A stretch of DNA of 64,000 nt. Origin: Balanoglossus misakiensis. Lineage: Eukaryota > Animalia > Hemichordata. Both the position numbers and the translations under genes were made by a program. The notes beneath the pieces were generated by a model. The model saw only the letters and a program-made list of their open reading frames with translations, did not search any database and was not told the DNA's origin. Shown here in pieces: positions 1 to 64,000 of this stretch. Every line of letters starts with the position of its first letter. The stretch's first letter is position 1. The DNA is taken from NCBI GenBank assembly GCA_040954595.2, contig CM082595.2:7918317-7982316 (forward strand), written 5' to 3'.

Positions 1-103
1 GGAAGAGCGTCCAAAGCTACTGTGATACTGGTCCATACGTTGGGCCAACAAATACCTTCAGGGTGATGGTTGTGGATGTGAACCATATAGACAGGATTGA
101 TCT

Positions 104-527
104 GGTCTGTATTCGCCTGTATTTGCGTATCGTTTGTCTGTATTTGCGCTTCTTTGTCTGTATTTGCCTGTATTTGCGTATGTTTGTCTGTATTTGCCTG
201 TATTTGCGTATCTTTGGTCTGTATTTGCGTATCTTTGGTCTGTATTTGCGTATCTATGGTCTGTATTCGCCTGTATTTGCGTATCTTTGGTCTGTATTGG
301 CCCGTATTAAGGTATCTTTGGTCTGCATTAGCCTGTATTTGCGTATCTTTGGTCTGTATTTGCCTATCTTTGGTCTGTATTTGCCCGTATTAACGTATCT
401 TTGGTCTGCATTAGCCTGTATTTGCCCGTCTTTGGTCTGTATTTGCCCGTATTAACGTATCTTTGGTCTGCATTAGCCTGTATTTGCGTGTCTTTGGTCT
501 GTATTTGCCTGTAATTGCGTATCTTTG
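104..527. repeat. Minisatellite of mixed ~10/11/21-bp units (TCTTTGGTCTGTATTTGCGTA)
   Basis: Tandem repetition is directly visible. It accounts for the low-complexity ORFs 63..455, 97..393 and 364..579. Confidence 0.95.
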
Positions 528-2689
528 AATGTAGAACGCGCTTCAATATTTTTCGGTGGAAGTTTGCGTACTCGCTCAACGCTACAACCAGAACGGATGC
601 GGATGCTGAGAAAGTGCATGCATCCTTATAACCAAAAACAAAATTAACTTATCAAAGTCAGTTCAATTCAGATGTACATCATGTCCTACTTCCAAAACGC
701 CCATTTCGAAGCGTGTTCTATCCTACAGGTAGATATCCCCAAAGTGATTGTTGGTGTTGTTTGTATCACTTCAATCTCTGCCTTATGCCTGCCTGGACCC
801 TTGTCTGATTCTTGCTTCCTTCCTGCCTACTAGCCCCGTTCGTCCCTCTGTCTATCTGACGTATTATTTGCCACTATTTTATTTTAAAATTTCCAGTGAA
901 GAACATAGAAATCTCTCTAATTTCAGGGAGATTTCATAAATGACGTAGATGATGAATGGGAAGACGAGTGTTCGGAGTGCAGGTATGACTATTATGAGGA
1001 TGACATTCTTAAAATTGCATATGAAACAAACACCGTAAGTAAAAAATTCCTAATTTTTGTCGTTATTTATTACTACATGTATATGTGACTTTTAACAACC
1101 ATTTGGCAGAGCAATGCAATCAACATACATGTACATACACACAAACATACTGTTTATTTCTTTATGTTCTTCATAATCATAGACGTGTCCGACCCGTCTT
1201 GTCGCTGGATTTCACTGGGGGCATCCTGAAGGCACCACTGTGACATATTCAAGCCCTGTTGAATACTGCTATGCCCGTAATGTTGGCGATAAACACTACG
1301 AGTACTGCAAGCCATATCATCTTGACAGTCGCATGATGTCTTCTGTCGTAATGCAACGCGTACTATATTCCTGGTAAACGCGCTTGAGTGTGAAGACATA
1401 GTCTTTAACAGGATATCGAAAATTTACCGCTTTATTTGCGTATCTACTTCTGTAGGACTTCATTGAATTTGCTTCTATTCTCCTCCCGATTTACAGACGT
1501 TGTTCCTTTCTATTGCGCAGTCTCAATAAAGTACGTTATGATTTACTGGCAGAAAAGTATCATGTTTATCAAGTCTCCAACATAACGTAAAGTCGATCTG
1601 TTTTTACCAAACATATTGACTTAAAGGGAACAGTATTACTATGTTGTTAAGAAGAATGCACGGATATTGATCACATTCAAGTGTCATCTTAAGGATTATA
1701 CTTTTGTCAAATTGAAAGAATTTTCATTTCTTTTAATTTTTGATTTTTGGATTATCCTGTGTTTGTATGATGAAAATTCGTGATAAAATATAGGGGCCAC
1801 CTCGCTGGTTTGTTTTCTAACAATTAACAATGTAATCCTATGGGGAAAAAGACGAGTGCGCGCAGTTTTCCGGTTTATGTTCTGCGCATACATCCTTAAA
1901 TTAAATTAAATCAGTATAAAGTCGAGTAGAACTTTTGACCTTCCTATGTAATATTTCCACATTTCTCCTGTTTTGTTTTTATTTCAAGTGCGTTTGTACC
2001 TTTCTGTTTGTAGAACGGTAGCACCAATTTCTCCACGTGATTTGAACAATGAAGCTCTGATTCAGCGAAACACTACAAAAGATTGGGTCAACGATGTGTC
2101 GTTTATTTACTGGCCGACAACCTAAACAATTCCGCACCCGACGACTCTTCACCCAATTTACAAACTGAAAGTGTCAACAACCCAGCGATAAGAACCGCCG
2201 ACAACAAACAAGGCGGTTCAAAAACAAAGTGAGTGTAATTTCATGCAGTTTCATAAAAGAGGATTTTCGTCCCAAAGTCGCTAAAGGTGAAAATGGAAAC
2301 AAACCATCTGCGAAGGCAAACAATTTCCATATGATTGTTGTGATTTAACCGAGTCCTGACTGACCTAAACTACGGGCTCAAACTTGACTACGTCTACATG
2401 ATCTGCAGCCCCAAACCACGCTGTTGGTCCATCCGTAGCCAGGCGTAGACTCCCTCGATTTCCGCCTCGAGGACTGTTGGGGCAGCTATGTTGCCATGGT
2501 GATGACCTGAATGAGGGCAACCTTGCAGAATCACTACACTCCTCCCCATCACATATTTGAGGCATCGTAATCACCATATTGATGGTAGAGAATCGCTGGT
2601 GTTTTCAATTGAAGTGGTATTTTTCCCAGTATTCTGTTCCTGTTGGTGATCCGTATGTGTGTTAACGTCCTCGGTGCTAAGTCCTGTGG

Positions 2690-3290
2690 TCTCCTTTTCG
2701 CTGGCAAGAACAGGGCAGTCTTTCCGAAAAATGTCCGACCTCTTTATAGTGGAAGCACTTGGTGTTCTCCGTTGACACGTACACTGGTGAAAAAATGTAC
2801 GTCACAAGGAATATTCAAAACGCCATCGATATTGGTTTGTTGTTTAAGTACCACAAACACCTGGCGTCGGAATGACTTGACATGTCTGAGTTCGGCCTTT
2901 ATGCAACCCAGCGGAATATACCGAAACCTCTGCGTAATAACCTTTCCATATACATGTAACTCCAAACGTTCGGCAAGCAAATCGTTGGGTATAAATGGTA
3001 GCACATTGGATAGGATTACCTTTGTCGCTGGTTTCACCATCGGTTGGGGCCGTATAAAATCTTCGCCAATCGTTAGTCCTGAGGCGCAGCCATTTCAACC
3101 GATTGCACATTTTTAAAAAACACGATCATAGATCTATTCATTCTGGAGGCAGCCAGAAACTCACTAACATCAACCAATTCCGCAATCTTTTACACATAGG
3201 TGTTCACACTTATCCCCTCCAGACTCTCAATCGTCCACGCGTTTTTCATACACAGCCTTGTCAGGGCAACGTCTTTGCCGTAGGACTGAG
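2690..3290 (-). pseudogene. Degenerate Tx1/L1-clade non-LTR retrotransposon ORF1 (gag-like, CCHC knuckle)
   Basis: Minus-strand translation across frameshifts gives FLAASRMNRSMIVFF...PATKVILSNVLPFIPNDLL...IPLGC...LRHVKSFRRQVFV, then a decayed knuckle CFHYKEVGHF(R)KDCP near 2715-2760. These motifs are recalled as typical of Tx1 ORF1. Confidence 0.75.
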
Positions 3291-3559
3291 CCCAAGCCCG
3301 CCCGGCCGCCATATTGGCAGGTCTGATTGGTGACAAGCACCAAATCAGTTATCTGCCGAAAGCACAGCAATCCTCGTAGAAAAGTTCCCAAAAGGCACAA
3401 CCGGAGAAACAGAAGACACTCACAGTCCAGAAAATGTCAAACTTTCCCAGGAACAACGTCCACATTGGAGAAAAAATGCCACAATTCAGAAGCTCTCCCT
3501 CTTAACGTCAATCCAATATGGAAGACGAAGAAGAAGTAGAAGAAAAAACCAAGTAAAAC

Positions 3560-4965
3560 CAAGCAGCAATAGCGGGCCAAAGCCAAAAGAGCAAATAGCA
3601 ACATAGCGGTAAGCAGTACAGGTGTGTGCTTATTTTCGCCAAATATAAAGTCAGCATGCTGTTAATTTATGTAGTAATTAGCATGTATGTCATATTAACG
3701 TCAAAGGTCATGTGAGGTCACCCGGAATTTGGGTAAAAAGTTTTGACCCCCATACTAGCCCAGGTCCAACAGAAACCAGACCTAGCCCTATTGATTTGCC
3801 TGAAATTAGGTATGCGCATAATAAATGATGTAAAGTGTAAGACTCCATTAAGAGTTCCATCCCTCCAAACACAAATGCTGTACCTGTTCTGGATGCCAAG
3901 ATATAGGAAAGTAGGTCAAATGTCACCTGAGGTCACCCAAAATTTGGGCAATTTTTTTTGACCCCATACTTGTCCATGTCCCACAAGAACAAACATCTAG
4001 CCCTATTACTTAGCCCGGAATTAGGTATGCACATAATTAATGAGTTAAGCAGGTATTACAGGTGAGTCCAAAATTTTGCCTTTTATTTTGGTGCCATTGT
4101 GCTCACTGACCAATAGACAGTCACTGTAAAGAACCATTGCACAGACGTGCACATAGCTACATAGCTTAACTAAAGGCCTATGGCTGGGTCCAAAAATATG
4201 AAAAAAAATATAGCTGAGAAGGAAGTAGGTCAAAGGTCACCTGAGGTCACCCAAAAATTTAGCAAAATTTGTTGACCTCATACTGGTTCATGTCCAACAA
4301 GAACAAAACCTATAGCCCTATTGTTTAGCCTGGAGTTAAGCATGCACATAATTAATAAGTTAAGCAGGTGTCAAAGATGACCCCAAAATGTGGCTTTTCA
4401 ATTTTAGTCCCAACCCTCCAAACGCCAAGTCTGTACCTGCTCTGGATGCCGAGATAAAGGAAAATAGGTCAAAGGTCACCTGAGGCCACCCAAAATTGGG
4501 GCAAGAAATTTTGACCCAATACTGGCCCATGTTCAAAAAAAGCAAACCTCTAGCCCTATTGGTTCCCCTGGAATTATGTATGCACATAATTAATGAGATC
4601 ACCAGGTGTCACAGGTGACCCCCAAATTTGGCCTTTCCATGTTAGTCCCAACCCTCCAAACGCCAAGTATATACCTGCTCTGGATGCTGAGATGTAGGAA
4701 AGTACGTCAAAGTCACCTGAGGTCACCCAAAATTTGGATAAAACTTTTGACCTCATACTGATCTATGTCCCACAAGAACAAAACCTCTAGCCCTATAAGT
4801 TAGCCCACAATTAGGTATGCACATAATTAATGAGCGCAGGTGTTACAGGTGAGCCCAAAATTTGGCTTTTTATTTTAATCCAATTCTGCTCACTAGCCAA
4901 TAGACAGTCACTGTACAGGACCATTGCACAGACCAAAATTCCACAATAAGACGTGGACATAGCTG
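3560..4965 (-). mobile_element. Truncated copy of the Helentron-like non-autonomous family (internal AGGTCAAAGGTCACCTGAGGTCACCCAAAA subrepeats)
   Basis: Same internal subrepeats as 6991-9692. Partial end motif AAGCAGCAATAGCGGGCCAAAGC at ~3561-3583. Confidence 0.7.
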
Positions 4966-4987
4966 AACTATAAACTGTAGGGAGAAT

Positions 4988-7900
4988 TAAAGCTGCAAGC
5001 AGCATTGAAGGGGCCCAAGCATAGAGTTAATAACCATTAGACTCCATTCAGGGTTGTGCCATTCAAATGCGTAGGCTGTATTTGCTCTGGATATAGAGAT
5101 ATGGGGAAGTAGGCAACCACCCGAAATGGATGTCTTACAAGTACAAACACAACAACCAAAGGTGAACTTCTACGTTGTAAGTACTTCAGTAAGTATACTT
5201 CAAAGGTCAGCTGAGGGTACCCAAAAATTGGGCCAAAAATTAGGATTCTTATTTGGTTCATATTCAAGACAACGGAAAATCCTCGCTGTTTGAGTTTGTC
5301 AAATTAGATATGGCCATAATAATGAGTTACGCGAGTAAGTTACAGGTGGCCCCAGGAATTTAGCATTTCATGACGCAGAGGGTCCTACCCTACCCCTCCA
5401 AACACCTGGCTATATATGATGTGCGTGCTAACATATGGAAAGCAGGTCAATGGACACCTGAGGTCACCCAAAAATTTGACAAAAAATGTTCATTCCTGTT
5501 TATGTCATGTGCAACAAATCCTACATTTGCAACCATTTCACTTTGCCTACCATTAGGTATGCACGTAATACATGAATCAAGCAGGTGTCGCAGGTATCCC
5601 CCTGTATTTGACATTTCATGATAGTTTCATCCCTCCAAATACCAAAGCTGCACCTGTACAACGGGCTGAGATATGGCACTGTACGACATAGGTCATCCAA
5701 ATCAACGTATACATTTGGGCAAAAACAAACTGACACTTACATTCGTCCCTGTGGAACAAAAACCACACATATTGCCCTGTTGGTTAGTGTCCAATTAAAT
5801 GTACAAAATCAATGACTTAGGCAGGTGCAACAGGGGACCCCGCCTTTGGTATATCATTATGGTCCCATCCGTATATGCCCCCCCCCCCACCCCCCCCCCC
5901 AACGCCAAAGCTGCATGCATCTGCTGTGGATGCTCACTAAGCAAAAGTAGGTGAAATGTCACATAAGGTCGCCCATAACTTGACAGGAAAATCGGACTTC
6001 AAATTGATCCATGTGCAACAAATACCACGCTAGCATCCCTATCATTGACTCCACAATTACGCATGCACATAATTGAGTTACACAGGTGTCACAGGTGACC
6101 CCCGAATCGGGTGTATTACTAGTATTTTGGTCCCATACAGCTGCATGAAGCTGCGTGCCATTACGGGCGACCTGATAACCCCCACGGCCACCTGTGGGCC
6201 GACCCCCATACTGAACGTCCAGTTGTAACGTCACGACTGAAGTAGGAACTTTTGAACGGCAACGAAGCCTGATCTCTGATTATTGCTGGTACCATACTCC
6301 CTACGTGCAAGAAAATCACTGGTCTTCTGATGTATTTCGGCCACATTAGCGACTGAGGGTCAAAGTCCGCCGCCGCATTACATTGAATGTTAACCAGTGT
6401 AGCCGGGTCTGGATAGAAACATTTGAACGGCAACAGCTAACAAACTCAGCGTAATTCAATAAAACGCCCTAACACAGCCTGAACTCCGATAATGTGTTGT
6501 CCCAAAATTCATTCCGTGGAAAATAATCACTGGTCAGTTTAGTATTTCAGCCGATTTTCCAAGGACTACTGCAACCCGCCAGAAGTGAGTACCCTGCTAA
6601 TGAGATCTCCACAACATTACGTAATGACGGTCGAAGTCCGATGCCCCAGTGTCCGTCCTCAGCCCACCAAAAAATGCGAATAATATTACAAAAATCTTCT
6701 TCTCAAAATCGACGTGGCCTTGGACCTTGAAATTTGGCACAGGGTATTTTGGCCACATGGTCTACAAAAATCGCGAGAAGAATGTACATGCCCCCATTAA
6801 CGTGCAAATTAGGTCAATTTGAAAATTTCGCTCGATTATAGCCACCAAGTCACGTGACTAATTACAAATTCAAAGGGCAGGTGCACCAGTACTCATGGGC
6901 CCCGACCATCGTGCCAAATTTCAAGGTCCTAGGCCACGTTGATTTTGAGAAAAACGGGAGCAAAAAAACGACTCAAGAAGAAAGAAGAAATATAGCTGCA
7001 AGCAGCGATGACGGGCACAAGCTTAAGCCGAAGGTCAAAGGTCATATGTGGTCACCCAAAAATTGGGCAAAAAGTTTTGACCCCCATACTAGTCCAGGTC
7101 CAACAGAAACCAGACCTCTAACCCTATTGGTTTGTCTGAAATTTGATATGCACATAATTAATGATGTAAAGTGTAAGACTCTATCAATAGTTCGATCCAT
7201 CCAAACACAAATGCTGTACCTGTTCTGGATGCCGAGATATAGGAAAGTAGGTCAAAGGTCACCTGAGGCCATCTGAAAGTTTAGCAAAAAATTTTGACCC
7301 CATACCAGTCCAGGTCCAACAAAAATCAGGCCTCTAACCCTATTGGTTCGCCTAGAATTAGATATGCACATAATTAATGGAGTAACGTATAAGGCTTCAT
7401 TAGGAGTTCCATGCCTCCAAATGTCAAGGCTGTATCTGCGCTGGTTGTCGAGATATGGTAAAGTAGGTCAAAGGTCACCTGAGGTCACCCAAAATTGGGC
7501 AAGAAATTTTAACCCCATACTGGTCCATGTTCAACAAAAATCAAACCTCTAGCCCTATTGGCTAGCCTGGAATTAGGTATGCACATAATTAATGAGATAA
7601 GCAGGTGTCACAGGTGACCCCTAATTTTGTCTTTTCAATTTTAGTCACAACCCTCCAAACGCCAAGTCAGTACCTGCTGTGGATGCCGAGATATAGGAAA
7701 GTAGGTCAAAGGTCACCTGAGGTCACCCAAAATTTGGGCAAAAATTTTTGATGCCATACTGATCCTCTAGCCTTATTAGTTAGCCTGAAATTAGGTATGC
7801 ACATAATTAATGAGTTAAGCAGGTGTTACAGGTGAGCCCAAAATTTTGCCTTTTATTGTGGTCCCATTCTGCTCACGGGCCAATAGAGAGTCACTGTACA

Positions 7901-9800
7901 GGACCATTGCACAGCCGACGTGGACATAGCGTCATAGCTTAACTATAGAAAGTATAGGCCCATGGCTGGGTTCAAAAATATGAAAAATAAAAAAATCTTC
8001 TTCTCAAAATAGACTTGGCCCACGGCCTTGACATTTGGCATGTAGGACACTGACCACATGGTCTGCAAAAATCGCTAAAAGAATTTTGATATCTCCATTC
8101 ATATGCAAATTAGGCCCATTTGAAAACTTTGCCCATATATGGTCATCAGGTCCCATGACTAATTAAACATTCACAGGGATACTGCACCAGCTCTCATAGA
8201 CCTGCACCATTGTGCCAAGTTTGAGATTTGTAGGTTCAGCCGTTTTCAAGATCTACCTGAGCAAAAAAACTACACAAGAAGAAAAAGATGAAATATAGCT
8301 GCAACCAGCGATGACGGGCACAAGCTTAAGCCGAAGGTCAAAGGTCATATGTGGTCACCCAAAATTTGGGCAAAAAGTTTTGACCCCCATACTAGTCCAG
8401 GTCCAACAGAAACCTGACCTCTAGCCCTATTGGTTTGTCTGAAATTAGAAATGCACATAATTAATGATGTAAAGTGGAAGACTCCATTAATAGTTCGATC
8501 CATCCAAACACAAATGATGTACCTGTTCTGGATGCCGAGATATAGCAAAGTAGGTCAAATGTCACCTTAGGTCACCCAAAATTTGGGCAAAATTTTTGAC
8601 CCCATACTGATCCATGTCCCACAAGAACAAAACCTCTAGCCCTATTGGTTAGCCTGGAATTAGGTATGCACATAATTAATGAGATATGCAGGTGTCACAG
8701 GTGACCCCCAATTTTGGCTTTTCAATTTTAGTCCCAACCCTCCAAACGCCAAGTCTGTGCCTGCTCTGGTTGCCAAGATATGGTAAATTAGGTCAAAGGT
8801 CACATGAGGTCATGCAAAATTTGGGTAAGAAATTTTGACCCTATACTGGTCCATGTTCAACAAAAATCAAACCTCTAACCCCATTGGTTAGCCTGGAATT
8901 AGGTATGCACATAATTAATGAGATAAGCAGGTGTCACAGGTGACCTTCAATTTTGTCTTTTTTAATTTTAGTCACAACCCTCCAAACGCCAAGTCTGTAC
9001 CTGCTGTGAATGCCGAGATATAGGAAAGTAGGTCAAAGGTCACCTGAGGTCACCCAAAATTTGGGCAAAAATTTTTGATCCCATACTGGTCCATGTCCCA
9101 CAAGAACAAACCCTCTAGCCCTATTAGTTAGCCTGGAATTAGGTATGCACATAATTAATGAGTTAAGCAGGTGTTACAGGTGAGCCCAAAATTTTGCCTT
9201 TTATTGTGGTCCCATTCTGCTCACGGGCCAATAGAGAGTCACTGTACAGGACCATTGCACAGCCAACGTGGACATAGCGTGATAGCTTAACTATAGAAAG
9301 TATAGGCCTATGGCTGGGTCCAAAAATATGAAAAATAAAAAAATCTTCTTCTCAAAATAGACTTGGCCCACGGCCTTGACATTTGGCATGTAGGACACTG
9401 ACCACATGGTCTGCAAAAATCGCTAAAAGAATTTTGATATCTCCATTCATATGCAAATTAGGCCCATTTGAAAACTTTGCCCATATATGGTCATCAGGTC
9501 ACATGACTTATTAAACATTCACGAGGGTACAGCACCAGCTCTCATAGGCCTGCACCACTGTGCCAAGTTTGAGATTTGTAGGTTCAGCCGTTTTCAAGAT
9601 CCTGTTGGGCAAAAAAACGACACAAGAAAAAAAAAAAGAAGAAAAAACCCAGTAATACCAATAGGGCACAAGCCTGCTTGGCTTGTGCCCTAAAAACCCC
9701 AGTAATACCAATAGGGCACAAGCGCCTGAGGGCGCTTGTGCCCTAAAAACTCCAGCAATAACAGAAGGGGACCAAGCGCCTGAGGGCGCTTGGTCCCCTA
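4988..9800 (-). mobile_element. Stack of three nested Helentron/Helitron2-type non-autonomous elements (HINE/DINE-1-like)
   Basis: Three ends of type AGCTGCAAGCAGC (short stem-loop) + GGGC(A/C)CAAGC subterminal repeat at ~4990, 6991 and 8294. Three stacked long hairpins at 9662-9692, 9712-9745 and 9766-9800. Bodies 6991-8293 and 8294-9660 are near-duplicates. No TSD, A/T-run junctions. Confidence 0.8.
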
Positions 9801-10565
9801 AAAATTTAAGTGGTAATTTTCATGAAAGCAAGGTGGTGTCAGAATGAATTATTTTCTTCTATTGCTTCCAAAAGACTTCTCATAAACCTTAATATTGCAA
9901 AGAATTAAAAGGTTTGGATGACTACTATTTTTCTGAAAGCAAGTAACAAAAAAACAGAAAATTATTTCATGGTGACATTTGCACATTTGTTAAGGATAGG
10001 TACAGTTCACAGTCACGTGGGAATTGAAATGTAAATACACAACGTTTGTGCCTGTGACATAGGGGATTGTCGTGTGGTACTGTTGAATGTAAAGTCGATT
10101 CTTTTGATGTCAAATTCTTTGGCTTCTCTTTGTTAGTGTAATGAAAGACTACAAACATTTGGGTCAATTCAACCGGCTTCATCAAATATTACACTATGAA
10201 TTTAGATCTTAGCATTGCACCAATCATTTCCCGGGGGCAAACCATAGCATTTCATGAAAGCAAGGTGGTGTCAGAATGAATTATTTTCTTCTATTGCTTC
10301 CAAAAGACTTCTCATAAACCTTAATATTGCAAAGAATTAAAAGGTTTGGATGACTACTATTTTTCTGAAAGCAAGTAACAAAAAAACAGAAAATTATTTC
10401 AAGGTGACATTTGCACATTTGTTAAGGATAGGGACAGTTCACAGTCATGTGGGAATTGAAATGACGATTGTGCTTGTGACATAGGGGATTTGTCGTGTGG
10501 TACATTTGAATGTAAAGTCGGTTCTTTTGATGTCAAATTATTTGGCTTCTCTTTGTGAGTGTAAT
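9801..10565. repeat. Interspersed repeat with a local ~430-bp tandem partial duplication; another copy at 23235-23692
   Basis: 9818-10250 recurs from 10250 (TTTCATGAAAGCAAGGTGGTGTCAG...) and at 23265-23692. ORF-track peptides 9967..10185 and 23377..23628 are near-identical. Confidence 0.85.
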
Positions 10566-11875
10566 GCTAAAAAGCTGTTATACATGCATCATCATCCATG
10601 CATCTTTCCTAAGGCTATTTAGTCCTCATTCAAAAATATTTCTGATTATCGCTTTCTGATAGCTTATCGTTCCCTTGGGTTTCAAACATTTACAGTACTT
10701 CTCAAACATTTCACCCTTATTAATTATCTTTGACGTTTAATCTCATTTTTCATTGTTTTGCATCTTGGTTTCTATCTTTTTTGTAAATTTTCAACATTTC
10801 CTTGCAGTCCACAATAATATTATTTTAGAGTACCCTTGAACTGAAAAACAGTTAATGGTACTAGCAAGTCCTGGATGAAATATAATGTTCACCAATTGTG
10901 TATTTTTAGAGTCACATATAACGTCACGTGGATTCCTGTGTGTACACTACACCAAGTCGATATAGATGACATCACCAAGCACTTACTGCTGAAAAATAAT
11001 TATTTAGGAAAGCTTGACAAAAAATTTGTTGAGTACGCATAAAATTATTCATTTTCAGTAATGCACTAAAATTTTGCCGCAAGTTATAGATTCAACCTAA
11101 CTAAAACAATACCCGAAAAAATTGTCCACATGTCATTAGAGACAGTTACATGAAATTGTTCCATTCACTTTCTCTATACCTATTACTTGCGTGAATCGAG
11201 GCGTACATAGGCCTACATGCATTTCAGTACATATACTAAGTTAGCAATATCTTACACCAACTGTCATAAGTTTAATGCACATTTATAACATTAATTTTCA
11301 TTCATCATTTGCTATAAAGCAATCCTGTCAAAGTTTTAAGGGCATATTTGAATGTTTTATGCATTTAAGTTTTCTATTAGGGCCATCGGAAAATAGAAGA
11401 CATTTATCATCGAGCTTCTGACCATTGGCATTTTGAAAACAAAACATAATTCGCTTAATAATGTTGCCATTTTCGAAACATCTGACATCACTTCCTGGTC
11501 TTTTTTGGCGGAAGTCCATATACATGCATCTTTCTTTCACGGAATTGACTTTGTGTGTTTTGTTGATTGGATGTGCTGTACTCTATTGTCTTGCAACCGG
11601 CAAAGGAAATACTGGATATTTGAAATTGACCTATGAACTTAAGAACATGAATGGGTTTTCTCTCAATTATTGCTTACATTATTAATACATGCCATTCATC
11701 AGACATTGGGAAATATAACGGAATATATAATTTCATGCAGGTCATGTTTCAATTGAAATGAAACCTGCTATTCACAAGTTTCCTTTTTCGTGTCTCTATG
11801 GCAACACTGGTATAGTTAAATGAGTGAGTTTCTAACTCTCTAGATCACATCAAGTCTTGATAGAAAACACTGAAT

Positions 11876-11942
11876 ATGTATTACCTGGCAAGTCTCGTTT
11901 TTATATTGCTGTGTTGTGCTTATATTGCTTTGTCGATACAAG
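11876..11942 (+). CDS. Exon 1: signal peptide
   Basis: ATG, hydrophobic 22-codon stretch, strong donor AAG|GTAAGT. Phase 1 matches the CUB exon. Confidence 0.75.
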
Positions 11943-14900
11943 GTAAGTGTAGAAAAGACATATGGACTAAAATCTAACCTTAGACGGTGTTTTTGTCAAT
12001 TTTTGATATTTCTGTGGCCTTTATTTATCCTTAGTAGATCTATTAGCGTGCAGTTTAGGTAGATCTTATTTATATTTTCTGTGTTAATATAGGATATTTT
12101 AAACTGACACGATTTAATTTGACATTTTCTTTATTTTTGTTCCAAAAATTTTATAAAACAACTAGAGAAATTGCTCTTAAATTTATTATGAACATGTCTC
12201 TTTAATGCCCTTTAAAATCATTGCACAGTTAACAATATTCGTGGTATTAAAATTAATTTTGAGAATGCGCTTATGTGGCCTACTTATTTTCTTGTTACTT
12301 GTCAATAATATTGTAACCAACATATTGTATTTGGGAGCAATTTTGCGCAAAAACTCCTATTTCAAGAAATCCCTTGTCTGACTGCTTTTTGATTTGGTTT
12401 ATAGGGTCATGTCGAAATAGTCGTGGAAATATTGTACTTGCGATCAGTTCTTCCTGATTTGTGGTCAAAAACTAAAAAAAATGGCTTGCCGAAATTTTGT
12501 TTGAGGGTCCTGGGTATTCGTATCATGAGTAAACAAATAACTAAGTCAATCCCATCTCTATAACGTAAGCAAACTTGGCTATATTGCAAATAAATTTGCC
12601 TCGTGTGTAAAACGGTTTGTAATAAGTCTTCTGTTGGCTGTTTTAAACAGCTTACTACAGATTTCAAAATACCTTGGAAATTCTTTGTCCTCTGGTGATA
12701 AAATAAACGTCTTTTGTAACAAAAGTAGTGAGTGCGTGTTGAGAGAGACGTGAACAGAAATGGGTGGAAGATTCGAGCACGGACGACGAGAGTTGTTTAG
12801 CGTGTCGATGCTGCTCTACGAAGCTCGTAGTTACCTTCTGACCGGGACATTTGCGCTTAAACGGACTGGGTTCCATCCGATGGGTTCTTGCCGATTGCCA
12901 CACGCCGGCGGGTATGAAAAGTGTAGACGAAGACGACGATCCGACAGCACCGCTCCCGACATGACCAGCTCCACGCCACTTTGAGCTGCACCGCGGTCGG
13001 ATATCCCACCCCGGCTGCCGGACAGCATATGAAGGTGTCTGAGCATTTTCTAGTCAAAGTGTACACGTTTAAAACTTTGGGGTTTTCGGAATGGAAATAG
13101 CGGAACAAGAACATGGATTTATACTAATCATGAACGCCAAACAAACGTTGAAAAAGCCAGATCTGAAAAAAAAATCCGCTGGGCGCGATGACGCGCCGAC
13201 GTTATTTTTCAAACAATGTAACCTGTCACGCTGAGTTCATATATTTTGCTGCCACAAACAAGTTCATGCGTAGGTCGAGAAAGTTCTCAAGCGGCCGGAT
13301 GATCGCTGCAAGGTTAGTGGCGGCCTCGCACGCCCGAATTTGCCACAAAACTATCAGTCCACACAGCGATGCGGTTCAAACTCTTCCGTTGTATTTCATT
13401 TCAACAACACAAATTCAGAATACAACACGGCAGTTTGGTACGTCGTCTCTATCCTACACTGCTTATTCTCATCTCAATCGTCTCTCTTCGCAATCCCTCG
13501 ATTCTCTAAAAGAAAGTTCAACAGACGGGATACACTGCAACCCGCGGAACTAGCAATTCACGTCTCTGCTTCAAAGGAATATACCGACCTGAAGTGGGGA
13601 ACGCAGTCCGTTCAAGCGTAAATGTCCCGGTCAGAAGGTAACTACGAGCTTCGTAGAGCAGCATTCGACACGCTAAACAACTCTCGTCGTTTGCAACACG
13701 CTATTTTTTTTCCAAGTCCACGTTTGGTCGGACAAACGATTTCTGACGGTTCGACAGACGGTGGGTATTGACACGTCTGCTTGCGAAAATTCCGCCAATT
13801 TTTGTTGAATTTCTCCGTATGAAATCGAAGGAGTTTGTCATTTTAAATACTCGATATATTGCTCTTCATCATTACGAAGTTTCCTTGGTTGTCAGTGCAA
13901 AACATCCTCATACAAGGTTCAGAGTAGACTACAGACAATCTCACAGTGGGATTACGAACGTTTGAAACGGTTAATTTGTTGCAAAATAAACAAAGTGCGG
14001 TATTCGGTTTCATGAAATTAGACTCGAACACAAAGAATTTGCAAGGTATTTTGAAATCGGTAGTATAGTTAACAACATTGCAACCCTTAAAGGGACAAAG
14101 TCTCTCTCTCGCTGACCCCTTTTCCATTAATTATGTTTGATACAAGACAGCGTTTATATTATTCTACATGTGGATATATAGTGAATCAACATTCGATCAC
14201 ACACAACTTCCGTCCCGCTTGTAGACACGAGAGTGGAAAACTCGCCAAAATGAATAATCAGTCTTTACCATTTATTCATTTTGGGCGAGTTGTTACTCTC
14301 AAATCCTACGAACAGGATGGAAGTTGTGTGTGGTGGAACCTTAATTCACTATCATGATATATCCACAACCTCATACTTCTATTATATTCTATTTCTTTTT
14401 GTCAGAATACTTTGATATATACGCCCTAAGAAATGGCCAGGCAGTTGGAGTTAGTCCTCCAAACTATCCAGATGATCACAAGTGCACTTGGACCCTGACC
14501 AATACTGATGGTGGACTAATAATAGTCTGCTTCAGTCATTTCGAGTTGGTCTCGCAAAATGACTCCCTTGCACTTCGAGACGAGAACAATGAAAGCAATA
14601 TTAAACAAAAGCGCAATTATATATACGATGATATGCCCATTGTCCCACCCATCTTTGTATCGTTCGGTGATGTCACTACGATGGTTTGGACGACAAGTGA
14701 GCAAAATCCTGGATCATTTCATGCGACTGTAACTGCAGTGGAAAGTGAGTATCAAGTGTTTCATTTCAATTATATCTCAATTGAAGAAGAAGAAGAAGAA
14801 GAAGAAGAACAACAACAATGACGGTGTCAAAATGTTTTATTTTCCTTTCTTTTTAATATCTATCGTCATCGTCACCGTCATTATTAGGGTAGGGAGATCG

Positions 14901-17900
14901 AGATTGCTGTGTCAATACCGCTATTAATAATGGAAAATTGTCGCCGATCTCCATGCTACGTCTACAAAGAAAACCCAGGTGACTTTTATGAAAAAAATCT
15001 CCTCATATATGTAGCAAAGGTTTTGAGGGCTATCATTTATCTGAAAATGTGTTCCCAGAGGCTTATGATGCGTCAGTGTAGAGGGCGGTATACCGGTAGA
15101 CCAACAAGAGTAATTTCAAGCACACACGCTTCCTTGAGTGTCATAGTAAAGTCATCCAATGATTGTTTTTTTATATAAATTTGTGTACAAAAACACTCAA
15201 TGTTGGCATGAAGGTTACACCTATATTAAAATCTACTGGATTGAATGGCCAAAGATTTTCTCACATAAGCATATCTAATAGTTTGTCTAATGTTCTCATT
15301 TGTACAATATAAATATTCTTCATCAGTGACGTGCGTTAAATCTCAACGTTCACATATGCCCAGGGCACTATGCTCGCTGCTTTAATTTCGTACCGTCATT
15401 TCTATACATTTCTACCCAAAACACTTTTGCATTATATTTCTTTTGTAGGCACCTTCTCTCTGTACGAATGTCCAGTTGTATCAGGTGTAAGTATTAAACC
15501 AGACTGCTGAAAGGAATTCTTATTAAAATGCAACATAAGAGCGCAGTTTGAATCAAGCGCAGCGCCCCCAATGGGCAAAGAACGAGTAAGCTTCAGAACA
15601 CGCTCTCCTGACGAGCGAATGAGGGCGTGGTTCAAAGGAATATAGTTAACCATGATTATTTACCGTTCAAAGTTTAGATCAAGATAATAAATATTTGTCC
15701 ATATATATCCGCGCGAAAGACGTGTGCCATAACATGGCCTAGGTCATTCGATGACTTAGACTTGCCCTCTCATCATTGCAATATGTAGATTTCATGTAAT
15801 CATATTTTTAAGGACTCTGACAGTAAACAACATTGGAAAAATATGAAAAATAATATGAACACTCTGAAAAATATTTATATTTTGTTTACTGTACGACTAT
15901 CTTGGAACTTTTATATGTTAAAAAGTCAAAATGAACTAACAAATGCTTCATTGTGTCATTTCTGAACTCCGACAGGTGCTTGAACCATTTCCTCGAGCAT
16001 CTGCTATGATCAAGGAACTAATGGATCTAAACCTGCCTCTAGATTCAAGTCGGAACATAGCTAAAGGCAAGCGATTTCACATTTCTGACAAAAAATACAC
16101 GTTCCAGTTCACGATGTCCAGACTGTGCAAACTTTGCAATGGCCATATATTTGAACATCATGTGTTAGACTAATGTTGAAGTGATGCCCGAATATAATCA
16201 ATATATGTAATGAACAACGGACAATAGGGAAATGCATATAACTCATTCTGCCTACAGTTTCAATTTCAAATCTTACAGAAATCCTGGCGCTTCTGGATGA
16301 AGGCATTGTGACTCTTCCGTCGCCGGCCGAAGATGAAACAACAGACGTGGTGACCAAGTTCCTTCTAAACGCAACCGATTCCCTCGCCAAGACTGTTCTA
16401 CGTGGGATGGAACCCGGCAGTGGGCCAGTTACCATGGATTCAGAATTCTTTCAATTGCATTTGGAAAGCGATTCTGTGGTGCATCTTACCGACACCTCTA
16501 TGTTACTCCGAGGCGGCAATGGTGTGAAGTTTCCACCGGCAGAGAAGATGTTCTCCAATTTAACCTCTGGAGCAATTGTTAACAGGATTGTAAGAGTCTA
16601 ACCCTTGTTGTTGAACATAAGATGTTATTGCTTCTCTCTCTCTCTATTTCCTTAAACACACTCTGTAAACACATGCCAATGAAGTTTATAATACATTATC
16701 GCCCATAGGTTAGTGTTTTGAACAGAAGTTTGCTTCTTCAAGACTACAATGAACGGAACACATTTCCAAGAAAATTTGTGTTGAGCTTGTCGTTCACTGA
16801 TAGAGAAGGCAGAGAGTTAGAAGGTATTATATTATCATCACAATATTGCTTTCTATATGGTATGAGTTGGAATCGGATAAAATCTAACATTGAAAGATTT
16901 GTATGAACTCTACCTAACTTGGTTTGTCTGTAAATATGGATATGCAATATATATTTTCTGTTCAGCATCAACATCTGCATAAAAGTTATTCTCTATTCAC
17001 CCTTCCAGTGAAAGATACTAAAGAAGACATTGAAATTACATTTGCTAGTGAAGCCCCTGAGCCAGAAACCGTCTCATTGATCGAAGGTGTGTACACTGTA
17101 GTCCATGATGTCACATATTTTGGATTAAATGTCGAGGTAGAGGTAAGTGAATGGAAATAAAACTAGTAAAATCAATTCTGATTATGTATACTGCTTTGGG
17201 CTATCGGCCAGCCAATACTAACAGATGTAAGCAAAAAGTGTTCATATTTCTCGCAAAATTAATATTCATTCTATATATTCTATCGTCGCAGATAGCATGG
17301 TTGTTCCAACCAATTATCATTAAGTTTGAAAATTGCAAACCTCTGTATGGAAATACAACGGTGTACGTCTTCAAAGAACACACGACTTACAATGACGAAT
17401 ACGTTGGATACCAGTTCGCTGTTGACATGGAATTTGCAGGAGATTATTCCACGGTGTTAATCCCAGAACACTATTTCTTAAGAACTGGGGAATATTATTT
17501 AACATTTACCATTCCCCACAGTAAGCGTCCATGTTTAACATTTACATGTACCTTACACTGCACTTAAGTATTGTACACATTTGCTGTTTAAAGCACATTT
17601 AATAGCTTGTGCATTGTCATGCATCATTTAAATTTACAAGTTCAAACCTATTATTTGTATCAGAACCTATCATATCAATTCATGTAGTAAGGAAGTCTGA
17701 ACTACTAGGCCAAAATGCATGAGTCTACATCCAGGGTTTTAAGAGTCGACGTCACCACCACGTCAAAAAGAATACAACTTCTTTGAGATACCCTAACTTG
17801 TTTGTATTCTTTCCATTTTGTAGAGCAAGATATCCAGTTTGCATACACTGTCATACAAACTAGGTGTGATTATCTGAATATCCAGACTGACAGCTGGGAG

Positions 17901-18209
17901 AGTGACGGTTGCCAGGTATGCACAATGGTTCCTCAAAATATAATTTGGATTTAGCAGAATCAATTTTGTAATTTGAACCTAACCGAATTCAATGCATCCT
18001 TTAGATATGACACAATTCAAACAGTAGGCAGGAGAAATTTGAGAACCTGTAATACTTTGTCATATTACTCACAGAAATGTTCCAACTTTTCTGCATTTAT
18101 TTTAAATCCGTAGGTTTCACCATTATCAAACGTCACCTCCACTGTGTGTCTGTGTAACCACCTGACGACATTTACATCCGGACTGGCAACAACAATGAGA
18201 TTACCCTAG
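11876..18209 (+). CDS. Secreted CUB + GAIN/GPS domain protein (polycystin-1-like / adhesion-GPCR ectodomain-like), 10 coding exons, 503 aa, no transmembrane region
   Basis: Exons 11876-11942, 14406-14744, 15449-15486, 15976-16066, 16279-16589, 16709-16823, 17009-17142, 17292-17520, 17824-17915 and 18114-18209 splice with consistent phases (1512 nt, ATG to TAG). Signal peptide MYYLASLVFILLCCAYIALS, CUB motif PPNYPDDHKCTWTL...FSHFEL, PKD1L-like VLSLSFTDREGRELEVKD, GPS CDYL...WESDGCQV...TVCLCNHLTTF. Confidence 0.85.
12650..14068. mobile_element. Putative non-autonomous DNA element with two pairs of inverted repeats, in intron 1
   Basis: 12655-12690 (ACTACAGATTTCAAAATACCTTGGAAATTCTTTGT) is inverted at 14029-14064. 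12784-12852 is inverted at 13620-13689 (~68 bp, near perfect). Termini and TSD not resolved. Confidence 0.6.
14406..14744 (+). CDS. Exon 2: CUB domain
   Basis: Pyrimidine tract + CAG acceptor, GTGAGT donor, phase 1-1. Contains SPPNYPDDHKCTWTL, FSHFEL, DSL and GSFHATV (ORF 14354..14821). Confidence 0.85.
14783..14818 (+). repeat. (GAA)n(CAA)n microsatellite, intronic
   Basis: Directly visible. It lies past the GTGAGT donor at 14745. Confidence 0.95.
17824..18209 (+). CDS. Exons 9-10: GPS autoproteolysis motif and stop codon
   Basis: RCDYLNIQTDSWESDGCQ | VSPLSNVTSTVCLCNHLTTFTSGLATTMRLP*. Matches the canonical C-W-GC-CxCxHL/T motif. Confidence 0.9.
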
Positions 18210-18929
18210 AAAACGATTGGTTACATTCTAACCCATGATGCATTGTGATTGCCAACATGGCGGCAAAACAGTTGGTCCCTCCACATAATGCTCACTGACC
18301 ACACGAGGGCGATATGAACAGAATTTCATTTTTATCAGATTAGTCCAATGGATTTTTGGCCACTTAGGCCTCCAGAGTTATTAATCATGCTTCATTCGTC
18401 CTTACCATACTAACACAAACTATATTATAGATAATATATCATGGTGTCATTTAGGCCAAACCACCATCATCACTATTCTCTGCCGAGTCTTTGGAGTATA
18501 TGCCATGAGTAATTTATTCAGAAAAATTGAATTCGTTATTCACAAATGTGTAAATCATTATTATTCGATTGAATTTATTGTCAAAATATACAAAAAAAAC
18601 TGTGATTAATTTTCAATTCGAACAATTGTTGGATTCCAGATTGAAATACAATCATTATTATGTTGGTGTTCATGTATCTCGTGGTTGTTAATGTAAGATG
18701 TCTATTTCAAATTAAATCTATATGTTTACATATTTAAACACTCAACTCAATAGTAATTTTAGTAGGCTATTTGTTCATTCTTGTATTTTTACAGTCACAC
18801 ATATAGTTACCCATTTCAAGTATGCCTTACATGTTGTCGTTTTGAAAGCTTTGTATATTTAAATACTTGCATGTTATCCTTCTTTTAAAAAAAAGTAGAA
18901 ACCTGCCGATGAAAACATCAGGGGCTAGT

Positions 18930-21900
18930 TAGGGGCACAAGCCTATCGGGCTTGTGCCCCTATTGGTATTGTTGGAATTTTTAGGGCCCAAGCGCAAGCC
19001 AGCGCTTGGGCCCTATTGGTTTCGTTGGGGTTTTTCTGTCTTTCCTTCTTTCTTCTTTCTTCTTTCTTTCTTTATTCTTGTGTCAATTCTTTGTCGCTCT
19101 AGATCTCAGACACCGCTGCAGGTACACTTCTGAAACTTGCTACAGTGGTCAAGGTCAATGAGTAGTCGTGCATTGAACCTGTGAATTTTTAATTAGTCAC
19201 GTGACCTGGCGGCCATCTTGGATTTTCTGAAAAAATGCAAATCTCAGATCTCAGAAACTACAAGTCAGATCAACTTCAAATTTGGCATGCTGGTAGACTA
19301 CCTTCTGCCCATCATTTTTGTAATTGGAAATTATGCTGACAATGTTGCAGTTTTTTTGCTACAATTTTATTTCTGAAATCTGGCTTAAATTTCAAAAATC
19401 TTCTTCTCCAGAACCGGTGATAACCGAGACACGGGGTTTGAAGTATGTGGTCACCTAACTGATGTCTATCAAGTTTGCGAAGATCATTGTGATTGGTCGA
19501 AGATTATGGCGGCCATATTGGATTTTCGAAAAACCATAGTAAAACTTCAAAAATCTTCTTCTCAAGAACCGGCGATAATTGAGTCACAAGATTTGGGCAG
19601 TATGGTCACTATACTGATGTCTATCAAGTTTGCAAAGAGCATTGTGATTGGTTGAAGATTATGGCGGCCATATTGGATTTTGCGAAAAACGATTAAAAAG
19701 TAAAAATTCCCTTTCTAGCCTAAAAATTGATAGCACAGAAATTCTTTTTATGGATATGAATCATCATATGACTACAATGTGCTATAAATATTTTGGTAAT
19801 TTTGGCAATGACCTTTGACCTACTTTTGACGCATCATTTTTCTGCATATCTTATTCCAGGCTAACCAATAGGGCTATAAGTTTGGTTTTTGAGGTATGTG
19901 GATTAGTGTGTGATCAAAATATTTTGCTACTTTTCACGACCCCTTTGACCCCTGCTGACCTCATTAATTATGTGCATAGCTAATTACAGGCGAACCAATA
20001 GACCTAGAGGTTTTGTTTTTGTTGGACAGGACCAGTATGGGGTCAAATGTTTTTACCCAAATGTTGGGTGACCTCGGGTGACCTTTGACCTACTTTTGCA
20101 TATCTTGACATCCATAGCAGATACAGCGTTGGCGTTTGGAGGTATGGGGCCATAATGAAAAGCCAAAGTTTTGGGTCACCTCTGACACCTGCTTAACTCA
20201 TTATTTATGTGCATACCTAATTTCGGGCTAACCAAAAGGGCTAGAGATCTGGTTTTTGTTGGACATAGACCACTATGGGTCAAAATTTTCTGCCCAAATT
20301 GTGGGTGACCTCTGGGTGACCTTTGACCTACTTAACACTATATCAACACCAAACATAGATATAATCTTGATATTTCATGGGATAAAACACAGCATTATGT
20401 TCCTACTCATTAATTATGTGCATATCTGATAATCAGATCAGATAATAGAGCTTGGGCCCGGACAATGCTGCTTGCAGCTTTATCTGTCTTTCTTTCTTTC
20501 TTTCTTTTTTCTTGTGTCATTTCTTTGTTGCTCTAGATCTCAGACACCGCTGCAGGTACACTTCTGAAACTTGCTACAGTGGTCAAGGTCAATGAGTAGT
20601 CGTGCATTGAACCCATGAATTTTTAATTAGTCACGTGACCTGGCGGCCATATTGGATTTTCTGAAAAAATGCAAATCTCAGATCTCAGAAACTACAAGTC
20701 AGATCGACTTCAAATTTGGCGTGCAGGTAGACTACCTTCTGTCAATCATTTTTGTAATAGGAAATTATGCTGACAAAGTTGCAGTTTTTTTGCTACAATT
20801 TTTTTTCTGAAATCTGGCTTAAATTTCAAAAATCTTCTTCTCCAGAACCGGTGATAACCGAGACACGGGGTTTGGGGTATGTGGTCACCTAACTGATGTC
20901 TATCAAGTTTGCGAAGATCATTATGATTGGTCGAAGATTACGGTGGCCATATTGGATTTTCGAAAAACCCTAGTAAAATTTCAAAAATCTTCTTCTCAAG
21001 AACCGGCGATAACCGAGTCACAACATTTGGTGTGTGTGGTCATTAAGCAGATGTCTAACAACTTTGCGAAGGGGATTATGATTGGTCGAAGATTATGGCG
21101 GCCATATTGGATTTTGTGAAAAACGATTAAAAAGAAAAAATTCCCTTTCTAGCCTAAAAATTGATAGCACAGAAATTCTTTTTATGGATATGAATCATCA
21201 TATGCCAAGAATAAGCTATAAATATTTTGGTAATTTTGGCAATGACCTTTGACCTACTTTTGACGCATCATTTTTCTGCATATCTAATTCCAGGCTAACC
21301 AATAGGGCTATAAGTTTGGTTTTTGATGTATGTGGATTTGTATGTGATCAAAAAATGTTGCTACTTTTCATGACCCCTTTGACCTCTGCTGGCCTCATTA
21401 AATATGCACATACCTAATTACAGGTGAACCAATAGACCTAGAGGTTTTGTTTTTGTTATACATGGACCAGTATGGGGTAAAACTATTTTGCCCAAATGTT
21501 GGGTGACCTCGGGTGACCTTTGACCTACTTTTGCATATCTTGACATCCACAGCAGATACAGCCTTGGCGTTTGGAGGTATGGGGCCATAATGAAAAGCCA
21601 AAGTTTTGGGTCACCTGTGACACCTGCTTAACTCATTATTTATGTGTATACCTAATTCTGGGCTAACCAAAAGGGCTAGAGATCTGGTTTTTATTGGACA
21701 TGGACCACTATGGGTCAAAATTTTTTGCCCAAATTGTGGGTGATCTCTGGGTGACCTTTGACCTACTTAACACTATATCAACACCAAGCATAGATATAAC
21801 CTTGATAATTGATGGTATAAAACACAGCATTATGTTTCTACTCATTAATTATGTGCATATCTAATAATCTGATCAGATAATAGAGCTTGGGCCCGGACAA

Positions 21901-23128
21901 TGCTGCTTGCAGCTTTAATTCTTATTATTATTCTTCTTCTTCCGAGAAATATGTCATTGTAGATCTGGAAAACCGCAGCACCTAGGGGGCCGAAACTTGG
22001 TAGGGTGGTAGGGGCCAATGAGTAGATGTGCAGTGGCTCGTGAATATTTAATTAGTCACGTGACCTGGCGGCCATATTGGATTTCCTGAAAATCGTTAAA
22101 CGAGTCCTTCTCAAAAACCACTGGGCTGATCGAGTTCAAATTTGGTGTGCAGGTAGCCTACCTTATGTCCATCATTTTACCCTATTGAAATCATGACGTC
22201 ACACATAAAGTTTTTTTGCTACAATTGTTTTTCTGAAAAACTACTTAAAACTTTAAAAATCTTCTTCTCCAGAACCAGCGATTGCCGAGTCACGGGATTC
22301 GGGGAATGTGGTCACCTAACCTATGTCTATCAAGTTTGCGAAGCGCACTGTGATTGGTCGATCATTATGGCGGCCATGTTGGATTTTCGGAAAACCATTG
22401 AAAATGAAAATTCCGTTTTGTGGCCAAAATGTTGACAGCACGGAAATTCTTTTTTTGGATATGAGTCATCATATGACCGAAAGTTGTCACAATTTTTCGG
22501 GGCAATTTTCACATGACCTTTGACCCAGTTTTAAAACAACTAATTATATATGCATATTCCCCATACCTCCTCTTGTCAAAGCACCACAGTCATGAATTTT
22601 GTGGACATGGGTACCAATGCTGCCAGGACATGACACAAATATTTTGGTAATTTTGGCAATGACCCTTGACCTATTTCTGAAACATCATTTTTCTGCATAT
22701 CTAATTCCAGGCTAACCAATAGGGCTAGAGGTCTGGTCTTAGTTGGACATGGCCCACCCTGGGGTCAAAATTTTATGCCCAAATTTTGGGTGACCTTTGA
22801 TGACCTTTGATCTACTTTCCCATATCTCAGCATCCACAGCAGTTAGAGTCCTGGCTTTTGGGGGGCAGATGGAGCGCATATGGAGTCTTACACAAGACCT
22901 CATTAATTATGCGCAAACCTAATTCTAGGTGAACCAATAGAGCTAGGGGTCTGGTTTTTGTTGGACCTAGACTTGTATGGGGTCCGATTTTTTTGCCCAA
23001 ATTTGGGGTGACCTCAAGTGACCTTTGACCTACTTTCCCATATCTTGGTATCCACAGCTGATACAGCCTCGGCATTTGCTGGTTACCATGGGAACCGCTT
23101 GTGCCCCGCCAACGCTGCTTGCAGCTTT
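18930..23128 (+). mobile_element. Second stack of nested/tandem Helentron-type non-autonomous elements
   Basis: 5' hairpins at 18930-18962 (GGGGCACAAGC..GCTTGTGCCCC) and 18982-19015 (GGGCCCAAGCGC..GCGCTTGGGCCC). 3' ends GCTTG(G/T)GCCC-N6/7-GCTGCTTGCAGCTTT at 20481, 21916 and 23128. 19035-20481 and 20483-21916 are ~1.44-kb tandem copies. Confidence 0.8.
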
Positions 23129-24090
23129 AATTATCCTTGGTGTTGTTTGTTGCGAGTTTCAATTGTTATATTTTAAATGAACGACTCATATTGTATCAAA
23201 TTAAAAATTCAAAATGGCCGCCAATCTATGTGTTAACTGTATGGAGAAAAATTAAAGTAGTAATTTTCACGACAACAAGGTGGTGAATGAATTATTTTCT
23301 TCTTTGTTTCCAAAAAGACTCCTTATAAAACTTAATATTGCAAAGAATTAAAAGGTTTGGATGACTATTATTTTTCCTAAAGCAAGTAAAAAAAACACAG
23401 AAAATTATTCCAAGGTGACATTTGCACATTTGTTAAGGATAGGTACAGTTCACAGTCACGTGGGAATTGAAATGTAAATACACAACGTTTGTGCCTGTGA
23501 CATAGGGGATTGTCGTGTGGTACTGTTGAATGTAAAGTCGATTCTTTTGATGTCAAATTCTTTGGCTTCTCTTTGTGAGTGTAATGAAAGACTACAAACA
23601 TTTGGGTCAATTCAACCGGCTTCATCAAATATTACACTATGAATTTAGATCTTAGCATTGCACCAATCATTTCCCGGGGGCAAACCATAGCATACATTGT
23701 CATTGTATATCAATATTCAACTTTGCCCCCCAAAAGAGAAACAATGCCAAATATTCTTGATCTAAATTGTTTTGGGGTGCATCATCGTCCCTTACAAATA
23801 TAGTTCACTCGATAACGTCGGTCGGCACGCTGCAAAATTTGGGTTCAGAGACAAAAATGTTTCTAGTCGAAAAATCCTGCAGTTTGTAGATGTAATCAGC
23901 AAAAGAGGTGGTACAGCCATGGTCAGAATGTACACTCTCAGCAGACTGTCTCATTTAGGCTTGATCCTGTTTTTTGGATACGGTGTCGATCGATAGTCTG
24001 TATGCTCTGATGATTGTCCTATTATGACTTCCCCTCTGGTGTTGCAATGTTAACATTATTTACTTTCTTCTATCTCTTACAAAATCAAAA

Positions 24091-24840
24091 GTGCCCCGTT
24101 TGGAGTTCCTCTGTTTTCAAGTGAAGAAAAAGTTTAGCATATCTCATCAGAAGAAAATGAAGTTCGTGAAATTACGGAAAGACATCTTACGTAGCCTCTT
24201 TGTTTCTGTCAAAACCCTTCAGCGAATTGATGAGGAAATGTGTTTCGTTGTTGGTGGCCGTTGTATAATGTATATTCAGCAGATGGCAGCTCCTTTGTCT
24301 AAGGTTGAGAAAGAGGGAGGTCTTATATTTCGTCACCCAGAGTTACGTGATGAAATCTTACGCTGGGAGAGGTTGGAAACAGGGAATATATACAGTCAAT
24401 GGAAAGAAGAGAAATATGTCAACATTCACAAGTGATGCTTCTCAGTATGCTTGGGGCGGTATCTGTATGTCTGGAGAAAGGAGAGGGGAGATTAGAGATT
24501 ACTGGGGTACGAATATGCAAGAAAACTGTTAGCGTATAAGGAGAGTAAGGCGCTTAAGAAAACATTACTGTCATTTGAATGTGTGGTCCGCAATACCCGG
24601 GTTATTGCTTATACTGATAACAAAACGCTAATACATTGCTGGCGGAATTTGAGAAGTAGAAGCAAGGATATGAATAACGCCTTGAAGACTATATATGAGG
24701 TAGTGATTTGGATATCACTTTTAGAAATGCGGTATATTCCGTCCAGTGCCAATCCAGCTGATTCCCCTTCCAATACTTACCTCTCAGGATGCACGGTTTA
24801 TCTCGAGCTATTGGCAGATGATTGACAGGGAATTTGGTTA
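24091..24840 (+). pseudogene. DIRS/Ngaro-type tyrosine-recombinase retrotransposon RT-RNase H relic
   Basis: FTSDASQYAWGG...KESKAL...VIAYTDNKTLI...YIPSSANPADSPS spread over frameshifted ORFs 24091, 24305 and 24583. This is the DIRS1-type RNase H motif order. Confidence 0.8.
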
Positions 24841-25532
24841 TATCTTAATATTTAAACAGGTAGGTTATAGAAAGAGTATTTTAAGGTGTTTTATTGTTTC
24901 AGCATCCTGAAAGATTTGTCGAACTGATCACTCCAGTTGTAGCATCTATTCAAATTATCTATGATGAAATTCAAGAGCTCTATGCAATTTACGGTCTATT
25001 AAAATTGTGGTGATTTCAATTCTTTGTATTAATCTTGACTCGCACTTAATTTCATATAAGTTTACACGCAAATAATATTCATTGTTTGATACTTACATGG
25101 ACAAACAACAGCAACTATCAATTGAATGACTGTATCACCCCAATATGTAATACTAACCCAATATGTAATAACACTTAACCCAATATGTAATAAACTTTAA
25201 TTCTACATGTAATAAACGTTATCAGCTAGCTGCATATGTAATAAACGTTAACCCTATATGTTATAAACTTGAATTTTACATGAAATAAACGTTTTCAGTT
25301 AACCCTATATGTAATACACGTTAACCCTATATGTAATAAACTTTAATTCTACATGAAATAACGTTAATTCTACATGAAAAAACGTTATTAGTTAACCCTA
25401 TATGTAATAAACGTTAACCCTATATGTAATAAACTTTAACCCAATATGTAACACTAACCCAATATGTAATAACACTAACCCAATATGTAATAACACCTTA
25501 ACCCAATATGTAATACTAACCCAATATGTAAT

Positions 25533-27568
25533 TAAAGCTGCAAGCAGCGTTGAAGGGGCTCAAGCATACAGTGAATAACTATTAGACTCCATTCAGGGTT
25601 GTACCATTCAAATGCGTAGGTTGTATGTATTTGCTCTCGATGTTGAGATATGGGGAAGTAGGCAACCACCCGAAATGCATGTCCTACAAGCAAAAACACT
25701 ACAACCAAAGGTGAACTTCTACGTTGTAAGTACTTCAGTAAGTACTTCAAAGGTCAGCTGAGGGTACCCGAAATTGGGCCAAAATTAGGATTCTTATTTG
25801 GTTCATATTCAAGACTACGGAAAATCCTCGCCCTTTGGGTTTGTCAAATTAGGTATGGCCATAATAATGAGTTACGCAAGTAAGTTACAGGTGGCCCCAG
25901 GAATTTAGCATTTCATGACGCAGAGGGACCTACCCTACCCCTCCAAACACGTGGTTATATATGATGTGCATGCTAACATATGGAAACCAGGTCAATGGAC
26001 ACCTGACGTCATTCAAAAATTTGACAAAAAAATTTCATTCCTGTTTATGTTCTGCAACAAATCCTACATTTGCAGCCCTTTCACTTTGCCTACCATTAGG
26101 TATGCACGTAATACATGAATCAAGCAGGTGTCACAGGTATCCCCCTGTATTTGGCATTTCATGATAGTTTCGTCCCTCCAAATACCAAAGCTGCACCTGT
26201 ACAACGTGCTGAGATATGGCACTGTACGACAGAGGTCATCCAAATCACCTTGTACGTTTGGGCAAAAACCAACTGACACTTACATTCGTCCCTGTGGAAC
26301 AAAAACCACACATATCGCCCTGTTGGTTACTGTAAAATTAAATGTGCAAAATCAATAATGACTTAGGCAGGTGCAACAGGTGACCCCGCCTTTGGTATAT
26401 CATTATAGTCCCATCCGTATATCCCCCACGCCAAAGCTGCATGCATCTGCTGTTATTCACAAAGCAAAAGTAGGTGAAATGTCACATAAGGTCGCCCACA
26501 ACTTGACAGGAAAATCGGACTTCATATTGATCCATGTGCAACAAATACCACGCTAGCATCCCTTTCATTGACCCCACAATTACGCATGCACATAATTGAG
26601 TTACGCAGGTGTCACAGGTGACCCCCCGAATCGGGCGTATTTGTTGGTCCCATACAGCTGCATGAAGGTGCGTGCCATTATGGGGGACCTGATAACCCCC
26701 ACGGCCACCTGCGGGCCGACCCCCATACTGAACGTCCAGTTGCAACGTCACGACTGAAGTAGGAACTTTTGAACGGCAACAAAGCCTGATCTCTGATTAT
26801 TGCTGGTACCATACTCCCTTCGTGCAAGAAAATCACTGGTCTGCTTAAGTATATCGGCCAATTTCCCGAACTACTATCCAGTACATGTGACTCCCACAAC
26901 ATTAGCGACTGAGGGTCAAAGTCCGCTGCCGCATTACATTGAATGTTAACCAGTGTAGCCGGGTCTGCGTAGACACATTTGAACGGCAACAGCTAACAAA
27001 CTCAGCGTAATTCAATAAAACCCCTTAACACAGCCTGAACTCCGATAATGTGTTGTCCCAAAATTCATTCCATGGAAAATAATCACTGGTCTGTTAACGT
27101 ATTTCAGTCGATTTTCCAAGGACTACTGCAACCCGCCAGAAGTGAGTACATGTACCCTGCTAATGAGATCTCCACAACATTACGTAATGACGGTCAAAGT
27201 CCGATGCCCTAGTGTTCGTCCTCAGCCCACCAAAAATGCGAAAAATATTACAAAAACCTTCTTCTCAAAATCGACGTGGCCTAGGACCTTGAAATTTGTC
27301 ACAGGGGATTTTGGTCATATGGTATACAAAGTTTGAGAAAAGAATTCAAATGCCGCCATTAACGTGCAAATTAGGTCAATTTAAAAATTTTGCTCGATTA
27401 TAGCCACTAAGTCACGTGACTAATTACAAATTCAAAGGGCAGGTGCACAAGTACTCATGGGCCCCAACCACCGTGCCAAGTGTCACAGGGGTACGTCCAG
27501 GGATGTTTGAGAAAAACGGGAGCAAAAAAACGACTCAAGAAGAAAGAAGAAAAACTCCAGCAATAACA
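25533..27568 (-). mobile_element. Helentron-type non-autonomous element, same subfamily as 4988-6990, inserted in the left TIR arm
   Basis: Colinear with 4988-6990, with matching ORF-track peptides. It continues directly into AAACTCCAGCAATAAC (cf. 9747-9762) and is absent from the right copy. Confidence 0.9.
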
Positions 27569-27617
27569 CTTTAACCCAATATGTAATAACACTGCCCTAA
27601 TGTGATTGAATATGTAT

Positions 27618-27847
27618 TATATTATACCAGTATATTGATGGTGTAAATCACGCCATTTGATTGGTCGAGACACGACACGTGCCCGTGATATATTAGCCAT
27701 ATACCACAGTCATCATAGTCAAAGATATGCCTTTTTAAAATGTTTTATGCAAAGTTTCAAAATACTGGCATAATATGCGTGCGTATATGTCGTTAACTGG
27801 TCAAAATCTCGTGGTATACCATGGCTGGGGGTGTTTTATTGCTTAAA
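27618..27847. mobile_element. ~230-bp insertion present only in the left TIR element copy
   Basis: The right copy (48301-48340, reverse complement) reads GAATATGTAATATTAACCCAATA uninterrupted. Confidence 0.7.
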
Positions 27848-29023
27848 TATTAACCCAATAGAGTTAAAGTAAAACTCAAGTCTTTATAAAAGTAGTGAAA
27901 TCAAGTTGTGTACGCATGCGTGACATCAACATATTGTCTCAGATGGAAGCTTCCAGACATATACAGAGAATACCCAGGACACATAATTGACATGGAAAAT
28001 TTCCAAATTTTAGACAGAGAATCTGAGTTATTAATGAAGCCATATACACCAGGACACTTCAATCCTCACTTGTAGAGATGGGGGCAGGGGGGGGTTACAC
28101 TTTACCATCCGTGCACACTTCTTGCCCGTCAAAAGTGAAACAGATACTGATATTGAACGCCTTACGCGTCAAGTATACCTTTCTTAATTTTGAAGTCCAA
28201 AAGCGGGGGGGGGGGGGTCATCTTTTTTTTAAAAAACGTTTAGGGGGTTCACGTACTTTTGCCACAAAACTTGTGCTTTTGAGTCCACAAAATTGCAGTT
28301 TCGCACCCTTTATTTTACAAAATTTTCTAATCCCCAGCGTACCCCCGGGGCCTCCCCACCTCAGGTGATATGGGACAAATGTGGCGAATTAGCCCGGTGG
28401 TTGCAGTCCCCTAGTGGGTGGATTCGTATACTAACAGCCGATAGTAATAGTTTTGCGAAATATAGCATAAAGCTAGAGGTTCAAACAACAAAATTTACCT
28501 TGATTTCATGTGGATGTAAAGGTTAGGTTAATCTATCACTATGTTAACTTTACCAGGACTATCAAATGCTACCGGAACTTGCAAGTAATTCGTTGGGTTA
28601 AGCGGGAAGTATGTTAAACAAAAGGGTTTTCCCCTCTATCACCACCTCTATTGAAAATAGATGAAATAATATTATGGTCTTTTCCCAGAAAGACAAATGT
28701 ACCCCCCCCCCCGTAAAAACAAATACAAGCCACCTTTACCATATTGGGTTAAGTGTTATTACATATTGGGTTAATGAAAAACATTGAGTTTAGTTTTAAA
28801 ACATGTTTCGTAAGGATTTTAATATTCATATTCTGATATAATTTCATATTGATTTGGTGTATTTCATTTAGCTTAGCATTAAAATACATTAGGGCAGTTT
28901 TATTACATATTGGGTTAAGGTGTTATTACATATTGGGTTAGTATTACATATTGGGTTAAGGTGTTATTACACATTGGGTTAGTATTAAATATTGGGTTAA
29001 TTATTCCATATTGGGGTGATACA

Positions 29024-32000
29024 GTTAGCAACGTTGATCAAGTCAGATTTCCTACAGCATGGCTTGGCTAAAGCCCTGGCACTCTAGACCAGAAACACGC
29101 GTACAGAGACCACGTTGATCAAGTCTGATCTCCTATGGCTTGGCTCGACTAAAACCCCGGCACACTATGACAGACACTAGCGTTCGTTAGCAACGCTGAT
29201 CAAATCAGATTTCCTACGGCATGGCTTGGCTAAAACCCTGGCACTCTAGAGCAGAAACACGCGTACAGAGACCACGTTGATCTACTCACATTTCCTTCGG
29301 CCTGGCACGGTTGATGCCCCAGCACTATACATGTATATAGGACACAGACTGGCGTAAGTTAACAACGGTAATCACGTCGGGTTTCCTACGGCCTGGCTCA
29401 GCTGAAGCCCCGGCACTCTAGAGCAGAAACAGGCGTACATTGACCACGTTGATCAAGTCAGATTTCCTACGGCGTGACTCGGCTGGTGCACCGGCTCTAT
29501 ATGACACAGACTGGCGTAAGTGTTCAACGGTGATTACGTCGGATTTCCTACGGCCTGGTTTAGCTGAAGCCCCGGCACTTTAGAGCGGAAACACGCGTAC
29601 ATTGACCACGATGATCAAGTCAGATCTCCTACGGCCTGGCTCGACTAAAACCCCGGCACACCATGACAGACACTAGCGTTCGTTAGCAACGGTGATCAAG
29701 TCGGATTTCCTTCGGCCTGGCTCTGCAAAAGACCCGACACTCTAGTACAAAGACGTTGGCTAAGTCGGGCAAACCGAAGAGGGAAAGTCACAGCGGGTTG
29801 TTCGGGTAGGACTGCATTATTGCCTGTCAATTTATAGAGAAAGCCCGAATTTAACCAGGGCGTTTCAAACACCGACGTTAGTTGGGGGCACGGCCTGCAG
29901 TACTGCCGGGTAAGCTGACATCGGCGTACCGCATATAATGTAGGGGGGGGGGGGGGAACAGAACGGTTCAATACTACATTTATTAGATATCAGCTAATTT
30001 TGGACAATCATCTAAAATCTAAATCATTTTTTCATATTTGGATATCTGATGATGTATGAAATGTCCATAATATGTAAAAATGGTGCTGATTCTAAAAATG
30101 CACTCTGAATGAGCTGATTTAATACAAAATTGCGTTTTATTCGTTTTTGCACCAAAAAGGTCATTTTTAGGCAAAACATTCTTTATTTTTTTAATTCGGT
30201 GACCTGATCATATATAAACAATTGCTTGTATGTTAAAAGTTTTTATGACTTTTAAAAGCAGTGACACTGGCGGCATTCAACACGAAAATAACAATTTTAG
30301 CCACAATTTGGTCAAAATGGTAAATTTTTGAAAATTACAAAAAATACCTGTTTTCTACATTTTCAGAAATCTGATGGAGTATAGAATGCTCTTCGTATGT
30401 ATATATCGATACAAATTCCACAAAAGACAGTCTAATTTGGCTCACTGCAGACAAAATTGCGTTTTACCAAATTTTCCTTGAAAATGTCATTTTTAGAAAA
30501 AATAAATAAAAAAACCTTTGTTCTTCGAATTTGGTGCCCTGATCATATATGACATGTTGATTGTATGTTAAAAGTTTCGACCACACCAAAAATGCAGAGA
30601 TATTGACGGAATTCAAGGAAAATTAGTCATTTTGGCCATATTTTGACAAAAATGGTAAATTTTTAAAAAATCATAAAAAATTAACTCTTTTCTTCATTTT
30701 CGGAAATATTATGGAGCATGAAGTGTCGTTCTCTTGTAAAAAGTGCTGCAAATTCCAGAAAAGGCGGTATAATTTGAATCACCCAAGACAAAATTACCAT
30801 TTTCGACTTTTTTTCGAAAAATTGTCTTTTTTACAAAATAAATAAGAATAAATTCTTTTCTTAGTTTAAAACGGGTAGAGATACTTTCCACACGGGTTTT
30901 CTAACATTGAATTCCCGTTCATCAACTCAGATTTCCTACAGCATAAGTCGGCTAAAACCCTGACACTCTAGAGCAGAAACAGTTGCACAATGGGTAACGT
31001 TGAACAAGTTGATTTTTCTACGGCCTGGCTCGGCTAAATCTCCGTCACAATATGACAGACACTAGCGTACGTTAGCAACGGTGATCAAGTCAGATTTTCG
31101 ACGGCATGGCTTGGATAAAGCCCCGGCACTCTAGAGCAGAAACACGCGTACAGAGACCACGTTGATCAAGTCTGATCTCCTTCGGCTTGGCTCGACTAAA
31201 ACCCCGGCACACTATGACAGACACAAGCGTTCGTTAGCAACGTTGATCAAGTCAGATTTCCTACGGCATGGCTTGGCTAAAGCCCTGGCACTCTAGACCA
31301 GAAACACGCGTACAGAGACCACGTTGATCTACTCACATTTCCTTCGGCCTGGCACGGCTGATGCCCCGGCACTATATATAGGACACAGACTGGCGTAAGT
31401 TAACAACGGTAATCACGTCGGATTTCCTACGGCCTGGCTCAGCTGAAGCCCCGGCACTGTAGAGCAGAAACAGGCGTACATTGACCACGTTGATCAAGTC
31501 AGATTTCCTACGGCGTGACTCGGCTGGTGCACCGGCTCTATATGACACAGACTGGCGTAAGTTATCAACGGTGATTACGTCGGATTTCCTACGGCCTGGT
31601 TTAGCTGAAGCCCCGGCACTTTAGAGCGGAAACACGCGTACATTGACCACGATGATCAAGTCAGATCTCCTACGGCCTGGCTCGACTAAAACCCCGGCAC
31701 ACCATGACAGACACTAGCGTTCGTTAGCAACGGTGATCAAGTCGGATTTCCTTCGGCCTGGCTCTGCAAAAGACCCGACACTCTAGTACAAAGACGTTGG
31801 CTAAGTCGGGCAAACCGAAGAGGGAAAGTCACAGCGGGTCAACACTCGACATTTGTTCGGGTACGACTGCATTATTGCCTGTCAATTTATAGAGAAAGCC
31901 CGAATTTAACCAGGGCGTTTCAAACACCGACGTTAGTTGGGGGCACGGCCTGCAGTACTGCCGGGTAAGCTGACATCGGCGTACCGCATATAATGTAGGG

Positions 32001-35000
32001 GGGGGGGGGGGGAACAGAACGGTTCAATACTACATTTATTATATATCAGCTAATTTTGGACAATCATCTAAAATCTAAATCATTTTTTCATATTTGGATA
32101 TCTGATGATGTATGAAATGTCCATAATATGTAAAAATGGTGCTGATTCTAAAAATGCACTCTGAATGAGCTGATTTAATACAAAATTGCGTTTTATTCAC
32201 TTTTGCACTAAAAGGGCCATTTTTAGGCAAAACATTCTTTATTTTTTTTAATTCGGTGACCTGATCATATATAAACAATTGCTTGTATGTTAAAAGTTTT
32301 TATGACTCTTAAAAGCAGTGACACTGGCGGCATTCAAGACGAAAATAACCATTTTAGCCACATTTTGGTCAAAAATGGTAAATTTTTGAAAATTACGAAA
32401 AATAACTGTTTTCTACATTTTCTGTAATCTAATGGAGTATAGAATGCCCTTCGTATGTATATATCGATACAATTTCCACAAAAGACAGTCTAATTTGGCT
32501 CACTGCAGACAAAATTGCATGTTATCAAATTTTGCTTGAAAATGTCATTTTTAGAAAAACAATTAAAAAAAGCATTATTTGTTCTTCGAATTCGGTGCCC
32601 TGATTATATATGACATGTTGATTGTATGTTAAAAGTTTCGACCACTCCAAAAATGCAGAGATATTGACGGAATTCAAGAAAAAATAGTCATTTTGGCCAT
32701 ATTTTGACAAAAATGGTAAATTTTTAAAAAATCATAAAAATTAACCCTTTTCTTCATTTTCGGAAATATTATGGAGCATGAAGTGTCGTTCTCTTGTAAA
32801 AAGTGCTGCAAATTCCAGAAAAGGCGGTATAATTTGAATCACCCAAGACAAAATTACCATTTTCGACTTTTTTTCGAAAAATTGTCTTTTTACAAAATAA
32901 ATAAGAATAAATTCTTTTCTTAGTTTCAAACGGGTAGAGATACTTTCCACACGGGTTTTCTAACATTGAATTCCCGTTCATCAACTCAGATTTCCAACAG
33001 CATAAGTCGGCTAAAACCCTGACACTCTAGAGCAGAAACAGTTGCACAATGGGTAACGTTGAACAAGTTGATTTTTCTACGGCCTGGCTCGGCTAAATCT
33101 CCGTCACAATATGACAGACACTAGCATACGTTAGCAACGCTGATCAAGTCAGATTTTGTACGGCATGGCTTGGATAAAGCCCAGGCACTCTAGAGCAGAA
33201 ACACGCGTACAGAGACCACGTTGATCAAGTCTAATCTCCTACGGCTTGGCTCGACTAAAACCCCGGCACACTATGACAGACACTAGCGTTCGTTAACAAC
33301 GTTGATCAAGTCAGATTTCCTACGGCATGGCTTGGCTAAAGCCCTGGCACTCTAGACCAGAAACACGCGTACAGAGACCACGTTGATCTACTCACATTTC
33401 CTTCGGCCTGGCACGGCTGATGCCCCGGCACTATATATAGGACACAGACTGGCGTAAGTTAACAACGGTAATCACGTCGGGTTTCCTACGGCCTGGCTCA
33501 GCTGAAGCCCCGGCACTCTAGAGCAGAAACAGGCGTACATTGACCACGTTGATCAAGTCAGATTTCCTACGGCGTGACTCGGCTGGTGCACCGGCTCTAT
33601 ATGACACAGACTGGCGTAAGTTATCAACGGTGATTACGTCGGATTTCCTACGGCCTGGTTTAGCTGAAGCCCCGGAACTTTAGAGCGGAAACACGCGTAC
33701 ATTGACCACGATGATCAAGTCAGATCTCCTACGGCCTGGCTCGACTAAAACCCCGGCACACCATGACAGACACTAGCGTTCGTTAGCAACGGTAATCAAG
33801 TCGGATTTCCTTCGGCCTGGCTCTGCAAAAGACCCGACACTCTAGTACAAAGACGTTGGCTAAGTCGGGCAAACTGAAGAGGGAAAGTCACAGCGGGTCA
33901 ACACTCGACATTTGTTCGGGTAGGACTGCATTATTGCCTGTCAATTTATAGAGAAAGCCCGAATTTAACCAGGGCGTTTCAAACACCGACGTTAGTTGGG
34001 GGCACGGCCTGCAGTACTGCCGGGTAAGCTGACATCGGCGTACCGCATATAATGTAGGGGGGGGGGGGGGAACAGAACGGTTCAATACTACATTTATTAG
34101 ATATCAGCTAATTTTGGACAATCATCTAAAATCTAAATCATTTTTTCATATTTGGATATCTGATGATGTATGAAATGTCCATAATATGTAAAAATGGTGC
34201 TGATTCTAAAAATGCACTCTGAATGAGCTGATTTAATACAAAATTGCGTTTTATTAGTTTTTGCACCAAAAAGGTCATTTTTAGGCAAAACATTCTTTAT
34301 TTTTTTAATTCGGTGACCTGATCATATATAAACAATTGCTTGTATGTTAAAAGTTTTTATGACTTTTAAAAGCAGTGACACTGGCGGCATTCAACACGAA
34401 AATAACAATTTTAGCCACAATTTGGTCAAAATGGTAAATTTTTGAAAATTACAAAAAATACCTGTTTTCTACATTTTCAGAAATCTGATGGAGTATAGAA
34501 TGCTCTTCGTATGTATATATCGATACAAATTCCACAAAAGACAGTCTAATTTGGCTCACTGCAGACAAAATTGCATGTTATCAAATTTTGCTTGAAAATG
34601 TCATTTTTAGAAAAACAATTAAAAAAAGCATTATTTGTTCTTCGAATTCGGTGCCCTGATTATATATGACATGTTGATTGTATGTTAAAAGTTTCGACCA
34701 CTCCAAAAATGCAGAGATATTGACGGAATTCAAGAAAAAATAGTCATTTTGGCCATATTTTGACAAAAATGGTAAATTTTTAAAAAATCATAAAAATTAA
34801 CCCTTTTCTTCATTTTCGGAAATATTATGGAGCATGAAGTGTCGTTCTCTTGTAAAAAGTGCTGCAAATTCCAGAAAAGGCGGTATAATTTGAATCACCC
34901 AAGACAAAATTACCATTTTCGACTTTTTTTCGAAAAATTGTCTTTTTACAAAATAAATAAGAATAAATTCTTTTCTTAGTTTCAAACGGGTAGAGATACT

Positions 35001-38000
35001 TTCCACACGGGTTTTCTAACATTGAATTCCCGTTCATCAACTCAGATTTCCAACAGCATAAGTCGGCTAAAACCCTGACACTCTAGAGCAGAAACAGTTG
35101 CACAATGGGTAACGTTGAACAAGTTGATTTTTCTACGGCCTGGCTCGGCTAAATCTCCGTCACAATATGACAGACACTAGCATACGTTAGCAACGCTGAT
35201 CAAGTCAGATTTTGTACGGCATGGCTTGGATAAAGCCCAGGCACTCTAGAGCAGAAACACGCGTACAGAGACCACGTTGATCAAGTCTAATCTCCTACGG
35301 CTTGGCTCGACTAAAACCCCGGCACACTATGACAGACACTAGCGTTCGTTAACAACGTTGATCAAGTCAGATTTCCTACGGCATGGCTTGGCTAAAGCCC
35401 TGGCACTCTAGACCAGAAACACGCGTACAGAGACCACGTTGATCTACTCACATTTCCTTCGGCCTGGCACGGCTGATGCCCCGGCACTATATATAGGACA
35501 CAGACTGGCGTAAGTTAACAACGGTAATCACGTCGGATTTCCTACGGCCTGGCTCAGCTGAAGCCCCGGCACTGTAGAGCAGAAACAGGCGTACATTGAC
35601 CACGTTGATCAAGTCAGATTTCCTACGGCGTGACTCGGCTGGTGCACCGGCTCTATATGACACAGACTGGCGTAAGTTATCAACGGTGATTACGTCGGAT
35701 TTCCTACGGCCTGGTTTAGCTGAAGCCCCGGCACTTTAGAGCGGAAACACGCGTACATTGACCACGATGATCAAGTCAGATCTCCTACGGCCTGGCTCGA
35801 CTAAAACCCCGGCACACCATGACAGACACTAGCGTTCGTTAGCAACGGTGATCAAGTCGGATTTCCTTCGGCCTGGCTCTGCAAAAGACCCGACACTCTA
35901 GTACAAAGACGTTGGCTAAGTCGGGCAAACCGAAGAGGGAAAGTCACAGCGGGTCAACACTCGACATTTGTTCGGGTACGACTGCATTATTGCCTGTCAA
36001 TTTATAGAGAAAGCCCGAATTTAACCAGGGCGTTTCAAACACCGACGTTAGTTGGGGGCACGGCCTGCAGTACTGCCGGGTAAGCTGACATCGGCGTACC
36101 GCATATAATGTAGGGGGGGGGGAACAGAACGGTTCAATACTACATTTATTATATATCAGCTAATTTTGGACAATCATCTAAAATCTAAATCATTTTTTCA
36201 TATTTGGATATCTGATGATGTATGAAATGTCCATAATATGTAAAAATGGTGCTGATTCTAAAAATGCACTCTGAATGAGCTGATTTAATACAAAATTGCG
36301 TTTTATTCACTTTTGCACTAAAAGGGTCATTTTTAGGCAAAACATTCTTTATTTTTTTTAATTCGGTGACCTGATCATATATAAACAATTGCTTGTATGT
36401 TAAAAGTTTTTATGACTCTTAAAAGCAGTGACACTGGCGGCATTCAAGACGAAAATAACCATTTTAGCCACATTTTGGTCAAAAATGGTAAATTTTTGAA
36501 AATTACGAAAAATAACTGTTTTCTACATTTTCTGTAATCTAATGGAGTATAGAATGCCCTTCGTATGTATATATCGATACAATTTCCACAAAAGACAGTC
36601 TAATTTGGCTCACTGCAGACAAAATTGCATGTTATCAAATTTTGCTTGAAAATGTCATTTTTAGAAAAACAATTAAAAAAAGCATTATTTGTTCTTCGAA
36701 TTCGGTGCCCTGATTATATATGACATGTTGATTGTATGTTAAAAGTTTCGACCACTCCAAAAATGCAGAGATATTGACGGAATTCAAGAAAAAATAGTCA
36801 TTTTGGCCATATTTTGACAAAAATGGTAAATTTTTAAAAAATCATAAAAATTAACCCTTTTCTTCATTTTCGGAAATATTATGGAGCATGAAGTGTCGTT
36901 CTCTTGTAAAAAGTGCTGCAAATTCCAGAAAAGGCGGTATAATTTGAATCACCCAAGACAAAATTACCATTTTCGACTTTTTTTCGAAAAATTGTCTTTT
37001 TACAAAATAAATAAGAATAAATTCTTTTCTTAGTTTCAAACGGGTAGAGATACTTTCCACACGGGTTTTCTAACATTGAGTTCCCGTTCATCAACTCAGA
37101 TTTCCAACAGCATAAGTCGGCTAAAACCCTGACACTCTAGAGCAGAAACAGTTGCACAATGGGTAACGTTGAACAAGTTGATTTTTCTACGGCCTGGCTC
37201 GGCTAAATCTCCGTCACAATATGACAGACACTAGCATACGTTAGCAACGCTGATCAAGTCAGATTTTGTACGGCATGGCTTGGATAAAGCCCAGGCACTC
37301 TAGAGCAGAAACACGCGTACAGAGACCACGTTGATCAAGTCTAATCTCCTACGGCTTGGCTCGACTAAAACCCCGGCACACTATGACAGACACTAGCGTT
37401 CGTTAACAACGTTGATCAAGTCAGATTTCCTACGGCATGGCTTGGCTAAAGCCCTGGCACTCTAGACCAGAAACACGCGTACAGAGACCACGTTGATCTA
37501 CTCACATTTCCTTCGGCCTGGCACGGCTGATGCCCCGGCACTATATATAGGACACAGACTGGCGTAAGTTAACAACGGTAATCACGTCGGATTTCCTACG
37601 GCCTGGCTCAGCTGAAGCCCCGGCACTGTAGAGCAGAAACAGGCGTACATTGACCACGTTGATCAAGTCAGATTTCCTACGGCGTGACTCGGCTGGTGCA
37701 CCGGCTCTATATGACACAGACTGGCGTAAGTTATCAACGGCGATTACGTCGGATTTCCTACGGCCTGGTTTAGCTGAAGCCCCGGCACTTTAGAGCGGAA
37801 ACACGCGTACATTGACCACGATGATCAAGTCAGATCTCCTACGGCCTGGCTCGACTAAAACCCCGGCACACCATGACAGACACTAGCGTTCGTTAGCAAC
37901 GGTGATCAAGTCGGATTTCCTTCGGCCTGGCTCTGCAAAAGACCCGACACTCTAGTACAAAGACGTTGGCTAAGTCGGGCAAACCGAAGAGGGAAAGTCA

Positions 38001-41000
38001 CAGCGGGTCAACACTCGACATTTGTTCGGGTACGACTGCATTATTGCCTGTCAATTTATAGAGAAAGCCCAAATTTAACCAGGGCGTTTCAAACACCGAC
38101 GTTAGTTGGGGGCACGGCCTGCAGTACTGCCGGGTAAGCTGACATCGGCGTACCGCATATAATGTAGGGGGGGGGGGAACAGAACGGTTCAATACTACAT
38201 TTATTATATATCAGCTAATTTTGGACAATCATCTAAAATCTAAATCATTTTTTCATATTTGGATATCTGATGATGTATGAAATGTCCATAATATGTAAAA
38301 ATGGTGCTGATTCTAAAAATGCACTCTGAATGAGCTGATTTAATACAAAATTGCGTTTTATTCACTTTTGCACTAAAAGGGTCATTTTTAGGCAAAACAT
38401 TCTTTATTTTTTTTAATTCGGTGACCTGATCATATATAAACAATTGCTTGTATGTTAAAAGTTTTTATGACTCTTAAAAGCAGTGACACTGGCGGCATTC
38501 AAGACGAAAATAACCATTTTAGCCACATTTTGGTCAAAAATGGTAAATTTTTGAAAATTACGAAAAATAACTGTTTTCTACATTTTCTGTAATCTAATGG
38601 AGTATAGAATGCCCTTCGTATGTATATATCGATACAATTTCCACAAAAGACAGTCTAATTTGGCTCACTGCAGACAAAATTGCATGTTATCAAATTTTGC
38701 TTGAAAATGTCATTTTTAGAAAAACAATTAAAAAAAGCATTATTTGTTCTTCGAATTCGGTGCCCTGATTATATATGACATGTTGATTGTATGTTAAAAG
38801 TTTCGACCACTCCAAAAATGCAGAGATATTGACGGAATTCAAGAAAAAATAGTCATTTTGGCCATATTTTGACAAAAATGGTAAATTTTTAAAAAATCAT
38901 AAAAATTAACCCTTTTCTTCATTTTCGGAAATATTATGGAGCATGAAGTGTCGTTCTCTTGTAAAAAGTGCTGCAAATTCCAGAAAAGGCGGTATAATTT
39001 GAATCACCCAAGACAAAATTACCATTTTCGACTTTTTTTCGAAAAATTGTCTTTTTACAAAATAAATAAGAATAAATTCTTTTCTTAGTTTCAAACGGGT
39101 AGAGATACTTTCCACACGGGTTTTCTAACATTGAATTCCCGTTCATCAACTCAGATTTCCAACAGCATAAGTCGGCTAAAACCCTGACACTCTAGAGCAG
39201 AAACAGTTGCACAATGGGTAACGTTGAACAAGTTGATTTTTCTACGGCCTGGCTCGGCTAAATCTCCGTCACAATATGACAGACACTAGCATACGTTAGC
39301 AACGCTGATCAAGTCAGATTTTGTACGGCATGGCTTGGATAAAGCCCAGGCACTCTAGAGCAGAAACACGCGTACAGAGACCACGTTGATCAAGTCTAAT
39401 CTCCTACGGCTTGGCTCGACTAAAACCCCGGCACACTATGACAGACACTAGCGTTCGTTTGCAACGGTGATCAAGTCGGATTTCCTGCGGCCTGGCTCTG
39501 CAAAAGACCCGACACTCTAGTACAAAGACGTTGGCTAAGTCGGGCAAACCGAAGAGGGAAAGTCACAGCGGGTTGTTCGGGTGGGACTGCATTATTGCCT
39601 GTCAATTTATAGAGAAAGCCCGAATTTAACCAGGGCGTTTCAAACACTGATGTTAGTTGGGGGCACTGCCTGCAGTACTGCCGGGTAAGCTGACATCGGC
39701 GTACCGCATATAATGTAGGGGGGGGGGGACAGAACGGTTCAATACTACATTTATTAGATATCAGCTAATTTTGGACAATTATCTAAAATCTAAATCACTT
39801 TTTCATATTTGGATATCTGATGATGTATGAAATGTCCATAATATGTAAAAATGGTGCTGATTCTAAAAAATGCACTCTGAATGAGCTGATTTAATACAAA
39901 ATTGCGTTTTATTCATTTTTGCACTAAAAAGGTCATTTTTATGCAAAACATTCTTTAATTTTTGAAATCGGTGACCTGATCATATATAAACAATTGTTTG
40001 TATGTTAAAAGTTTTTATGACTCTTAAAAGCAGTGACACTGGCGGCATTCAAGACGAAAATAACCATTTTAGCCACATTTTGGTCAAAAATGGTAAATTT
40101 TTGAAAATTACGAAAAATAACTGTTTTCTACATTTTCGGTACTCTGATGGAGTATAGAATGCCCTTCGTATGTATATATCGATACAAATTCCACAAAAGA
40201 CAGTCTAATTTGGCTCACTGCATACAAAATTGCATGTTATCAAATTTTGCTTGAAAATGTCATTTTTAGAAAAACAATTAAAAAAAGCTTTAATTGTTCT
40301 TGGAATTCGGTGCCCTGATTATATATGACATGTTGATTGTATGTTAAAAGTTTCGACCACTCCAAAAATGCAGAGATATTGACGGAATTCAAGGAAAATT
40401 AGTCATTTTAGCCATATTTTGACAAAAATGGTAAATTTTTAAAAAATCATAAAAAATTAACTCTTTTCTTCATTTTCGGAAATATTATGGAGCATAAAGT
40501 GTCGTTCTCTTGTAAAAAGTGCTGCAAATTCCAGAAAAGGCGGTATAATTTGAATCACCCAAGACAAAATTACCATTTTCGACTTTTTTTCGAAAAATTG
40601 TCTTTTTTACAAAATAAATAAGAATAAATTCTTTTCTTAGTTTCAAACGGGTAGAGATACTTTCCACACGGGTTTTCTAACATTGAATTCCCGTTCATCA
40701 ACTCAGATTTCCTACAGCATAAGTCGGCTAAAACCCTGACACTCTAGAGCAGAAACAGTTGCACACTGGTTACGTTGAACAAGTCGATTTTTCTACGGCC
40801 TGGCTCGGCTAAATCTCCGTCACAATGACAGACACTAGCGTACGTTAGCAACGGTGATCAAGTCAGATTTTCTACAGCATGGCTTGGATAAAGCCCCGGC
40901 ACTCTAGAGCAGAAACACGCGTACAGAGACCACGTTGATCAAGTCTGATCTCCTACGGCTTGGCTCGACTAAAACCCCGGCACACTATGACAGACACAAG

Positions 41001-44000
41001 CGTTCGTTAGCAACGTTGATCAAGTCAGATTTCCTACGGCATGGCTTGGCTAAAGCCCTGGCACTCTAGACCAGAAACACGCGTACAGAGACCACGTTGA
41101 TCTACTCACATTTCCTTCGGCCTGGCACGGCTGATGCCCCAGCACTATATATAGGACACAGACTGGCGTAAGTTAACAACGGTAATCACGTCGGGTTTCC
41201 TACGGCCTGGCTCAGCTGAAGCCCCGGCACTCTAGAGCAGAAACAGGCGTACATTGACCACGTTGATCAAGTCAGATTTCCTACGGCGTGACTCGGCTGG
41301 TGCACCAGCTCTATATGACACAAACTGGCGTAAGTTATCAACGGTGATTACGTCGGATTTCCTACGGCCTGGTTTAGCTGAAGCCCCGGAACTTTAGAGC
41401 GGAAACACGCGTACATTGACCACGATGATCAAGTCAGATCTCCTACGGCCTGGCTCGACTAAAACCCCGGCACACCATGACAGACACTAGCGTTCGTTAG
41501 CAACGGTGATCAAGTCGGATTTCCTGCGGCCTGGCTCTGCAAAAGACCCGACACTCTAGTACAAAGACGTTGGCTAAGTCGGGCAAACCGAAGAGGGAAA
41601 GTCACAGCGGGTTGTTCGGTTGGGACTGCATTATTGCCTGTCAATTTATAGAGAAAGCCCGAATTTAACCAGGGCGTTTCAAACACTGATGTTAGTTGGG
41701 GGCACTGCCTGCAGTACTGCCGGGTAAGCTGACATCGGCGTACCGCATATAATGTAGGGGGGGGGGGGGACAGAACGGTTCAATACTACATTTATTAGAT
41801 ATCAGCTAATTTTGGACAATTATCTAAAATCTAAATCACTTTTTCATATTTGGATATCTGATGATGTATGAAATGTCCATAATATGTAAAAATGGTGCTG
41901 ATTCTAAAAAATGCACTCTGAATGAGCTGATTTAATACAAAATTGCGTTTTATTCATTTTTGCACTAAAAAGGTCATTTTTATGCAAAACATTCTTTAAT
42001 TTTTGAAATCGGTGACCTGATCATATATAAACAATTGTTTGTATGTTAAAAGTTTTTATGACTCTTAAAAGCAGTGACACTGGCGGCATTCAAGACGAAA
42101 ATAACCATTTTAGCCACATTTTGGTCAAAAATGGTAAATTTTTGAAAATTACGAAAAATAACTGTTTTCTACATTTTCGGTACTCTGATGGAGTATAGAA
42201 TGCCCTTCGTATGTATATATCGATACAAATTCCACAAAAGACAGTCTAATTTGGCTCACTGCATACAAAATTGCATGTTATCAAATTTTGCTTGAAAATG
42301 TCATTTTTAGAAAAACAATTAAAAAAAGCTTTAATTGTTCTTGGAATTCGGTGCCCTGATCATATATGACATGTTGATTGTATGTTAAAAGTTTCGACCA
42401 CACCAAAAATGCAGAGATATTGACGGAATTCAAGGAAAATTAGTCATTTTGGCCATATTTTGACAAAAATGGTAAATTTTTAAAAAATCATAAAAAATTA
42501 ACTCTTTTCTTTATTTTCGGAAATATTATGGAGCATGAAGTGTCGTTCTCTTGTAAAAAGTGCTGCAAATTCCAGAAAAGGCGGTATAATTTGAATCACC
42601 CAAGACAAAATTACCATTTTCGACTTTTTTTCGAAAAATTGTCTTTTTTACAAAATAAATAAGAATAAATTCTTTTCTTAGTTTCAAACGGGTAGAGATA
42701 CTTTCCACACGGGTTTTCTAACATTGAATTCTCGTTCATCAACTCAGATTTCCTACAGCATAAGTCGGCTAAAACCCTGACACTCTAGAGCAGAAACAGT
42801 TGCACACTGGTAACGTTGAACAAGTCGATTTTTTCTACGGCCTGGCTCGGCTAAATCTCCGTCACAATATGACAGACACTAGCGTACGTTAGCAACGGTG
42901 ATCAAGTCAGATTTTCTACGGCATGGCTTGGATAAAGCCCCGGCACTCTAGAGCAGAAACACGCGTACAGAGACCACGTTGATCAAGTCTGATCTCCTTC
43001 GGCTTGGCTCGACTAAAACCCCGGCACACTATGACAGACACAAGCGTTCGTTAGCAACGTTGATCAAGTCAGATTTCCTACGGCATGGCTTGGCTAAAGC
43101 CCTGGCACTCTAGACCAGAAACACGCGTACAGAGACCACGTTGATCTACTCACATTTCCTTCGGCCTGGCACGGCTGATGCCCCGGCACTATATATAGGA
43201 CACAGACTGGCGTAAGTTAACAACGGTAATCACGTCGGATTTCCTACGGCCTGGCTCAGCTGAAGCCCCGGCACTGTAGAGCAGAAACAGGCGTACATTG
43301 ACCACGTTGATCAAGTCAGATTTCCTACGGCGTGACTCGGCTGGTGCACCGGCTCTATATGACACAGACTGGCGTAAATTATCAACGGTGATTACGTCGG
43401 ATTTCCTACGGCCTGGTTTAGCTGAAGCCCCGGCACTTTAGAGCGGAAACACGCGTACATTGACCACGATGATCAAGTCAGATCTCCTACGGCCTGGCTC
43501 GACTAAAACCCCGGCACACCATGACAGACACTAGCGTTCGTTAGCAACGGTGATCAAGTCAGATTTCCTTCGGCCTGGCTCTGCAAAAGACCCGACACTC
43601 TAGTACAAAGACGTTGGCTAAGTCGGGCAAACCGAAGAGGGAAAGTCACAGCGGGTCAACACTCGACATTTGTTCGGGTACGACTGCATTATTGCCTGTC
43701 AATTTATAGAGAAAGCCCGAATTTAACCAGGGCGTTTCAAACACCGACGTTAGTTGGGGGCACGGCCTGCAGTACTGCCGGGTAAGCTGACATCGGCGTA
43801 CCGCATATAATGTAGGGGGGGGGGAACAGAACGGTTCAATACTACATTTATTATATATCAGCTAATTTTGGACAATCATCTAAAATCTAAATCATTTTTT
43901 CATATTTGGATATCTGATGATGTATGAAATGTCCATAATATGTAAAAATGGTGCTGATTCTAAAAATGCACTCTGAATGAGCTGATTTAATACAAAATTG

Positions 44001-47000
44001 CGTTTTATTCACTTTTGCACTAAAAGGGTCATTTTTAGGCAAAACATTCTTTATTTTTTTTAATTCGGTGACCTGATCATATATAAACAATTGCTTGTAT
44101 GTTAAAAGTTTTTATGACTCTTAAAAGCAGTGACACTGGCGGCATTCAAGACGAAAATAACCATTTTAGCCACATTTTGGTCAAAAATGGTAAATTTTTG
44201 AAAATTACGAAAAATAACTGTTTTTTACATTTTCTGTAATCTAATGGAGTATAGAATGCCCTTCATATGTATATATCGATACAATTTCCACAAAAGACAG
44301 TCTAATTTGGCTCACTGCAGACAAAATTGCATGTTATCAAATTTTGCTTGAAAATGTCATTTTTAGAAAAACAATTAAAAAAAGCATTATTTGTTCTTCG
44401 AATTCGGTGCCCTGATTATATATGACATGTTCATTGTATGTTAAAAGTTTCGACCACTCCAAAAATGCAGAGATATTGACGGAATTCAAGAAAAAATAGT
44501 CATTTTGGCCATATTTTGACAGAAATGGAAATTTTTTAAAAAATCATAAAAAATTAACTCTTTTCTTCATTTTCGGAAATATTATGGAGCATGAAGTGTC
44601 GTTCTTTTGTGAAAAGTGCTGCAAATTCCAGAAAAGGCGGTATAATTTGAATCACCCAAGACAAAATTACCATTTTCGACTTTTTTTCGAAAAATTGTCT
44701 TTTTTACAAAATAAATAAGAATAAATTCTTTTCTTAGTTTCAAACGGGTAGAGATACTTTCCACACGGGTTTTCTAACATTGAATTCCCGTTCATCAACT
44801 CAGATTTCCTACAGCATAAGTCGGCTAAAACCCTGACACTCTAGAGCAGAAACAGTTGCACACTGGTAACGTTGAACAAGTCGATTTTTCTACGGCCTGG
44901 CTCGGCTAAATCTCCGTCACAATATGACAGACACTAGCGTACGTTAGCAACGGTGATCAAGTCAGATTTTCTACGGCATGGCTTGGATAAAGCCCCGGCA
45001 CTCTAGAGCAGAAATACGCGTACAGAGACCACGTTGATCAAGTCTGATCTCCTACGGCTTGGCTCGACTAAAACCCCGGCACACTATGACAGACACTAGC
45101 GTTCGTTAGCAACGTTGATCAAGTCAGATTTCCTACGGCATGGCTTGGCTAAAGCCCTGGCACTCTAGACCAGAAACACGCGTACAGAGACCACGTTGAT
45201 CTACTCACATTTCCTTCGGCCTGGCACGGCTGATGCCCCGGCACTATATATAGGACACAGACTGGCGTAAGTTAACAACGGTAATCACGTCGGGTTTCCT
45301 ACGGCCTGGCTCAGCTGAAGCCCCGGCACTCTAGAGCAGAAACAGGCGTACATTGACCACGTTGATCAAGTCAGATTTCCTACGGCGTGACTCGGCTGGT
45401 GCACCGGCTCTATATGACACAGACTGGCGTAAGTTATCAACGGTGATTACGTCGGATTTCCTACGGCCTGGTTTAGCTGAAGCCCCGGCACTTTAGAGCG
45501 GTAACGCGTACATTGACCACGATGATCAAGTCAGATCTCCTACGGCCTGGCTCGACTAAAACCCCGGCACACCATGACATACACTAGCGTTCGTTAGCAA
45601 CGGTGATCAAGTCGGATTTCCTTCGGCCTGGCTCTGCAAAAGACCCGACACTCTAGTACAAAGACGTTGGCTAAGTCGGGCAAACCGAAGAGGGAAAGTC
45701 ACAGCGGGTCAACACTCGACATTTGTTCGGGTAGGACTGCATTATTGCCTGTCAATTTATAGAGAAAGCCCGAATTTAACCAGGGCGTTTCAAACACCGA
45801 CGTTAGTTGGGGGCACGGCCTGCAGTACTGCCGGGTAAGCTGACATCGGCGTACCGCATATAATGTAGGGGGGGGGGGGACAGAACGGTTCAATACTACA
45901 TTTATTATATATCAGCTAATTTTGGACAATCATCTAAAATCTAAATCATTTTTTCATATTTGGATATCTGATGATGTATGAAATGTCCATAATATGTAAA
46001 AATGGTGCTGATTCTAAAAATGCACTCTGAATGAGCTGATTTAATACAAAATTGCGTTTTATTCATTTTTTGCACTAAAAAGGTCATTTTTAGGCAAAAC
46101 ATTCTTTATTTTTTTAATTCGGTGACCTGATCATATATAAACAATTGCTTGTATGTTAAAAGTTTTTATGACTCTTAAAAGCAGTGACACTGGCGGCATT
46201 CAAGACGAAAATAACCATTTTAGCCACATTTTGGTCAAAAATGGTAAATTTTTGAAAATTACGAAAAATAACTGTTTTCTACATTTTCTGTAATCTAATG
46301 GAGTATAGAATGCCCTTCGTATGTATATATCGATACAATTTCCACAAAAGACAGTCTAATTTGGCTCACTGCAGACAAAATTGCATGTTATCAAATTTTG
46401 CTTGAAAATGTCATTTTTAGAAAAACAATTAAAAAAAGCTTTAATTGTTCTTCGAATTCGGTGCCCTGATTATATATGACATGTTGATTGTATGTTAAAA
46501 GTTTCGACCACACCAAAAATGTAGAGATATTGACGGAATTCAAGGAAAATTAGTCATTTTGGCCATATTTTGACAAAAATGGTAAATTTTTAAAAAATCA
46601 TAAAAAAATAACTCTTTTCTTCATTTTCGGAAATATTATGGAGCATGAAGTGTCGTTCTCTTGTAAAAAGTGCTGCAAATTCCAGAAAAGGCGGTATAAT
46701 TTGACTCACCCAAGACAAAATTACCATTTTCGACTTTTTTTCGAAAAATTGTCTTTTTTACAAAATAAATAAGAATAAATTCTTTTCTTAGTTTCAAACG
46801 GGTAGAGATACTTTCCACACGGGTTTTCTAACATTGAATTCCCGTTCATCAACTCAGATTTCCTACAGCATAAGTCGGCTAAAACCCTGACACTCTAGAG
46901 CAGAAACAGTTGCACACTGGTAACGTTGAACAAGTTGATTTTTCTACGGCCTGGCTCGGCTAAATCTCCGTCACAATATGACAGACACTAGCGTACGTTA

Positions 47001-47164
47001 GCAACGGTGATCAAGTCAGATTTTCTACGGCATGGCTTGGATAAAGCCCCGGCACTCTAGAGCAGAAACACGCGTACAGAGACCACGTTGATCAAGTCTG
47101 ATCTCCTACGGCTTGGCTCGACTAAAACCCCGGTACACTATGACAGACACTAGCGTTCGTTAGC
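29024..47164 (+). repeat. Macrosatellite: 9 tandem units of ~2.05 kb, each ~11 x 81-bp GC-rich subrepeats + ~200-bp unique segment with poly-G + ~950-bp AT-rich segment
   Basis: Poly-G markers at ~29943, 31997, 34056, 36112, 38166, 39717, 41756, 43814 and 45867 (spacing ~2040-2060, one of ~1550). ACGTTGATCAAGTCAG-like motifs recur at 29031, 29112, 29193 and 29274 (81 bp). Confidence 0.97.
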
Positions 47165-49043
47165 TGTATCACCCCAATATGTAATTATTAACCCAATATG
47201 TAATACTAACCCAATATGTAATAACACCTTAACCCAATATGTAACACTAACCATATATGTAATAAACGTTAACCCAATATGTAATAACACCTTAACCCAA
47301 TATGTAATAACACTGCCCTAATGTATTTTCATGCTAAGCTAAATGAAACACCAAATCAATATGAAATTATATCTGTATATGAATTAGAATCCTTACTAAA
47401 CATGTTTTAAAACTAAACTCAATGTTTTTCATTAACCCAATATGTAATAACGGTGGCTTGTATTTTTTATACGAGGGGGGGGGGGTACATTTGTCTTTCT
47501 GGGAAAAGACCATAATATTATTTCATCTATTTTCAACAGAGGTGGTGATAGAGGGGGAAACCCTATTGTTTAACATACTTCCCGCTTAACCCAACGAACT
47601 ACTTGCAAGTTTGGGTAGCATTTGATAGTCCTGGTAAAGTTAACATAGTGATAGATTAACTAACCTTTACATCCACATGAAATGAAGGTAAATTTTGTTG
47701 TTTGAACCTCTAGCTTTATGCTATATTTCGCAAAACTATTACTATCGGGTGTTAGTATACGGATCCACCCACTAGGGGACTGCAACCACCGGGCTTGGTG
47801 GGGAGGCCCCGGGGGTACGCTGGGGATTAGAAAATTTTGTAAAATAAAGGGTGCGAAACTGCAATTTTGTGGACTCAAAAGCACAAATTTTGTGGCAAAA
47901 GTACGTGAACCCCCTAAACGTTTTTTAAAAAAAAGATGACCCCCCCCCCCCCCCCGCTTTTGGACATCAAAATTAAGAAAGGTATACTTGACGCGTAAGG
48001 CGTTCAATATCAGTATCTGTTTCACTTTTGACGGGCAAGTAGTGTGCACGGATGGTAAAGTGTAACCCCCCCCCTGCCCCCATCTCTACAAGTGGGGATT
48101 GAAGTGTCCTGATGTATATGGCTTCATTAATAACTCAGATTCTCTGTCTAAAATTTGGAAATTTTCCATGTCAATTATGTGTCCTGGGTATTCTCTGTAT
48201 ATGTCTGGAAGCTTCCATCTGAGACAATATGTTGATGTCACGCATGCGTACACAACTTGATTTCACTACTTTTATAAAGACTTGAGTTTTACTTCAACTC
48301 TATTGGGTTAATATTACATATTCAAACACATTAGGGCAGTGTTATTACATATTGTGTTAAAGTGTTATTACATATTTGGTTAGTATTACATATTGGGTTA
48401 AGGTGTTATTACATATTGGGTTAGTATTACATATTGGGTTAAGGTGTTATTACATATTGGGTTAGTATTACATATTGGGTTAAAGTGTTATTACATATTG
48501 GGTTAGTGTTACATATTGGTTTAAGTGGTATTACATATTGGGTTAGTGTTACATATTGGGTTAAAGTTTATTACATACAGGGTTAAAGTTTATTACATAT
48601 TGGGTTAACTAATAAAGTTTTTTTCATGTAGAATTAACGTTATTTAATGTAGAAATAAAGTTTATTAGATATAGGGTTAACTAATAACGTATTTGTTCAT
48701 GTAGAATTAACGTTATTTCATGTAGAACTAAAGTTTATTACATATAGGGTTAACGTTTATTACATATAGGATTAACTGAAAATGTTTATTTCATGTAAAA
48801 TTCAAGTCTATAACATATAGGGTTAACGCTTATTACATATGCAGCTAGCTGATAACGTTTATTACATGTAGAATTAAAGTTTATTACATATTGGGTTAAG
48901 TTTTATTACATATTGGGTTAGTATTACATATTGGGTTAAGCGTTATTACATATTGGGTTAGTATTACATATTGGGTTAAGGCGTTATTACATATTGGGTT
49001 AGTATTACATATTGGGTTAATTATTACATATTGGGGTGATACA
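47165..49043 (-). mobile_element. Foldback-like TIR DNA transposon, right copy (inverted relative to the left copy)
   Basis: TGTATCACCCCAATATG at 47165 and CATATTGGGGTGATACA ending at 49043. ORF 47660..48049(-) mirrors 28078..28526(+). Confidence 0.9.
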
Positions 49044-49179
49044 AATGACTGACACAGTACATAACATGCCCCAAAGTTCTGTTATATATTGTCGTATTGT
49101 GTTGGGTAAAATATTAGTTGCTTTGACTGGTGTTATAATTTCAGTTCAAACTTTATAGGGAGAAAAATTTACACTAAGT

Positions 49180-49520
49180 GGGAGACTTATTTTCTGTAGC
49201 CGTAGCCGTAGAAGCTGTATTTTGACTTCTATGAAAAACTCATGATTTTGCAAATACTTTGAATAAAATTGTTATCAGTATTATGTTCAGAATTTGTATT
49301 CAAATTTACGTCTGTTTCTTTCAGATTGACCTTTGGGCAAGAGCATTATTTATCTTGTATTGAAAATGATTCAAATAGAGAAGCCATGTGTCGTTTTAGA
49401 GTTTCTGCGCATGCACTACGCATCGAATGAGATAGAAAATTATGTAATGAGCGCACACAAAGAATTTGACATTGTAATTCTACAAGCATTGAAGAGATTT
49501 TCATTTTAACAATGTACCGT
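49180..49520 (+). pseudogene. Old decayed LINE ORF2 C-terminal fragment related to the adjacent LINE, in opposite orientation
   Basis: From ~49377 it reads REAMCRFRVSAHALRIE*DR, versus RNALCRLRVSAHSLRIESDR in ORF 49652..50689. Confidence 0.65.
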
Positions 49521-49651
49521 GCATTATTATTATTATTATTATTATTTTATTCATATACAGTAGGCCACCGGCCCAAATGTATACATATGATTGATACACA
49601 CGGTATGCACGAGGGTGCCCAACAAAATTAAGCATTTGAGGTTACAAAAAC

Positions 49652-52600
49652 TTAAGTTGAATCAGCTGCTGTATTTGCTCTTTTCTTCATAGCATAGAAA
49701 ATGTATTTAGACAGATTTCGTATCACCGTGCTATTTTCAGACGTACAAAGCAAAACAAATTGTACATAGGATGGTGCAATATAGAAGTGTGTAGGCAAAT
49801 ATTTGGCCCTTAAATCATCATAAAACGGACATACAATGCAGAAGTGAAATTCGTCTTCAATGACATTCTTGTCACAAAAACAGCAAATTCTTTCAGGACG
49901 ATTCAATAAAGGTCTATCAGATTCTATTCGTAAAGAATGTGCAGATACTCTTAAGCGACATAAGGCATTGCGATATTTTTCTTGAAGTGGAACAGAAAGG
50001 TACTTTTCCCGCCCAAATGTACACTTGAGATTACAATAGGTATCCAACTTTGCATACATTGCCAGATCAGCATGCCATTCTTGAATAAAAACGTCTTGAC
50101 ATCGCTGTTTAAATAGACTGATAAAAGTATTTATGCACCCAACCCCTTGATTAATCCACACTTCCCCAAAACCTAGTGAAAATAATAATTGCTTGATTCC
50201 AGAAGCCCAACAATCTCGTCCCTTTTCTGCCTCAGAGTGTTGGAAATTATAACAATGGTAGGCAATACGGTAATGTGGCATCGTCAACAATTTAAACCAA
50301 TATTTGATAACCCTAGTTAGCGTAAATGTGCGAATAGAAAAATGACCAAGTTCGCCCTTGACTGCAAGATAAGCTGTATTGTGTTTGAGCTTTAAAATAA
50401 AACGACAGAAATCATTATGCACTTTTTCAATCTGTTCCCCTGCATGTAACCCCCAAATTTCGCTTCCATACATCATGATGGGTAGAATCTTCCCATCAAA
50501 AACTTTGAAAGCCAGACTCACATCAATACAGTCAAACTTACATAATGCCCGCTTCACATTAAACAGCGCTTTCGTAGCTTGTAACGCTAGTTGACCCTGA
50601 GCCCGACTCCACAGACCAGAACTGGAAATAAAATTCCAAGATAGCTGTATGCGGGAACAACCTCTACTCTCTGCCCATTCAAAAACCATTTCTCTGTTGA
50701 TCTAAGTCGACCCGCTTTCCTAAAGACAATAATTTTTGATTTGGAAATATTGACTTTGAGCTTCCATTTGCTAGCATATGAAGATACATTATTAAGTAAT
50801 CTCTGTAGGCCAATTTGGGTTGTACTAAATAAAGACAAGTCATCAGCGAAAAGGAGAAAAATGAGTTTCATAGTGGCAATGTGAACTCCTGCATATTCAT
50901 GTTCAACCGAACCCCCCAAGTCGTTAATGAATAACGTGAAAAGCAAAGGTGACAATATGCTGCCTTGCTGCACTCCCATTTCACACCTGAATAAATCTGT
51001 AATACCAGCTGGCGATCGAATGCACGCAGTTACATTAGCATACATCAATCGTAAAACAGAAAAAACCTTGCCCTTTAACCCTGCTTTAAATAGCTCGTAA
51101 AATAAAAGACTGTGGTTAATGCGATCAAAAGCTTTTTCAAAATCAATGAAGGCGCAATACAGTCTACCACTCAGATATAAATACCTTGTAATAATGGTTT
51201 GCAAAATAAAAATATTATCTATAGTTGAGTATTTTTTGCGAAATCCTGCTTGTTGTTCCACTAGAGGAAAATGAATATTCGACCAGGATAGCAATCTCTG
51301 ATAAATTATATCACTGAAAACCTTGTAAATGGTGGGTAACAATGTGATCCCTCAATAATTATTTACATCTTCCTTGGAGCCTTTTTTGTGAAGCGGGACA
51401 ATCAACCCTTGCACCCATTGCTTTGGAAAACATCCAGTGTTGAGAATTTTCTTAAACATCTGAAGAATCAAATGTTTAAGTTGAATGGGAGAATTAATCA
51501 ATATTTCTGGAGAGATCCCGTCAATCCCCGGGGCTTTGTTAGGTTTCAACTTGGAGAGCGAGTTATTCAATTCATCCATTGTTATATCAGCATCAAGCTC
51601 AGCTAAGTCTAACTGGATATCCTGAAAGTCGTCCTCAGAGGTCAAACCCTCTAAAAAAGAATTAACGTCATCAATAAAATCAGTATCCGATTGAGACGTA
51701 TGTGCACCTGGTTCAGAAAAAAAGTTTAGAAAAAAAGTTAAACCACTCGTCATTGCCAATATTTTCAGATGGTCCAGTACTTTTGGAACTAACTAGTGAC
51801 CAGAAATGTTTTGAGTTCGGCTGTCTACTATACATTTCAAATTTAAGCTTCTCATTATCATAAAAAGCCCTTTTCTTAGCTTTTAATAAACACTGATAAT
51901 TCCTTTTCAATTCCGTATACTTCTTCAGTGCATCTTCAGTTCTACTATTACGAAAATGATTGAGTGACCGACGTACAACCCTTTTCATATTGGTACAATC
52001 TTGATCGAACCAGCTCTTGGAAATATTAACACCAGTGCCACCACAATGTGGTGAGCAATATTTCATATCCTCCACCGAAATATGTACTGACTCAATAAGG
52101 AGTGACGCTGCTTCAGGAATATTACCATGGTCAAGTGCAGATGAAATATAATGCGAATAACGATTTCCTAGCTCCCCCTGCCAAAATAAATGAAATGTGT
52201 CTCTGTTCTCCTCTTTCCAGATGTATTTTGTGAGCTCAACAACCTGCCTATCTGTCTCTATACTCCTAGTCACTGGTTGCCCCACCTTAATATTAAATAA
52301 GACTGGGTGATGATCCGACTCAGGGCGGTCAGAAATAGCAAAGTAACTAAACATCTCAAAGTTAACCAGCCTCGTCAAGACATAATCTATTACACTACCG
52401 CCTTGATCTTTTAAACAAGTGAAGTAGCCCTGGTTTTTATCTTCAAATAACCTTCCATTAACAATCCGCAACCCAGTGTGCTTACAAAAATCCAATAGTA
52501 AATGCCCATATGAATTCACTGTTTTATCTTTTGACACCCTAGGTGGCATGTGATCATCAAAAACGTACTCCTCATTGACGGGGAGAAAACCGGTGTTGTC

Positions 52601-53192
52601 AAATGTAATGTAGTCTGGTTCAATGGACGTTCTGGCATTAAAATCCCCCAGTATAATGAATTTAAAGTCTGGAAACCTAGCGGAGAGATTTACAAGGTCA
52701 TCTTCAAGATAAACGAAATTACGCTCATCAGCATAAGAACTTGAACCTTGTGGCGAGAAATATACAACTCCAAAACAGACTTTAAGTAAATCGGTGCTGA
52801 ACTTTACCCATACATGATACAATATCCTTGGTAAAGTCACTTTCGAAAAATTTGACCCTGTTGGCCTTACCCAGATTTGAACGATAATAAATGCTGATTC
52901 CCCCAGAAAATCTCCCAAAATGTTTCAATTTACTACGACTAATGTGGCAATTGTCATACCCTCTGAGCAAAAATGTTGCATCATTTTATGTCCAAGTTTC
53001 TGTCAAGAAAATCAAATCAAACTTCATTAAATACTTCAGTAAATCAGAATTGTTCCATTTGTTTTGTATACCATTAATGTTCCACAGGATGCACGACACA
53101 TAGTTTTCAGATGCACCCGGAGTCTCACGAACCTTCGCATATTTCTGTAGTGGTGGATTTGGCAGGTTCTCAGTTTCAAGATTCATTTCCAT
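49652..53192 (-). pseudogene. LINE ORF2 (APE endonuclease + reverse transcriptase) broken by a stop and several frameshifts
   Basis: WNINGI, LTETW, ILGDFNAR, SVIDY and SDHHPV (APE). KAPGIDG, QQAGFR, FIDFEKAFD, GVQQGSILSP and LFADD (RT). C-terminal CxxC...EDEFHF...CP. Split over six ORF-track pieces. Confidence 0.95.
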
Positions 53193-53228
53193 CCGTGGTT
53201 GTAGTACACGTGGGCTTCGGCCAACACC

Positions 53229-54248
53229 CTATCTATCACCAACTTTTATCAGATGAGGATCTTTTTTAGTGACATCAAGTATAAAAACCTCACCTTCGAT
53301 AACTAACTTATCGTAGCGCAAATGTGCCTTTTTGTTGTCTCTTCTGGCAGCTAACAGGAAAGGACCCAGTTTTCTTCGCTTTTCTCGAATCAGAGGAGGG
53401 AGATCTTCAGAAACACGGAGCGGTCCATCACGAGCGAGATTTTTGCTTTCTCGGAAAACTTTATCCCTGCCTTTACATCTGTTAAATTTCACCACCACTG
53501 GCTGTGGACGGGTTTTGGCTTTGGTCAGTCTATGTGCCCGCTCTATTTCAATGTTCTCACTTTCCAGTGCCAGCTCTTTGTCAATGAAGTCTCGCACCTT
53601 CGTTTCAGTATCTTCCCAATTTTCACTCTCATCTTGCTGCAGACCATGTATAATTAAATTATTTCTGCGAAGTTGGCCATTTGTATAATCCTGTTGTGAT
53701 TCCATTCGGTCCAGTCTGTTTCTCAGTTCGGTATTTTCAGATTCCAGTTCACCTATTCGTTGGTTCGCTGCAGCTATTTCCTGTTCCACACCTTTTAAGC
53801 CTTCCTTCAGCTCCACTGCTCTTTTTTCCGCCTTTATTTCAAGTTGGGAAAACTTGTCTTCGAGAGATACATGTACGTGCAGTTTTGACATCTGAGCATC
53901 AATAAACGCTTTCAGTTCGTCGACAATAGCATTCTTGTCTGTATTCTGGATTTGGGTTGGAGTTGGCAAAATATCTTCACCGCTGGAGGCAAATTTTGCT
54001 TCTGTTAATTTGCTTTGTCGTGTTTTCCTGTCCGTTGTTGATTCTGTCTTGTCCGTGGCTGAAGCTTTGGGGCAGGGGTTGCGTTCAACATCGCCACATG
54101 TCAAAAGCGTCAAGAACAATGCCATGCAGACAAAGGAATTCACAGGTACCTTGTCAGTGCCAACGTGGCCGCCGAGCATTGCTTGCAGAGGCTGAGAGAA
54201 ACATCCAATTCTTTGCCGCCACACTGTCAGTGCAACACCCATGACCAC
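53229..54248 (-). CDS. LINE ORF1p (coiled coil + RRM + CTD, L1/CR1 ORF1-like) with an N-terminal 2A-like motif
   Basis: 339-aa ORF with a heptad-rich region, LRRNNLIIHGL, IERAHRL, PVVVKF, VSEDLP and YDKLVIEG. LLTCGDVERNPCP near the N-terminus. Confidence 0.9.
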   Translation of the reverse strand: MVMGVALTVWRQRIGCFSQPLQAMLGGHVGTDKVPVNSFVCMALFLTLLTCGDVERNPCPKASATDKTESTTDRKTRQSKLTEAKFASSGEDILPTPTQIQNTDKNAIVDELKAFIDAQMSKLHVHVSLEDKFSQLEIKAEKRAVELKEGLKGVEQEIAAANQRIGELESENTELRNRLDRMESQQDYTNGQLRRNNLIIHGLQQDESENWEDTETKVRDFIDKELALESENIEIERAHRLTKAKTRPQPVVVKFNRCKGRDKVFRESKNLARDGPLRVSEDLPPLIREKRRKLGPFLLAARRDNKKAHLRYDKLVIEGEVFILDVTKKDPHLIKVGDR

Positions 54249-54794
54249 TTGTACTATTTCTTCTCTACTTCAAGTAAACGTATATGCAACTTTTCAGCCG
54301 CCAATTGCCAACAAACTGGAAATTTTTGGGAAAAGTTGGAGACACCAGACATACGCGACGTCTACGGTACTTCAGTAAACAGCGCCCTTCGTGCAATATT
54401 CAAAGATCTACAAAAACTGGCAAAAGCTTAAAGACCGCTAGATAGAGGGCACTTTTTCCCAAAATCTAGATGGTTGACCCCCCATTTTTATTCCATAGAT
54501 CAAATGTCATAGTATCATTAGTATTAATTTCAACATGATCAGACGACCTTTTATTTCGAGGTGGGTATCACCTTAAGTAAAACACCCCAAAATAACACAA
54601 TGATCCAATGGAAAGATCCTAATAAGATGCATAGAAAACAATGGATTTGGAGCAAATCATTGCCGTGAAAGGATTAAAGGAAGTGAGAATGGTAATTAGA
54701 GCTAAAGATCACCTGAATCTCCATAAATTCATCAAACAATTATCCTGCATACACTAAGACATGACAAAAACATTAAAATAGTTTTCAAAATGAA

Positions 54795-54800
54795 TTTATT
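54795..54800 (-). terminator. Polyadenylation signal AATAAA of POLR3C
   Basis: TTTATT on the + strand, ~50 nt downstream of the TAG stop. Confidence 0.6.
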
Positions 54801-54850
54801 GAAGAGAGAGGTGAAAATAATTATGCAGGATACAGACACATTGATTCATG

Positions 54851-57800
54851 CTACACAACCATGTGTATAAAACTATTCAGAATGAAGACAGTTTCATCAA
54901 GCTGAAGTTCAGTTTGTTCCAACCTGTAAGGAAAAAATAGAAGAGTTGGTAAAACATGATAGATTTTTCAGAGTTACTAACTAAAGTTGCTCCAGGTTAC
55001 CAGATTGTACTACACAAATGTTAAATTCAAGCCTTTAAAATATTTTTGAACAAATTCAAGAACCTTCAGCATCATCATAAATAAAGATCATTAAATGATG
55101 ATTATATTATAGCTTAGCCAATACAATTTTTAGAGGTTATAAACAGCCAGCATATATTTGGGAGAAATAATCACCTTGCTTCGCTCGGTGATTATTTCCT
55201 ACCAAATATGTTAATTTTCACCTGAGAGAACTTATATCTGTACCAAATATCCAAGCACACTGTTTATAACCTCATTATAATATGATTTTGCATGATAAAG
55301 ATAAACAATTTCATTATTTTAAATCCGTTGTTGGGAATAAATCATGCCAGTTCCAGGGCCTCATTGCTCACTCATCCAGAACACGCTCACTGAGCTTGTG
55401 CAAATGTGTTCTAGAATTTCTAAAGTAGCGCAATTTTATGCCACCGCCAGTAGGATTTTTAAACTGTGTTCTATTCACGTACAACGGACCACAATTCACT
55501 TCATACGAATTTGAGTCCTATCTCAAATTTCTTGGTGTTAAGCACAACTTAACAGCTATACAACCCACAAAGCAACGGCGGCGTAGAATGTCTGAATGCA
55601 ACCATCAAAGAAGGTTTGAAGACAAGCCTCGTCGAAGGGAAACCGTTCGCTAAGAGTATCCGCACAATATGGCAGAACTATCGAGTAACACCACACGCGC
55701 TTACTCAGAAATCACCAGCTGAACTCATGATAAACCACCAGCTCCGTTTACCACTGGATCAGCTGAAACCACCCACAGATGTTCAGACACAGAAGACCAT
55801 TGATTTGTAGTCACGCAACACAGAGGATATTAGAATATTAAATGATGCTATTCAGTTAGCTGGCTTAGGTAGTGATTATAATGCAAAGGACTTGAGATCT
55901 ACAGCGGCAATTACAGCTATCACAGCAAACTTTGACCCAGAGATAGTAATGAAAGTAGGGAGATGGAAAACAAGATCACCTTTCTTTGATCACTATGTCC
56001 ATAGTAAGACACCTACAACTTACACTGACAATGTACTGCAACTATATAACTTTAGGAACTGTCAGAACGTAGAAAAGTGAAAGACTCTCCATTTAGGCAT
56101 TACATTGTTATTTAATGTTAAAGTTCATTAAAAGTTCTGTTGACTACATCTCAAGTGTTGCGTGATATAAGTTTACAAAAATTGTAGTCACGCAACACAG
56201 AGGGCGCTATCATGTGACCCTACGACCTTATTGTCCTTTGCTTGGTGCGTTGTTTATTCAGATAAGATGTATTTTGAGGTAGATTGTTGGAGGAGATGTA
56301 CTGAGTATATATTGTTATTTAATGTTAAAGTTCATTAAAAGTTCGGTTTACTACATCTCAAGTGTTGCGTGACTTAAGTTTACAAAAACTGAAATCACAG
56401 ATTCAGCAGCGTCAGGAAAAGATCAAGACGTATACTGATGTGAAACAACATGCAAAATCAACCACTCTGAAAGTTGGTGACTACGTGAGAATTAAGCGAC
56501 CCAACCGCAGCCACAAATTATCAGCTTCGCTATCTCAACCTCACCGTATAGTCAGACAACTAGGGACGTCAACGTTCAAACTGGATGATGGAACAAAATG
56601 GAATATCCGACGATTAGCATGTTCTTATCATTGTTCGACATCCACTGCAAAGTGTGATGTGAAATCAGAGCAACCTCCAGGACAAGACGTACCGTCCGTC
56701 TGCCAGCCTATTTGAATGACTATGATCTCTCTTGATATGGACATAGACATGTTTGAGTTTTGAACTGGCTAGGACACTAGCTTTGACTCAGAGTTTGCAA
56801 ATTTTTGATGTTTATGAAGTTCATGTTTATTCGTGTTCATGACAATCGTTCTGAAAAGCGTATCATGCTGGAGGAGCCAATATGTTGTGTTTGGACATTT
56901 CGTTAAACATATAAGTAACTTTGCATGGCTGCTTTCCCATGATGCCTGGTGACGACCAGTTTGTATCTTTGTCGTTTAGTTGACTCATGTGCAACACGCA
57001 TTAAAAGTTGTTCTCCGAATATAACTTGTTGTCCGCCTCTGACGAACCCGACACCACAACATGTACACTTGCATGTACATTTTGTACAGGCTAAAAAATG
57101 TACATGCTAAACCACATTGCCCATTTTATATGGTACAGTATGTTACTGATACAGATGACACAATTCTGGTGATATTTGACATAGCCCCCATAGTCCACGA
57201 TTCAGACTCTATCTGACTCCACCATAGAAGAGCCGAAATGATGTGAGTTACACGTGTTTAATAAAATTTTCATGTTTAACATATCCAAATAGTCCTGATA
57301 TTCAATCTCTTTCATATTTTGATGATATGACAACTAAACCTGATATAATATACACATGTTTCTAGGAATGAGGTCTGTTAATTAGAGTAATAATCACCAT
57401 ATAACCACTTTGTCCAGTGACATGACAACAATGAGAAACTAAGTTGACCACAACCAAACTGTACAAGTGATTTTATTAACACTTCTCCCAGACAACAGAA
57501 AGGCAGCACATTGGTATTGTTTTCTGAAGAAAGGGTTACTCACTGCAATAAAAGTTTATGAACAATGTTTCACATTTAAAAGTAGAAATAATCTATAGAC
57601 ATATTAGATTGAGAGAACATTTGTGTACTGTAGTTTACAAAGCAGCACACTTCCACCTGTACCTTACTGTTTGTACCGTACCAACTGTACTAAACTACTA
57701 CCAAATCCAATCCGTATCGTACATTAGCCGATCCAGACTGAACAAAATAAAATCCATACAGAAAAGAAACAAATCTGTACTGAACAGTACACAAACTGAC

Positions 57801-60800
57801 ACATACTGTAGAATGTTTCAGAGACACTTTTTGCCATTTGTGAACTATAATTGATGCCAGTATTTGAGCTGAGACATATGTGAACAACATATTAGCAGCA
57901 AACAACATGACAGAAACAATTCAATGGTGGACTGCTGTACTTACTTGTTGACTGTATTCTTGAGTTTATTCAGCTGGGCTCTCTCTGGTGGTGTTATCAT
58001 CTCTTCAACCTCTGCAGCTTCGTCAGCGTTAGCACCGGTGCTCTGCAGAGATGCAGTGATGGCGTCAACTCGCTGGGATTTCTCAAGCAGTCTCCTGGTG
58101 ACAATGAGATACAGACAGAGATGAGGCAGACATTAATTAATGCATCAATTTCAACCAGGAAACATGCAGTGTTACAACAAAATGGGATGAAAACTAATCT
58201 CTCTGGGGTCTGCAGAAACGCTTGCCGCATGACCTAGATGTGTATACATAACGTCTGTGCAGAGGAAACAATTGAGTTCACTATAATTTGTTTTCTCTGT
58301 TTGCTTTGAAATTTAGGATACAATTTCATAACACATACATGTATATGTGCTACTTTTATTCAATTCTGATATCAGAAACCTTCAATATTTGGCGAGTTTT
58401 TGTTTCTAAATTTCTTTGTTTTCGGTTAGCAAATCTTCTCCTAAACCAATTGTCCAGTTGTTTTGAAAGTTATGGTTTACAAGGAGTTGTTACCCCCAAC
58501 TTAGACATGTTTACATAACTTTAATATGCCAGCTGTTACAGAGACTACCAGCTATTAAATTTTTAATTACCAGTGGTAGGTCAGTCAGTGTCTTTGTCTG
58601 TCTGTGTGTCTGTTCCAGGGCTGACTGAATGAAGTTGCTTGCCATATGTCTGTGTACAGACAATTTTGGTCAAAATAAATTTTTCTAGCACCACTTATAA
58701 GACTGCCATGACACATGACAGTATTTTGGGCATGTTCCTTGTTAATTATTTTTCATTCCATATTTCTATATGATTAGATCATATCTGCTTGCAATGTCAC
58801 CTGTAATTTTTATTCTGGTGTATCCCTATTTCTGCGTAATCCTCAAATGGGACCACAGTGTCCTTGACGCCATTTTTGTTACTTACTTGTTTTCATTATT
58901 GTCACGATCTCTCCTGGCTATCATATTCATCTGAGCTTTGTAACATCTTTCCAACAGCATCCTGCTTACTTCATTCAAATTGACAGAAAACAAATAAATG
59001 GTTCTGGATGGAGCATGGTCTGGTGTGCGTGGGATTTCCTGCAGCGCCACAATGTGCTCTGAAAACATGCTGTACAGCAGTTCCTTTGCTTCTTTGGCTG
59101 GTATCATGGCAAATTCCTCAACCTGCCAAATTAGTAGAAAATGTACAAAATGTTTGAGTACTTCCTCATTGCATTGTTCTCATTTGTAGGTTAATTAGTA
59201 CTGCTACCAATAATTTGTGTGTATTATAATAGATGACACAGACACGTTAGAATATTGTCATTTTCCTTATATTGCTTTTCAAAGAATGTAAAAACCAAAT
59301 ATAGACAGAAAACAGTGTGTTCATATGCTTTTTCTGCTAGGGGGTCTCAAAGACTGTGGAAAATGCCAAGTCAGCACATTCCTCACACTGCTATAAATGC
59401 TATAGTTTTCCTATGGTGAAAATATCTGTAGAGCTCTATCAGAAAATCAAAGTGCGGGGACATAGTGTTTTCTTTATATTAATTAGTACTACTCCTTTTT
59501 TGGCACCTGTTGCGAAAATTTCAAGAAAATGACAATATTGTAATACTGTTTTCTCAAAATTCTACATGTAAAGCTATGGAATGTGATAACAAAAATTCAA
59601 CATCAAATAAAAAAAAGTTTGCATTCAATCAAGAAAGTTAAGACCTCCATGCTGGGATTGGACTTTGTGTCACAAAATCTCAAAATGTTTGTGACAATTA
59701 CCAGTAAAAGACACAATATGATAGCCATAAAAAGGCGACAAAAATATTTCCATGTTAGCAATCACACAACTAGCAAAGAGATGTCTGTTAGCATTTCCAC
59801 TTCTCAGAAATTTACTGGATTTCCTGTTCAGAAATTATCATATTTCTCATGTAAGAGCCCCTTCTCAGGAAAAGGCCAATCCTAATTCATAGTGAATTTT
59901 TCCAGTTTTTTCTTATACAAATTTAGTGTGCATAAATCATCCAATTTTAGTTGTAAATAAATAATATGAGGTTATTACGAAAATACCGTATGCACGAGGA
60001 CATTAGCGCCAAGTATCGCCCGACGCGTAGCGGAGGGCGATGCGCTGCGCTAATGTCCGAGTGCATACTTTGCGGTATTTTCGTAATAACATTATTATTA
60101 TACATTTTACATCTCCGTTAGTTCTTGTGTTGCATGTTACTTGGCTTTCAAAACGCCCAAAATGCCGATACAATCGATCGAAAACCGTTCAGTTGACTCA
60201 GTGAGCAGCCATCTTTCTTTTTTGTTTACGTGTGCGCATGTGCGTTGGAGTGGGGGCGCCTTGAAACTGTCCGCATAACAACGCATACCTGTACACGGTG
60301 AGTTGGGGCGCCTTGAAACTCAAAACTTATTTAACGCGCGTTCCATACGTACCGTTCCGTACGGCTTTTTATTGCACGCCAAAATCTATTGTTCTCGGCA
60401 CTAGATGTATAATAAATTATCATATTCTTAGCTTGTGGACTTCAGCAAACCTGCCATATGACAATTCTCTCGACCTTAAATAGGTTTTTGGCTACCTAGG
60501 TTGGTTATAAAAATCTCACATGGTCGACACAATTTCAAGATGGCCTATTCTTGCCATGTTTGAAGAATAGGAGTTCATAAGCTAAAGTGATGGTGGGTCA
60601 TTCTGAAACTTTTTAACAGAAAAAATAACAAAATGTGAAAAAAAAGTTTAATGAGTTTAATATGGTAACTACAAAGACAGACATGTTTGACCAAAGGAAG
60701 TCATGAAATACAGTAAACATATCATTTCTTCTATCTCTTACTACAGTGGGTTGTCGACTTTTCGACCAGAATGCAATGTGATTTGAACCCCTAGCACAAA

Positions 60801-62656
60801 GTGAAAACCTATTTAAGGCAGCCACAATTTTGTAACATACTAAAGTGAGTGCTTGGGCAATAGCCGAAATGGAATTTTCACAGTGACTGTACTTCATAAT
60901 ATTACATGTATCAAAATACTCACCATTTGATTTTTTTTTCAAAAATGCTATTCTCACCTGTTTTTGTTCCAAATGCTTTTTGAGTAATAACAATCTGAAG
61001 ATCCTGAAACATTTTGATCCAAATCTTTCTTGTACAACAGACTCCACATGAGCAGTGCATAATACCTTGATTGCCTTATAAATATCTGGGTACGTGTCAG
61101 GAACTATACAATTCATTTTATGTTTTACTGTGGAAGTAGGAAGACATGGCCCTCACTAGTTTAGGTTCTTGTCAACCTGTGGTGACATTATTTGTTTCTA
61201 TCAAGATTTTATTGACCAAATAGAGGTGTTTCTGGCCCTCTATACTCACAACAGCTCTCAACACTGGTGGTATGTGATCATATTGTTAGCCCTTTTCTTT
61301 CTGTGTCACTGCCAGGATTTGCTCCAATTATACTCCAATCTCATTGCTTCTAATGTGAATTGTGACCAACACACACAACAAGTGAGTAGGAGTATTAAAG
61401 CCCAATATGTTGCAACGTTTTGCACATTTTAACGATAAAATACTGCAATCTTTCCTGTATCCATAACCAACAGATGACACTGTTTTGAAACGCATGTGTA
61501 CATACCACGATAGTTGTGAACTCTTGCAATGGGTGGCTGAATAAAGTGGTGCAGCACCCAGTTATCATTTTACTTGACATTTAAACTGATAGGGCATTTC
61601 ATAATGTTTCAGGAATTTGAACAAGAAATTGCAGTTTAGCAGTAGCTACACAAATCAAACATATAGCATCAAACTGAAAACACAGCAGACAGTCACAGCT
61701 ATAGATGGAGCTTTAAAAGGATCTAAGGTTGAGAGTAAAATCATGAAAAATATTGTACAAAGTAACAGCTCATGGGGCTATAAACATCACCAGGCGTAAA
61801 AAGACAGCAAATTTTCACCACCATTTTATTTGTGATATCACAAAGGATACTTATGGCATACATTCCACCACCACTCTCTCCACATTTGTTGACAATCTCC
61901 ATCTGAAAATAAAAATTAAAAACAGAGGCAGAAAACTGCAGCTTCAAAATTCACGATGATAAAAACACAAACTGCACACTATCAAAGAGAAACATCTTAC
62001 CATTAAAGAATCAATAGCTTTTGGCAGTTTTTACAGTTGAGAATCATAAAAATTAAGAATGGAAGAAAACAGCCTCATCCAAAGGCTGTTTTCTTGCAGC
62101 CTGATGTGAAGTACATATTTCCATGGCTTGCATGGATATCGATGATGAAGATGCAGATTTGTCATTTTTGTTTCAAAGTGATTTCACAAAAGCAAAGTTT
62201 GAAGTCGACGAGATTTTTCATGAGAAGTTTACTGCTTATGGATGCGCACTCACCAAATTTCAATGTGAAATGTAGAACTTATATTTTACAGAGGAAGATC
62301 AGAAATTAACACCGATTCACTGTGTTTGAGCAGACTGGAACAATTTTAGTTTCATAAAATCACTGATTCACTGTGTTTGAGCAGACTGGAACAATTTTAG
62401 TTTCATAAAATCATTAAAATATTGAAAAAAGGCAGCTATTAGAGGCTTTTATACAACATTTATACTGAGAGTAATCAAGTACCTGATCATCAGCAAGCAA
62501 CTTCAGATACTGATCGAATGTAGACCTTGGAAACTTGAGTTCTTTGGGCAAAGCTGCATAGATTTCATGGCTTGACATTGGTGTTGTGAGCAAGGCCTTT
62601 GGGTCTGTAGTCACTTCACTGATGCGTAGCATTGTCCGTACAACTTCCCCTGCTAT
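54851..62656 (-). CDS. POLR3C: DNA-directed RNA polymerase III subunit RPC3 (RPC62), last six coding exons; 5' part not found in the window
   Basis: Exons 62483-62656, 61851-61902, 60958-61085, 58887-59122, 57945-58094 and 54851-54923, all GT-AG with consistent phase. Peptides GESGGGMY, ESVVQERFGSKCFRIFRL, EQKQVEEFAMIPAKEAK, LQEIPRTPDHAPSRT, RLLEKSQRV, EEMITPPER and QLDETVF are recognised from RPC3. Confidence 0.96.
55133..55273. repeat. ~140-bp palindromic (hairpin) element
   Basis: Outer GAGGTTATAAACAG...CTGTTTATAACCTC, inner AAATAATCACC-TTGCTTCGCTC-GGTGATTATTT. Confidence 0.75.
55460..57061 (+). mobile_element. 3' fragment of a Ty3/Gypsy LTR retrotransposon (integrase C-terminal part, PPT, 3' LTR) in the last POLR3C intron
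   Basis: NGPQFTSYEFESYL..GVKH, NGGVE, YRVTPHALTQKSPAELM and LKVGDYVRIK. Purine tract GGAGGAG at ~56870. LTR TGTTGTG...CACAACA at 56883-57061. Confidence 0.88.
55805..56387 (+). mobile_element. Miniature, internally deleted Ngaro/PAT-like tyrosine-recombinase element with split direct repeats, inserted in the Gypsy integrase
   Basis: Repeat A (TTGTAGTCACGCAACACAGAGG) at 55805 and 56182. Repeat B (~77 bp) at 56104-56180 and 56311-56387. YR C-terminus DLRSTAA...IVMKVGRWKT...FFDHY. The Gypsy peptide resumes after it. Confidence 0.75.
59971..60415. repeat. Hairpin-containing interspersed element (120-bp palindrome 59971-60090 plus flanking module)
   Basis: GTTATTACGAAAATACCG...CGGTATTTTCGTAATAAC with nested stems. 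TACATCT/AGATGTA inverted pair at ~60108/60403. Internal direct repeat GGGGCGCCTTGAAACT twice. Confidence 0.65.
62314..62414. repeat. 51-bp tandem duplication, intronic
   Basis: GATTCACTGTGTTTGAGCAGACTGGAACAATTTTAGTTTCATAAAATCA occurs twice. Confidence 0.95.
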
Positions 62657-64000
62657 CTATTGTGTAAGAAGAGAAATCAATGGCTCTCATAATACAATGT
62701 ATACAGCAAAATTTGTCGACAAGCGGGATGGAAGGTGTGTGTGGTCCACCGTTGATTCACTATATATCCACATGTAGAATATCACAAACGGTGTCTTGTA
62801 TCAAACATAATAAGTGGAAAAATGGACAGCCAGAGAGACACTTTGTCCCAATTGTTGGATTTCAGTGATTTGTCGTGCATTTCATTTTATTCTGAGAGCA
62901 TGTTGAAATACTTGGAATTTGTTGTGCAAACACCAACCGTAAATGTAATTGCCTATGTCATTGTTGGGAAATATAGTATTGAATTCAGTTACAAGTACAT
63001 GTATCAGTGTTTTTGTCTGAGATATTTCTGGTAAAAAGGGAAAAATAGAATCTCACACCCCCAAGGATCTGGGATCGTATTTCTCACACTCGTAGGGGAT
63101 ATTTTTGTTAAGAAAGGGAAATTAATTCATTTAAGCATTCTAGCATTTTCCTTCAGTTGGCTGCCTATCTGTCCTTTGAAAATAAACAATCGCACGAAAA
63201 AACTGTTTCATGGCAGTTCCAAAATAATCTGCGCTCCTGTTAGAAATTAGCAATGTTTTTTGTCAATCAACAGGTACTTCGTAAAGCTTGTGCAATCAAT
63301 CTGTCAACATCCATGATTTATCACCAAAGTTTGTTTAACCACCCCCCTCATACACTTTTTAAGGTTCCAGCTTGCAGGTCGAACAGGCATAAACATTCAG
63401 CTTTTAAATGATATTTGGCTGGCTTCTAGCTGTATTGTCTCACTTGTGGCGTTGTCACTGATACGATACTTAGGGGTTATTACACGAATTTTGGTAGATT
63501 ACGTGTCGTATTAACCCCTTTATCATACATGAAATTTGAACCAGGCCCCTGGGATCACGGCCGCAGCCTATAGCCAAGTGAGACAGGGCGATGCGATCAG
63601 GTGATCAATGTGTAGGCCGTAGTATTATTCTAAGGGGGTTGGCAGCTTTCATTACGATGGGCACATCCCCATTCTAAATAAAATTGTCCAGTACGTTCTG
63701 TTTCAAAATATCATGTTAACAATTATTTCACATTGAGAATTCTGCAGAAGTAAAAATGATACATTCAACATGGCAAAACCGCCAGCTTTGAAAACTTTAT
63801 TACAGCTTCTAATAACCGAATTTTACAACACCCCTCTCCACTAGAGTTCTATGCCCCGTATGTCGCTCGCGCGCACAGCGAACTGTCGCGCCGATCACTG
63901 AGTCATGCTGTGTGATGATTTCAGCCCGTTCTCAAAAATACTTCGCGACACGGACGTTATATTTCACTCGATGAAATACCGTACATCTTCAATGCGAGAA

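Follow-up and report, generated by a model that had tools for sequence, protein, structure and literature searches.

The composite TE of Ising in Drosophila carries its cargo between two foldback-type elements and moves as a unit (as described in PMC6431247). Maize Ac macrotransposons, 10–28 kb in size, move by their outermost ends and leave a modified duplication upon excision (according to PMC9910405). The KolobokP elements of marine invertebrates have a composite-like layout in which a coding interior is enclosed by directly repeated segments of roughly 450 or 660 bp; solo flanking units also occur, and circle-based routes, with a circle integrating into a solo unit, have been proposed for such composite-like units (as outlined in PMC9587614). 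Large satellite arrays are held to reach new loci chiefly by reinsertion of circles or by long-range conversion, and their junctions can seldom be read; for Rsp-like circles, satellite arrays at gene-rich sites have permuted ends that were read as circle reinsertion (according to PMC7403614). Tn10-type composites and IS26 translocatable units likewise consist of two similar elements, inverted or direct, around a cargo, and routes by way of a circle have been put forward here too (PMC9587614). Helentron/HINE and Tetris elements have reportedly been named as vehicles of satellite dispersal (PMC7492417 and PMC4079207).

The locus described here lies in a window of 64,000 nucleotides of Balanoglossus misakiensis DNA, the whole stretch that was analysed. 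Within it, an unrelated macrosatellite lies between two full copies of a single TIR element, with one 6-bp duplication shared by the two outer ends and another by the two inner ends. The 24-kb block is probably a unit that moved as such, which would make it a route for satellite DNA to new places. The features, with coordinates and strand, are as follows.

25125–25130, plus strand: outer target-site duplication AATGAC, left copy, single in the paralogous flanks.
25131–29023, plus strand: element A, a non-autonomous foldback-type TIR element of 3,893 bp, long-array end outward.
25533–27561, plus strand: nested insertion 1, about 2.0 kb, in A only, within the outer TIR array.
27617–27845, no strand assigned: nested insertion 2, about 230 bp, in A only, boundaries approximate.
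About 28888–29023: short-array end of element A, facing inward.
29024–29029, plus strand: inner duplication GTTAGC, left copy, at the same unit phase as the copy at 47159.
29024–47164, plus strand: macrosatellite cargo of 18,141 bp, nine circularly permuted units.
29119–29280, plus strand: extra 162-bp dimer near the left inner junction, beginning 95 bp inside it.
39130–39522, plus strand: sub-repeat block short by 490 bp (393 versus 883 bp).
47159–47164, plus strand: inner duplication GTTAGC, right copy.
47165–49043, minus strand: element B, 1,879 bp long and in the opposite orientation to A.
About 47165–47322 and about 48328–49043: short-array end (inward) and long-array end (outward) of element B.
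49044–49049, plus strand: outer target-site duplication AATGAC, right copy, covered by an exact 58-bp contig (49018–49075, run X1).

Recomputation confirmed all four junctions where a preliminary description had placed them, with AATGAC at 25125–25130 and 49044–49049 and GTTAGC at 29024–29029 and 47159–47164. When duplication lengths of 1–15 bp were tried, only 6 bp fitted, for the outer and the inner pair alike. Over the same range of lengths, the earlier statement that the elements have no matching flanks of their own also held; the two flanks of A mismatch, as do those of B, and the pairing is outer with outer and inner with inner. The 17-bp terminus TGTATCACCCCAATATG is present in two copies per strand (25131 and 47165; 29007 and 49027) and nowhere else in the window. 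Outside the block, chance equality of two random hexamers has p=4.3e-4; within the array, GTTAGC accounts for 24 of 18,136 positions (0.13%). The outer and inner target hexamers have no motif in common. Since B is inverted relative to A, the outer ends are both long-array ends and the inner ends both short-array ends. Host exons occur at some distance from the block, CUB ~10 kb to the left and POLR3C ~11.5 kb to the right.

The terminus and the sub-repeats are common to all four ends, so that like ends could pair. Core sub-repeats number 13 at the outer and 5 at the inner end of A, and 18 at the outer and 6 at the inner end of B. Two nested insertions account for the ~2 kb by which element A exceeds B in length; the first of these (boundaries uncertain by about 3 bp) has 89.6% identity across 2,062 bp to positions 4985–6990, and a search for relatives of the second elsewhere in the window found none. 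The two elements differ by 2.6–2.8% (26 of 983 interior sites, or 32 of 1,124 when the inner TIR is included) and by nine gap events, and their inner ends are the more decayed, with three substitutions in the first 52 bp of A and one in B. Only one ORF of at least 120 aa lies within either element (141 aa, 47660–48085), with no Pfam match, and the ORF list and Pfam placed no transposase gene in either element. The TIR pattern had no matches in the metagenome and viral contigs that were searched.

The long, modular and unequal TIRs, built of tandem sub-repeats around a non-coding interior, correspond to the foldback-like structural class as described in PMC3169594. Mutator and FB proper were rejected, as these require duplications of 8–10 bp (mostly 9 bp) and 6 bp is found here; the target duplication of Tm1, for instance, is 9 bp (according to PMC3169594). 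The combination of TG..CA termini with a 6-bp duplication fits Ginger2/TDD or IS3EU/GingerRoot, as a shared trait and not as a superfamily assignment: GingerRoot makes 6-bp duplications and has TG..CA in 5 of 77 copies (PMC6839031), and the duplication of Ginger2 is given as 6 bp (PMC6839031) or 4–5 bp (PMC10045372). A Maverick/Polinton, for which AG termini and polymerase and integrase genes are expected (definition of PMC6839031), does not agree with the TG..CA ends and the lack of such ORFs. An autonomous composite of the Tn10/Tn5 type was likewise rejected, as the flanking elements are without transposase. The label "Tn10-like" given earlier hence suits the geometry of the block and little else; neither element has a transposase, and foldback-bounded animal composites were already known (as described in PMC6431247).

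Eight of the nine satellite units conform to a length of 2,039–2,059 bp and one has 1,565 bp; each unit joins a block of 880–883 bp (81-bp monomers in 162-bp dimers) to a spacer of 1,158–1,176 bp. The earlier count of nine is exact by the tally of spacers (nine) and of sub-repeat blocks (eight whole ones and two halves). The half blocks at the cargo edges join into one block plus one extra 162-bp dimer, which is a candidate out-of-register crossover point, left perhaps by an array exchange or by circle closure. The phase of the inner duplications was determined by comparing the sequence after the left GTTAGC across 26 dimer boundaries: its 95 nt show one difference from those at 31233, 41006, 43050 and 45105, two from those at 33292, 35348 and 37402, and 5–35 from the other 19. 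Both inner copies thus lie at one unit phase, which points to one insertion and not two. All nine spacers are distinct (1–45 substitutions per pair), the edge spacers S1 and S9 differing at 34 of about 1,160 sites, and private substitutions in the edge unit number 20 in 1,720 bp on the A side and 4 in 1,506 bp on the B side. The satellite has no match elsewhere in the window, and its pattern had none in metagenome contigs. Two identities for the unit were rejected: an RNA-gene repeat (no Rfam matches at E up to 1 over 23000–33200, and no tRNAs in the window) and a Helitron-derived monomer with a GC-rich hairpin before CTAG (none of the seven folded stretches outdid shuffled sequence, with z from -0.64 to +1.21).

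Contigs from three runs of one public sample, perhaps the source animal of the window itself, were used to examine the site. A 403-bp contig of run X2 (depth 84.3) joins both outer flanks without an element, aligning without gaps to 25079–25130 (two differences) and 49042–49404 (one difference). The empty site that the preliminary description anticipated is therefore found in part: the outer flanks are adjacent and the paralogous flanks hold a single AATGAC, but this near-identical copy is 4 bp short at the duplication (403 bp versus 407 bp for a clean site). In run X1, an exact 58-bp contig (49018–49075, depth 31.3) covers the right outer junction, its 26 letters on the element side being below the 31-letter bridging rule and compatible with a solo element too; among the matches listed, junction contigs support the right outer junction and none the left outer one. 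A flank contig of the same run begins at 49046 and extends for 359 bp with no differences (depth 83.4). Taken with the end of the junction contig at 49075, this start places a branch at 49045/49046, which fits a join at TGA (25123–25125 = 49046–49048). The element-free contig and the exact right-junction contig together indicate that the block is present/absent. The 4-bp-short copy is likely an excision scar joined at the TGA microhomology; its length is seen, and its letters and cause are inferred. Its flanks are almost identical to those of the window, as expected of descent from a filled copy. It is worth noting that the lost 4 bp sit in a short run of near-repeated tetramers, where slippage without excision could explain the loss, and that the excised unit could have been a solo precursor instead of the whole block. 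At least seven contigs, spread over 5 of the 15 loose-end places listed, run from the terminus into other flanks; as loose ends are pooled per place, these flanks cannot be matched into pairs. At the outer end of element B, contigs depart from the window sequence at 49043–49047 toward different flanks. Summed depth over the TIR reaches thousands to tens of thousands, against ~84 in the flank, and is not taken as a copy number.

The reading that we favor, at a probability of roughly 0.5, is that one insertion was duplicated together with the array, that one of the copies turned over, and that the outer ends served to move the pair. A single element would have inserted into a donor satellite array at GTTAGC, as the same-phase duplication suggests; a second independent hit on any GTTAGC has p of about 0.13%, which supports a single insertion. 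Insertions within arrays that later expand have been described (PMC5932611). Unequal exchange would then have duplicated the element plus nine units, giving a permuted cargo with GTTAGC at both inner junctions. The divergence between A and B is close to that between spacers S1 and S9, as if the elements and edge units had split together, a resemblance that hints at this step. Recombination between an element's own terminal repeats, before or after the move, would have flipped the interior of one copy, leaving its flanks unchanged. The flip is assumed and has no readable mark; the four ends show no end-specific terminal variants, and the TIR sequences cannot reveal it. Looping-out of the cargo is not open to a pair in inverted orientation, which would thus be expected to persist. 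Neither a donor array nor a second composite copy nor a transposase turned up in the material analysed. A transposase made elsewhere in the genome would have cut the two outer ends, which acted as a pair and duplicated AATGAC; the duplication and the empty site are seen, and a single-step move would account for them. The block was likely excised later from one lineage, leaving the 4-bp-short copy, much as a 28-kb Ac macrotransposon excised and left a modified duplication (according to PMC9910405). The lopsided decay, with nested insertions and private substitutions on the A side, fits independent histories at least as well. Arrival as one unit, as proposed earlier, is the likeliest reading, although capture of a circle at a resident element gives the same four junctions with the parts arriving separately; the two routes named at that time each need one further step to yield the inverted orientation.

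A tentative alternative, taking two variants together, is that an element already present at the site captured a satellite circle. In one, which we regard as unlikely, the target was a solo element lying between two copies of AATGAC, and a nine-unit circle with one GTTAGC-flanked element integrated there. If the resident's short-array end crossed over or swapped cut ends with the long-array end of the circle's element, a single step would yield both duplications and a pair in inverted orientation; the site would then have gained its first element and its satellite on separate occasions. A circle that reinserts is expected to leave a circularly permuted array (according to PMC7403614), but unequal exchange yields the same permutation with no circle needed. 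The circle may have closed at the extra 162-bp dimer, which begins 95 bp in from the left junction; the 2.6% divergence, nine gap events and two nested insertions are natural for independent copies, and the same route was proposed for KolobokP (as outlined in PMC9587614). On the other hand, direct-register pairing over 1.9 kb should outnumber that of unlike ends sharing about 150 bp, and, if the empty copy arose by a recent excision, capture on one branch and excision on the other would both have to fall within a short time. The other variant, which appears quite improbable, begins with A and B as an inverted pair at AATGAC, the second having inserted in the duplication of the first; both inner ends were then cut together and inserted in a satellite circle at GTTAGC, opening the circle between them, so that the inner duplication would be the last event and no flip is needed. 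One transposition would thus cover the inverted orientation, both 6-bp pairs, the exact unit count and the independent histories of A and B, and its ingredients have parallels in double insertions at one site in Drosophila, inverted tandems included (PMC5932611), abutted ends driving cointegrates in IS30 (PMC9333248) and close head-to-head elements in Arabidopsis that rearrange and lose the spacer (PMC12312487). It nevertheless calls for a circle of 18 kb to insert into, or for a translocation that was subsequently reversed; the inner ends are the more decayed, and no inverted dimer of this family turned up in the material analysed.

Two independent opposite insertions at the same phase of two donor units would be classic composite formation at a hot spot, the pair again moving by its outer ends; inverted orientation and A/B divergence follow directly, and the shared inner hexamer becomes a by-product of the repeat instead of one duplication. 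With nine same-phase sites and 24 GTTAGC per 18,136 positions, and outer and inner targets lacking a common motif, we give this little credence. An assembly path that leaves and re-enters via repeats is a familiar failure mode, and a path that left a solo element, ran through an element-bearing array elsewhere and returned would produce the swapped duplications. Such an artefact is highly improbable here, as A and B are distinct in sequence and insertions, inverted and just 1.9–3.9 kb long, the nine spacers all differ, and the exact right outer junction is present in run X1. Galileo inversions also involve a pair of foldback copies that face opposite ways and individually have no matching flanks (as described in PMC2775673), but an inversion of that type with exchanged duplications predicts reverse-complement inner hexamers and separate empty sites; here both pairs are direct repeats, the array contains no GCTAAC, and the two outer flanks are found joined. 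Replicative cointegrates and sister-chromatid events predict direct, identical copies, and such an origin was rejected for copies that are inverted and 2.6–2.8% apart.

In all three of the leading readings, the arrival of 18 kb of satellite in DNA with host exons would be the work of a cut-and-paste element. Each junction bears a duplication of the transposase type and the site also occurs in an element-free copy, so that the routes differ in checkable predictions. More doubtful is the broader proposal that an active foldback-type family pairs like ends over 24 kb and shuttles macrosatellite arrays in and out of gene-rich DNA. If it were true, the block would be a mobile composite segregating in the population, with the 4-bp-short allele as its excision scar, and the same pair of elements would flank other arrays of this satellite in the genome, GTTAGC lying on the inner side and a different 6-bp duplication on the outer.

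Composite moves are already known from the Drosophila TE and the maize macrotransposons, and each ingredient of this single locus has precedent; the literature searched yielded no case of a satellite cargo whose two duplications can both be read. The Ising TE carries hundreds of kb of genic DNA, in contrast to 18 kb of pure satellite here, and the element family differs (TGT..ACA ends and 6-bp duplications), as does the inner duplication, a record of the pair's formation. A maize macrotransposon is bounded by a 5' Ac end on one side and a 3' Ac end on the other, whereas the outer ends here are of the same type and enclose a circularly permuted satellite. Unlike the Tn10 and IS26 systems, with which homology is not expected, the elements contain no transposase, the cargo is not selectable and the copies are 2.6–2.8% diverged. 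Compared with KolobokP, the elements are inverted, the interior is a non-coding satellite and the inner junctions carry a duplication. Finally, Helentron/HINE, Tetris and Rsp-like arrays lie within one element or enter at microhomologies, whereas a large array is held here between two whole cut-and-paste elements with transposase-type duplications.

The 24-kb block at 25125-49049, in which two inverted copies (A and B) of one non-coding TIR element enclose a macrosatellite, is real and is present or absent at this site. Its parts are:

25125-25130 and 49044-49049: outer target-site duplication, AATGAC
25131-29023: element A, inverted relative to B
29024-29029 and 47159-47164: inner target-site duplication, GTTAGC
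29119-29280: extra 162-bp dimer in the rejoined monomer block
47165-49043: element B, inverted relative to A

Rechecking of both hexamer pairs and the termini confirmed that the preliminary description had placed all four junctions exactly. Within the window, the 17-bp terminus occurs at the four element ends only; 6 bp is the only duplication length compatible with either pair, and neither A nor B has matching flanks of its own. Chance equality of random hexamers taken outside the block has p=4.3e-4, and an unbiased second insertion hitting GTTAGC in the array p of about 0.13%. Since the inner duplication lies at the same phase on both sides, a single insertion event is called for.

The flank was found in three public sequencing runs (X1, X2 and X3; shares 0.59, 0.52 and 0.00) of one sample, possibly the window's own source, as assembled contigs, not reads; the pieces described here are among the matches listed. 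In X2, a 403-bp record on the minus strand, at depth 84.3, aligns to 25079-25130 (record 352-403, 2 differences), and one of equal length, depth and strand aligns to 49042-49404 (record 1-363, 1 difference). By this equality the two are taken as one record, which, if so, joins the outer flanks without the element, with more than 31 letters on either side. A clean empty site would measure 407 bp, which leaves the joined record 4 bp short at the duplication. X1 contains a flank contig of 359 bp (depth 83.4) that starts at 49046 and shows 0 differences, as well as a 58-bp contig (depth 31.3, 26 letters on the element side) whose sequence agrees exactly with the element-flank junction 49018-49075. 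By its coordinates, this branch point would fit a join at the TGA common to 25123-25125 and 49046-49048. Diverged flank paralogues, seen as loose ends in X1 and X3, run from left flank through one AATGAC to right flank (the loose end from 49054 matches at 28 of 30 letters), which fixes the ancestral state. The target itself (24900-25130 and 49050-49500) belongs to a moderately repeated sequence, and at 25108 its paralogues contain 31 bp that the window lacks.

In each element, sub-repeats of 18-23 bp form a long array at one end and a short array at the other; the outward arrays have 13 (A) and 18 (B) core motifs, the inward ones 5 and 6, respectively. All four ends open with an identical terminus and first sub-repeats; the array layout and inverted order make the outer ends one type and the inner ends the other. 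Across the common interior, A and B disagree at 26 of 983 sites and show 9 gap events; A but not B is interrupted by two nested insertions, one of about 2.0 kb and one of about 230 bp. Among the matches listed (15 rows), at least seven contigs, spread over 5 rows, pass from the terminus at 49043-49047 to flanks other than these, indicating that the family is dispersed and the element boundary correct. The interior 27960-28120 of A and the matching part of B hold a broken frame that looks like the last part of a Penelope GIY-YIG domain, a putative captured fragment. No transposase was found in A or B (one ORF of at least 120 aa, without Pfam match), nor, within the window, an autonomous partner with an integrase-type transposase. 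By ends and duplication length alone (TG..CA, 6 bp), they fit Ginger2 or IS3EU/GingerRoot as given in PMC6839031 and PMC10045372, the latter listing 4-5 bp for Ginger2; in structure they are like the foldback-like elements of PMC3169594.

The cargo alternates between 81-bp monomer blocks and nine spacers 1,158-1,176 bp long; spacer pairs are 1-45 substitutions apart and some spacers are mosaic. Following the left inner hexamer, 95 nt fit the stretch that comes after one phase of the unit: of 26 boundaries, 7 show 1-2 differences and the remaining 19 show 5-35. On the right, the 95 nt up to the inner hexamer best match the stretch before the same phase (1-3 differences). This makes the cargo a circular permutation of nine units, cut at one GTTAGC. 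The unit matched no Rfam family or tRNA, contained no significant Helitron-type hairpin, and had no relatives elsewhere in the window. At 31789-39130, spacers 2, 4 and 5 are 1-2 substitutions apart, blocks 2-4 are nearly identical, and spacer 3 combines types 1 and 2 as a mosaic, which points to very recent exchange within the array.

The window comes from an animal genome and contains host exons. Its features are:

3697-9660, 19054-23114 and 25533-27561: repeat family whose units, 1.3-2 kb long, contain internal repeats of 216-240 bp
9800-10566 and 23247-23693: dispersed repeat, 450-bp direct pair, 94.9%, with a local tandem part-copy
14092-14227 and 62714-62849: dispersed repeat, 136-bp inverted pair, 86.8%
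14345-14821, + strand: CUB domain exon, host
49652-54269, - strand: near-complete frameshifted LINE, close to the block's right end
53229-54269: ORF1-like frame of the LINE
60613-61152, - strand: POLR3C winged helix exon, host

The LINE also holds endonuclease (Exo_endo_phos) and RVT_1 frames. The 1.3-2 kb units form head-to-tail clusters on both strands, share a 14-nt motif at the start and a GAA-rich tail at the end, and may resemble elements of Helentron/HINE type; one copy (25533-27561) lies inside the TIR of A. A decayed frame at 24200-24840, multi-copy in the contigs, carries what we take to be the RNase H-like motif known from DIRS-type retroelements.

Three single-event routes each yield all four junctions. 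Plain inversion is ruled out by the geometry of the duplications (compare PMC2775673). We give about even odds (roughly 0.5) to the route in which one element would have inserted in a donor array, unequal exchange would have duplicated it along with nine units, the pair would have transposed via its outer ends, and one copy would have inverted between its own TIRs. It is favoured because element divergence (2.6-2.8%) agrees with edge-spacer divergence (2.9%), and because the simplest account of an empty copy that is scarred yet has near-identical flanks is a recent whole-block excision. A 28-kb maize macrotransposon excised in this manner and left a modified duplication behind (PMC9910405). 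For mPing, excision sites are described as repaired via microhomology derived from the duplication (PMC4561436). However, the flip is unseen, slippage may explain the 4-bp loss, and decay is lopsided toward A and its edge unit: the unit beside A has 20 substitutions of its own across 1,720 bp, the one beside B 4 in 1,506 bp.

Less favoured are recombination of an element-bearing circle into a resident element across unlike ends, and a route in which an inverted pair already resident at the site would insert its inner ends into a satellite circle. As a set, these two have precedents in KolobokP models (PMC9587614), permuted Rsp-like arrays (PMC7403614), double insertions (PMC5932611), head-to-head VANDAL21 (PMC12312487) and IS30 dimers (PMC9333248).

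Our searches of the open-access literature, which covers few of the older fly papers, turned up no macrosatellite carried by a pair of intact TIR elements in which both duplications can still be read. As a kind it is not new, since composites bounded by foldback elements in Drosophila (PMC6431247) and macrotransposons in maize (PMC9910405) are already described. The block is not an autonomous composite of the Tn10 type; it resembles a composite transposon in look and probably works like one.
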